Source of the DNA: Macrostomum lignano
Lineage: Eukaryota
Reading direction: 5' to 3'
Length of the DNA stretch: 64,000 nt
Assembly: GCA_002269645.1 (NCBI GenBank)
Contig: NIVC01000035.1
Coordinates: forward strand, 310,001 to 374,000
The notes below the pieces were generated by a model. It saw only the letters and a program-made list of their open reading frames with translations. It had not been told where the DNA came from and ran no database searches. This document shows, in pieces, positions 1-64,000 of the stretch (positions within the stretch are counted from its first letter, which is position 1; each line of letters opens with the position of its first letter). The position numbers and the translations under genes were made by a program.

Positions 1-134
1 AGGTAAGGAGTTGAGCTTGAGAATGAGAGGAGAGTGGCGAAGCAGACAAGGATTTGTAGTGACAATTAATAAGGTGAATTATTGCAGATGAAATCTGCGA
101 TTTCGATTGTTAAAAAGACTATAATGTGCAGCTT

Positions 135-545
135 ACCATCTATCTGTCATCTATCTACCATCTAACTAGCATCTATCTGCCATCTATCTACCATCCAACT
201 AGCATCTATCTGCCATCTATCTGCCATCTATCTACCATCCAACTAGCATCTATCTGCCATCTATCTACCATCCAACTAGCATCTATCTGCCATCTATCTA
301 CCATCCAACTAGCATCTATCTGCCATCTATCTGCCATCTATCTACCATCAAACTAGCATCTATCTACCATCTATCTACCATTTAACTAGCATCTATCTGC
401 CATCTACTTGTCATATATCTACACCCAACTGCCATCTATCTATCATCTATCTACACATAACTGCCATCTATCTACCATCTATCTACCATCTAACTGCCAT
501 CTATCTATCTCCCATTTTCTCGCATCTATCTGCCATCTATCTGCG
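135..545. repeat. Degenerate ATCT-derived minisatellite (ATCTATCTGCCATCTATCTACCATCCAACTAGC-type units)
   Basis: Direct reading. Confidence 0.9.
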
Positions 546-1675
546 TTTCTGGACACAATTCTGCACAAAGTTTAAATTTCGAACATTAAAAAACATCAGA
601 TATATCAATAACACAAAAGACTTGTTTGACAAAACCACCAGTGCAATACTCGTATAGAGGTTTCTGCATCCGAATGCATGTGACAGATTAGTATACCAAC
701 ATATGTATTTCTTTTATTACAAAAGTACGGCACCAAACAGCAAGAGAAGAAGCTTATCTTAATAATAACAATGCCTTCGAAAAAATGCTGCAAATTTTTC
801 TAAGTGGTTCGTGAAAAATTCCGACTAAAATTGTACTTTTTGGAGAGTGAAAACGCTTTATGAAATATCGGATTTTGGGAATGATTTGTTGTGTTGCACA
901 GCGCTGAATGAGTCTTGGCCATAGACAACTTCGTCTAGGGAACAATGGCTAAAGCAGCTCTCCTCTCTTTAATCTCCTCTCTTCTCTTTTCCTAGTTCAA
1001 GTTTCCACTCCTCAATATCCGAGTTTTATCTTTCCTCCCCTGTTTTCCGAGCCATGCAAAATGACACAGAAAAATCAAAGACAGAATTAGCAATTGTTTT
1101 GGCTTTCAATATCAGCTCGGCTCTCTCCTTGCCCATTTTAGGTCTTCTGGGATGATGAAGATGGAAGAAATTGACGCTATAGCCTTGAATAATTAAAGCA
1201 ATTTGAACAGCGTATAGTATAGAGCAAAGGGAGAGTGAAGAGGGGCCAAGAAAATTAGTCCGATATTGAAGGAAACAAGCGGCTTTCCCTTCCGCAGCTG
1301 CTGCTGCAGTTTGCGTTTGCTTCTGCTGACTTTTGGGAGGCGGCCGAGAAGGAGGGGCCACAAAGGGAAGTGAAAACTGGCAGCATGAAAGCCCAGTAAG
1401 ACGTCGGGGCCTATGTGTGTGTGTGACTCACGCCAGCCACTCTCTGGCCCTCCTTCTCTTCCCTCCTCTCTGCTGCAAGTGAGGCTGCTGCCTGTCTCCA
1501 ATTTCACCTTTGAAATCGCGCTTCTGCCGCCTCTCGCGGTGTCACTCGCTGGCTCTCGCACACGGGAAGACTCTGATCTGTGCTCTTGTTCAAAACAAAC
1601 TGTTGGACATTGAAGCCGGTGATGGATAGAAGCCAGAGGTCGCGACGCACGATTGACAGTACTGTATCTAGCTCG

Positions 1676-2694
<1,019 letters not shown>

Positions 2695-3716
2695 CGTCCT
2701 TCTTTTTTTCTATCTTTGTTTTACTGTAGCACACTTGCAATCTCGAAGACAATATAAGAAATGGAAAAGCTCGGTACGTGAGCAAACACCTCTCAGAGCT
2801 GACATCCAGCCTGTCTATATAAACTGGATTCCCCAGACCCCCTGACTGTCTCATTGCTTTCCAACTTCACATTGGGGAATGCAAATAAGAAGTGCCAAGG
2901 CTTGCAATACAGAGGCCAGCTACCACACCCACATTGGTATTTGTGCTAGTATTGACTTAGGACTCAAGTAAGGACTCCGGTGTATTCAGAAGGTTACAAT
3001 CCCAGACAGCACAATGAGGTTAGAGACCCAACCCCAGTCTTAAAACTTACTAAAACTTTTTTGTCATTTATTATATATACTGTTTAATAGTGAGACTGCC
3101 GTGCAATGCAAGACAGTCGTCATATACGGAAGTGAAATGGAAAATTAATAAGTTTTCAAATGCAGTATTTTTTGTTCTCAATGAAGTTCCATGGTTTTGT
3201 TGGCTTTCTCGTTCCACGAAAGCACGCAATGAAGGAACTTGCCTCATTGACCTGTACCTCCATGTCTAACAACTTATATTCATTCAGTTTTTAGCTGACT
3301 ACAACAATTGGGCATGACAATACAGCATCGCAATCAGTGGGGAGAGACGAAGTTTAGAAGAAATAACGAATTAGGAGCATGGTATGAAACAAGCAGAAGC
3401 AAGACAAGAAATAAAGAAAAAACACTTGAGAACTAAGTGCCTCAAAACTTTTTCGCATACAGAGGGATGAGGCGGTCGGCCTAATTAGCCCGAAAGAGAT
3501 GCCAAGAAGAAGCCAAAAAATGTGGAGCAAATTCAAAAATTTTCTTTGCTGCTTTCGGTTTTTTTAAATAAAAAACGTGGACACTAAGAAAGTGATACAT
3601 CTTCAATTACTTGTCAAGGAGGCTTATAATACATGTAATTAAACTGCATTATGGCTTTTTAAGTAGCTTTGAGCATAGCAAAAATTCAAACAAGAGTGGA
3701 GGAAAGAAAATGATAA

Positions 3717-4124
3717 GAGGAGAGGAGAGGAGAGGAGAGGAGAGGAGAGGAGAGGAGAGGAGAGGACAGGAGAGGAGAGTAGAGGAGAGGAGAGGAGAGG
3801 CGAGGAGAGGAGAGGAGAGGAGAGGAGAGGACAGGAGAGGAGAGGAGAGGAGAGGAGAGGAGAGGAGAGGAGAGGAGAGAAGAGGAGAGGAGAGGAGAGG
3901 AGAAAGAGAAGAGGAGAGGAGAGGAGAGGAGAGGAGAGGAGAGGAGAGGAGAGGAGAGGAGAGGAGAGGAGAGGAGAGGAGAGGAGAGGAGAGGAGAGGA
4001 GAGGAGAGGAGAGGAGAGGAGAGGAGAGGAGAGGAGAGGAGAGGAGAGGAGTGGAGAGGAGAGGAGAGGAGAGGAGAAGAGAGGAGAGGAGAGGAGAGGA
4101 GAGGAGAGGGGAGGGGAGGAGAGG
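3717..4124. repeat. (GAGAG)n pentamer array
   Basis: Direct reading. Confidence 0.97.
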
Positions 4125-4794
4125 AAAGCAAAAACTCAGATATGAGGACAGAAGAGACGGCAAAGTGCATCGCGCACCAGCACGACAGGCAGGTAACATC
4201 GTCGACAGTTTCCCACATGCATTCACAGCCTATAAGGTTTTGTTCGTGATCTGCTTTCCCCGCATTTTGCTGCAGTGTTTAGCATCGGCAGTTTTTTTAA
4301 CCAGGGCCTCACGCAGACACAGGCAGCCGTGGTTGCAGTCCCTGAACTCCAACGCAGTTGGCCAACAAAAGCTTCAGTGCCTGCCGCATGGTTTCCAAGT
4401 TTGTTTGTTAAAGCCCAAACATCCTCATTGGCACAGGAAGAACTTTGAGCACAGCCCGCATCGCTTTAAAGGCGATTGGGTTGCTGAATAAAGTTTTTTT
4501 TCAAAAAACCGACGGGAGAATTTTGCATTTTTTGCTTGCTCAAAGCTACTCAAAATAGCTATAATACAGTTTAATTACCTGTGTTACAGGCCTCTTTTGC
4601 AAGTCACTGAAGCGGTATCATTTTCTTAGTGGTCTGTTTTTATTTTAAAAAACCGACAACAGCAAAGAAATTTCCGAATTTTCTTTTGCTTCGCTTGCCC
4701 TGCCGTTTCCTTTTTTGACTTTCGTTGCATCTCTTTTTGGGCTAATTTAGCTTTGCCCTTCTCTCTCTACCCATATGAGTGTCATATTTTATTT

Positions 4795-5143
4795 CCTCTC
4801 CTCTCCTCTCCTCTCCTCTCCTCTCCTCTCCTCTCCTCTTCTCTCCTCTCCTCTCCTCTCCCCTCCTCTCCTCTCCTCTCCTCTCCTCTCCTCTCCTCTT
4901 CTCTCCTCTCCTCTCCTCTCCTCTCCTCTCCTCTCCTCTCCTCTCCTCTCCTCTCCTCTCCTCTCTCCTCTCTCCTCTCCTCTCCTCTTCTCTCCTCTCC
5001 TCTCCTCTCCTCTTCTCTCCTCTCCTCTCCTCTCCTCTCCTCTCCTCTCCTCTCCTCTCCTCTCCTCTCCTCTCCTCTCCTCTCCTCTCCTCTCCTCTCC
5101 TCTCCTCTTCTCTCCTCTCTTCTCCTGTGTCCTCCTCTCCTCT
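4795..5143. repeat. (CTCTC)n pentamer array, reverse complement of 3717-4124
   Basis: Direct reading. Confidence 0.97.
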
Positions 5144-6139
5144 CATCTCATTTTTCTCCTTTCCTCTTTTCTCCTCTCCCATGCCAACCCTCAACCTCTC
5201 TATACTAGCCTCCTTATCAAATTGAAAGCAATGGCGGGCACTCAGCCGCTCACAGGGAGCACGCGCAGCACATTCGATCAGGACCAGCCTCCACTTCAAG
5301 CTGCATCGGTACTTAGTTCTTTTCAATCTTATTTTTTACCCCTGTTCTCACCTCTCTCTCTCCCTCTCTCCCTCTCTCTCTCTCGTGCTCCATTCTTAGT
5401 AACAGCAATTGAGCTTTAGCGAGCTTGACTTAAAAGCCAAAATTATATAATTTTATTTTCACGCGCCGTTGGTTACAGTGTTAGGCCTCAAATTTTATTA
5501 TACGTAGGCAGGAGTCCAACTTCTTTTTTAAGAACTTCGCCACTTTTTCGCTCTCTCCAGTCTCTCTCTCTCTCTTTTCTTCAAGAGGCCAGTCTTGTTC
5601 CGGGTATGTTGCGAAAGAGGCTGTTATGTCTGCTTCACTGCGCCGCGTTAACAGGGGATAACAGAGAGTTAACTTCCCCTTTTTGGCTTCGGATAGAACC
5701 CAACCTATACGCGAGTAGGCCTCAGTGTTGAGTACAGTAAGCTCCGATATAATGTACACGTAATTGGATGAAAGCATGTTAGGTAGAGCCGAGAAATTCA
5801 CGGTCAATATCGGATCTATACCCGTATGTGTATAGATCTGCTGTCTGCAACCTGCAGTGTTGCTGAGTTTTAATTAACCCATGAGAGGGAAGGAAGGATA
5901 AGACAGCGGAGTACAGCATCCCGCCTTGTCTCATTGATTCTAAAAAAAATTTTGAACTGTATTTTTCCCTAACTTCGAATGCCGCGTTTAATTTCTAGAA
6001 ATGTTAAAATACCACTGTATGAAAGTGTGAGACTGTGCCATGGGATCTCTGCGCCATAAACTCCGATATCTTCTCTCCGCGCTACTCATCTCCAGCTCTT
6101 CACTCTCTTTTCTCGGTCCCAGTAGCCCCTTATTTATCC

Positions 6140-6275
6140 ACTCTTATCTTATCTCTTCGCTCAGATCTTGTCTCTCTAACTCTTATCTTATCTCTCCGTT
6201 CTTATCTTACCTCTACAAACTCTTATCTTATCTCTCCGTTCTTATCTTATCTCTCCGTTCTTATCTCATTTCTCT
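6140..6275. repeat. Short TCTTATCTTATCTCTCCGT-type array
   Basis: Direct reading. Confidence 0.8.
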
Positions 6276-6884
6276 ACTCTTCTCTCCCTATATCACCCAT
6301 TCCCCTCATATCGCCCCTTCCTTTCAAAAGGCCTCACCTGACAGTCTGACGCATCTGCCCCCTAAACACCAGAGTTTTGCAACGGCAAAAGTTCGAAACA
6401 CAGAGATAAGGCAACTACGGACCATTCGACTTCATGGTAATCTCATCAAACTCTGAAGGCAGCGATACACCTCGCTTCATAAACCATGCACACCGCTTTG
6501 AAAAATTCCCTTTCTTAGAATTTAAACCATCCTTTGGGCTACGGCAACTGGCCCGTGTTGCACAGACTAAGGATAATTAGTCTCAAGTGCTGCATCGACC
6601 TTGGCTGCAAACCTTGGCAAGGGAAACGGCCATATGTAAAATGCACTGTAGGCGCAAGCGACTGCTGACTGCTTCTAAAAGCTGATGAAGCAGCAATTAT
6701 TGATAATGACTATGGAGCTGCATGCTGTAGCTATCCAGTTTGGGTTCCGAACTGAGCGGAGCGAGGGAATTTATTACCCAATCTAATTATCGGCATTTCG
6801 GCCGGTTACGTCAGCGACTTCTTCTGTCTTAGCATAGAGGCCTCGTGTATACCTTGTCTGCTGTTCGTCTCTTCCCTTCTGTTC

Positions 6885-7370
6885 CCCTCTGCACTCTCCC
6901 CTCTCCATTCTCCCCACTCCTCTCTCCATTCTCCTCATTCCTCTCTCCCCTCTCCCAAATCCCCTCTCCATTCTCCCCACTACTCTCTCCATTCTCCCCA
7001 ATCCCCTCTCCATTCTCCCCACTCCCCTCTCCATTCTCCCACTACTCTCTCCCTCGCCCCTCTCCTCTCATCTCTCCTCTCTCCTCTCTCTTCTCTCCTC
7101 CTCTCTCCTCTCTTATCTCTCCTCTCTCCTCTATTATCTCTCCTATCTTCTCTGTCCTCTTTCCTCTACTCTCTCTCTCCTCTCCACTCTCCACTCCTCT
7201 CTCTCTGATCTTCTCTCCCCTCTCCTCTCTCTCCTCTCCCCCTCTCTCCTCCTCTCCCCTCCTCTCTTCCCTCTTTCCTCTCTCATCTTCTCTTTTCCTC
7301 TCTCCTTTCTCCTTCTCTCTCTCCTCTCTCCTCTCCCCTCTCTCTCCTCTCTCCTCTCTACTCTCACCCA
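6885..7370. repeat. CT-rich array (CCCTCTCCATTCTCCCCACT-type units grading into CTCTC low complexity)
   Basis: Direct reading. Confidence 0.9.
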
Positions 7371-7994
7371 TTCCATCTTTTTAAAACGGTTATTTCTGCA
7401 GTGCGGCGGCAAGCATGAAAGAAAAAATCTTTTCTTTTCACAGACTAAACAAAGACCTACAAAGTAGACTAAGATCTATAGGTTTGCTAAGAACGAAAAC
7501 TCTCTAGAGAATCAGGATAAAGAAGGGAGGGATAGCAGTGAATATAAACCTAACTGCACACTCTCGCAAACCCAAACCGGCCTTCTGTGCCAAGACAAAC
7601 ATTTATTTTCTCTATGAGGACGATTCAAGCTCCACAGGCCTGGGGGGTGGGGGTCAAAAAACATGAGTTGTATCGCATTTTCCTCTCTTGGGAAATTAGT
7701 CCCACTGCCTCCACAGGACTAGACTGGCACCTTGGATTAATTATTTTACTCTGTCCTAATTTGCGCAACTATACTTTGGCCCCCAAGCAGATCAGCAATT
7801 AGTGTTAGACTGACCCCAGTCTCAGCAGGCATTCCATTCTATCGAAAACTTTTCGGAATCTGCCCACCAACACCAGTTGGCTAAAGGTTGCTAAGCTAAC
7901 TGGTCTCGAAAATTCAAAGATGAAAATGAAGCCAAATTCCCAGCAGGTAGTAAAAATTTGGGGAGAAAAGGCAGAGAGACAGGAAAGATGGAAT

Positions 7995-8739
7995 AGCCAG
8001 TCAGTCAGTCAGTCAGTCAGTCAGTCAGCCAGTCAGTCAGTCAGTCAATCAGTCAGTCAGTCAGTCAGTCAGTCAATCAGTCAGTCAGTCAGTCAGTCAG
8101 TCAGTCAGTCAGTCAGTCAGTCAGTCAGTCAGTCAGTCAGTCAGTCAGTCAGTCAGTCAGTCAGTCAGTCAGCCAGTCAGTCAGTCAGTCAGTCAGTCAG
8201 TCAGTCAGTCAGTCAGTCAGTCAGTCAGTCAGTCAGTCAGTCAGCCAGTCAGTCAGTCAGTCAGTCAGTCAGTCAGTCAGTCAGTCAGTCAGTCAGTCAG
8301 TCAGTCAGTCAGTCAGTCAGTCAGTCAGTCAGTCAGTCAGTCAGTCAATCAGTCAGTCAGTCAGTCAGTCAGTCAGTCAGTCAGTCAGTCAGTCAGTCAG
8401 TCAGTCAGTCAGTCAGTCAGTCAGTCAGTCAGTCAGTCAGTCAGTCAGTCAGTCAGTCAGTCAGTCAGTCAGCCAGTCAGTCAGTCAGTCAGTCAGTCAG
8501 TCAGTCAGTCAGTCAGTCAATCAGTCAGTCAGTCAGTCAGTCAGTCAGTCAGTCAGTCAGTCAGTCAGTCAGTCAGTCAGTCAGTCAGTCAGTCAGTCAG
8601 TCAGTCAGTCAGTCAGTCAGTCAGTCAGTCAGTCAGTCAGTCAGTCAGTCAGTCAGTCAGTCAGTCAGTCAGTCAGTCAGTCAGTCAGTCAGTCAGTCAG
8701 TCAGTCAGTCAGTCAGCCAGTCAGTCAGTCAGTCAGTCA
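7995..8739. repeat. (AGTC)n microsatellite
   Basis: Direct reading. Confidence 0.98.
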
Positions 8740-9293
8740 CTCCAGGCTGAGGTTCAAATCTCCCTGGCCAGGCAAGGCTTTCTGCCTGGAATTTTACAAC
8801 ATCGCGTGCCAACAAAGTCTGCCTCATCGCACTCAGGCGCCCCTTGGCTCCTCCTCCTCCCGGTTTTCGGCACTGAAAGTGAGGAAGCAATCCCGGTAAT
8901 GACTCGAGCCCACGACAAGAAACCCGCGATCCACGGACAGTTTAGTAAAACAAAGCTCGCCAGCTATACAAGAGAGAAAAAAGCCGAAAAATCTTTCCAA
9001 ACATCGTCATGCTGAATGGCACACTGTTTGCCCGCAGTCCAACCCTCCCGTGCTGTGCATCCGACACTTCCTTCCTCGCCCGAGCTCCGCGTGAGTTTTC
9101 TGCCTTGTCCAGACGCAAAAAGCGAAATTGAAATTGGCAAAATTTAAAGTAGCCGGTCTTTACTTTGCTGCCCCTACCCCCGAGTCTAAAAAGAGATTGG
9201 GGAATTGCTTTTATGCGTTTGCTGCTTTGTGACACCTTTCAGCGGAAGGAATAACCATAAACACGTGGTTGCGTTGTAGCTGGTCATAAAAAG

Positions 9294-9490
9294 ACAGGTA
9301 AATAGAGGTCATGGACAGGTCAAGTAATAGAGGTCTTAGACAGGTAATAAAATAAATGTCATTAGACAAATCACAGAATAGAGGTCATAAACAGGCCATA
9401 GAATAGAGGTCATAGAAGGCTAAGTAATAGGGGTCATGGGCAGGTCAGGTACATGTAATAGAGATCAGGTAGCTGATTTTGACAGGTGAT
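9294..9490. repeat. Degenerate ~20-bp array (ACAGGT.AATAGAGGTCAT)
   Basis: Repeated AGAGGTCAT/ACAGGT motifs. Confidence 0.7.
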
Positions 9491-9618
9491 CTCAGTCGTA
9501 CAGTCATACTCAGGCAGGTAATTTGACAGCCATGATATCGAAGCTATTCCGAAATTTAAATACTAACCTCTCAAAATAAGGATTTCTTTGGTTAAGCATC
9601 AACTTTATGAAATTGCAG

Positions 9619-9978
9619 GCTCAGCATCGGCGGAAGTTGCCGCTCTGACGCTACGAATGAGCGCCGGTCCTCAAACCGACATTCAACCAGGAGGTCGAGT
9701 TGACATCAGCTGCGCTTTCGACCCTCCGGCAACTTACATATTCTGGCGGTTCTCGTCTAACAACGGCGTCACCTGGAACAAACTGGCTCTGTGCCACGCC
9801 GATTCAGGCAAGTGCAGCCTGCAGGAGCAGTTCAAGAATTGGACAGATAGGCTGGCCACCCGAGTTAATGGCAGTCTGACTCTGTGGAACGCCAGCAAAG
9901 AGCAGGATGGCGTCTACGAGTGCGAAGGCATTCGGAATACTGATGCGGCTAAGGATAACCGCAGCATCACCATTGTCA
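9619..9978 (+). CDS. Echinoid-like exon: N-terminal V-type Ig domain (Ig1)
   Basis: ttgcag|GC ... GTC A|gtgagt, phase 1-1; GGRVDISC..YIFWRF..QDGVYECEG. Confidence 0.9.
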
Positions 9979-12900
9979 GTGAGTTATCCTAGCGCAATGT
10001 CCTTTTTTATCCGTTATTTAATACCAATTATACAGGTAGAAAGGCAGTTACTAAAGCTTGATGCTTCCGTAAAATTTAATAAAATTCAAATTCGCGCCAA
10101 AGCAAAATTTGAACAATATTAAAATATCACTTTAACAAACTGAAACCTTCCCGGTGTTAAAAGGTTGTTTAAAAATGGCACGAATTTTAAATGATTTTTC
10201 ATACACTGTACGGTAGGGACACTGAGGAATGTACGCTGAACAGAACTTGATTGGAGCGAGGTTGGCTTGTCCGCTTTAATACGAATGTACATTCGGGTAG
10301 AGAAGAAAGGGGGAAATCCAAATCGTGCATCGAATTGGGGGGGGGGGTTGTAGGAGAGAGTTTTTGCGTACATCGGTTTTGACTAGAGAGATAAGAGTGT
10401 ACATACAATCGCTGATTTTTTTATTAGAGGTTAGCTAAACTATAAATAGACCGTTTTTATCAGACTGCACAGGTGTACATACGATAGCCTAAAAGTATAT
10501 TGACTAGCCCGTGTTTGTTTATCTTGTTACTAAGCTAAAAAAACATTGAAAGAACGCAAGGAACCTGGAGCTTTCCGCAGCTTAGTGCACTCACTCGCCC
10601 TAAGGCAAGAGCCTGTCTACCTATGCCCACCTACGCAATCAGTTCAATAAGTGGTCACCCAGCAGAGCAGGGCCGAGTCCTTAGAATCTCTCTACTTCTA
10701 TAGACACAGGTGTTAACCACGTGGCTGCTGATACCAATCACTGTGCGAGGGCTTCATCTCTTTGCAAGGGGGGGGGGCATGACACGATGAGCGAACAACA
10801 GCCAACGCTGTCTGTTGACGGCTGAAGCCTTCTAAAAGCAAAGCAAAATTGGAGAGATTGAAATCTGATGCACTTGCTTGCCTATAATTAAGTAATTTAG
10901 AAAATTAAAGACAAAGTGGAATCTTTTCGCTGCGTGCGAGACCTGTTTCACTGTTAAGAATTGGCTGGCTTCCACTAAAAGGAGTTGATTATAGGTTTCT
11001 GGTGAATCATTTTTCTGCTACAAATTGAAATTGTTGCTCAAAGCGCAGGCAAAACTAGATAAGAGAAATGCCCCCCACTTTCATTGTTTTGAGTTGAGCT
11101 GAGCTTGCATGCTTGACGTGACGCAAATTTCTATGCTCTCATAATTGTTTCCTGCCAAGCTTGGTCTCAAGTCATGCATGATGCTTAGTGGAACCTGAGC
11201 AGTGTGGGGAATCCGCAGAAATGTCTAAAGAGACTGAGCTGGGGCTTGGGCTCGATGCAGTGGAAAACGTTCAGCTGCAAAGTGAGACTGATTGAGATTA
11301 AAAATATCACAATAGGAGTATTGTGGCTGGGAGGTTTTGTGAAAGTTAGAGACAGAAAGTGACAGATAGAAAGTGAGAGATAGAAGTGAGAGATAGAAAG
11401 TGAGAGATAGACAGTGACAGATAGAAAGTGTCAGACAGAAAATGTCAGATAGAAAGTGAGCGATAGAAAGTGAGAGATAGAAAGTGACAGATAGAAAGTG
11501 AGAGATAGAAGTGAGAGATAGAAATTGAGAGATAGAAAGTGAGAGATAGACAGTGACAGATAGAAAGTGTCAGACAGAAAATGTCAGATAGAAAGTGAGC
11601 GATAGAAAGTGAGAGATAGACAGTGACAGATAGAAAGTGTCAGACAGAAAATGTCAGATAGAAAGTGAGAGACAAAAGGTGTCAGATAGAAAGTGACAGA
11701 TAGAAAGTGACAGATAGAAAGTGACAGATAGAAAGTGACAGATAGAAAGTGACAGATAGAAAATGTCAGATAGAAAGTGACAGATAGAAAGTGACAGATA
11801 GAAAATGTCAGATAGAAAGTGACAGATAGAAAGTGACAGATAGAAAGTGACAGATAGAAAATGTCAGATAGAAAGTGACAGATAGAAAGTGACAGATAGA
11901 ATTCGAGAGATAAAAAGCGAGAACTCCCAAGGTAATAAACAAAACAGCTGAAGAGATTTGAAGACAAGAGAGGGAATAAATCTCACAGCTACAGAATAAC
12001 ATACGCAATCAACTCGCGTCCATAAGCGGCAATAAATCATTTCTGACTACAGATGCGATAATTATCAGAAACTGCCTCCCACAAGAGAAGCGCAAGTTTC
12101 TGTGCACCAACTCGACTAAAAGACAGATGGAGAGGGGCGACCACCCCTGTTCAAGACGCACAATGTTTTCTACGCATTAAATTTCTCTTACAAGCTCTGT
12201 CTCTTTCTGGTTGTCAATGTTGCTTATTATTTTTTTAGTTGCTTGTGGGTGGTCACAGAGGCGGCGCGGAAGGCTTGGCTTGTTGAGCACGAATAAGAAG
12301 GCTTAAGAGGCTTGTATAAGCATAAGAGCAGTAAGCTCGGTAGTTGTCAATCTCTGGGAAACTTTGAGAAGCTTATGAGAATACAGGTCTAAGGGCAATT
12401 ACAATAGGTATTAAGTAAAGCCCTGGTAACTACTTATATTATCCAGTAGATATCATAAAATTAATTTATTAGATGTGCCAGACAATTGAAAAGTGACAGA
12501 ATGGTCTATATGATTGGTTCACTTAGTGCACAGACTGTTACAAGTTGCACTAAAACAGTTTGCTAATGTTTCAATGCACTCTGCTGCTTGTGCAAATGTG
12601 AGTTAGGGTTAAATGTTTCGTATATATGGAACAGAATGCGAGTGTGATTGAGGACAGACAGGGAGGGAAGAGGAGTGACAAGGAGGATTGAGGAGGGACA
12701 AGGAGAAGTGAGGAGTGACAAGGAGGAGTGAGGAGTGACAAGGAGGGAAAAAGAGTGACTAGGAGGAGGGAAGAGGAGTGACAAGGAGGAGTGAGGAGGG
12801 AAAAGGAGGCTAGAGGAGTGACAAGGAGGATTGAGGAGTGACAAGGAGGAGTGAGGAGGGACAAGGAGGAGTGAGGAGTGACAAAGAGGGAAAAAGAGTG

Positions 12901-15900
12901 ACTAGGAGGAGGGAAGAGGAGTGACAAGGAGGAGTGAGGAGGGACAAGGAGGAGTGAGGAGTGACAAGGAGGAGTGAAGAGGGACAAGGAGGCTAAAGGA
13001 GTGACAAGGAGGAGTGAAGAGGGACAAGGAGGCTAGAGGAGTAACAAGGAGGAGTGAGGAGTGACAAGGAGGAGTGAGGAGGGACAAGGAGGCTAGAGGA
13101 GTAACAAGGAGGAGTGAGGAGTGACAAGGAGGAGTGAGGAGTGACAAGGAGGAGTGAAGAGGGACAAGGAGGCTAAAGGAGTGACAAGGAGGAGTGAAGA
13201 GGGACAAGGAGGCTAGAGGAGTAACAAGGAGGAGTGAGGAGTGACAAGGAGGAGGGAAGAGGGACAAGGAGGCTAGAGGAGTAACAAGGAGGAGTGAGGA
13301 GTGACAAGGAGGAGTGAGGAGTGACAAGGAGGAGTGAGGAGTGACAAGGAGGAGTGAGGAGTGACAAGGAGGAGTGAGGAGTGACAAGGAGGAGGGAAGA
13401 GGGACAAGGAGGCTAGAGGGGTGACAAGGAGGCTAGAGGGGTGACAAGGAGGGAAAAAGAGTGACTAGTAGGAGGGAAGAGAATTGACAAGGAGGAGAAA
13501 AGATGGGTGACAAGGAGGGAAGAGGAGTGACAAGGGAGGCAAAGGATTGACAATGGATCTCCTCTTTTAATGCCTGCTTCTTAACTAAGAGGCTGTAATG
13601 TGTCTCTTGGATGGCATTATTAATTGTGGGTATTTATATCTCTACAAATATGTTTCTCACGCTCCGCACATGGTCACAAATATTTTATTATTATTTTTTA
13701 CACAATTTTTTAGACACACGCAGCATTACAGGCTGCATGGCTCTTTGAGATGGGGCTTAAGCTCTCTCTCTGTGTGAGATTGTTAATTGCATTTCAATTC
13801 TCACCTGCCCTGGCCTTCCATCTAGTGTGTTTTCTCTCAGGCCTGTTTTACTCATTAATTAATTAGCAAATCTCAACTGCTGTTTCATGCGATCTTTTAG
13901 GGTTGCAGCGGACAAAGCAGCCGGCCTTCAAAAACATTTCAGCTTTATTTAATTGTAACAATTTAGCACCGGGAAATGTTTGCTCTTGTGAGGTCAAGTA
14001 AGGTGACACTGTTGAATAGAAACTGTCGTTAGTTATGCATTTCCGCAACAGAGTTTGTTTAAAAAGCAAATTGCCTGATTTCTGCAAAGGCTTGCGAGGA
14101 AATTTTGGAGTATTAATGACTAATTGTTATAGTAACTGATTACACCTGATAATAAATCAATTCAGTGATTATTAATAATAAGGGGGTGGTAGCCTGGTGG
14201 TTACAGCATCGGACTCACGATTTGAAGGTCCGGTGTTCGTTTCTCGATCCCACTGAATCATCTCACCCAGCTGTAAAATGAGTGCCAGCATTAGCTGGGG
14301 GTAATTGAGGGGGTGTGTGGCGACTCCCCAGTCCTTGGACTGAACAGCCGTACGCAGCCTTCAGATGCGCCGCGCAATAGAAAGCTGCGGCTGAGCTGTC
14401 GGTTGCACATCTGGCCCAATTGGGGCAGGTGTTATCAATGGTGAGCCCATGGCTTTTAAAAGAGTTATGCAAGCAGTCTCTCCCGTTTTGCTGAACCGCA
14501 CGCACAAACCCAAAAGGCACAGTGAGTGTACTCAGTGCTGGCTGTGGGACCATGTCGCCGAAGGCGTTGCGCTAGGGTGCCCTCCTAAAATTATTATTTA
14601 TTACTAATATACTTTGAAGCTCGGAGGCACGAGAAGAATTTGAATATCTGAAAAAATATATACGGTTTAGACTGAAGCAGTTGAAGAAATCCTTGACTAA
14701 TTTAAGTGCTTTTTGTGTAATTGAGAAATTCTGAATGACAGGCTAAAGAGAGCAGAGAGTAGCAAAGCGTCAGTTGTTGCTCGGGAAGATTTTGTGGCTG
14801 CTCAGGTCAACTGGGCTCATTCACGTAAATTTTTGTTCAATTTTCTTAACCTTTTGTGGGAGACAAAGAGATAATGCTTTGAATTTAAAGAGAGAGGACA
14901 GACAATAGATGAGAGGAGAGAGGAGAGAGGAGAGTGGAGATGAAGTGTGGATAGTGGAGAGAGGAGAGAGGAGAGAGGAGAGGAGAGAGGAGAGAAGAGA
15001 GGAGAGGAGAGGGGAGAGGGGAGAGAGGAGAGAGAAGAGAGGAGAGGGGAGGAGGGAGGAGAGAGGAGAGAGGAGAGGAGAGAGGAGAGAGGAGAGGAGA
15101 GAGGAGAGAGGAGAGGAGAGAGGAGAGAGGAGAGGGGAGAGAGGAGAGAGGAGAGAGGGGAGGGAAGAGGAGAGATGAGAGGAGAGAGGAGAGAGGAGAG
15201 GAGAGAGGAGAGAGGAGAGAGGATAGAGGAGAGAGGAGAGAGGAGAGAGGAGAGAGGAGAGGAGAGAGGAGAGAGGAGAGAGGAGAGAGGAGAGAGAGAG
15301 AGAGGAGAGAGGAGAGAGGAGAGAGGGAGAGAGGAGAGAGAAGAGAGGAGAGAGGGGAGGGAAGAGGAGAGGAGAGAGGAGAGAGGAGAGAGGAGAGAGG
15401 AGAGAGGAGAGGGGAGAGAGGAGAGAGAAGAGAGGAGAGAGGGGAGGGAAGAGGAGAGGAGAGAGGAGAGAGGAGAGAGGAGAGAGGAGAGAGAAGAGAG
15501 GAGAGAGGGGAGGGAAGAGGAGAGGAGAGAGGAGAGAGGAGAGAGGGGAGGGAAGAGGAGAGGAGAGAGGAGAGGAGAGAGTAGAGAGGAGAGAGGAGAA
15601 AGGAGAGAGGAGAGAGGAGAGAGGGGAGGGAAGAGGAGAGGAGAGAGGAGAGGAGAGAGGAGAGAGGGGAGAGAGTAGACAAAGATTTCGGGCCTTGCGA
15701 GATCGCAAAGCGGCAGCTTCACCGCAAGCCAGCAGCCTCGGTCCGGCAGCAATAACTCAATACCGATTATCCAAAAGCCTATTAACAGACAGTTGAATTT
15801 TTTGCGAGAAGAAATTTCATCAGGCAGAACACAAATTGCAGGCATAAAATTGATGTAATTCAGTAATTGAAGAACCTCAGTGCCTCACACTCTCTTGCCC

Positions 15901-18900
15901 TCTGCAGCTCCGCTCCTGCCTCGCCAGACACACGATGTATTTACACTTGATTTGAATGAACTTTTTTTTAACTTTCTCTCTCAGACAATTCAGTCGAGTG
16001 AGCTTGGATTGACTGTCAATTACCTGGGAACAGAAGGGCTTGAGAGGGTATTTGCGGCGCTGAGTGACAACACACGCTGCAGTGGCTGCTCACCTCTCAG
16101 CACTGAGCTAATATATAAGAAAAAGCCAATTCAAATTGTGAGCACAAAAATGAGCAAAAGGCTTTTAATTCAATTGAATGGGCTTGTTGGCGAGTAGACT
16201 TAAAGAGGCTGCTAGAGGCTAGCTGGGATTAAGGTCTGATAAAATAGAGAAAAGAGGATTAAGGATTATCCCTAAGCAGGAAGTGGACATGCAGTTGTCA
16301 CGAGAAGCGCCGTGAGTCAGCTGGTCTCATATTTTCTGCGCTCATTCCGCCTTCTTGTCGCGTGTCAAGAAGCTTTTAATCCCATTGGAAAATTCCTTTC
16401 TTAACGTCTCTAAACACTTGAAATTCCTGAGCACTCGTGTCCGCTCAATAGCGGACGGGAGGATGGGACTCGAGGTGCTGAAGTCTCCGCCGATCGAGCG
16501 TCTGGGATGAGTCAGGACCGACCCCGCACAGCCCCGGCTAACAAGCTGGTGGTTGCGCCATCATCACAGGAACTGCCTGCCTCTCTCAGCGGGATAAATT
16601 GAGTGGAATAAAATTCCTAATTAGTCTCAGGTTGAACTCCTTCACACTGCTGCCAATTGTCAGTGCTTCTAACAACGGATTCTATCCTCTTCCTTTTTTT
16701 AGGGAAGCCGAACTTTATATCAAAATTTCAAAATTTCCCCAAACCTTCACCGTAAACCTCGCTAAACCAGCTTCATCAACCCCGATAACTTTCCCCATCG
16801 CAGCACCACCGGCTCAACCGACTGTGACCGCCGCAGACTCCGACACCGCCATCGAAGGCAGCCGACTTAATCTTACCTGTCAATCAGTGGGCGGAAATCC
16901 GCCACCCCAGATTAGCTGGTCTGTTCGGCAGCGGTCTCAGACTGAGTACTCGGCACTGGACTCAATGTCTCCAGTCTTCAGCTGGCAACCGCCAGCACAG
17001 AAATTCGGGAGCACTGTCGCTTCGGTGTCTGTGCTGACAGCATCTTCTGCTAATTTGGCAGGAATTGTGTGTCACACTGCACACCCACTGGCTAATGCTA
17101 CCAGCAATGAGCTGCTGATTAAAGTGCTCTGTGAGTGTCTCCTTGCTCTTGTACGCTCGTATATTAGGTCAGCCTAGAGTGAGCTTTTAGTAGGCTTGAG
17201 TACAGTTTGAGGTAGCCTTAGTTCTCTTGAGAAGGTTTGTGGCAGACTTGAGTAGGCTTGTGGTAGACTTGAGTAGGCTTGTGGTAGACTTGAGTAGGTT
17301 TGCGGTAGACTTGAGTAGGTTTGTAATAGACTTGAGTAGGCTTGTGGTAGACTTGAGTAGGCTTGTGGCAGACTTGAGTATAAGGTTTGTGGTTGACTTG
17401 AGTAGGTTTGCCGTAGACTTGAGTAGGTTTGCGGTAGGCTTGAGTAGGTTTGCGGTAGACTTGAGTAGGTTTGCGGTAGTCTTGAGAAGGTTTGCGGTAG
17501 GCTTGAGTAGGTTTGCGGTAGACTTGAGTATAAGGTTTGTGGTTGACTTGAGTAGGTTTGCCGTAGACTTGAGTAGGTTTGCGGTAGACTTGAGTAGGTT
17601 TGTAGTAGACTTGAGTAGGTTTGCGGTAGACTTGAGTAGGTTTGCGGTAGACTTGAGTAGGTTTGTAGTAGACTTGAGTAGGTTTGCGGTAGGCTTGAGT
17701 AGGTTTGCGGTAGACTTGAGAAGGTTTGTGGCAGACTTGAGTAGGTTTGCGGTAGACTTGAGTAGGTTTGCGGTAGACTTGAGTAGGTTTGTAGTAGACT
17801 TAAGTAGGTTTGCGGTAGACTTGAGTAGGTTTGCGGTAGACTTGAGTAGGTTTGCGGTAGACTTGAGTAGATTTGTGGTTGACTTGATTAGATTTGTGGT
17901 TGACTTAAGTAGGTTTATGGTAAACTTGAGTAGCTTTTTGGTAGACTTGAGTAGGTTTGTAATAGACTTGAGTAGGTTTGCGGTAGACTTGAGTAGGTTT
18001 GTAATAGACTTGAGTATGTTTGCGATAGACTTGAGTAAGTTTGTGGTAGACTTGAGTAGGTTTGCGGTAGACTTGAGTAGGTTTGCGGTAGGCTTGAGTA
18101 TAAGGTTTGTGGTTGACTTGAGTAGGTTTGCGGTAGACTTGAGTATAAGGTTTGTGGTTGACTTGAGTAGGTTTGCCGTAGACTTGAGTAGGTTTGCGGT
18201 AGACTTGAGTAGGTTTGCGGTAGACTTGAGTAGGTTTGCGGTAGGCTTGAGTAGGTTTGCGGTAGACTTGAGTAGGTTTGTAGTAGACTTGAGTAGGTTT
18301 GCGGTAGACTTGAGTATAAGGTTTGTGGTTGACTTGAGTAGGTTTGCCGTAGACTTGAGTAGGTTTGCGGTAGACTTGAGTAGGTTTGTAGTAGACTTGA
18401 GTAGGTTTGCGGTAGGCTTGAGTAGGTTTGCGGTAGACTTGAGTATAAGGTTTGTGGTTGACTTGAGTAGGTTTGTAGTAGACTTGAGTAGGTTTGCGGT
18501 AGACTTGAGTAGGTTTGCGGTAGACTTGAGTAGGTTTGCGGTAGACTTGAGTAGGTTTGTAGTAGACTTGAGTAGGTTTGCGGTAGGCTTGAGTAGGTTT
18601 GCGGTAGACTTGAGTAGGTTTGTGGTAGACTTGAGTAGATTTGCGGTAGACTTGAGTAGGTTTGCGGTAGACTTGAGTAGGTTTGCGGTAGGCTTGAGTA
18701 GGTTTGCGGTAGACTTGAGTAGGTTTGTAGTAGACTTAAGTAGGTTTGCGGTAGACTTGAGTAGGTTTGCGGTAGACTTGAGTAGGTTTGCGGTAGACTT
18801 GAGTAGGTTTGTAGTAGACTTAAGTAGGTTTGCGGTAGACTTGAGTAGGTTTGTGGTTGACTTGAGTAGGTTTGCGGTACACTGGCTTGAGTATAGAGCG

Positions 18901-21900
18901 GCCTGAATGTTTCGCTACCTCTACGCCCCCCGTCGCTCTCCACCGCCGCAGACGCTCCTAAGCTGCCGCGGGTGGCGTCGCAGCGAGCCATCGCAGGCAG
19001 CTCCGTCGGCATCAACTGCACCGCCGATGCCAACCCAGTAGCCAAACTAACTTTGCTCAAATCCAATTCCACTTTGTCAGGTAAAAAACAAGCAGAATTT
19101 ATCGCACTGCACTACTCTCATCAGTGGCAAGTAGGAAATTTTATTCAAAAAACTAAAAAAACGAATTGAAATTTCATGGCAGAGGCGTCCCAGCCGACTC
19201 TGCTGCACTCTGTGCCTTCGGCAACTCGGAACCTCACCGGAGTTTACAGCTGCCTGGCCAGCAACTCCATCGGCTCCGCACGTCGAGACTTCAGCCTGAC
19301 GGTGCTGTACCCGCCAGCTGTCCAGGCGCCTAGCTCCGTGACGGTTCGCGAAGGCGCCAGCCTGCAGGTCGGCTGCAACGTCGAGGCCGAGCCGCCGCCG
19401 TTCACCGTCAACTGGCGGCACCCGGGCAGCGGCCGGCTCCTCGGCAACTCCAGCCGGCTGCTCATTACTGCGGCCGCGAGAACAGACGCCGGCGAGTGGA
19501 CCTGCGAGGCACAGAACCTGATGTCGCCGAGCGATGGCCGAGAGCCAAGGAACGGCCGAGGCTCGGCCACCGTCCAGGTGACGGTGCAGTACCCGCCGGG
19601 CATGCCGGTGGTGGCGTTCACCGCAGGCACCTCGGTGGTTCAGTCGGGCAGTCGGGTTGCTCTGGTGTGCAGGCCCAGCCTGCTCAGCCCGGGTGTACCC
19701 GAGCCGGGCTTCTCGTGGACTATCAGGACATCCACGTCGACCAGGGTGGCTACGGGACCGGCTCTGACAATTGAGTCGACGGGTCTGGAGGACAGCGGAG
19801 AGTACGCCTGCGTGGCGGAGAACTCCGCAGGCCGAGGTCCCGCTGCCAGCATCAGCCTGACGGTGCAGCAGCCGCCGCGGTGGCTAGACGATTCTACAGC
19901 GACGACAACGACAACTACGACCAGTGTCGGAGTGGGCAGCTTTGCTTTGGTTTGCGCGGTGCGCGGTCGGCCAGCCTGCGAAGTTGCGTGGAGTCGAAAT
20001 GGTCGCGAGCTCGACCCTGGGGCGTATAGTGTCAGCAGAGAGTTCGACCCTGCGCTGTGAGTTGGGAAGTGCCAATCAGACACCAAATAAGGGGTAGAGA
20101 AGTTTCACTGGCCAATCAGACACCAAATAGGACTTAGAGAAGCGCCACTGCCAATCAGACACCAAATAAGGGGTAGAGAAGTGCCACTGGCCAATCAGAC
20201 ACCAAATAGGGGTAGAGAAGTGCCGCTAGCCAATCAGACACCAAATAGGGGGTAGAGAAGTGCCACTGGCCAATCAGACACCAAATAGGGGTAGAGAAGT
20301 GCCGCTAGCCAATCAGACACCAAATAGGGGGTAGAGAAGTGCCGCTAGCCAATCAGACACCAACTAGGACTTAGAGAAGCGCCACTGCCAATCAGACACC
20401 AAATAAGGGGTAGAGAAGTGCCGCTAGCCAATCAGACACCAAATAGGGGGTAGAGAAGTGCCACTGGCCAATCAGACACCAAATAGGGGGTAGAAAAGTG
20501 CCACTGGCAAATCAGAGACCAGCGTTCACATTTAAAACGAGTGGGCGAGAGTTAACGAACGCTTTTCTTATCAACTATTAAAGTCGCATATACACAATGC
20601 CACTCACCTGACCACACCAACGCACCAGCTTTGTGACGAGAAGCACCCTGCGCTTCGTTGGTCCGAGTCGCAGCATTCTACAGCCGAAAGACAACGGGGC
20701 GTACGGCTGTTCGGCACAGAATTCGCACGGCAAAATAACTCGAACTTTTAATCTAGTTGTCGAGTGTAAGTAGTGCTGTTGAAAGTATTTATAAACTATA
20801 GAACAGCCAAAGGGAGACGACATAGCATAAACATCTCAGGATCGATTTGAGTAAGCTTTGGGTTTCCTATAGCCTTAGAGGCTGGGTAGCGGTCGTGCCA
20901 ACCCCCGAAGCACAGAGTGAGGTCAGTCGATTGAGCATAACAACTGCATGCTACTTCAAGTACCAATTACGCCTCAAAAAACGCTTCAGTTCCGCCGCTG
21001 ATTCAGACCAGCACCACCAAGCTGGCCTTGGATCCGGCAGCCTCCGAGATCTCGCTGGAGTGCGAAATCCTGGCTCAGCCAAAGCCAAAAGTGACCTGGG
21101 AGGTCGGGTCGAACAGCTACGTGAGCAACGTCAGTCAGGACACGCTGACGCCGTACAAGCACCGAGCAACGCTGTTCGGCGTTCGCTCGCACGGTCGGTT
21201 CACCTGCGTTGCTAGGAACGCCCTGGGCGAGGCCAGACACAGCGTAGACGTGGTCCCTAGAGGACCGCCGGATCCGCCAACCAACTTGAGAATGTTGTCG
21301 CCTCCGAACTGGGATCGAGTCTCGTTGTCATGGCAACCAGGATTCGACGGAGGCCTACAGGCATCGATGTGGCTTCGCTGCACTCCGCCGCCTGAGGGTC
21401 GATCAGCTGACGAACCAATTCGAATCGAGCACGACTCATCGCTGCGGACGGTGGCAGCCAACCTGACGAATCTGCTCCCGGCAACCAACTATTCCGTGGT
21501 TGTCTTCGCCAGAAACCAGCTCGGTTCCGGTTCGAACTCGGCGGAGTTGCGCTTCACCACGTCGGAACTGGCGATGCCCACCGTGACGGGGCTGCGACGA
21601 GACGGCAACAGCGCGACAACTCTGCTGCTGGACGCTTGGCCGGCGGGCTACTGCCTTCGGGTGGAAGCTGCCGCGTCGGTAAAAAAAAGTCAAACGCAGC
21701 AGCAGCAACAACAGCAGAAGTTGGACGCCTCCGAGCGACAGTGGCGTCAGGTGAAGCTGCAGCAGTCAGCTTGCGACGCTCCCAGCGATGGACGCCTAAC
21801 GGGCTTGGATCTATCCACTCTGACCTATCGACTGTCCCTCTGTCTGGCTGACAGGCTAGCCGTGTGCGGCCCTGCTGCCACCACTGAGAATAGTGAGTTG

Positions 21901-24900
21901 ATGAATTATAGTGTTTGAGACCTTCGGATAAAGAAATGTTTGTTCGTGTAGATGGTTTTTGGTTGACTGATTAACGAACTGCATTTCAGCTACATGCTCT
22001 TTTCGCACTCTCCTACTTTCGTTAGTAGTAACAGTACTTCTGTGTTGCTACGTTAAAATCGCGAAAACATTGGTAGGATTTAGATTTTCTAATATAGCTT
22101 TTTGCCGCTCATTTGTGCCTAAGCGCATTGAATTTAATCCAGGATAGGCTTGCCAATGTACCGGAGCTTTTGTCTATGGTAGCAAGGCTGGCACAGCGGC
22201 ATTTCATTTGGTCCAACAAGCATCAATTTGGTCCATTGCTTCATCTGCAACTGCTGCGGAGGTGCAACATCATACCCAGAATTGTGGACCATATGCTGGG
22301 CTGTCGAACCAAGGCCATTGGCTTGTGATCGAAGCGCTCGACAGAGATGAACACCCAAAGGACATTGCAAGGCTGCTGAATGTAAAAGAAAATATGGTTT
22401 ACAGCATCCATCAGCGCGTTGAAACCACTGGCGGCCTAAATCGCTTGCAAAGGGGTGGCAATCGCCAAGGCAAGTTGCGAGAGCCTCAGGTCCAACTGCT
22501 ACTCGATGCAGTTAAGACGAACCCTTTGTTGACGTTGTAGAAGTGCAGAAGAAGTTGAAGGAACAATTTGGACTATCAGCAGAGCTCTGGAAAGGCGACT
22601 GAAAATTGATGGTAGAGACGCTGATATTCCAGCGGTACTCAACAACCTGCAGACGGTTGCTAGGGGGCAAGAATTTGCCGAATGGCTCACGATCGTTTGG
22701 ACCAAATTGATGCTTGTTGGACCAAACTAAATGCTTCTGTGCCAAGCCTTGCTACCATAGACAAAAGCTCCGTTACATTGTGTGTACATGCCTGTGTGGT
22801 GATGAGAAAGTCAGGGCCGCAAAATGCAAGTATCGAGACTGAGTGCTGACGATAGCCGTTCGGGTCAACTAAGGGCAGCTGTGTTCAGCTGCGCAGCGAC
22901 CGCGCTTTGTAGAACACGCAAAACCTGTCAGATGCGCATCGGCTGTTTCTGACAGTCGCAGAGTGCAGCCCATCAGGAGCTCCCTAATTAACGGGGCCGC
23001 ATGCTTAGACCAACCACCGCTGCAGGGGCAACTTTTTGACAGATTTTTTCTCCCAGCAAAAACAGCTCCAACCGTCCCCTGACTGCCTACCTACCTATCT
23101 AGCAGTGAGTGGAACAGAATGTAAAAACCGAAAATGTCAATCATTTTGTCTCGGCCACCAGGGGAAGGCAGTGAGAGCTTCAGGTAACGGTTCTGCAGTT
23201 GTCTTTTCCACTCTCTTCTTAACCCTCGTTCAAGGAGGCCAAGAACTAAGAATCTGGAGTGGAAACTCTTCCCAAAATCCCTCATTCTTGTGTGTGCTCA
23301 AGTCAGCGAACTGGGCAGCGGTTGTGGGACCATGTCGCCGAAGGCGTTGCGCCAGGGAAGCTGACAGACCTCCTGCTGTGCGAAAGAGCTGTCACTCCAA
23401 GTTTTGGCCCTGAGTCTCCAGGGCTCCCACAACCCCTCCCGGCAATGGCAAGACAATTAGCCAGAGGCAGGAAAGCCACTTCCTTTCTACACCTTACCTT
23501 CCACAGGTTTGTCAATTTCCCAAGAAGCCTAGACCGCCATGCAGAATCAATAGAAAGTTTCAGGGGGAGCTGCGGTTTACCTGCTTTGCAACACCTCATC
23601 CCCAGTTTCAAGCGCCATTTCTCACCTCTTGTTCTTTATTCTACCAAAAAATTTATGCAATGGCTGCTTCACGCACTGCTGTGTGAAGTTCTCTTGAGAC
23701 GGGCCTGGGGAGGGTTGGTGGCAAGCCGCTGCTGCAACATGCGATTCTTTTTGCCGCCTCTGCAGTCTGCTGACTTTCCTGTCTTCTGCCCGACAAATCT
23801 GACAGAAATCTATTGCTTGTATGTACTCTCACTGCTCTCACTACTCTCACTGCTCTCACTGCTCTCACTGCTCTCACTGCTCTCACTACTCTCACTGCTC
23901 TCACTGCTCTCACTGCTCTCACTGCTCTCACTGCTCTCACTGCTCTCACTGCTCTCACTGCCTCCCTGCCTCTGCCAGTTGCCACTCTCGCCTGCTCAAG
24001 CCTATCCTGATATCCCTCTCCTCTCTCCTCTCCCTCTCTCCTCTCTTCTCTCTCCTCTCCCTCTCTCCTCTCTCCCCTCTCCTCTCCCTCTCTCCTCTCT
24101 CATCTCTCCTCTCCCTCTCTCCTCTCTCATCTCTCCTCTCCCTCTCTCCTCTCTTCTCTCTCCTCTCCCTCTCTCCTCTCTCATCTCTCATCTCTCATCT
24201 CTCATCTCTCTTCTCTCCTCTCTCCTCTCTCTTCTCTCCTCTCTCCTCTCTCCTCTCTCATCTCTCCTCTCCCTCTCTCCTCTCTCATCTCTCCTCTCCC
24301 TCTCTCCTCTCTTCTCTCTTCTCTCCCTCTTTCCTCTCTTCTCTCTCCTCTCTCCTCTCCCTCTCTCCTCTCTTCTCTCTCCTCTCTCATCTCTCCTCTC
24401 TCCTCTCTCATCTCTCATCTCTCTTCTCTCCTCTCTCCTCTCTCCACTCTCATCTCTCCTCTCTCCTCTCTCCTCTCTCCTCTCTCCTCACTCGTTTCTC
24501 CCCTCTCCTCTCTCCTCTCTCGTCTTGTTAAGTTGTTTTTGCTTCTCAGAAAAAAGAGGAAAAAAGAGAGCAGTCCCAATAATCTTCTCATGCTTTGTAA
24601 TTACTGTACAGAGAATATCTCTTCGAAAAAAATTGTCCCGAATCCCGTTCTCACACACCCTGATTACGCAACCCAAACTGCAGTCCTCTTCAAGCCACAC
24701 AGGGTCACTTTGTTCTCTTCCACTAATATCGACCAGGAATCAAGGCTCAGAAAAAAAATCAATCAAAAAGTTGGGATTAGCCAAAGAGAAGAAAGGGGAG
24801 AGAAAATGATGGGCTTTGTCGTTTGATCCTCGCTCCCCTTCTCCCCTGTAGCTTTGATGCCTCTTGACAGCGTATGGGGCAAAGGAGATCATTCGCGGGG

Positions 24901-27900
24901 AGAGCCATCCGTCAATCTTCAGTCATTGTGAGTCATACTAGATGCAGTTTCACATGGCTACAATACTTACTTCTACTTGGAAGTAAATCGAGGGTTTAGT
25001 GTTTAGGTTCATGCTGAAGGTACTCCGAACTTCAGGGGTTGGTCTATAACCGATATGTGGTTCTCAGAGGTCAAGTCCCTAAGTTTCAGGGCTCAGAGCC
25101 TAGGCTTACCGGAGGTCAAGTCCCTAAGTTTCATGACTCAGAGCCTAGGCTTACCGGAGGTCAAGTCCCTAAGTTTCAGGGCTCAGAGCCTAGGCTTACC
25201 AGAGGTCAAGTCCCTAAGTTTCAGGGCTCAGAGCCTAGGCTTACCAGAGGTCAAGTCCCTAAGTTTCAGGGCTCAGAGCCTAGGCTTACCAGAGGTCAAG
25301 TCCCTAAGTTTCAGGGCTCAGAGCCTAGGCTTACCAGAGGTCAAGTCCCTAAGGTTCAGGGCTCAGAGCCTAGGCTTACCAGAGGTCAAGTCCCTAAGGT
25401 TCAGGGCTCAGAGCCTAGGCTTACCAGAGGTCAAGTCCCTAAGTTTCAGAGCTCAGAGCCTAGGCTTACCAGAGGTCAAGTCCCTAAGTTTCAGGGCACA
25501 GAGCCTAGGCTTACCAGAGGTCAAGTCCCTAAGTTTCAGGGCTCAGAGCCTAGGCTTACCAGAGGTCAAGTCCCTAAGGTTCAGGGCTCAGAGCCTAGGC
25601 TTACCAGAGGTCAAGTCCCTAAGGTTCAGGGCTCAGAGCCTAGGCTTACCAGAGGTCAAGTCCCTAAGTTTCAGAGCTCAGAGCCTAGGCTTACCAGAGG
25701 TCAAGTCCCTAAGTTTCAGGGCACAGAGCCTAGGCTTACCAGAGGTCAAGTCCCTAAGTTTCAGGACTCAGAGCCTAGGCTTACCAGAGGTCGAGTCCCT
25801 AAGTTTCAGGACTCAGCCTCCTACCCTCAGGTCATCATACTTCACAATAAGCAACCCTAAGGCCACTAGGCTTCTCGGAGGACATTATTCCCTTGATTGA
25901 GTTCGAGTTCTATCCACTAATCACCTCAATTTGCACTATTGATTAGGGATTTGGCCGGGTGCCTCTGCGCTGATGACTTTAACTCGCTTTTTAGCTCGTA
26001 GTCTCTTGGCAAGAAGAAAATCAGTCGCAAGATGCAAATCAAGTGCAGAATCTTCTATCATGCTGATCTAGATTTGAGTGGGCGATAAAATGGCGGAAGG
26101 CAGCCGTAAGAACTGCGAGAAACAGAGTCGGGAGAGGGTGAGGGAGAGAGAGTGAGAGAGAGAGGGTGAGAGAGGGTAAGGGAGAGAGGGTAAGGGAGAG
26201 AGGGTAAGGGAGAGAGGGTAAGGGAGAGAGGGTAAGGGAGAGAGGGTAAGGGAGAGAGGGTAAGGGAGAGAGGGTAAGGGAGAGAGGGTGAGGGAGAGAG
26301 GGTGAGGAAGAGAGGGGGACAGAAAGGGTGAGGGAGATAAGGTGAGGGATAGAGGGGAGAGAGTGGGGAGAGAGAGGATGAGGGAGGGAGGGAAGAGAGA
26401 GGGGAGAGAGGGTGAGGGAGAGAGGGGAGAGAGCGGGTGAGGGAGAGAGGGGAGAGGTGAGGAAGGAAAGTAGAGAAGATATCACAGAGCCAGGTGCAGT
26501 TTCTGTCAGCGTCAGCAAAGCACCAGAGTGACCTAGTCAGCTGGTCGCAATCAAGCCTAATTTGATAAATGTTCGCGAATAATCACGCCAGCCAAGTGCG
26601 AGCTCGGCCAGGACCTCTCTCCAACTCCAAGCCCTTCCTGTAGAGCCAGTGAGTGACTCATATGGGGATCGAGCCTGCCCTAAATTCTGTCCCTGCCTCA
26701 GCTCCCCAAGCGCCTTCCCTCGCCTTTTAGCACCAGCCAATACGGCGGGAGAATCAAATCCCCAAACCCATTTATAGTCAGTTCCCCTACCTAGCAGTGC
26801 TAACACGGATCCCACATGGCTAGCAAAGTCAGCCTGTTAAATCGGTAGCAATCTGGTCGAATTAATTAACAGCTGACAGCAGATTAGAGTCACCAAAAGT
26901 AATGTCAAATCCGCCCAAAGCTGACAGTGGCGGAAACCGTGTCAGAGCGGTCCTGTCAGACATGCGTGAGTTCCGATCTTGATTCCTGTTTTAGCCTGGA
27001 TTAGCCGTGTCGATAATCTCTGCTCGACCCCACCGGATACCCTTCTCGAACGGGGACAGCTTTCAATCAACCTCGCCGTGCAAAGAGGCTGACTTGATTT
27101 GCGTTTTGTTTGTTTAAACTGATTTTTGACGCTTTTTCTGAACTAGGTCATTTCTAGGAAATAGGAAGGAAATTTTATAGTTGAACAGTGCAATGTTTTT
27201 GCAAGTTTTTGTAAGAAGTTGATTGGGTAGATATTGGGCAGGGTAGACAGGTAGAATAGGTAGGCAGGAAGATTGGTTAGACAGGTAGGTTGGGTAGACT
27301 GGTGGATTGGGTAGACACGTAGATTGTGTAGACAGGTAGATTGGGTAGACAGGTAGATTGGTTAGACAGGTAGATTGGGTAGACAGGTAGATTGAGTAGA
27401 CAGGTAGATTGGGTAGACAGGTAGATTCAGTAGACAGGTAGATTGGGTAGACATAGATTGGGTGGACAAGTAGATTGGATAGACAGGAAGATTGGGTAGA
27501 TGAGTAGATTGGGTAGACAGGTAGATTGGGTAGACAGGTAGGTTGGGTAGACAGGTAGATTGGGTAGAAGGGTAGATTGGGTAGACAGGTAGGTTGGGTA
27601 GAAGGGTAGATTGGGTAGACAGGTAGATTGGTAGACAGGTAGATTGGGTAGACAGGTAGATTGGGTAGACAGGTAGATTGGGTAGACAGGTAGATTGGGT
27701 AGACAGGTAGATTGGGTAGACAGGTAGATTGGGTAGACAGGTAGATTGGGTAGACAGGTAGATTGGGTAGACAGGTAGATTGGGTAGACAGGTAGATTGG
27801 GTAGACAGGTAGATTGGGTAGATGATTATATTGGGTAGATGATTAGATTGGGTAGACAGGTAGATTGGGTAGAAAGATAGATTGGGTAGACAGGTAGATT

Positions 27901-30900
27901 GGGTAGACAGGTACATGTAATTGGGTAGACAGGTAGATTGGTAGACAGGTAGATTGGGTAGACAAGTAGATAGGGTAGTCAATGAGAAGTGTCTACCCCG
28001 CAGCCTCCCCACTGAATTGCAGTGTCGGGCTTCCCGGAGGTGAGCTCGCTCACCATCATCATAGTGGCTGCGTTCTGCACGCTGCTCATCATCTGCCTGG
28101 TGGCCATCCTGGTCTTCTTCTGCTGCCGGAACCGCCCGCTAGCCAGCAAGGAGGCCGCGTCTTCCGGCGATGCCGCAACATCGGCTGCGAGAGCCAGCGA
28201 GCTGGACAGCCCCCCGGCCAGACGGGACAGCAGGCTGTGAGCTGCTACCCAATCTACCTGTCTACCCGATCTACCTGTCCACCCAATCTATGTCTACCCA
28301 ATCTACCTGTCTACCAAATCTACCTGTCTACCCAATCTACCTGTCCACCCAATCTATGTCTACCCAATCTACCTGTCTACCAAATCTACCTGTCTACCCA
28401 ATCTACCTGTCTACCCAATCTACCTGTCTACACAATCTACCTGTCTACCCAATCTACCTGCCTACATAATCTACATGCTCACCCAATTTACCTGTTTACC
28501 AAATCTACCTGTCTACCCAGTATACCTGTCTACCCAGTATACCTGTCTACCCAGTATACCTGTCTACCCAGTATACCTGTCTACCCAGTATACCTGTCTA
28601 CCCAGTATACCTGTCTACCCAGTATACCTGTCTACCCAGTATACCTGTCTACCCAGTATACCTGTCTACCCAGTATACCTGTCTACCCAGTATACCTGTC
28701 TACCCAGTACACCTGTCTACCCAGTATACCTGTCTACCCAGTATACCTGTCTACCCAAACTACCTGGACACAATCTACCTGAAATGAATCTGAAAACTGC
28801 CACTCCACCCAGCTCGGCTCCTTCCCATCACCTCACCCGCAGGCGCCGGCACCCGGAGCCGGACCTCATGGCCTCCACCTACAAGTCCTTCAGCTCCGGC
28901 AAGCCCTACGCCATGGTCTCCCCCCACCCCAGCCTGACCAGCACAGACGAGACCTCCATTGACCAGACCAACAAGGTGTTCAGCACTCTGCTCAGCGCGA
29001 ATCATCCCATTGTTGGGAATAACAGTAAGTGACCTCTGCGCTTAGTGAGCTGGATGGAGTGCAGAGGCTGGAATTAGATCCCTGAATGGCAAAAGGGGGC
29101 GGAAGAGAAGGGGTGGAGGAGAGGGGGTGGACGAGAGGGGTGGAAGAGAGGGGGTGGAAGAGAGGGGGCGGAAGAGAGGGGTGGAAGAGAGGGGCGGAGG
29201 AGAGGGGGCAAGAGAAAGGGGCAGAAGAGAGGGGGAAAAGAGGGGCGGAAGAGAGGGGCGGAAGAGAGGGGCGGAAAAGAGGGAGGGGCGGAAGAGAGGG
29301 CGGAGGAGAGGGGCAGAAGAGAGGGGAAGAGAGGGGCGGAAGAGAGGGGGCGGAAGAGAGGGGCGGAAGAGAGGGGGCGGAAGAGAGGGGCGGAAAAGAG
29401 GGGCGGAAGAGAGGGGCGGAGGAGAGGGGCAAGAGAGGGGGAGAAGAGAGGGGGAAGAGAGGGGGCGGAAGAGAGGGTAGGAGGGGCCTATCACCAGCCT
29501 CCAGAAGAGACACCAGTCAGCTTCTAACCTCAGTTCAAGAACAGTCTGCACTGTTTCGTCCGCACTTATCCCACAAACATCAGCAACTTATAACACGTAC
29601 TTGATTAGCAAAGTTCAGTGCTTCAGACTCCACAATAAAGTTGATAAATTCGTTAATTGAATCAATTTATTCTGTCGGGCCAAGTTCGCCTGCCCTGAGC
29701 CAGGGTGGGGTGGCCCACACAAAGGCTGATTGATTGGCTGTGGATGTCCCGGCTCCCGGCTCATTCAAGAGGAATAGGCCCGGATTAGGATTAAGCTATA
29801 GTGATGGCTAAGGATACTAGCATATCATTATTAGGCAGCGTTCAACTTGAATTTTTATATATTCGGTAACGCCAAGCCTGAGCATGCCATCAGAGCCAGT
29901 TCAGGTTCATCTGAGGTCACTTTGTCAATCCTAAATCTGAATACGACTTGATTTTATAACCCAATGTAACGGAAAGCATAGTTATGTACAAACTTAACTA
30001 CTGAGCTGAAGTCTAGTCAGTAGAAATATAGGAATTTTATAAGCTTTTTTTCGGCAAAATCTGATTACAGGCTCCCTGGCATCAGATTGCATTGAAATGG
30101 AGCTGTGCGATTGTCGTAATTATGGTCTGTGAACCCCTGAAATTAACCAATTAATCAGGGATAATCTCACCTGTAACTGGCCTCTCAATTAATTCTATCA
30201 CATTGGCAGCCTGATAGCAGTTTACGGAACTATGTGGGATAAATTTGACTCAAAACCTCACATAGCCTGTTAACCTTCGAAACTTTACTATATAAAAGCT
30301 ATACTACTCATACTGCTGGTCAGTAGTGCGGCGCTAATGCAGATCGTAATTCACAACTCACACTGGTAGTTGTAAATAGCAGCTAGGCAACAAAAATGCT
30401 AATATTTCTGCTTCTACAAGAACTATATCTATAAACCATCAATCCAGACGCATCTAGTCACTCCTGACACCCATTTATAGACACTCCTGACATCCATTTA
30501 TAGACACTCCTGACACCCATTTATAGACACTCCTGACACCCATTTATAGACACTTCTGACACCCATTTATAGACCCTCCTGACACCCATTTATAGACACT
30601 CCTGACACCCATTTATAGACACTCCTGACACCCATTTATAGACACTCCTGACACCCATTTATAGACACTCCTGACACCCATTTATAGACACTCCTGACAC
30701 CCATCCATAGACACTCCTGACACCCATTTATAGACACTCCTGACACCCATCCATAGACACTCCTGACACCCATTTATAGACACTCCTGACACCCATTTAT
30801 AGACACTCCTGACACCCATTTATAGACACTCCTGACACCCATCCATAGACACTCCTGACACCCATTTATAGACACTCCTGACACCCATTTATAGACACTC

Positions 30901-31408
30901 CTGACACCCATTTATAGACACTCCTGACACCCATTTATAGACACTCCTGACACCCATTTATAGACACTCCTGACACCCATTTATAGACACTCCTGACACC
31001 CATTTATAGACACTCCTGACACCCATCCATAGACACTCCTGACACCCATCCATAGACACTCCTGACACCCATTTATAGACACTCCTGACACCCATTTATA
31101 GACACTTCTGACACCCATTTATAGACACTCCTGACAACCATTTATAGACACTTCTGACACCCATTTATAGACACTCCTGACACCCATCTGCAGTCACTCC
31201 TGATGCCCAACAATCGTTCGTAGAGGATTTTTAGACTTGTTTTAACCTTCAATATAAATTTTTGTTACACAATTGCTACAGATAATTAATTCAATGTCGC
31301 TTCCCAATGTCACCCCCGATTGCAGACCTGGAGTCGGGGTCAGACAACAGCGGCACATTCCTGCACCCGGGCCGGCAAAGAAAAGTCATTTATGAAGTTG
31401 TCGTCTGA
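9619..31408 (+). CDS. ed: Echinoid-like Ig/FN3 single-pass cell adhesion molecule, 5'-partial; join(9619-9978,16804-17130,18952-19080,19183-20056,20629-20765,20990-21892,28023-28236,28843-29024,31326-31408)
   Basis: Nine exons with AG/GT boundaries and compatible phases; 3209 nt plus 1 upstream nt gives 1070 codons ending in TGA at 31406-31408. Translation shows 7 Ig domains (C...W...DxGxYxC), an FN3 domain (GPPDPPTNL..VSLSWQPGFDGG..LLPATNYSVVVFARNQLG), a TM helix and C-terminal RKVIYEVVV. This architecture and tail resemble Drosophila Echinoid (C-terminal EIIV). Orthology is inferred, not searched. Confidence 0.85.
11348..11905. repeat. 14-bp minisatellite (GACAGATAGAAAGT)
   Basis: Direct reading. 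Confidence 0.93.
12650..13545. repeat. 20-21-bp purine-rich minisatellite (GAGGAGTGACAAGGAGGAGT)
   Basis: Direct reading. Confidence 0.93.
14182..14600 (+). mobile_element. tRNA-derived SINE, copy 1
   Basis: A-box-like TAGCCTGGTGG and B-box-like GTGTTCGTTTC; body collinear with 55350-55620 (CACCCAGCTGT.AAATG, CCCCAGT.CTTGGACTGA, GCTGAGCTGTC.GTT.CACATCTG, GGCAGGTGT.ATCAAT.GTGA). Confidence 0.75.
14889..15675. repeat. GA-rich (GAGAG/GAGAGAG) array
   Basis: Direct reading. Confidence 0.95.
16804..17130 (+). CDS. Echinoid-like exon: Ig2
   Basis: atcgcag|CA ... CTC T|gtgagt, phase 1-1; EGSRLNLTCQSVGGNPPPQISW..IVCHTAHP. Confidence 0.9.
17185..18885. repeat. 21-bp minisatellite (GACTTGAGTAGGTTTGCGGTA) with 24-bp variants
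   Basis: Direct reading; fills intron 17131-18951; degenerate at the 5' edge. Confidence 0.97.
18952..19080 (+). CDS. Echinoid-like exon: first half of Ig3
   Basis: ccgcag|AC ... TCA G|gtaaaa; YAPKLP..SVGINCTADANPVAKLTL. Confidence 0.85.
19183..20056 (+). CDS. Echinoid-like exon: end of Ig3, Ig4, Ig5, start of Ig6
   Basis: ggcag|AG after a 102-nt intron; ends CT|gtgagt (phase 2); GVYSCLASN, DAGEWTCEAQN, DSGEYACVAEN. Confidence 0.92.
20068..20520. repeat. ~40-bp minisatellite (AGAAGTGCCACTGGCCAATCAGACACCAAATAGGGGTAG)
   Basis: About 11 units filling intron 20057-20628. Confidence 0.95.
20629..20765 (+). CDS. Echinoid-like exon: second half of Ig6 (not in the ORF track)
   Basis: caccag|C ... 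GAG T|gtaagt, phase 2-1; FVTRSTLRF..KDNGAYGCSAQNSHGKITRTFNLVVE. Confidence 0.9.
20990..21892 (+). CDS. Echinoid-like exon: Ig7, FN3 and a degenerate membrane-proximal region
   Basis: ttcag|TT ... AAT A|gtgagt; ISLECEILAQPKPKVTW..GRFTCVARN; FN3 motif; poly-Q run. Confidence 0.92.
22154..22784 (+). mobile_element. Internally deleted Tc1/mariner (IS630-type) DNA transposon, non-autonomous
   Basis: ~82-bp imperfect TIRs (22154-22235 and 22698-22780), each with a duplicated TTTGGTCCA motif. They enclose a transposase N-terminal HTH remnant (LVIEALDRDEHPKDIARLLNVKENMVYSIHQRVETTGG..GGNRQGKL..AVKTNPLLTL*). No DDE domain; TA follows the right end at 22785. Confidence 0.8.
23825..24520. repeat. (ACTGCTCTC)n 9-mer (23825-23960) followed by a CT-rich array (24015-24520)
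   Basis: Direct reading. Confidence 0.93.
25066..25815. repeat. 45-bp minisatellite (AGAGGTCAAGTCCCTAAGTTTCAGGGCTCAGAGCCTAGGCTTACC), ~17 units
   Basis: 15-aa periodicity in two open frames; no spacers between units. Confidence 0.97.
26130..26470. repeat. 14-bp GA-rich array (GGGAGAGAGGGTAA)
   Basis: Direct reading. Confidence 0.9.
27221..27978. repeat. 17-bp minisatellite (ATTGGGTAGACAGGTAG), upstream arm of an inverted pair
   Basis: Direct reading. Confidence 0.96.
28023..28236 (+). CDS. Echinoid-like transmembrane exon
   Basis: ttgcag|TG ... CT|gtgagc, phase 1-2; LTIIIVAAFCTLLIICLVAILVFFCC followed by RNR (stop-transfer, Cys pair). Confidence 0.9.
28245..28780. repeat. 17-bp minisatellite (CTACCTGTCTACCCAAT, later variant ATACCTGTCTACCCAGT), reverse complement of 27221-27978
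   Basis: Direct reading. Confidence 0.96.
28843..29024 (+). CDS. Echinoid-like cytoplasmic exon
   Basis: cacccgcag|G ... AAC A|gtaagt, phase 2-1; an in-frame alternative acceptor at 28812/28813 is possible. Confidence 0.8.
29092..29482. repeat. 13-15-bp G-rich array (GAGGGGCGGAAGA)
   Basis: Direct reading. Confidence 0.9.
30457..31205. repeat. 23-bp minisatellite (GACACTCCTGACACCCATTTATA)
   Basis: Direct reading; about 31 units. Confidence 0.97.
31326..31408 (+). CDS. Echinoid-like terminal exon with a PDZ-binding-type C-terminus (YEVVV*)
   Basis: ttgcag|AC CTG GAG...GTC GTC TGA; phase matches the donor at 29025; LESGSDNSGTFLHPGRQRKVIYEVVV*. Confidence 0.88.
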
Positions 31409-32127
31409 TGCCGCGAACAAATCGCCGCATATATGTACGATAGTGTATACATACTACTCACGACGCCATTGACGACGGTAGTATAATTTCTGGAGCGCAC
31501 ATTTTGAAAAATAATTTTCGGGTGGCTAAAAATCGCCAAGCATTTGTCTTTCAGGTTTCTCCGCATGTACTGGATTGTCACAATTCATCTGCTAACTGTA
31601 TTTGATTGATTTTTAAAACTCAAATTCTCCTACTTATGAGTAGAGTCTATAGCGCGAAATGCAATTTTATTCGAAGCTGTATCTTTTGCGTAGCTCATAA
31701 TTTTGCGAGTCAGCGATTAAATTGGGCTAAATTTCATTCACCCCGCCATGCTCATATATCTGCTCACTCGCACAATCTAGTCAGAAAATGTTACACCATG
31801 CCATTTTAACAAAGTAGCAATATTAACAAAGTTATATTTGTGAAGCGTAGATTGTACAGAGAGATCAATTTGCTTATCTGTAATTATAATTATTAGTTAT
31901 CTTATCAGTGTTCTGATGATCTTATTAATTTATTTATCACTGCTCTGTTTGATCAACTGGGTAGCCAATTATAACAAATCAAATGCCGTCTCAAAGTTAA
32001 GTTAACCTCAAGCCTGCCAAGTTTTGTATTGTAAAACTTTCTGTATTAATTCTCTAGTATAATTGTTAATAATTCGCTGTTGGAAATTTCCCATTGCAAT
32101 ATATGTAAATATGTATTTTTACCTTCG

Positions 32128-32133
32128 AATAAA
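32128..32133 (+). terminator. Candidate polyadenylation signal of the Echinoid-like gene
   Basis: AATAAA about 720 nt after the stop in an AT-rich UTR, followed by U-rich sequence. Confidence 0.45.
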
Positions 32134-32467
32134 TTTGTTATACGCGTGTAGCTAAAATGTTTTGTACTTTTATGATAAGGTAAGAAACTCGAACCTCTAC
32201 TTGTCTGGAAAAAAAAGTTCTAACAAATAAAAAACTGGATCACTGATTTTGTACAGCTTCTGAGTCTATTTAAAAGTATTATAGAAAATCTGTTTTAATT
32301 TTTTTTTCTACACGGGAGAAAGCATTACTACGAGCTAGAAAAAAACTCGTTTTTGCTACTTAAAGTAGCATGATTTCCGATGAACTACTAAAAATAGTAA
32401 TTTGTTTCGAAGCTATTTTTAAAATCTAAATTCCCAGTTATACTCAATGGTCGATTTGAATCAAAAT

Positions 32468-34411
32468 TCAATAGGACGAATGGATGAAGCGGTCGCGACC
32501 TCGGTTGAACTCTACAACGCCGCGCCGGCAGATGGTGATGTTGCCCAGACTCCTGTCGTGATAGAAGACGCGCGAGGCGGCAAATCCCTGGGCTGGCGTC
32601 ATGCTGGCGTTCCAGGCTGGCAGGATTCGAGCCTGGGCGTGCTCGCAGCACAGGGTGTGCGCCTTCAGCGCCTGCGGCTCCGCGTAGGCACGGTGGCAGG
32701 CCGGGGCGCCGGGACAGGCAAAGCGGTACGTCTCCATGGCAACTAGAAAAATATATGAAAATTATAGGAATAGGGATAAGGCGAACCCAACGACATTTTG
32801 GGCTTAAAATATCCAAAAAAAATTAAACAGAAACAGGAGACCAGCTTTAGGGACGACTTTATCGACTCAAGCTTTTATCAGTTGCCCCCGGCTGTGTCTA
32901 ACAGGTGCCCCCCCGGCGGTGTCTAACAGGTGCCCCCCGGCTGTGTCTAACAGGTGCCCCCCCTGCTGTGTCTAACAGCTGCCCCCCCGGCTGTGTCTAA
33001 CAGCTGCCCCCCCCGGCTGTGTCTAACAGGTGCCCCCCGGCTGTGTCTAACAGGTGCCCCCGGCTGTGTCTAACAGGTGCCCCCCGGCTGTGTCTAACAG
33101 CTGCCCCCCCGGCTGTGTCTAACAGCTGCCCCCCCCCGGCTGTGTCCAACAGGTGCCCCCCGGCTGTGTCTAACAGGTGCCCCCCGGCTGTGTCTAACAG
33201 GTGCCCCCCGGCTGTGTCTAACAGGTGCCCCACGCTGTGTCTAACAGGTGCCCCCCGGCTGTGTCTAACAGGTGCCCGCCGGCTGTGTCTAACAGGTGCC
33301 CCCCCGGTGGTATCTAACAGGTGCCCCCCGGCTGTGTCTAACAGGTGCCCCCCCGGCTGTGTCTAACAGCTGCCCCCCGGCTGTGTCTAACAGCTGCCCC
33401 CCCGGCTGTGTCTAACAGGTGCCCCCGGCTGTGTCTAACAGGTGCCCCCGGCTGTGTCTAACAGGTGCCCCCGGCTGTGTCTAACAGCTGCCCCCCCGGC
33501 TGTGTCTAACAGCTGCCCCCCCGGCTGTGTCCAACAGGTGCCCCCCGGCTGTGTCTAACAGGTGCCCCCCGGCTGTGTCTAACAGGTGCCCCCGGCTGTG
33601 TCTAACAGGTGCCCCACGCTGTGTCTAACAGGTGCCCCCCGGCTGTGTCTAACAGGTGCCCGCCGGCTGTGTCTAACAGGTGCCCCCGGCTGTGTCTAAC
33701 AGGTGCCCCCGGCTGTGTCTAACAGGTGCCCCCGGCTGTGTCTAACAGGTTCCCCAATTGTGTCTAACAGTTACCTCTCAGCTGACGTGTCTAAAAGGTG
33801 CCCCCAGTTGTGTATAACAGTTGCCCCGGCTATGTCTAACAGGTTCCCCAATTGTGTCTAACAGGTACCTCCCAGCTGTGTCTAACAGGTGCCCCGGCTG
33901 CAGTCTCTAACATGTACAGTTGCCCCGGCTGTGGCTAAACAGGTGCCCCAGTTGTGTCTAACAGGTGCCAACTAACTGCCTAACAGATACGCCAGCTGTG
34001 TTTAACAGATGTTCAGGCTACAATTGTCTAACACAAAAAAGCTCAAAAAACGGTGGCAAAAGCTGCCACTAATCGATATCTCAAAGCACAATTGACAACC
34101 AATAACTTACACTTCTCGGCAGCAAAGTCTACTTCTAACACACTCGATTCGCTTGAGAAGACACTGTTAGATAAGCTTAAAACCTGCTCTTAGATACAGG
34201 CCACAAGTAGGAAGAGCTGCGTTGCTAAGAATGTGTATGGCCTTCGAATAGAGCTCAGAGAGAGCGGGTTGGTGCACACAATTGCAAACCTTTTTTGGCC
34301 ACTTTGCGGTGTACATGTACTCACAATTTGATAGCGTATTGTGGTCAAGGGACTCAAGACAGCAACTAAATGTACATTTTTATGCACAGCGAATTTTGTC
34401 TCATTATGCAT
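32468..34411 (-). CDS. Uncharacterised ~144-aa protein with a C2H2-like Cys/His motif; join(34411-34325,34183-34111,32742-32468)
   Basis: The last exon is GC-rich and has a strong acceptor (ttttctag|TT GCC ATG). Upstream exons have gtaagt/gtgagt donors in matching phases; total 435 nt. Motif YRFACPGAPACHRAYAEPQALKAHTLCCEH. The last exon is well supported; the first exon is tentative. Confidence 0.55.
32881..34010. repeat. 23-27-bp minisatellite (CCCCGGCTGTGTCTAACAGGTGC, variable C-run)
   Basis: Direct reading; fills intron 32743-34110. Confidence 0.96.
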
Positions 34412-35149
34412 GATGCATAGCTGCTTTAATTGCTGCGTTGTGTAGAATTCGAGTACTTCAACTAGACAATTGCTGCACTGCAGTTATAATTAAAATAGTA
34501 ATTCTATTCAGAAATTAAACTGCTTTTCCTTTACCACATCGTTCCACGTAGCTTTGTTAACAGACGATTTTTCTCACTTTTTTATCTTTAAAATTTTACG
34601 AGAATAATCAAAGACTTCTACTGACAGTAGGATAAACAGTAAGTATATCGTACTTTTTTAGAAAATAACAACAAATTGGCCGAGAAAAGCACTGGCAGCA
34701 ATTGAACAGTTTTATTTACAAAAAACACAATTAAAAGTACAATTGAAAATGCCGCAATAAAAACAATAAAACAAAAATAAAAAACACATTGCAATGCAGT
34801 TTCATTCTAATGGCTTTTCGAGCAATATTAATAATTAAACAATAAAAGAAAGCATTTCGAACTTCGTTAAATTCTAGCGCTTTATATGGTTTTTAATGCG
34901 AAATTCGAGAATTTAAACATATTTCCTCATATACTTATAGTAGTAAGTCGTGAGCATGATCAAATCAGTCCCGAATAGCTGACGGAAAACGATGATAAAA
35001 TAATTAATAAATAGACAATAAAAATAACAGTATGAAAATAAAGCCAAATTACAGTATTATAAAGCCATATATTGAATTACTGCAGAGGTGAAGACTTGAA
35101 AATGAAAACAATGGGGTTTTGAGGATTTGAGATAATTTATTGAGGAATT

Positions 35150-35625
35150 AGGATTATTGATTGGGATTTGGGATTGTTGATTGGGGATTTGGGATTTGGA
35201 ATTATTGATTGGGTTTTGGAATTATTGATGGGTGGGAATTTGGGATTGTTGATTGGGATTTGGGATTATTGATAGGGGATTTGGGATTATTGATGGGGAT
35301 TTGGGATTATTGATGGGGATTTGGGATTGTTGATGGGGATTTGGGATTATTGATGGGGATTTGGGATTATTGATGGGGATTTGGGATTATTGATGGGGAT
35401 TTGGGATTGTTGATTGGGGATTTGAGATTGTTGATTGGGATTTGGGATTATTGATAGGGGATTTGGGATTATTGATGGGGATTTGGGATTATTGATGGGG
35501 ATTTGGGATTGTTGATGGGGATTTGGGATTATTGATGGGGATTTGGGATTATTGATGGGGATTTGGGATTATTGATGGGGATTTGGGATTATTGATGGGG
35601 GATTTGGGATTATTGATGGGGGATA
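35150..35625. repeat. 20-bp G/T-rich minisatellite (GGGATTTGGGATTATTGATG)
   Basis: Direct reading; lies downstream of the BicC-like stop codon. Confidence 0.95.
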
Positions 35626-35831
35626 AATCACTTCGGACTCTAATCTGGAGATTAAAGTTTCTATTCTCCACATGGGATTTTAACGTTGTTAGGATCATAA
35701 AGTTAAAACGATTGATTGGGATTTGGGAATAGAATAAAAATGGAAGTAAGCGACCTGCAATTTCAATTCAAACAAAATGCGCGGAGAAAAAAAAATGAAT
35801 TAAATTAAGAGATAAAGTTAATTAAGACCAG

Positions 35832-37570
35832 TCAGTTCTCACTCTGCTGCTCACCGATCTGCAGCCGAAGATGCCGCAGGCGAATCTCCATCATAAGATC
35901 CTCTTCATCGTCGACCTCACCGCCGTAGCGCCAAGCCGCAGTGTCGGGCGCCAGTTTTCGAGCTGACAGCGGCGCCTCCTGCGGCCGGCGGCGGCATGGA
36001 TTCGGCTGGCTCGAATTCGAGTTCGAATGAAGCACTGGCTGAGCTCGGAGCCGATGGGACTCTGCGTTGAGTGTGCAGAGAGGGGATGAGGTGTCGTATC
36101 GAATAGAGCAAAAGTTGGCGCCAAATCCAGACGAAGAAAATCTGGCGCCAAATAAAAATGAACAAAGATGCAAAAGCAGCGATTCGCGAACTCACCAGAC
36201 TCAAATATCTGCAGGTTCCTCAGCAGGTCAGAAGACGGCAGAACTGGCTTAGTGGGTCGAAGCAGCAGAGCCGCTGGTCGAATACGCAGCTGCTTCCGCT
36301 GCTGCTGCTGCTGCTGCTCGGAATTCGCCGGCTGCCGGAGTTCAGGCGAGCGCGGGCCCGAGCGAGCGTTAGCCATGACGAACTGCTTCGGCGAATTCAA
36401 ATAGAATGGCAGCTCTGGACAATTAGCCTTTGGCCAACTAAGCCGAACTCGTTGCCATAGCGACAAAAGCTGTGGCATGTTTTTCTGCGAAAGCAGCCAT
36501 TTTACATCGAATAGTGCAGCAATATTCGATTCGTGCGTCTCCAAAGAAATCTTCTGGCCGACAAAGAATCGTTTGAAATAAGCCGAATCGCTGAATGCCG
36601 CATTCGAGCTGCCGAATGCATCGCCGATGTTGCACTTGATTCGAACTTTGTAGACATCCTCGAGGATTTGAATAGCGTTTGAGTCGGTCAGATTCTCAGA
36701 CACTGAGTTGGAAGCGATCAGCATGCTGATTGGCAGCGAGTTGGTCAGCAGAATCTTCGTCTTCAGAACCTTCATCGGATCCTGGCTAGAAATTTCCACA
36801 ACGGAGTCGTCTTTCAGCTCGATAGTGACACCGATATCTTTGAAAAATGCATGCACAGCGGCGGCTGGCGTGGAGGATTCAATGCTGGACAGTTGGAAGC
36901 TCTTTGGAATCGCTCCGTTGACAGTCTGGACTACCTGGTTCCAGTGATTGACGGGAATGCGATCCGCAGTGTAGAGCTTGGACATTGGCTGGTTGAACTT
37001 GCGAACTAGGCTCTCCTGAATGAGATTGGCAACAAAGACAACCTTAGAGCCGCTCTCCATGATGCCGCGGAGCACAAAAGTGGCGGGAGCTTCCTTCTCG
37101 ACGGAAATAGAGATTGATTCGTAGCAAGCAATGGAAGCTATTCGACTAAGCTCGTTTGCGATGGCATCCGAAATCGATTGCAGACTAGGAAATACCATGC
37201 GGATGATGACTAGCTGGTTTCGTCGGATGTTTTGCACCGACGCGGTCAGAACCTCGGCCAGACGATCTTCCGCTTCTGGAGGGCATGGCTCGCGTTTTAA
37301 ATCGAGCTCGGCCGGAGTGATGACAACCTCGTCTGATCGCGACATGCCAGGCGTATCAGCAGATGATGAACTAGAGTCGCTCTGGATAAAAGCATCTTCC
37401 GAATTGCCTTTTAACTTTCGGCCTTTGTTGACAACTTCTGGAAAGTTGATCAGGGTCTTGGATGCCACCTGAAGCTTCTTATGGAAGCTACCCTTTTTCC
37501 CAATGAGATGACTGTGGTCGTCTCTAGACACGTTGATGCGCATAATGGGTCCTTTCAGTAGATGATACAT
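35832..37570 (-). CDS. Bicaudal-C/GLD-3-like KH-domain RNA-binding protein; join(37570-36196,36061-35832), ~534 aa
   Basis: N-terminal MRINVSRDDHSHLIGKKGSFHKKLQVASKTLINFPE matches BicC-type KH1 (MDVSHTEHSHVIGKGG..IHFPD). A 134-nt phase-1 intron (G|gtgagt...acgcag|AG) links to a final exon ending QIGEQQSEN*. The real start may be the ATG at 37543. Confidence 0.75.
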
Positions 37571-37714
37571 TGTTAAAGTTTTTAGTAGAAAAGCAGAAAT
37601 AAAATCAGAGCAAAGAAAATAACGGAGTTACTTTCAAGCGGCTGGCGCTCTAAAAAGTTATTAGTATATAAGGAGATAAACTAATGGCTGGAACCAGTTA
37701 GGACGCCAGGCGGA

Positions 37715-37830
37715 ATCCTATTGGCTGAAACCGCTCAACTACTCATGATTGGTCGAGGGCTAGACGGGGGGTTCGTGTTTGCGGTGCAGAGGGAGGGGCA
37801 GGGAGGGGAGGGCTTGTGGTCTGGCCTAAG
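37715..37830 (-). promoter_or_regulatory. Putative proximal promoter of the BicC-like gene
   Basis: ATTGG (CCAAT on the - strand) at 37720 and 37748 plus G-rich GC-box-like runs, 150-250 nt upstream of the ATG. Confidence 0.4.
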
Positions 37831-38728
37831 GGTGTAGGGAAGAACGATTCAACGTTTAACTTATTCCCAATATTCCCAATCGTTTTTAAAAGGCAGTGTT
37901 AAACCATACGTGCTTAATGTTAATGGGATAATTATTTCGAATATGCTTTTTACCATTGAAATGAATTTGCTTGTATCCATTATGCAAGTTTATGCACCCA
38001 TTTGCAGGGAATTTTTAAAGCGAAGAAAAATTAATAACAAATTCTAAAAACTGAAATGCCATTTTCACGAGGTTCTTGTATAGTTTTAAAAACGGAATTC
38101 CCTTTTGCCGAAATGAAAACGTGTTTTGCCGTCGAGTTTATTTTTGCGATTTACTTCTGCTGGTGGAAGGACGGACTTTTACTGTTCTTGTTGTTCTTCA
38201 GCATTCGCGAAATCATTACATATAATTCCAAAATGTTAAAGCGCATACGAAATTGATTATTTCTCACATCAAGCACGCAACTATACAAGATCTTTCAACT
38301 AAATAATACTACGATACAAATAATTTAACAAGTATGCATGAACTGAGAAAACTGAACTGAGAGCAAGAGTTGATGACAACGTTAGCAACTAAATATCTAT
38401 TTAACCAAAATCGCCATGCATTGAGACAGTTCACATTCATTTAAATAGGGGCATATTAAAACAAGTAAAATATAAGTGCTTTTTGAAAGTAGAAGATTAG
38501 CCTAATAAAACAAAATCTAGAATGGCTCAAAACATATACAGTACAGATAAGATAAAATCATGTAACTCGTATAATTCAAAGTTTAGACGCAAAAAATAGT
38601 TATCTAAACTGAAAAATACTTATAGGATGTTGCAATTGTATAATTGCAAGTCACTGCACTGCAGATGCTGATGATCCATCAGAAATTGCGGCTTATGGGA
38701 AAGAGTGCAGCAATTTAGAAGGCAGGCT

Positions 38729-39061
38729 TCAACTCTTCTTAACAGCTTCGTGGTTGTAAGGACACTGAAATTTATGCGTCAAAATATTTAGGATTTTAAA
38801 CGAAAATATTATGGTATACAGTTGAATTTAATAAAGATTGTATAATGTACTTACATGTCTACACAAGTGTCCACAGCAATGTCCACGTTTTTTGTGGGCA
38901 AGTTCAGTAAATACTCGATAACCAGTCGCGGGGTCAATGTAGGTATCTTCGCCGCGGTCAACCGCACATTTATGAGCCTGCTGCGCTTCTGGCGGAAGCG
39001 CAGCCTGCGCTGTTGTTGAGGTTTTGCAATTTGAAGCACTAGGACTAGCGTCACCATCCAT
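38729..39061 (-). CDS. C1orf53: DUF5522 / C1orf53-like small protein; join(39061-38855,38764-38729); the open frame extends upstream to 39262
   Basis: HKCAVDRGEDTYIDPATGYRVFTELAHKKRGHCCGHLCRH|CPY matches the family motif YxDPxTGYxVFT..H..RG.CCG..CRHCPY; 90-nt phase-0 intron (CAT|gtaagt...tttcag|TGT). Confidence 0.85.
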
Positions 39062-39559
39062 GATTTCGCTGTTAGATTTCAGGCCGCATGTGAATTGAAG
39101 CTGAACAGTTTTTAGCGAACCCCCAGGACAAATAATTAAGCGAGAGCCTTGAAAGTAACGAGCATAAATGTTGGTTGCTTTCTGCAAAGCATCCAATCTT
39201 AGCATCATGCAAATAAAAAAAAATAAAAAACTGGTAAAGAATGAATATAATAGATGTTTCATTTAGGTACCAGGTAGGTCGGACCATTGTACCAGCTCTA
39301 GCCTGTAGTGGGTCTCTAAAACCTACTAAGGCAATTAAATTACGAAAGGTGGCTTAAAATAAAGACACAAAACGGTTTATCAATATTAGTGCAACTGCAC
39401 GGCATAATCTAAAAGAGCTGGGACAAAGTGGCGCCACTTGCGCTAGTAAACACGGTTTTATTGCCTCTCCTGAAAGTAGAGACCCCAGTCTGCTAGTAGT
39501 CATAAAAATTCAAGACAACCGCCCCCAGCCCCGATAAGTAGCGCAATATTCAAAACAAG

Positions 39560-39700
39560 TCTGAGGTCACGTGAGGCGGGTAGGAGGCTTGGCTGTCCCG
39601 ACTTGGGGTTTGTTTTGGTTGAAACTTTCTCACACTTTGGCTCGCGCTCCGATTGGTCAAATTGGCGGAGCAAACCTCGGCCGTAGCGTCATAAAACTTT
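39560..39700 (-). promoter_or_regulatory. Putative promoter of the DUF5522 gene
   Basis: GTCACGTG E-box at 39566-39573, GGCGGG, and ATTGG at 39652 and 39661 in a local GC island. Confidence 0.4.
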
Positions 39701-39761
39701 CAACACGAAACCAAAAGTCAAACCAAATAACCAAAACGTTGAATTGGTTCATAAAAACAAC

Positions 39762-39767
39762 TTTATT
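39762..39767 (-). terminator. Candidate distal poly(A) signal of the DENN gene
   Basis: TTTATT (AATAAA on -) at the far end of a 1.7-kb AT-rich tract downstream of the stop at 41489. Confidence 0.35.
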
Positions 39768-41488
39768 TGACTAATTAATTGATTAGTAATTATAATGGCT
39801 TCGCAAAGGCTAGACAGACAGGCGCACCAGTAATAATACAACACGATTCCTTGAATTTCCCACGACCAACAAAACAACTTTATCTTTTGATAACAAATGC
39901 GTGGTGGGTGGGGCGATTAAATCTCAGCTGATGCCCGCCTCTTGAGGCCCTAGTGGGGGCGGCACCTACATACAAAACTTATTCAATAAAGCTAGGGACT
40001 CCCTACTTAATTTTCATCTCGCATCATCACACTAATTATTTTCACAAGACTGAAGTTATGAATCTAATGAAGATTTATGAAAGTGCTGCGCTGATTGCCA
40101 TATAAGGAGATATAATCATGTTTAAGACTCAAAATGGTATACATGCTAACATTGCGAAAAGGTGGTCAATACAAACTAATCTGCACAATAATCGTCCCTG
40201 AGACTGAGCTAATATAAGAACCACGGGGCCCTACTGTACAGTCCAGTCACTGTATGAAAGCGTCGTTATTGCTTCTAAGTCTGTTATAATCTTACTTGGT
40301 TACCTAAAGTGGTACAATGCAAATATTTTCTAAACAAAAAGCAAAAGTCGTCAATTATGTAAAAATCAATTAATAGCAAATATATAGCATCATAAAATAT
40401 GAAATTGCTTTGCAAATTGCAATTTCAATATATTTCAAATTGGATTGTATTGAAAGCCAGAATATTCACATGTAGAATTACACAATTTAATATATTTACA
40501 CATTATTTACAAAATGTCAGTAAGTACACAATAAAAATTTAATACAACTGGAATTAAGTGATGCGTGAATTTTATGTTAATGTAACTATATAAACAGTCA
40601 AATAATAAACAAACTAGATAGGAGTAGAAATAATTAAGATCAAGATTTAAAACTGCAAACACGATAGTATTAAACCCGTGCTTTTATGTACTTTTAGTGT
40701 CTTAAACCCGAAAAATACACCATGAAATAAAAAGCTATTAACTAAAAAATCTAAAATGAAAGATCACATATCGGTGTGACTTTGACACAATAAAATTAAA
40801 TAGTTAAAAAGCTGAATGAATAAATTATGGGGGCTATGTAATTCAATGATGGAGGTGATCAGACAGGAAATATCTTGAATGTTAATTGCAAGAAAGCTGA
40901 TGATAAATTTACGTTTTTTAAAATCACATGCGTGTTATTAATAAATTTAATTCGATGAATTCACTGGCAAAAGCGAGACCGGAAAGCAACAACATTGGGC
41001 ACATTAAAAGAACAAACTAAAGTACAAAATGCTCTCAACAGAAGTAGCACAATTGTATAGCATGAATAAACTTGTAACTTTTAGGAGCAAAATAATTTTT
41101 ACAAACGGGTTAAAAATATTCTGCTGGCAGATCTTATGAATCATTTAACATCAACAACCATTAATAAGCAAATAAAATTCAGTTACTCTTTTCTTTTTAA
41201 AAATCTAAAAAGGCAATAAAAGGCAACGGAAGTCTGCCTCACTTAGTAAAACAAATTGATCATCACACGATTACAGCGCAGGATGCAAATTTGATCAAAT
41301 TTCTAATAAAAAATCAATCGATAATCTCAAAAGACAAATTTCAAAGTCGTGGAACTGGGTTCATTTAACAAAAGTACACACTATACTTAACTTTTTCTGG
41401 CACATTTGGTACTATTTATACTACTACAAAGTAGGCACCAAAAGAAAATACATGAATTTTAGTTAGGAATTATTAAAACTTTGAATTT

Positions 41489-44400
41489 TTAGGACTTAGA
41501 GAATTGCGTCTCCCAGCAGTTTTGACTGCCGCTGGACGCTAGCACCACCGGGGCCGGGCTGCTGGGCGCCTCATCGGGCAGCGAGCTCAACGGCGGCAAA
41601 GGCGGCGGCCCATTAGTCAGCATCAGGCGATTGGTGGCCAAACTGTTACTGCGTTTAAACGCCATGGAAGCCAGCCGGCCCTTGACGCTATAATTATCTT
41701 CGACATCAAAGGAAGCCGCCGACGGTAATTTTGGCGCCGTCGAAGTCGGAACCAGGTGCAAACTGACGCGCAATTCGTGCGACGAATCTGTCGACACGTC
41801 ATCTCCGTCGTCGTCAACGCTGCTGCTGTCGTCTTGTTGTTCGACATCTTCAGCTGCCTCTAGCGGCGGCGTCGATCCTCTTGCCGCGGCAATCGACGAC
41901 GGCTTTGGCGGAGGAGGTCGCGGCGGCGGCGGCCGTTTCGGCGGCTGTCGTTGCGGATTGCCGATGGTGTTGAAGATCTTAGTGGAGTCGACGCTAGACT
42001 TGTCAGTGGGGCTCTGGAAAGCGATGTCGAGATTTTAGGATATCTGAGTTCTGGCAGAGCCGGGACATTTGCGTCTGGCATATTAATCACAAACCTTGAT
42101 TTTGGCGCTGCCATCTCTTAACTTTGATTTTGGCACCGCCATCTCTTAACTTTGATCTTGGCGCTGCCATCTCTTAACTTTGATTTTGGCGCCGCCATAT
42201 CTTAACTTTGATTTTGGCGCCGCCATATCTTAACTTTGATTTTGGCGCCGCCACCTCCAAATTTGATTTTGCCGCCGCCATCTCTAACTTTGATTTTGGC
42301 GCCGATAACTTATTTGATTTTGGCGCCGCCATCTCTAACTTTGATTTTGGCGCCGATAACTTCTTTTATTTTGGCGCCGCCATCTCTAACTTTGATTTCG
42401 GCGCCGCCATCTTATTTGATTTTGGCGCCGCCATCTGCCAATTTGATTTTTGGCGCCGCCGCCACCATCTCCAACTTTGATTTTAGCGCCGCCATCCCTA
42501 ACTTTGATTTTGGCGCCGCCATCTGCCAATTTGATTTTTGGCGCCACCATCTCTAACTTTGATTTTGGCGCCGCCAACTTATTTGATTTTGGCGCCGCCA
42601 TCGCTAACTTAAAATAGTTCATCGTGTAACTCATACTCGCAATAAAAGCTTACCTGAATGATTGCGGCATTGCGCAGACAGGACATTGTGACAGGCCTAG
42701 GCCGGGTCATCACAGGCGGAGAACTGGTCCCCCCGCCGTCAACAAGATCATCAGTGGAAGTTGATGTTTTAGATACGGGCGCCTGCTGCTGCTGCTGTCG
42801 CAGGTTGCTGCTTTCGCCGGGATATAGGGTTGTGGCTCGAGGGCCGGAGTGGTTGCTAGGTAGATGGCGAGCAAACGAGCGCATCGCCACAGTCTGTTGG
42901 AAATTGTTTTGTAAAGGTTGTTTGAATTTTAGAAAAGAAATAACTTTAAATCACAAACATCCTTAAATCCCACAAACACAGATCCTAGAATCCCAGAGTC
43001 CCCATACTCAGATCCCAGAGTCCCCATACTCAGATCCCAGAATCCCCATACTCAGATCCCAGAATCCCCATACTCAGATCACAGAATTTCCCCATACTCA
43101 GATCACAGAATTTCCCCATACTCAGACCCCAGAATCCCTCCATATTCAGATCCCAGAATCCCCATACTCAGACCCCAGAATCCATCCATATTAAGATCCC
43201 AGAATCCCCATACTTAGATCCCAGAATCCCCCATACTTAGATCCCAGAGTCACCATACTCAGATCACAGAATTTCCCCATACTCAGATCACAGAATTTCC
43301 CCATACTCGGATCCTAGAGTCCCCATACTCAGATCACAGAATTTCCTCATACTCAGATCACAGAATTTCCCCATACTCAGATCACAGTCCCCATACTCAG
43401 ATCCCAGAATCCCTCCATACTCAGATCCCAGAATCCCTCCATATTCAGATCCCAGAGCCCCCATACTCAAATCCCAGAGTCCCCATACTCAGATCCCAGA
43501 GTCCCCATACTCAGATCACAGAATTTCCCCATACTCGGATCCTAGAGTCCCCATACTCAGATCACAGAATTTCCTCATACTCAGATCACAGAATTTCCCC
43601 ATACTCAGATCCCAGAGTCCCCATACTCAGATCCCAGAGTCATCATACTCAGATCCCAGAATCCCTCCATACTCAGATCCCAGAATCCCTCCATACTCAG
43701 ATCCCAGAGTCCCCATACTCAGATCCCAGAGTCCCCATACTCAGATCACAGAATTTCCCCATACTCAGACCCCAGAATCCCTACATATTCAGATCCCAGA
43801 GACCCCATACTCAGATCACAGAATTTCCCCATACTCAGACCCCAGAATCCATCCATATTAAGATCCCAGAATCCCCATACTTAGATCCCAGAATCCCCCA
43901 TACTTAGATCCCAGAGTCACCATACTCAGATCACAGAATTTCCCCATACTCAGATCACAGAATTTCCCTATACTTGGATCCTAGAGTCCCCATACTCAGA
44001 TCACAGAATTTCCCCATCCTCAGATCCCAGAGTCCCCATACTCAGATCCCAGAGTCCCCATACTCAGATCCCAGAATACCTCCATTCTCAGATCCCAGAG
44101 TCCCCATACTCAGATCCCAGAGTCTCCATACTCAGATCACAGAATTTCCCCATACTCAGACCCCAGAATCCCTCCATATTCAGATCCCAGAATCCCCATA
44201 CTCAGACCCCAGAATCCATCCATATTAAGATCCCAGAATCCCCATACTTAGATCCCAGAATCCCCCATACTTAGATCCCAGAGTCACCATACTCAGATCA
44301 CAGAATTTCCCCATACTCAGATCACAGAATTTCCCCATACTCAGATCACAGAATTTCCCCATACTCAGATCCTAGAGTCCCCATACTCAGATCACAGAAT

Positions 44401-47400
44401 TTCCTCATACTCATATCACAGAATTTCCCCATACTCAGATCACAGAATTTCCCCATACTCGGATCCTAGAGTCCCCATACTCAGATCACAGAATTTCCTC
44501 ATACTCATATCACAGAATTTCCCCATACTCAGATCACAGAATTTCCCCATACTCAGATCACAGAATTTTCCCATACTCGGATCCTAGAGTCCCCATACTC
44601 AGATCACAGAATTTCCTCATACTCATATCACAGAATTTCCCCATACTCAGATCCCAGAATCTCCGATACTCAGACCCCAGAATCCCTCCATACTCAGATC
44701 CCAGAATCCCGATACTCAGACCCCAGAATCCCCATACTCAGATCCCAGAATTTCGATACTCAGACCCCAGAATCCCCATACTCAGATCCCAGAATCCCTC
44801 CATACTCAGACCCCAGAATCCCCATACTCAGATCCCAGAATTTCGATACTCAGACCCCAGAATCCCCATACTCAGATCCCAGAATCCCTCCATACTCAGA
44901 TCCCAGAATCCCCCATAGTCAGATCCAAGAGTTCTTCCACACTCAGATCTCAGAATCCCGTCAAACTTATAATTCTCCCAAACTCAGATAAAATAATCCC
45001 CAATCCCAAAAAGCAGAGCTGCTCACTGTCCCCATCGCCGCTCTCTTTGTCCCCTCTCCCGTGGCAGTCAGCAGAGACTTCTTGAGTGCCCGATAATTCG
45101 GCAGCAGCTTCTTGCGCCGAATCAGCGCTTCATCGGCTGCCCGATTGAACATTAGGTACTGCTCATCCTGGGGACTCGTCAGGTAGCGACTGACGAATTC
45201 GGAGAACATCTGCGAGCTGAACAGCCTGGGTAATGGAACAGTGAGGGATAATTTCCCACTGGGATAAATTTAACAGGGGATATTTTCCCTCTGGCGATAA
45301 ATCAGGTGAAGGATATATCCCCCCTGGGTGGTTTAAATCAGGTAACGGATATTTTACGTCTGGGATAAATCAGGTAGGGGATATTTTACGCCTGGGATAA
45401 ATCAGGTAGAGGATATTTTACGTCGGGGATAAATCAGGTAGATGATATTTTACGTCTGGGATAAATCAGGTAGAGGATATTTTACGTCTGGGATAAATCA
45501 GGTAGGGGATATTTTACGTCTGGGATAAATCAGGTAGAGGATATTTTACCTCTGGGGATAAATTAGGTAGGGGACAATCCCCCCTGGGGATAAATCAGGT
45601 AGAGGAAAATTTCCCTCTGGGATAAATTAGGTACTGGACAATTTCCCTAAGGAGGATAAATTTAATAGGGGATATTTTCCCTCTGGCGATAAATCAGGTG
45701 GAGGATATATTACCCTGGGTTTAAATCAGGTAGCGGATATTTTACCTCTGGGGATGAATCAGGTTGGGGACAGTTTCCCCCCTGGGGATAAATCAGGTTG
45801 GGGGCAATTTCCCCCTGGGGATAAATCAGGTTGGGGACAGTTTCCCCCCTGGGGATAAATCAGGTTGGGGACAGTTTCCCCCCTGGGGATAAATCAGGTT
45901 GGGGACAGTTTCCCCCCTGGGGATAAATCAGGTTGGGGACAGTTTCCCCCCTGGGGATAAATCAGGTGGGGGGCAATTTCCCCCTGGTGATAAATCAGGT
46001 GGGGGGCAATTTCCCCCTGGGGATAAATCAGGTTGGGGACAGTTCCCCCCCTGGGGATAAATCAGGTTGGGGACAATTTCCCCCCTGGGGATAAATCAGG
46101 TTGGGGACAGTTTCCCCCCTGGGGATAAATCAGGTTGGGGACAGTTCCCCCCTGGGGATAAATCAGGTTGGGGACAGTTTCCCCCCTGGGGATAAATCAG
46201 GTTGGGGACAGTTTCCCCCCTGGGGATAAATCAAATGCTAATGCAAATTCTAATTACCTTCGCAGAAAGCTGTGATAACTATCCGGACTAAGCTTCAGAT
46301 ACTGCTCATCATCGAACGGTTCACCTCTAATAGCCAGAGCCCTCAACGGTGCCAATAGCTCTGCATTGATGCGCAGAAAAGTCTGAGAGAAATGCGTATC
46401 AGCCACCGGAGCCTGTTGCTTGCTGCCAGCAGGCAGTTGCAATTGCTTTAAAGACTTTTTCGCCCGTTTAACCAGAGAAGTCGGCAGGCTGGGCTCGTCA
46501 GGTTCGCCATCGGTTTGGGCCATAAAAATATCGCCAGACTCGAAGTCAACTCGAATAAAATCGGGATCGGAGAAGTTCGCTTCAATCTGTTTCTCGTTGG
46601 CTAAGTAGAGAGGCTGGGCCAGACCGAAGATGTAGGGAACCAGACAGCCAATGTGGTCGATATTGGAGTCGGATAGAGTCGGTACCAGCAGGTGCTCCCA
46701 GGACATTGGGTAGAGCAGCGACACGAGCCCCATCACTGATAGACTCAATTGGCGAAGCCGCTTGCCAACGAACAATATCTTCTTTTCTATAAGCATCGCG
46801 GCCAGAATGAATACCAGGGTGTCTGCACAGCTCACCTGGATTGAGAGTTCAAGATGGGCAAGTGAGATTAAGGTGGGGTAATACACGAGGTTTAGGATCA
46901 GATTTTAACAACTAAATAAGGAAGCGATGGTTTGAAGTTCAACAGAATAAGAGTGGAGAGAAGTTCAATGGAGGCAGAGAGGCCCAGAGGAGGGAGAGAG
47001 TCAGAGGAGGGAGGATCAGAGGGAGGATTAGAGGAGGAAGGATCAGAGGGAGGATCAGAGGAGGGGAGGATCAGAGGAGGAGAGGATCAGAGGAGGGAGG
47101 ATCAGAGGAGGGAGGATCAGAGGAGGGAGGATCAGAGGATCAGAGGAGGGAGGATCAGAGGGAGGATTAGAGGAGGGAGGATCAGAGGGAGGATCAGAGG
47201 AGGGAGAGGGTCAGAGGAGGGAGAGGGTCAGAGGAGGGAGAGAGGGTCAGAGGAGGGAGAGGGTCAGAGGAGGGAGAGAGGGTCAGAGGAGGGAGAGGGT
47301 TAGATCTTTACCATAGATGCATAGAAGACACAATTTAATTAAAACTAAAGTAGTTAGTTCAAAACATTCCAAGCACTTGTGTTCTGCTGTGTAGTTAAAC

Positions 47401-48944
47401 ATAGCCCACAGAACAGAGTCGTAGCTTTACTATCTCAAGCAGTCAGTCTTATTAGCACATTGTCAGTGGTGACTTGATGCGGAGAGTGCATAGATTAAGC
47501 CGTTATTCCAAAGATTGCATTTGTTGACACAGAGATTTATGATACGGTATATCTACATGTACAGAACTAGGAGTTTGAACCAAGAAGTTATTTGAACTAA
47601 CTCTTAATATAGTTATTGTGATTACGACGTAGTAAGTTAGGCAAACATCACGGTTTACAAAGCAGAAATGTTAAATGTATTAAATGCGCTAAAAGATAAC
47701 TGCGACAGAAAGAGAGAAATTAAACCTTATTTCGATGGTAAAAAGTCGACATTCTAGATTAAACCAGCACAAAACTACGTAATTAGAGATAAAAACTGAT
47801 GTGCCTGCCTCACCCACTGCTTCTGGTTAATTTACCGGGTAGCTAAACCAATGATTACCCATTGCCTTACAGGTTGGCTAAACCCTGATTACCCGTTGCC
47901 TTACCGGTTGGCTAAACCCCTGATTACCGGGTAGCTAAACCCTGATTACCCGTTGCCTTACCGGTTGGCTAAACCTCTGATTACCCGTTGCCTTACCGGT
48001 TGGCTAAACCTCTGATTACCCGTTGCCTTACCGGTTGGCTAAACCCCTGATTACCGGGTAGCTAAACCCTGATTACCCGTTGCCTTACCGGTTGGCTAAA
48101 CCCTGATTACCCGTTGCCTTACCGGTTGGCTAAACCCCTGATTACCGGGTAGCTAAACCCTGATTACCCGTTGCCTTACCGGTTGGCTAAACCCTGATTA
48201 CCCGTTGCCTTACCGGTTGGCTAAACCCCTGATTACCGGGTAGATAAAACCCTGATTACTGGTTGCTTTACCGGGTAGCTAGCTTTCAGCTCGGGGTTGC
48301 TATCCGGATTCCTAGAAAACAACTCAATCTCCGTATCCTTTCCAGAGTCCACCAACCTTATTGAACAGCTCCATCAGCGGACTGCACTGAGTCAGGCCGG
48401 GCAGTTGATTGTCTGGAGGCGCAGTACGTCGCAGCACGAAGTGTTGAAAGCTGACCCCAGCCAGGTCAGTCAGGGTGGCTGAAGGCCGCAGTTTATCGCA
48501 GGCAGCCAGTTTGGTCAGGGCACCCTTAACCATAGACAGATTCCTACTAGATTTGTGCACCAACAGGTGAGACAGACACTGCAACAGTTCCGGAAACACT
48601 TCGAACAGAGGATGATGCGACACAATGGCTAAACAGCGCAGACCATTAGCATTATCCTCGTCCCGATAATATTTCACAAATAGGAATGTGAACACGGAAT
48701 TGATGTCAGTGAATACGCTGCACAGAGAGTCGGAGAGGTGATCGAATTCATACCAACTGGGCATGGCGTACTCCACTATGCGCTTCTCCCACTCTTCAAG
48801 CACATTTAAACTGACGTCAAGTGGGCAGTAGCGAAACTCTGACACGGGATCAGCTCCCGGGCTGTTGCGATGCAGCTCGTAGAAGAATTCAAATAGGCGC
48901 GCCTGACCGCCAGACTTTAATCGGCTGCGCATGCCGAACTTCAT
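41489..48944 (-). CDS. DENN-domain protein (DENND1/connecdenn-like Rab GEF), ~709 aa; join(48944-48357,46835-46258,45225-45027,42893-42654,42013-41489)
   Basis: uDENN (RLFEFFYEL), cDENN (ILAAMLIEKKILF..LLYPMSWEHLLVPTL..PYIFGL) and dDENN (FLRRLFSSQMFSEFV); all junctions GT-AG and in phase (2130 nt); Pro-rich C-terminus. Subfamily is inferred. Confidence 0.88.
42095..42605. repeat. ~27-bp minisatellite (AACTTTGATTTTGGCGCCGCCATCTCT)
   Basis: Direct reading; DENN intron 4. Confidence 0.95.
42980..44960. repeat. 21-24-bp minisatellite (CCCATACTCAGATCCCAGAAT) with higher-order blocks
   Basis: Direct reading; fills DENN intron 3. Confidence 0.96.
45250..46235. repeat. ~34-bp minisatellite (CTGGGGATAAATCAGGTTGGGGACAGTTTCCCCC)
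   Basis: Direct reading; fills DENN intron 2; divergence increases toward 45250. Confidence 0.95.
46975..47302. repeat. GA-rich array (GAGGGAGGATCAGAG)
   Basis: Direct reading. Confidence 0.9.
47835..48275. repeat. ~34-bp plus ~21-bp interleaved minisatellite (TAAACCCTGATTACCCGTTGCCTTACCGGTTGGC)
   Basis: Direct reading; DENN intron 1. Confidence 0.93.
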
Positions 48945-51777
48945 GACTGGCTGTTGGTATTGTATTCAGAATACAATTTTTCTCTTTACAATGTTATCTA
49001 TTGGACATACTCATTTTCATCTTAAAGCAACAATAATTTCTGCAGGATAATTGTGTGCCAGTCATTATGCCAGGTGCTGACTGAGAGGGGCCATGTTTCC
49101 TAGAAAAATCCTGTTCATGGCACTAAACTACAACAATCATATATCATAACATAGCTGCACATTATTTCTTTAAGTTGTATTTCCTATTAATTGGACAAAG
49201 AAATAACAAGAAACTATTGTTATTTCTTTTTCTGCATTGTAAGTTGCTGGATTTTGCTAGCTTCCAAGCCTTTTATGATAGGAACCTTAAAGTCCCTAGG
49301 GTTGAGGATTCAAGCAATAGAGATTTTTATGCCATATGCACATTGTATAATTTGGAGATAATCACCATATACTAAATCTCTAATATGGACTAAAGTTAAG
49401 ATGAATGCAATCATAGCAATTATTCCAAACATTTTACAAAAAACATTCAATGAATAAGTTAAATAATTGCTATTATTCTTTACTCCCTGATTATTTTAAT
49501 GTTAATTATAAAGTAAGTATTGGCAATGTTGGATTTAATATCATTAAATATTAAGGTAAATTACAGGAAAACAGTTTGCTATAGATATAAATAAAGATAT
49601 ATTTAGATTAAGTTATTAACAAGCTCAATGTTAAATAAGCATTCTTCTTTCGTGGTACACTTTAACAATTAAAAATATTAGCATTAATAGATTAATTAGT
49701 ATAAATTGGCCGACTAGATGCTAATTAGACAATTAGACCTAATCTAAATTCTTGATTATCTCTAGAGTGCAAATCTTGAGTTTCAAAAATCTCATATGAT
49801 ATTATCTAAACTTTAGCTATGGCATAATTTTAGCACCATTAGTATTTATAAAATATCATACTATAGTATACCATTAGTATCTTATATCTAAAGCTAGGTG
49901 AACCAATTGGGCTTAATGTGTATCTCCTCCTAGATGGCTAGCAACTCAAATGCAGGACTTATATAAATCAATGTAGAATTTTCCTATACAACAAATAGGC
50001 TATTTTAATATTGAAAATTAAAGTGACATCTGTCAAAAATATTAGTATAAATATAGAGCTAATATAGTATTAAGGCTATTAATATAGCATTAACCCTTTC
50101 ACACTAGAGCTAGAAATACAAAAGCTCCATTCTTGCTAGCATGGTCAGCTGGGCTAACCATAGACCATAGGTAGAATCTTTTTGTGCCCTTGTGCAAAGC
50201 CTTTCTAGCTTAGAAGGGAGCATTTTGAACTCAGCTTAGACAAATATAGGGATGAAAAAAGTAGTTTCAAAGTGCATTTTAATTTTTTTTAAATAGATTA
50301 CACAGTGTATATACTCAATATTTAGCTATAGAGTATAGACACTATCTATGGTTCACTTTAAAATCTGCAAGCATGCCTTTTTGAAAGAGAAAGCACTATA
50401 CCTACTTAAAAAGTACTCAATTAAAGTAGTGCATCATTTTATTGAAAATTAAATCAGCTATAACCATGGACATTTTGTATACATTTGATTCTGAGACTGA
50501 TGACATCATCACAGAGAATGCTGAAACCAAGTTGGTATATTCCATTGCAAATAACTAGGACTTTTTTTCACCCATTTTTGTATGATCAGCACTGCTGACC
50601 ATACTCAGCAAGAATAGCTACTATGTTGCAGATAACTTTTCTTTTATCATAGACTCCATAAAATTACCAGCAGTAAAGACTGTTGGTCTATGGTCAGCTC
50701 TACTTATTAATAATACACTATTATAGATTAGGAAAAATGGATGCCAAACCACTTTTGCTTGGTGATAGCTTTTTCTAAATAAAGAATTGATAAGTGTAAA
50801 AAGAAATATTTGCCTATTCTTTATTTTATAACTAATAGTAATACAACCTTATTCTTATGTATTCTATAGATTTTAAAGGTGGTTACAAAGGTGTAAAGTA
50901 CAGAAATTCTATTTTAGTCATAAACATGAATATACTCAATAATATATAGAATAGTAGCTATAGGTAACATGATCTATTCTAGACCTAAAATATAGGCAAA
51001 AATGGAGATAGCAATCTCAGCAAGCTAAAAAAATGATCTTTTTAAATTCAATACATGTATATGTTTATAGATATAGAGATATTTAGATTACAAATCTGAT
51101 TTCATAATCAGAAAATAGGCCTATAAGTCAAGTCCATTTCTATAATCAAGAATTAGAGAAGGCCTATATTATTATTCTTCTTAATTGTCATCTAGGGTAT
51201 TTTAAAGGCTGCCAAAAGATTATCATTGATTCTAAATAAGTCAGCAGTATAAAAGTATATTTATACTACTACTAGCCTATATGGTATATTGCTATAAAAT
51301 ACAGCAGAGTATTATACTATTAAAGCAACAAGAAAAAGCCACACAAACTAAAAGTTGGCTAAAGTTTTCTACTCATTCAAGTCCTTGTGATTTACCTATT
51401 GGCGAAAATTATCTCTATATTTCCCTATAAATAGTAGGCCTAAGAGTTATTATTTGAAAATTGGTCTCTAAAAGTTTTTCTATATTATATAAAAGTTTTA
51501 CTATTTTTTTCTATTTCTACAAACCTTCAATGGTAATGGCTTTAAGCTCGATTCTTCAACATATTCAGAGAACTAAAAATGATTTTAACCAAAAAGAAAG
51601 AAATTTTACTAGGCCTAAAGCATATTATTTATTTGCTTTGGTTGTTGAACTCTAGGGGGGCTATCGAATAAACCCAATTTCAATACTGGATCAGATCATG
51701 CCAATCACTGAAGTACAAACTTCAAACCACTTAAAAGAATCCATAATCACAAGGTTAAAAGAAAATAGGCAATAGTG

Positions 51778-52357
51778 AATAGTGCAGTTTCGTTCGCGAA
51801 ATTATTTTTCGTTTAAATTTGAAAGTTCGAAACCAGAAAACAATAACAACGATAAAAATTGATGTTTTAAACCATTCTAACGATTGTGGCAGGGACCATG
51901 GCAGCCATCAGGTCGCGCGCATTTAGCTCTAGTTGCGGTAGAGCATTCGCTGGCAGCACTTCATTCGGCGGAATTATCCACGAGGGTCTTGGTGGTCGTC
52001 CAGCCATGATACAATATGTTGTCCAAAAGAAAAAGCAGATATTAGCAGCTTCTCAGTTAAAGGGAAACAGTTCAAGCCCCCCCCCCACTTGAGCCCCTTT
52101 CGATTTTTTAAACTATTTTTTCCATAGACAAATTGCATTTCAAGTAGCATTCGAGCGTGGCACAGATTTAATGAAAAAAGTATATTAATAGAGCGCCCAA
52201 TTTGCTTTAAAGTTCCGTGACCAGTGAGCTCTGGCACAGTCGCTAGAATGGTTTAAAACATTGTTGTTATTAGTAGTAGTAGTAGTAGTTATTGTTTTCT
52301 GGTTTCGAACTTTCAAATTTAAACGAAAAATAATTTCGCGAACGAAACTGCACTATT
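51778..52357. repeat. Long inverted repeat / MITE-like element
   Basis: 51778-51847 is the exact reverse complement of 52288-52357 (70 bp); degenerate pairing continues inward (ATGTTTTAAACCATTCTA.CGA.TGTG.CAG). Confidence 0.85.
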
Positions 52358-55349
52358 GCTTATTCTTATTTATCTTATATCTTGGAAAATTCTTTTAAAA
52401 AAAATAACTACTGTTATTTAAAGCAAAACATTTTTATAATTTTATTTACTTTTCTTTGTCTGAATTTGTCCTGTTTAGTAAATGTGGTAATTAAAAACAA
52501 AGTTTGCAATTTTTTTATATTATTACATTTAGAGTTTTAGATTTGCCTTGTCTGCACTTCTTTAATTGGTGGATAATTGAGCCAAGGCTTTGGATATGTT
52601 GCAGGCTTTCTTATGAATATATACTACTTCATTATTTATACCATATTGCAAAACTCGTACTAATCGTAATTAAATAACTAGTGCTAAAATATTGTCTCCT
52701 GAAATATTCTCCTGTCTCCTGTCTCCTGAAATATTCCTGAAGTAATCTTAAATACACAAATATATTGGCCAAACACTGGCAAACAGGCTTCTTGCCTGAG
52801 CCAACTTACTACTTACTACTACTACTACTACAACTAGATACCAGAATCAGTTTAGATCTTCTAAGAATAAAACAGTATCAATTTTTTAACTCTGTTAAAT
52901 GTTTGCCTACTTTAGCAGCCTCACTTTATGCAATTTTTCACTTTCTTCTTGGCTAGGCTAGGCTAAATTATATTATAATTGTAATAGGCTTATTGGCATA
53001 CACATATTTATGTTTTTTATTAGGGAAGATGCCACATTGGGGGGGGGGATACATTCAAATGGACCACCATTATTCCACAGACCTCTATGACCTCTCCTTC
53101 TCCCATTTAATTGGAAGGGCCATGACTCCCCTCCTATGTATGCAACTCCTTGTAAGATGCTCAATGCACTGTACCTGTAGGTCATGCTTAGTACACATCT
53201 ATAGATTTGAGAATTTATTCCAATAGTATATCATAGAAAAACTTTTGAAATATTCATTTATTCATTTCAATTTCATTTGGATAACAATATACTGTTTTCT
53301 TTTTCACAAAATTAACTTTAAAAAACTGACTGTGACACTAAAAAAATAAGTGCTTCAGTATTTTTTTGAATTGAATAGAAAAACAGTAAGTTATGTATGT
53401 TTATAATGTCATTATAAAATATAAAACTTTATTTTTTATCCTTAGCCAATAGTTTGTTTTTATGTCTATATATTAATTTTGTATTGTTTGTCTGCCAATT
53501 AGTCAGTCAGTCTGTCAGTCATTGATTTAAAAAAAAAACCATCTAGCCTATTTTTTTCAAGTAAGCTTTAAACAAACTATAACTTTTTGGCAATCATGCA
53601 TAACTTTTAAAAGAAAAATTTGAAAGGGAAAGCAGTCAATCAAATATTTGAAAAAAAAACATTTTAATGCCTTTAATGGGTGCTCTGTTTTTAAATTTAA
53701 TTATTTTTTAACCATTTAGGCCTTTTCTTGGCCAATATACAGTGTACAATGTACAATCACAATTAGACTAAAGGAGTTTAATAACCTTTCACATAGTGGG
53801 CTCACAAATGGTAGGGTTGGATAAATTTTATTATCATTTACCAACTAGTCTAATAGACAATTGATGAAAGATTGTATGCATAGGTAAGGCTTAAAAAGCT
53901 TGCCTGAAATTTATCAACCCCCTAAACTGCTCTGATCTTATTTGTCTTATTTTATGAATACAATATTGTGTGGCACAGTTGTAGATAGGGGCAGTAGCTT
54001 ATGGGCCCAATTAATTCATACCAATTGTTAGTGGGTCAAATATTAAAAAACAAAGCTTTCAATGCTTAATGTTTGAACTTTTAATTTGAATACCCACTAT
54101 TAAGGGCTTAGTGTCATAGTATGCTTACATACTTAGCAATAGAAGATTCTGTCTGTGGTTGCCCCTTTTGAAAATGCAAAAAGACATTGAAAGTCTTTCA
54201 TCTTTGCAAGTGACACAATTTAGCTATGTTGTGGCAAGCTTGAGTTGAGGAATAGAGTATAGAGATGCAGTATAAAGGGTTTTGTTAGATAGATTCTTAT
54301 ATCTTTTACTTCAGAATTACTCACTAGTGTATAGAGTGGCAATTTTGAATTTGAATCCCCTATGGGGGCTTAATGTACTAGTGTAAACAAAATATGTATT
54401 TAAATTTTGACAACACTTTCATTTTTCTTAGTTTTTTTAATAGGTTAGCTTTGTTGCATTTAGAAAACAATTTTTGGGCAAAAATAATTATAGTCCTTAA
54501 TAGGCAAGATGCATAAGCAAGATTATTTGAATGATTTTCAAAAGTAAGAGTTGCTTTTTATCTACACATATAATATTTATCTAATAAAAATATTTGAAAT
54601 AACTTTAAAAAATCTTACTAAAGTCCTTATTATAATAATCATTTTTGCCCAAAACTAAAGTTTTTTTGTAAATATTTTGGTATAATGAACAATTTTTTAA
54701 TTTTTTAATCAATATTTTGTATTAGGTATACTTAATTTTGTGACTTAGTTTTGTCCAGATTTGCAACTTAGTTCCTCCTAATTGCAACTTTGGTTCCTAC
54801 CAGTTTGGACTGATTGGACAGGTGTTGGGCATATATGATTATATTGTATATATTGTATTTGACTTCTATTTTATAATGACCTCTTATACTAAAAATTATT
54901 CTTTTCAATTCTGTTTGTTGCAATTTTTTTAAGATATAAAATTGTTTGTTATTTTTTATTAAATTTCCTGAATTACCTAGGTGATTGTTGAAAAATTAGT
55001 TATATGCAAATAATTGTATATGAAAGTAAAAACTAAGCTCACAATAAAGCGTAAGGTATAGTATTTATATTTGTCTTTATGACTACTGTTAAAGTAGACA
55101 TCATTCAGAATAATGCTAGATAAGAATGTAACAAAGGTGGAAAACTATAAATTAAATATACTTTTACTTTTTGTCTAAGACACTAGTGACCAAATCTTCT
55201 GAAATGAAGTGAAAAATCAAAATTTTTATTTTTAACAAAGATTAAGTATTTATGCACCTCTTCTTTTTTATCATGACACATTTTTAACAGTAAATATTAA
55301 CTTTATACACCATTATTTTATGATATATAGTGTATTTTATATTGTTAAA

Positions 55350-55620
55350 GGGCATTGTAGCCTAGTGGTTAGAGCGTTAGACTCATGACTTGAAAGTCAG
55401 GGGTTCAATTCCCAATCCCATTGTAACAATTTGTGCCCTTCAGCAAGACAACTCTGCATTGCTTCAGTTCACCCAGCTGTGAAATGGGTGTCATCAGTAG
55501 TGTATTTGAGGGTGTGTGTGTTGACACCCCAGTTCTTGGACTGATAGCTGAGCTGTCAGTTACACATCTGCCCACCCATTCTGGCAGGTGTAATCAATTG
55601 TGATTATGATTATTTTATAT
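55350..55620 (+). mobile_element. tRNA(Met-like)-derived SINE, copy 2
   Basis: GTAGCCTAGTGGTTAGAGCG..CTCATGA..GGTTCAATTCCC head with imperfect stems, then a CORE/Meta-like domain TGTGCCCTTCAGCAAGAC..CACCCAGCTGTGAAATGGG; matches the copy at 14182. Confidence 0.75.
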
Positions 55621-55844
55621 TTTTTAACTAACTGACAAAACACAAAGAATCCAGTTGGGGATCCTAATCCCATAATACTGAAATCTGCACATGGAACCTC
55701 GAATCAGTTAATAATAATGCTTGCTTTAGAGTTGATGTATATATATATATATAATTATTATGTAGCGTGGAGAGGATCAACATATTTAGGACTGAAATTT
55801 AGTTAAAAATAATTTCAGCCCATACTCAGCCGCAGCTGCACCAG

Positions 55845-58800
55845 ATGGGCAACTCCTGCATCAGCGGCCGCCGCCGCGCTCGTCATCTCAGACGTCGCCG
55901 GGCCCAACCTCAAGCCGACGAAGCCAGCAGGCACTCATCCATGATGCTGGATTTGTCACAGCTTTCTGACAACCGGAGCCTCCCCTACATCATCAGCCTC
56001 TACGACCAGCTCGAGGACATCAGCTTCCTCACTGATCTGCTTGGCGAGGGCGGCAATCGCCTCACTGAGCAGGAGTCCATCCGGCTCACTGTGCGCTTCA
56101 TTGTCAGGCACTATGACAGGTAAGCTATCTATCATAGCCAGCCTCCCAGATCCTCAGTTGCTGGGCCAGCCTCCCAGATCCTCAGTTGCTGGGCCAGCCT
56201 CCCAGATCCTCAGTTGCTGGGCCAGCCTCCCAGAACCTCAGTTTCTGGGCCAGCCTCCCAAATCCTCAGTTGCTGAGCCAGCTCCCAGAACCTCAGTTGC
56301 TGGGCCACAGTCTCCCAAATCCTCAGTTGCTGGGCGACCAGCCTCCCAGTCCCAGATCCTCAGTTGCTAGGCCAGCCTCCCAGATCCTCAGTTGCTGGGC
56401 CAGCCTCCCAAATCCTCAGTTGCTGGGCGACCAGCCTCCCAGTCCCAGATCCTCAGTTGCTAGGCCAGCCTCCCAGATCCTCAGTTGCTAGGCCAGCCTC
56501 CCAGATCCTCAGTTGCTGGGCCAGCCTCCCAAATCCTCAGTTGCTGGGCCAGCCTCCCAAATCCTCATGCAGTTGCTGGGCCACCAGCCACCCAGCCCCA
56601 GATCCTCAGTTGCCGGGCCAGCCTCCCAGATCCTCAGTTGCCGGGCCAGCCTCCCAGATCCTCTGTTGCCGGGCCAGCCTCCCAGATCCTCAGTTGCCGG
56701 GCCAGCCTCCCAGATCCTCAGTTGCCGGGCCAGCCTCCCAGATCCTCAGTTGCCGGGCCAGCCTCCCACATCCTCAGTTGCCGGACAGCCTCCCAGATCC
56801 TCAGTTGCTGGACCAGCCTCCCAGATCCTCAGTTGCTGGGCCAGCCTCCCAGATCCTCAGTTGCTGGGCCAGCCTCCAGAAGATAGCATGTTTTCATTTT
56901 AAAACGCCTAATACATTACTAAGCTAATCTTTTTGAGTGAGCGCTTACAATGTGTAGCAAAATGAAAGCCTTCAATTGGTTAAATTGGTAATAAATGTTT
57001 AATTTTACTATCTAGTGTTCAATTGCAACTGGGGATGTCCAAAATTAGCAGTTTTAGACTATTTATGTTTGCACAGAATTTCAGTTATTAGCACCTGTAA
57101 CCTACCCCTGCCAACGGTGCCAAGTGCACTGAAAGGCTCCAGATGTGGAAATAAGATAGCGTATGCTGTGTGCATATATTTGACTATAATTGGCTATGCT
57201 GACGTTACCCCGGGCTCCTGCTTGCTTTCTGTCTGCAATCGTGTTCTTATCACGTGTTTTTCTTGACAAACTAGACACACCCTAGTTCTCTATTACGAAA
57301 ATTGTATGCATGGCTTCTAATTTTCTAGTTCAGAATTTTATATGCGGAAATGCGCACCAATGTTATTAATCATTAGCTCATGTCTAAAAATAGCAGTTTG
57401 TTGCCTTACCAATCTGGGCAAGGCAGATAAGGCAGTCTCGGTAAGGCAATCTCGTTCAAGCTTTAAAATAACACATTTTTTTAAATAACACATCGGCTGA
57501 TACAATATCTAAAAATATGTTTCATTTCGACACATATCGGCTGATATTGTATCTAGAAACAAGTTCCATTTCGATACATATCGAGTGATATACTGTCTCT
57601 AAAAATGTTTTATTTCGATACATATCGGTTAATACTGCATCTAAAAACAAGTTCAAGTTTGATACATATCGGCTGATCTAAAGTAGATTTTGATAAATTT
57701 CGTGTATGTAATAGAAAAATAATTTGCGTTTTTCTTAATCCTTTATTCAGAGACGAAAACGAAACGCTGAAGAAGTTCGCCCTATTCCAGCTGCACAGCT
57801 ACTCAGAGGTTGAGCGCCAGTTTTTAATTATGGTTGGGATCCTAATTGAAGAGGTGCCTATCGATCATTGCTTGGGCGCCTGCATCATCAGCATGATACT
57901 AGATGGCGGCTGTCTGCCTACTAAGGTGCGTTTCCTCCAAAGGAGATAAATGGATGAGAAAAATCAGGATATGGGATGAATAGAGGAAGAAAATCAGGAT
58001 ATGGGATGAATAGAGGAAGAAAATCAGGATATGGGATAAATAGAGGAAGAAAGTCAGGATATCGGATGAATAGAGGAAGAAAATCAGGATATGGGATGAA
58101 TAGAGGAAGAAAATCAGGATATGGGATAAATAGAGGAAGAAAGTCAGGATATCGGATGAATAGGGGAAGAAAATCAGGATATGGGATAAATAGGGGAAGA
58201 AAATCAGGATATGGGATGAATAGGGGAAGAAAGTCAGGATATGGGATGAATAGAGGAAGAAAATCAGGATATGGGATAAATAGAGGAAGAAAGTCAGGAT
58301 ATGGGATAAATAGAGGAAGAAAGTCAGGATATGGGATAAATAGGGGAAGAAAATCAGGATATGGGATGAATAGGGGAAGAAAATCAGGATATGGGATGAA
58401 TAGGGGAAGAAAGTCAGGATATGGGATGAATAGAGGAAGAAAATCAGGATATGGGATGAATAGGGGAAGAAAGTCAGAATATGGGATGAATAGGGGAAGA
58501 AAGTCAGGATATGGGATAAATAGGGGAAGAAAGTCAGGATATGGAATAAATAGGGGAAGAAAGTCAGGATATGGGATGAATAAGGGAAGAAAATCAGGAT
58601 ATGGGATGAATAAGGGAAGAAAATCAGGATATGGGATAAATCGGATAAGAAAATCAGGATATGGGATAAATAGAGGAAGAAAGTCAGGATATGGGATAAA
58701 TAGGGGAAGAAAGTCAGGATATGGGATAAATAGGGGAAGAAAGTCAGGATATGGGATAAATAGGGGAAGAAAGTCAGGATATGGGATAAATAGGGGAAGA

Positions 58801-61800
58801 AAGTCAGGATATGGGATAAATAGGGGAAGAAAGTCAGGATATGGGATGAATAGGGGAAGAAAGTCAGGATATGGGATGAATAGAGGAAGAAAGTCAGGAT
58901 ATGGGATGAATAGGGGAAGAAAGTCAGGATATGGGATGAATAGGGGAAGAAAATCAGGATATGGGATAAATAGGGGAAGAAAGTCAGGATATGGGATGAA
59001 TAGAGGAAGAAAATCAGGATATGGGATGAATAGGGGAAGAAAGTCAGAATATGGGATGAATAGGGGAAGAAAGTCAGGATATGGGATGAATAGGGGAAGA
59101 AAGTCAGAATATGGGATGAATAGGGGAAGAAAGTCAGGATATGGGATAAATAGGGGAAGAAAGTCAGGATATGGGATAAATAGGGGAAGAAAGTCAGGAT
59201 ATGGGATAAATAGGGGAAGAAAGTCAGGATATGGGATAAATAGGGGAAGAAAGTCAGGATATGGGATGAATAGAAGAAAATCTGGAATAAAATTTGGGAT
59301 AAATAGTAGATAAGTGGGATACTCGTAAAATTTCAAACTCTCCCAACCGCAGGAGCTGGTCTCAGACCTGATGCAGCAGTTAGATTTTGCTAACGCCTCG
59401 TCATTGTCCGAGATTAAACAGAAGAACTCCCTTTGCGTGGTGGCTGCTCTGGCCACCAAACTGGCTGGCGCAATGTTCAACAGCTTGTTAACAGTTGAAC
59501 TGCTCCAGTTTGTACACAACCGCTTAGCGAATTTGACTGCTCCTCCTGCTACTGCTGCTAGTAGTAATACTAGCGTTATCGATTCGGAATTGAAGCAGTA
59601 TTTGTTGGATAATAAGCCCGAACTGGAGGTGGCCTGCGCCGCTCTGCTAATGCTGCAAGCTTTCCTGGTTACCAGTGAGTCTGCTTACTGACAGTCTCCC
59701 TGCTCACCGCCAGTCTCCCTGCTCACCGCCAGTCTCTGCTCACCGCCAGTCTCTCCCTGCTCGCCGCCAGTCTCCCTGCTCACCGCCAGTCTCTGCTCAC
59801 CGACAGTCTCTCCCTGCTCACCGCCAGTCTCCCTGCTCACCGACAGTCTCTCCCTGCTCACCGCCAGTCTCTCCCTGCTCACCGCCAGTCTCTCCCTGCT
59901 CACCGACAGTCTCTCCCTGCTCACCGCCAGTCTCTCCCTGCTCACCGCCAGTCTCTCCCTGCTCACCGACAGTCTCTCCCTGCTCACCGACAGTCTCTCC
60001 CTGCTCACCGCCAGTCTCTCCCTGCTCACCGACAGTCTCTCCCTGCTCACCGACAGTCTCTCCCTGCTCACCGACAGTCTCTCCCTGCTCACCGACAGTC
60101 TCTCCCTGCTCACCGACAGTCTCTCCCTGCTCACCGCCAGTCTCCCTGCTCACCGACAGTCTCTCCCTGCTCACCGACAGTCTCTCCCTGCTCACCGACA
60201 GTCTCTCCCTGCTCACCGACAGTCTCTCCCTGCTCACCGACAGTCTCTCCCTGCTCACCGCCAGTCTCTCCCTGCTCACCGACAGTCTCTCCCTGCTCAC
60301 CGCCAGTCTCTCCCTGCTCACCGCCAGTCTCTCCCTGCTCACCGCCAGTCTCTCCCTGCTCACCGACAGTCTCTCCCTGCTCACCGACAGTCTCTCCCTG
60401 CTCACCGACAGTCTCTCCCTGCTCACCGACAGTCTCTCCCTGCTCACTGCCAGTCTCCCTGCTCACCGACAGTATCTCTGCTCACCGACAGTCTCTCCCT
60501 GCTCACCGACAGTCTCTCCCTGCTCACCGACAGTCTCTCCCTGCTCACCGCCAGTCTCTCCCTGCTCACCGACAGTCTCTCCCTGCTCACCGACAGTCTC
60601 TCCCTGCTCACCGCCAGTCTCTCCCTGCTCACCGCCAGTCTCTCCCTGCTCACTGCCAGTCTCCCTGCTCACCGACAGTATCTCTGCTCACCGACAGTCT
60701 CTCCCTGCTCACCGACAGTCTCTCCCTGCTCACCGACAGTCTCTCCCTGCTCACCGACAGTCTCTCCCTGCTCACCGACAGTCTCTCCCTGCTCACCGAC
60801 AGTCTCTCCCTGCTCACCGCCAGTCTCTCCCTGCTCACCGACAGTCTCTCCCTGCTCACCGCCAGTCTCTCCCTGCTCACCGCCAGTCTCTCCCTGCTCA
60901 CCGCCAGTCTCTCCCTTTTTTCTATCCCTCTCGCACATCAGCCGTCTCCCATGTCAACTCTGAATTAGAACAAAGCAAAAAACTCCCAAAACTTCTCCAG
61001 GCGATGATCGGCCAGGCCTGGTATTGCAGATCTGCAGTCTCACCAGCGACACGGAGCAGATAAGCCTAACAGACTGCCTGATCCGCGCCGAGTCCTGGCT
61101 GCCAATGTCCGATAGCGGACCTCTTCGCGAGCTGGCCAGTCTGAGCCTGTTGCTGCTGGACAATTATTTCCTACCCCCCGGCCGGGTGTCCGCTTGGGAC
61201 GCCGCCGCGTCTCAGCGTGAACGATTGAACGCTATGCTGAGCGCCGAGACTTCCACTGAGGCGATGCACATCCTGCCGGATGGCTTGGAGGCCAGATCCG
61301 ATGCGGCCAGTTTCGAATCGGTTCGGGCTACGTTTCCTGCAAAATCTAGCAAATGGTACTACGAAGTCACGCTGGTGACTGGCGGCATCATGCAGATTGG
61401 CTGGGCCTCCGGCGCCACCGTATTCCTGAGCCACGAGGGTATCGGCGTTGGCGATGACGCACTGAGTCTGGGCATCGACGGCTGCCGAATGTGCATCTGG
61501 ACTAATGGCAGGCCGTCCCAAGTGAGGCGCTTCTTCAATCCCATTTCTGCTAAATTGTAACCCCCTTCCAGTTGCATTCTAATCCTATTCCAGCTGGATT
61601 CCAATCCTATTCCAGTTGCATTCCAATCTCATTCCAATTGCATTCCAATCCCATTCCGGTTGAATTCCAATCCTATTCCAGTTGCATTCTAATCCTATTC
61701 CTGTCGGATTCCAATCCCATTCCAGTTGCATTCCAATCCTATTCCAGTTGCATTCCAATCCTATTCCAGTTGCATTCCAATCCCATTCCAGTTGCATTCT

Positions 61801-62723
61801 AATCCTATTCCAGTTGCATTCTAATCCTATTCCAGCTGGATTCCAATCCTATTCCAGTTGCATTCCAATCCTATTCCAGTTGCATTCCAATCCCATTCCA
61901 GTTGCATTCTAATCCTATTCCAGCTGGATTCCAATCCTATTCCAGTTGCATTCCAATCCCATTCCTGTCGGATTCCAATCCCATTCCAGTTGCATTCCAA
62001 TCCTATTCCAGTTGCATTCCAATCCTATTCCAGTTGCATTCCAATCCTATTCCAGTTGCATTCCAATCCCATTCCAATCCAATTCCAATCCCATTCCTAC
62101 CCAATGCAACCCAACTCCAGCTCGGCTATAACTGGCGACGCTGGAAACCAGGCGACACGGTGGGCTGCCTGCTGGACTTCACCAGCGGCTCCGCGAAGTT
62201 CAGCCTGAACGGCAAATGGTCCGGCGAGACTCACAAAGCATTCCTTCAGCAGCAGCAGCGGCAGCATGCTGAGCCCCAGTCCGACCTGGCCATCTACCCG
62301 GCCGCCAGCCTCATGTCCAATCAGCAGTGCCGTTTCAATTTCGGCAGCCGGCCGTTTCGCTATCCGCCGCCCGAAGGCGTGTCGGACACGATGGACAGCG
62401 CTGGCCAGCTGCCCGCCGACTCGCTGGCTCGCCGAATCCTGCCCTGGACGGCGGCGGTGCGGCACCGTCGGGAACGTCTGATGCGCCAGGACTTCAGCGG
62501 CCTCTGCCACATCTGCGCCGATTTGCCGGCTACGACCCGACTGAAGCCGTGCGGCCACTCTGGACTGTGCGTCCGGTGTCCGGGAATGCTGGCCGAGTGC
62601 CCGTTCTGTCGGGCTGGCATTGAGAGCTGCGAATTAGTTGACGGCGACAGCGGCGAGGAGGACACCGAAGCGGAGACCGGATCGGCGATGTGTCGCTGCA
62701 AACTCGCCGATCAAGAGGTGTGA
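55845..62723 (+). CDS. RSPRY1: RING finger and SPRY domain-containing protein 1, 631 aa; join(55845-56119,57751-57925,59353-59674,61001-61521,62121-62723)
   Basis: MGNSCIS start; [22 protein letters not shown]; LAEKLAG-like LATKLAG; [75 protein letters not shown]; [28 protein letters not shown]; junctions in phase (1896 nt). Confidence 0.95.
56135..56880. repeat. 28-bp minisatellite (GCCAGCCTCCCAGATCCTCAGTTGCTGG)
   Basis: Direct reading; RSPRY1 intron 1. Confidence 0.96.
57485..57680. repeat. Old degenerate ~46-bp tandem repeat (CATATCGGCTGAT...TCTA.AAA..AGTT..ATTTCGATA), 4-5 units
   Basis: Recurrent TTTCGATACATATCGG motif. Confidence 0.75.
57950..59300. repeat. 30-bp minisatellite (AAATCAGGATATGGGATGAATAGAGGAAGA), ~44 units
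   Basis: 10-aa periodicity; fills RSPRY1 intron 2. Confidence 0.98.
59680..60915. repeat. 21-bp minisatellite (GACAGTCTCTCCCTGCTCACC) with 19-bp variants
   Basis: Direct reading; fills RSPRY1 intron 3. Confidence 0.97.
61565..62100. repeat. 22-bp minisatellite (CATTCCAATCCTATTCCAGTTG)
   Basis: Direct reading; fills RSPRY1 intron 4. Confidence 0.96.
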
Positions 62724-62749
62724 TGTCTGTGTAATAGACAGCCACTGTT

Positions 62750-63192
62750 ACAGACACTGAGACAGACACTGACACAGACACTGACACAGACACTGAGACA
62801 GACACTAACACAGACACTGAGACAGACACTGAGACAGACACTAACACAGACACTGAGACAGACACTGAGACAGACACTAACACAGACACTGAGACAGACA
62901 CTGAGACAGATACTGAGACAGACACTGAGACAGATACTGAGACAGACACTGAGACAGACACTGAGACAGATACTGAGACAGACACTGAGACAGACACTGA
63001 GACAGACACTGAGACAGACACTGAGACAGACAGACAGACATAGACAGACACTAACACAGACACTGAGACAGACACTGAGACAGACACTGAGACAGACACT
63101 AACACAGACACTGAGACAGACACTGAGACAGACACTGAGACAGACATAGACAGACATAGACAGACACTGAGACAGACAGACAGAGACAGACA
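62750..63192. repeat. 12-bp minisatellite (GACAGACACTGA) starting ~27 nt after the RSPRY1 stop
   Basis: Direct reading. Confidence 0.96.
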
Positions 63193-63764
63193 TAACCCAC
63201 CCTCGTTATTGGTAGTACCAAATTAATTTGTTGGATTTTCTATGTTCCTAAAAAGTGAAGTAGACATGTGCTTAGAATCATTTCATTAAACATTTTCTCT
63301 CTCTAAAGGTAATTAAACCGGATAAAATTTAATTGTTGCTTCAATCAAGCAAGTTAATAGTACTGCAAGTTAAATTTAAATCTATAGCAAATCTACAAAA
63401 CTGTAGCGTCGCTTATTATAAAAAAACTTGCAAACATAATTTCTCAATTGTATATTAAAGATGTTATTTGTTTGGCCTATTTTTGCAGATGTATATGCAT
63501 ATTCTGAGAGAGGTCTTGTTTTTACTTTTTTTGTTGCTGTAAAGACGTTACACCTCTGCAGTGTAGTTGGTATTATTGTCCATTCGCTCTCTTCCATATG
63601 TGACGCTCTGATTGGAATAAAGTTATAGCCTTTTTTTCTGGAGTTTTTCATCGCAGCAAGGGGGTAACAATTGTAACTCAATTGTGACAATGAACTTCAT
63701 ATCCTGTTCGTAGCTGTTCTCTGCTTATTCCTCTATATTGTACTACTACGATTTCTAAAGGTTT

Positions 63765-64000
63765 CTCCGTATCTCCCTCTTCCCTCCTCACCCTCCGTAT
63801 CACCCTCTCCCCTCCTCACCCTCCGTATCACCCTCTCCCCTCCTCACCCTTCGTATCACCCTCTCCTCTCCTAACCCTCCGTATCTCCCTCTCCCCTCCT
63901 CACCCTGCGTATCACCCTCTCCCCTCCTCACCCTTCGTATCACCCTCTCCTCTCCTAACCCTCCGTATCTCCCTCTCCCCTCCTCACCCTCCGTATCTCC
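63765..64000. repeat. ~29-bp CT-rich minisatellite (CCCTCCGTATCACCCTCTCCCCTCCTCA), runs off the window end
   Basis: Direct reading. Confidence 0.93.

What the first reader, a model, noticed from the sequence alone, without database searches (positions are those of the whole stretch)
27221..28780. Transmembrane exon enclosed by inverted arrays of the same 17-mer: candidate RNA switch between membrane and secreted isoforms
Seen: the upstream intron ends in ~750 bp of ATTGGGTAGACAGGTAG, stopping ~44 nt before the acceptor. The downstream intron starts 8 nt after the donor with ~530 bp of the reverse-complement unit. This is the only pair of complex arrays in the window that share a unit, and the only exon they bracket is the 214-nt TM exon. 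Inference: the pre-mRNA can fold into a duplex of about 500 bp with the exon in a ~265-nt loop and the 5' splice site at the stem base. Established: flanking inverted repeats (e.g. inverted Alus) promote exon skipping, back-splicing and ADAR editing. Worked out from the sequence: skipping (21892 to 28843) shifts the frame and gives the whole ectodomain plus a 31-aa Ser/Pro/Thr tail (SAGTRSRTSWPPPTSPSAPASPTPWSPPTPA), with a stop at 28935-28937, 87 nt before the last junction. The product would be a soluble decoy or an NMD substrate. Array length polymorphism could tune the ratio.
Basis: partly seen in the sequence, partly recalled or inferred. Interest (0 to 1): 0.85.

Follow-up and report, generated by a model that had tools for sequence, protein, structure and literature searches.

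The report
Inverted minisatellite arrays around an exon
In a flatworm (Macrostomum lignano) cell-adhesion receptor gene, the exon encoding the membrane anchor sits between two 17-bp repeat arrays of opposite orientation that could zip the RNA into a 250-600 bp duplex, but the evidence suggests a by-product of this genome's repeat-filled introns, not a proven switch.

Summary
The upstream array is 738 bp of GGGTAGACAGGTAGATT and ends 44 nt before the acceptor. The downstream array is 537 bp of the reverse complement and starts 8 nt after the donor. Between them lies a 214-nt TM exon. Skipping it gives the stated 31-aa tail and stop.

The window is Macrostomum lignano scaffold NIVC01000035.1. 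The gene is BOX15_Mlig000261g3, an Ig/FN3 adhesion receptor with nephrin/SYG-2-like architecture. Two other copies of the gene in the same assembly have the same inverted layout, so it is not an assembly artefact. Their arm lengths differ (983/628 and 259/767 bp). Predicted stems are about 497, 592 and 247 bp.

Several points argue against an evolved switch:
- All annotated mRNAs include the exon.
- The copies differ by only 0.4-3%, so shared layout says little about selection.
- The abundant repeat variants of each arm are absent from the other arm.
- 36% of the window is tandem arrays, and arrays lie close to splice sites throughout the gene.
- Intron 1 holds another inverted array pair with no exon between its arms.

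No RNA data could be consulted. Best reading: an incidental structure that probably causes some skipping or back-splicing. Interest 0.4.

The parts
27241..27978 (+). Upstream arm: 17-bp minisatellite, unit GGGTAGACAGGTAGATT, 43.4 copies, at the 3' end of intron 7 (21893-28022). The distal third is degenerate. 27630-27815 is a run of perfect canonical units.
27979..28022 (+). 44-nt array-free end of intron 7 with the acceptor (..ctccccactgaattgcag|). It is the same in all three gene copies.
28023..28236 (+). Exon 8, 214 nt (length mod 3 = 1). It encodes MSGFPEVSSLTIIIVAAFCTLLIICLVAILVFFCCRNRP..., that is the single transmembrane helix plus the juxtamembrane tail. It is included in the annotated mRNA.
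28237..28244 (+). Donor GTGAGCTG, the 8 nt between the exon and the downstream arm. It is partly paired at the stem base in the predicted folds of two copies (g3, g4).
28245..28781 (+). Downstream arm: the reverse-complement unit CTACCCAATCTACCTGT, 31.9 copies, making up 89% of intron 8 (28237-28842). The proximal block 28245-28518 has the canonical unit. The distal block 28519-28756 has the arm-specific variant (reverse complement of GGGTAGACAGGTATACT).
20990..21892 (+). Exon 7 (last Ig domain, FN3 domain and stalk). Its donor ATA|GTGAGT is the one that would join exon 9 if exon 8 were skipped.
28843..29024 (+). Exon 9 (cytoplasmic tail). In the skipped frame it reads SAGTRSRTSWPPPTSPSAPASPTPWSPPTPA and stops at 28935-28937.
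31326..31408 (+). Exon 10, the last coding exon (..LESGSDNSGTFLHPGRQRKVIYEVVV, then stop).

Best explanation
The feature is a real pair of 17-bp minisatellite arrays in opposite orientation. They occupy the ends of the two introns that flank the transmembrane exon (exon 8) of a Macrostomum lignano Ig/FN3 adhesion-receptor gene.

Most likely it is a by-product of the way minisatellites fill introns in this genome. One array family became seeded on both sides of a 266-bp exon segment in opposite orientation, by a local inverted duplication or template switch. Each arm has since expanded and contracted largely on its own, with shared descent or occasional arm-to-arm sequence transfer.

Shown here:
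- the arrays, their orientation and their positions;
- the gene model;
- the presence of the architecture in three gene copies with different arm lengths;
- the thermodynamic dominance of the arm-arm duplex in predicted folds.

Inferred: in some nascent transcripts the arms pair into an imperfect duplex of about 250-600 bp. This loops out exon 8 and crowds its 5' splice site. The result is some exon-8 skipping (an out-of-frame product with a 31-aa tail, either degraded or a truncated secreted ectodomain) and/or a 214-nt back-spliced circle. The exon-including mRNA remains the main product. On this reading the duplex is tolerated splicing noise or a mild drag on expression, not an evolved membrane/secreted switch.
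For: - Arrays and complementarity.
- Organism and gene: (L003 gives identical TRF rows to the window; protein P0027 matches the window exons).
- The annotated proteins of all three copies contain the TM exon.
- The same inverted layout occurs in g4 (983/628 bp) and g2 (259/767 bp). Array edges are conserved and interiors are turned over.
- The copies differ by only 0.4-3% in unique sequence.
- Arm-specific variants are not mirrored. GGGTAGACAGGTATACT occurs 12, 7 and 13 times in the downstream arm only. GGGTAGACACGTAGATT occurs 8 times in the upstream arm of g4 only.
- A 24-nt compound variant is present in both arms of g3 and in neither arm of g4 or g2. This points to common descent or inter-arm transfer, which keeps complementarity without any selection on the RNA.
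- Tandem arrays make up 35.7% of the window. The genome average for simple plus tandem repeats is 15% (PMC5730564).
- Other introns of the gene are 79-93% one array, starting 14-56 nt from the donor.
- A second inverted pair, (AGAGG)n/(CCTCT)n, has 361-nt arms at 94% complementarity and no exon between them.
- A further array-array duplex is predicted inside intron 7 (283 pairs).
- About half of adjacent array pairs in this gene (7 of 13) have an exon between them, counted.
- Folds.
Against: - No RNA-seq, small-RNA or circRNA data could be consulted, so the level of skipping is unknown and could be high or regulated.
- All three copies keep a stem of at least 247 bp, and the arrays stop at identical distances from the splice sites.
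- The pair is the only complex-unit pair in 64 kb, and it encloses exactly the one exon whose loss would release the ectodomain.
- The origin of the inverted seeding is not explained. I found no target-site duplication, no complementarity in the flanks and no other copy of the unit.
Confidence: 0.55

Rival explanations
1. Evolved RNA switch. Pairing of the arrays is used to regulate exon-8 skipping, giving a secreted decoy ectodomain or NMD-mediated down-regulation. Array copy number tunes the ratio.
For: - The duplex is strongly favoured in silico, with the exon in the loop and the 5' splice site at the stem base.
- The TM helix lies on its own exon, and skipping leaves the whole ectodomain intact.
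- The architecture is kept in three copies.
- Inverted intronic Alus are experimentally shown to pair and to shift a neighbouring exon from constitutive to alternative (PMC2533698).
- The gene does use alternative splicing elsewhere: a 54-nt cassette exon is annotated as included in g2 only.
Against: - No skipped isoform exists among the proteins on record.
- Skipping is out of frame and yields an arbitrary Ser/Pro/Thr tail.
- Stem length varies 2.4-fold between copies in one genome with no sign of constraint.
- Arm-specific variants are uncompensated.
- The copies are too young for conservation to mean anything.
- Exon-less inverted array pairs exist in the same gene.
Confidence: 0.2
2. Intronic hairpin-RNA locus. 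The 250-600 bp duplex is diced into small RNAs (an endo-siRNA source), or cleaved in the nucleus, which lowers output of the host gene copies. The exon in the loop is incidental.
For: - The two arms form a long near-perfect inverted repeat, transcribed on one pre-mRNA of an expressed, annotated gene.
- From my own knowledge, Drosophila hpRNA loci such as hp-CG4068 have arms built of tandem repeats.
Against: - No small-RNA data were available.
- The unit occurs nowhere else in the 64-kb window.
- A search with the array-encoded peptide found no other M. lignano sequence, so no trans target is evident.
Confidence: 0.1
3. DNA-level effect. The inverted arms act as substrates for intrachromosomal recombination that can flip the 266-bp exon segment, producing polymorphic or somatic inactivation of a gene copy, or they make the site fragile. 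The RNA duplex would be secondary.
For: - The arms contain runs of identical units up to about 190-240 bp long.
- A compound variant shared by both arms of g3 only is compatible with inter-arm exchange.
Against: The exon is in the sense orientation in all three copies. Gene conversion without crossover, or shared ancestry, explains equally well.
Confidence: 0.06
4. Foldback-type or other transposon whose terminal inverted repeats are made of tandem subrepeats; or two independent insertions of an array-bearing mobile element.
For: The form resembles Foldback elements, with long inverted arms made of short tandem units. The (AGAGG)n pair in intron 1 does carry a partial inverted copy of its flank.
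Against: - No target-site duplication at the outer or inner boundaries.
- No complementarity beyond the arrays.
- The 'loop' is a host coding exon, in frame and in the mRNA.
- No other copy of the unit in the window.
Confidence: 0.05
5. Assembly artefact: a mis-joined or mis-oriented repeat.
For: The assembly is built from long noisy reads in a very repeat-rich genome (PMC5730564).
Against: Three separate contigs (NIVC01000035.1, NIVC01000981.1, NIVC01001914.1) show the same orientation and the same unique junctions on all four array borders. They have different arm lengths and their own SNPs.
Confidence: 0.02

Closest known systems
Exons flanked by inverted intronic repeats, such as inverted Alu pairs, which loop out exons and promote skipping, back-splicing and A-to-I editing (Lev-Maor et al. 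2008, PMC2533698; the circRNA literature is cited from my own knowledge)
   Same: Reverse-complementary sequences lie in the two introns flanking one exon. The cross-exon duplex is predicted to dominate. The 5' splice site is next to the stem.
   Different: - The arms are minisatellite arrays, not dispersed transposon copies. Pairing can therefore slip in 17-nt registers, and stem length changes with copy number (247-592 bp among three gene copies).
- The arms lie within 8 and 44 nt of the splice sites.
- No RNA evidence exists yet.
- The organism is a flatworm.
Drosophila hairpin-RNA (hpRNA) endo-siRNA loci whose arms are tandem repeats, e.g. hp-CG4068 (from my own knowledge)
   Same: A long inverted repeat made of tandem units, transcribed as one RNA.
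   Different: Here it is intronic, with a coding exon in the loop. No small RNAs or targets are known.
Foldback transposons (long terminal inverted repeats composed of short tandem subrepeats; from my own knowledge)
   Same: The overall geometry: inverted arms made of short tandem units around a short central segment.
   Different: No target-site duplication, no complementarity outside the arrays, and the central segment is an in-frame host exon.
Palindromes whose arms are homogenised by arm-to-arm gene conversion, e.g. human Y-chromosome palindromes (from my own knowledge)
   Same: A compound variant shared by both arms of one copy only fits arm-to-arm exchange.
   Different: The arms here are only 84-90% complementary, and most variants are arm-specific.
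Soluble isoforms of Ig-superfamily receptors made by skipping the TM exon. I recall a nephrin isoform lacking the TM exon, but could not confirm it in the held library.
   Same: The TM helix is on a separate exon in an IgSF receptor with nephrin-like architecture. Skipping would leave the ectodomain intact.
   Different: Skipping here shifts the frame. No such isoform is annotated.

Membership tests
Exon looped out by reverse-complementary intronic repeats | Complementary sequences in both flanking introns | tested here: met
   arms of 738 and 537 bp, 84-87% complementary over up to 287 nt without gaps.
Exon looped out by reverse-complementary intronic repeats | Pairing across the exon is favoured over pairing within each intron | tested here: met
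   MFE folds give 496-497 cross-exon pairs against 14-27 pairs within the upstream arm. This persists in 3.3 kb and 5.4 kb of context. It is an in-silico equilibrium result only.
Exon looped out by reverse-complementary intronic repeats | Skipped or back-spliced junction observed in RNA | not testable with these tools
   No RNA-seq access. The proteins on record all include the exon. No relevant paper was found.
Exon looped out by reverse-complementary intronic repeats | Evidence that the duplex forms in vivo (A-to-I editing or structure probing) | not testable with these tools
   No read data.
Foldback-type transposon | Long inverted arms made of short tandem subrepeats | tested here: met
Foldback-type transposon | Target-site duplication at the outer ends | tested here: not met
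   No shared word of 6 nt or more at the outer boundaries.
Foldback-type transposon | The central segment belongs to the element and not to the host | tested here: not met
   The central segment is exon 8, in frame, and part of the annotated mRNA in three copies.
Foldback-type transposon | Dispersed copies in the genome | not testable with these tools
   The M. lignano genome cannot be scanned here. There are no other copies in the window. The peptide search found none, but annotated proteomes exclude repeats.
hpRNA / endo-siRNA locus | Long inverted repeat on one transcript | tested here: met
   Both arms lie in introns of one annotated gene.
hpRNA / endo-siRNA locus | Small RNAs of about 21 nt derived from the arms | not testable with these tools
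   No small-RNA data.
Nephrin / Sns / SYG-2-like IgSF adhesion receptors | N-terminal V-set plus CD80-like C2-set domains, further Ig domains, one FN3 domain, a single TM helix and a short cytoplasmic tail | tested here: met
   Pfam hits on P0027: V-set 44-130, C2-set_2 148-237, six Ig_3 stretches, fn3 726-819. The TM helix is in exon 8.
Nephrin / Sns / SYG-2-like IgSF adhesion receptors | Orthology (closest relatives are family members) | tested here: inconclusive
   Named hits at 22-27% identity include nephrin and nephrin-like proteins, but also contactins and roundabout-like proteins. The best PDB hits are contactin-2; SYG-2 matches only residues 108-198.
TM-exon-skipping soluble receptor isoform | Skipping gives a defined open reading frame for a soluble protein | tested here: inconclusive
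   The ectodomain is kept, but the frame shifts to a 31-aa tail with a stop 87 nt before the last annotated junction. The product could be either a secreted protein or a decay substrate.

The most novel reading that the evidence does not exclude
The inverted minisatellite pair is a copy-number-tunable 'RNA zipper'. Stem length (247, 497 and 592 bp in the three gene copies of one animal) would set how often the transmembrane exon is looped out. Each copy would then deliver a different ratio of membrane-bound to secreted or degraded receptor, and fast array turnover would give heritable, quantitative variation in that ratio. If inverted same-family arrays around exons are common in this genome, where 15% is simple plus tandem repeats, this would be a general and previously undescribed way for minisatellites to control splicing.
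Probability: 0.15. Interest if true: 0.75.

Novelty: new variant of a known kind. Interest (0 to 1): 0.4.

Why it matters
If the duplex affects splicing, it would show that minisatellite arrays, and not only dispersed transposons, can serve as the complementary arms that loop out an exon. Stem length would then change at minisatellite mutation rates.

The locus is unusually testable. Three near-identical gene copies with stems of 247, 497 and 592 bp coexist in the sequenced DV1 line. RNA-seq exists, and transgenesis is established in this species (PMC5730564).

If, as I think more likely, inclusion is barely affected, the locus is still informative. It would be a natural example of a spliceosome coping with a 500-bp duplex that ends 8 nt from a 5' splice site, and more generally of introns that are 80-93% one tandem array.

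Tried and rejected
- Assembly artefact: rejected, because the same layout appears in three contigs.
- Foldback or MITE-type element, or an inverted segmental duplication: alignment of the outer and inner flanks scores at shuffle level, and there is no target-site duplication.
- Dispersed array family: I searched the 5.8-billion-protein collection with the 17-aa peptide that the open strand of the array encodes. The only hit was an unrelated 706-bp 'crustacean metagenome' contig with a unit matching 13 of 17 positions. This is uninformative for M. lignano, because annotated proteomes exclude repeats.
- Search for a TM-less isoform among database proteins: the 90% cluster has five members, none skipped. 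I ran no further search on the skip-junction peptide, because the collection evidently holds no transcript-derived M. lignano fragments for this gene.
- Literature: nothing on M. lignano circRNA or exon skipping, on this gene, or on inverted minisatellites around exons. My recollection of a nephrin isoform lacking the TM exon could not be confirmed in the held library.
- Rfam: no known RNA family in or near the arrays.
- Compensatory co-variation between the arms: not seen for the abundant variants. One shared compound variant was seen.
- Conservation as evidence of selection: rejected, because the copies are only 0.4-3% diverged.
- One script failed on a missing file and two on my own boundary guesses. 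All were repeated successfully.

Full report
**1. What is in the sequence**

Tandem Repeats Finder reports two period-17 arrays. The first is 27241-27978: 43.4 copies, 88% matches, unit GGGTAGACAGGTAGATT. The second is 28245-28781: 31.9 copies, 90% matches, unit CTACCCAATCTACCTGT, which is the exact reverse complement.

Ungapped inverted arms of up to 287 nt are 84-87% complementary. Allowing 3 mismatches, the unit occurs 67 times in the 64-kb window, all inside these two arrays; 0.2 are expected by chance.

Between the arrays lies a 266-nt array-free segment that holds a 214-nt exon (28023-28236). Its acceptor reads ...ctccccactgaattgcag|TGT and its donor reads GCT|gtgagctg. The upstream array ends 44 nt before the acceptor and the downstream array begins 8 nt after the donor.

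Joining 21892 directly to 28843 gives SAGTRSRTSWPPPTSPSAPASPTPWSPPTPA and a TGA at 28935-28937, 87 nt before the 29024 junction.

**2. Where the window comes from and what the gene is**

Translated exons match a Macrostomum lignano protein almost perfectly. Its 90% cluster holds three full-length proteins from three scaffolds of assembly GCA_002269645.1 (Mlig_3_7): BOX15_Mlig000261g2, g3 and g4.

The locus of g3 (L003, NIVC01000035.1) gives TRF rows identical to the window, so the window is that scaffold at an offset of 14878. A brute-force spliced reconstruction of g3's protein P0027 on the window gives one solution:

| Exon | Coordinates |
|---|---|
| 2 | 9619-9978 |
| 3 | 16804-17130 |
| 4 | 18952-19080 |
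| 5 | 19183-20056 |
| 6 | 20629-20765 |
| 7 | 20990-21892 |
| 8 | 28023-28236 |
| 9 | 28843-29024 |
| 10 | 31326-31408 |

Exon 1 lies upstream of the window.

The protein has a V-set domain, a CD80-like C2-set domain, about six further Ig domains, one FN3 domain, one TM helix (exon 8) and a short tail. This is nephrin/Sns/SYG-2-like architecture. Orthology is not settled, because contactins and roundabout-like proteins score similarly.

The annotation is transcriptome-guided (PMC5730564). In all three copies it includes exon 8.

**3. The same architecture in three gene copies**

The sequenced DV1 line carries duplicated chromosomes, and 180 Mb of the assembly is in blocks at least 95% identical (PMC5730564). 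The three copies compare as follows:

| Copy | Locus | Upstream arm | Downstream arm |
|---|---|---|---|
| g3 | window | 738 bp | 537 bp |
| g4 | L001 | 983 bp (57.8 copies) | 628 bp (36.9 copies) |
| g2 | L002 | 259 bp (15.4 copies) | 767 bp (44.9 copies) |

In all three copies the orientation is the same. All four array borders are the same, and so are the 44-nt and 8-nt distances to the splice sites. The degenerate edge units are shared and the interiors differ, which is ordinary minisatellite behaviour.

This disposes of an assembly artefact and confirms that arm length is variable. But the copies differ by only 0.4-3% in unique intronic and exonic sequence. The shared layout is therefore what neutrality predicts and says little about selection.

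**4. Would the RNA fold as proposed?**

At equilibrium, yes.

- The MFE of 27200-28800 is -1032.5 kcal/mol, with 497 pairs between the arms, 54 pairs inside the exon, and the donor region partly paired at the stem base.
- The g4 and g2 versions give 592 and 247 inter-arm pairs.
- The duplex is unchanged when 3.3 kb or 5.4 kb of context is folded (496 pairs).

These are thermodynamic predictions. Co-transcriptional kinetics, helicases and RNA-binding proteins are not modelled.

**5. Is the arrangement special?**

Less than it looks.

- Tandem arrays cover 35.7% of the window, against a genome average of 15% for simple plus tandem repeats.
- Arrays reaching almost to the splice sites are the rule in this gene. 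Intron 17131-18951 is 93% one array, which starts 56 nt after the donor and ends 68 nt before the acceptor. Intron 20057-20628 is 79% one array, starting 14 nt after the donor. Intron 8 is 89% array.
- The neighbouring SPRY-RING gene has an intron splitting its SPRY domain that is almost filled by the array at 61566-62097.
- Of 13 adjacent array pairs inside the gene, 7 have one or more exons between them. Once a local pair exists, bracketing an exon is close to a coin toss.
- Inverted array pairs are not tied to exons. In intron 1, (AGAGG)n at 3715-4125 and (CCTCT)n at 4794-5179 have 361-nt arms at 94% complementarity and a spacer of about 670 nt with no exon.
- In the 5.4-kb fold, the CT-rich array 24016-24525 pairs with the GA-rich array 26132-26451 inside intron 7 (283 pairs).

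What is non-random is the existence of two neighbouring arrays of the same complex unit. In a shared 10-mer comparison of all 35 arrays this is the only complex-unit pair. That points to a local origin and not to two draws from a genome-wide pool.

**6. How the arms evolve**

The most abundant derived unit of the downstream arm is GGGTAGACAGGTATACT, with 12, 7 and 13 copies in g3, g4 and g2. It never occurs in any upstream arm. Upstream-specific units, such as GGGTAGACACGTAGATT with 8 copies in g4, never occur downstream. Most turnover is therefore arm-autonomous and uncompensated, and it costs 2 mismatches per 17 nt over the distal half of the stem.

Conversely, a 24-nt compound variant is present once in the upstream arm and twice in the downstream arm of g3, and in neither arm of g4 or g2. 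It is a unit with a 2-nt deletion followed by a GGGTGGACA unit. The arms therefore share descent as arrays, or occasionally exchange sequence. Either process keeps them complementary without selection on RNA structure.

Complementarity stops at the array borders: flank alignments score at shuffle level, and there is no target-site duplication. A Foldback or MITE-type insertion, or an inverted duplication of unique sequence, is thus not supported. How the unit came to sit on both sides of the exon in opposite orientation remains unexplained. A replication template switch across the 266-bp segment is my guess.

**7. Best explanation and rivals**

I put 0.55 on an incidental structure. On this reading the arms pair in a fraction of nascent transcripts and cause some exon-8 skipping and/or a 214-nt circle, while the exon-including mRNA stays the main product.

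| Explanation | Confidence | Note |
|---|---|---|
| Incidental structure | 0.55 | see above |
| Dicing of the hairpin into small RNAs | 0.10 | cannot be tested here |
| DNA-level inversion or fragility | 0.06 | cannot be tested here |
| Transposon | 0.05 | |
| Assembly artefact | 0.02 | |

The fate of the skipped mRNA is uncertain. The 50-55-nt rule for nonsense-mediated decay is a vertebrate rule. An annotated 54-nt cassette exon (30071-30124, included in g2 only) would add further junctions downstream of the premature stop.

**8. Comparison with what is known, and novelty**

The arrangement works like exons looped out by inverted intronic repeats. The two membership features testable here are met: complementary arms in both introns, and cross-exon pairing favoured. 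The RNA-level features cannot be tested with these tools.

It differs in that the arms are minisatellite arrays. Pairing can slip in 17-nt registers, and stem length changes with copy number. I found no paper describing this, nor any on circRNA or exon skipping in M. lignano. I therefore rate it a new variant of a known kind, with function unproven.

Interest is 0.4. It is a clean candidate that can be tested immediately in a tractable model, with three natural stem-length 'alleles' in one genome. The surrounding evidence, however, favours a by-product of repeat-filled introns.

Noticed in passing
window 3715-4125 and 4794-5179 (intron 1 of the same gene): A second inverted array pair, (AGAGG)n/(CCTCT)n, has 361-nt arms at 94% complementarity and a spacer of about 670 nt with no exon. 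The left flank of the first array (about 3620-3700) recurs in reverse complement inside the spacer (about 4527-4590), which suggests an array-plus-flank unit that was duplicated or mobile.
   Followed up: partly
window introns 17131-18951, 20057-20628, 28237-28842; also about 61535-62130 in the neighbouring gene: Short introns consist 79-93% of a single minisatellite array that starts 8-56 nt after the donor and ends 61-107 nt before the acceptor. Arrays seem to expand until only the minimal splice signals are left. I found no description of this in the M. lignano literature searched.
   Followed up: partly
window 24016-24525 and 26132-26451 (both inside intron 7): A CT-rich 7-mer array and a GA-rich 14-mer array are predicted to pair with each other (283 pairs) in the 5.4-kb fold. 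GA/CT arrays of alternating orientation also lie at 6883-7365 and 14907-15673, so the pre-mRNA may carry several array-array duplexes.
   Followed up: partly
window 30071-30124 (+): A 54-nt in-frame cassette micro-exon (SSLASDCIEMELCDCRNY) lies between exons 9 and 10. Its sequence is identical in the window copy, but it is annotated as included only in gene copy g2 (protein P0026). This is evidence that the cytoplasmic tail is alternatively spliced.
   Followed up: partly
window 27445-27468 (+); 28276-28299 and 28342-28365 (-): The 24-nt compound variant GGGTAGACATAGATTGGGTGGACA is present in both arms of this gene copy and in neither arm of the two other copies. This points to arm-to-arm sequence transfer or to shared ancestry of the arrays.
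   Followed up: yes
window 28519-28756: The arm-specific variant of the downstream array reads CUGUCUACCCAG|U on the RNA. It forms a tandem series of pyrimidine-rich YAG motifs that resemble acceptors inside intron 8. The canonical reverse unit contains no AG at all. Each forward unit upstream carries a weak pseudo-donor, CAG|GUAGAU, lacking the +4A/+5G seen in 7 of the gene's 8 real donors.
   Followed up: no
window 28230-28235 and 28839-28844: The hexamer GCAGGC occurs at both ends of intron 8, which is 89% array. A short direct repeat at intron ends can mark intron gain by insertion, but it overlaps the acceptor consensus and may be chance.
   Followed up: no
L004 1-706 (ENA ERZ922609, 'crustacean metagenome' contig): The last intron of a V-ATPase subunit d gene (exons ...[32 protein letters not shown] | AKIDNYIPIF) is filled, starting right at the donor, by a 17-bp array with unit GTTTACCCAATTCACTT. 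That unit matches the unit studied here at 13 of 17 positions. The source organism is unknown.
   Followed up: partly
window 22148-22537 (+), inside intron 7: An open frame with a winged helix-turn-helix (HTH_29/HTH_23), as found at the N-terminus of Tc1/mariner-type transposases. It is probably a transposon remnant. Just upstream (about 21932-22094), the g4 copy lacks about 160 bp.
   Followed up: no
window 55351-55420 (+): Rfam reports a tRNA match just above the gathering score (32.3 against 29 bits), but ARAGORN finds no tRNA. It may be a tRNA-derived repeat.
   Followed up: partly
window 35894-37627 (-), 46257-48965 (-), 59329-62720 (+): Neighbouring genes: a 578-aa open frame with one KH domain, a DENN-domain gene, and a SPRY plus C3HC4 RING gene whose introns are also filled by arrays (59681-60916, 61566-62097).
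   Followed up: partly
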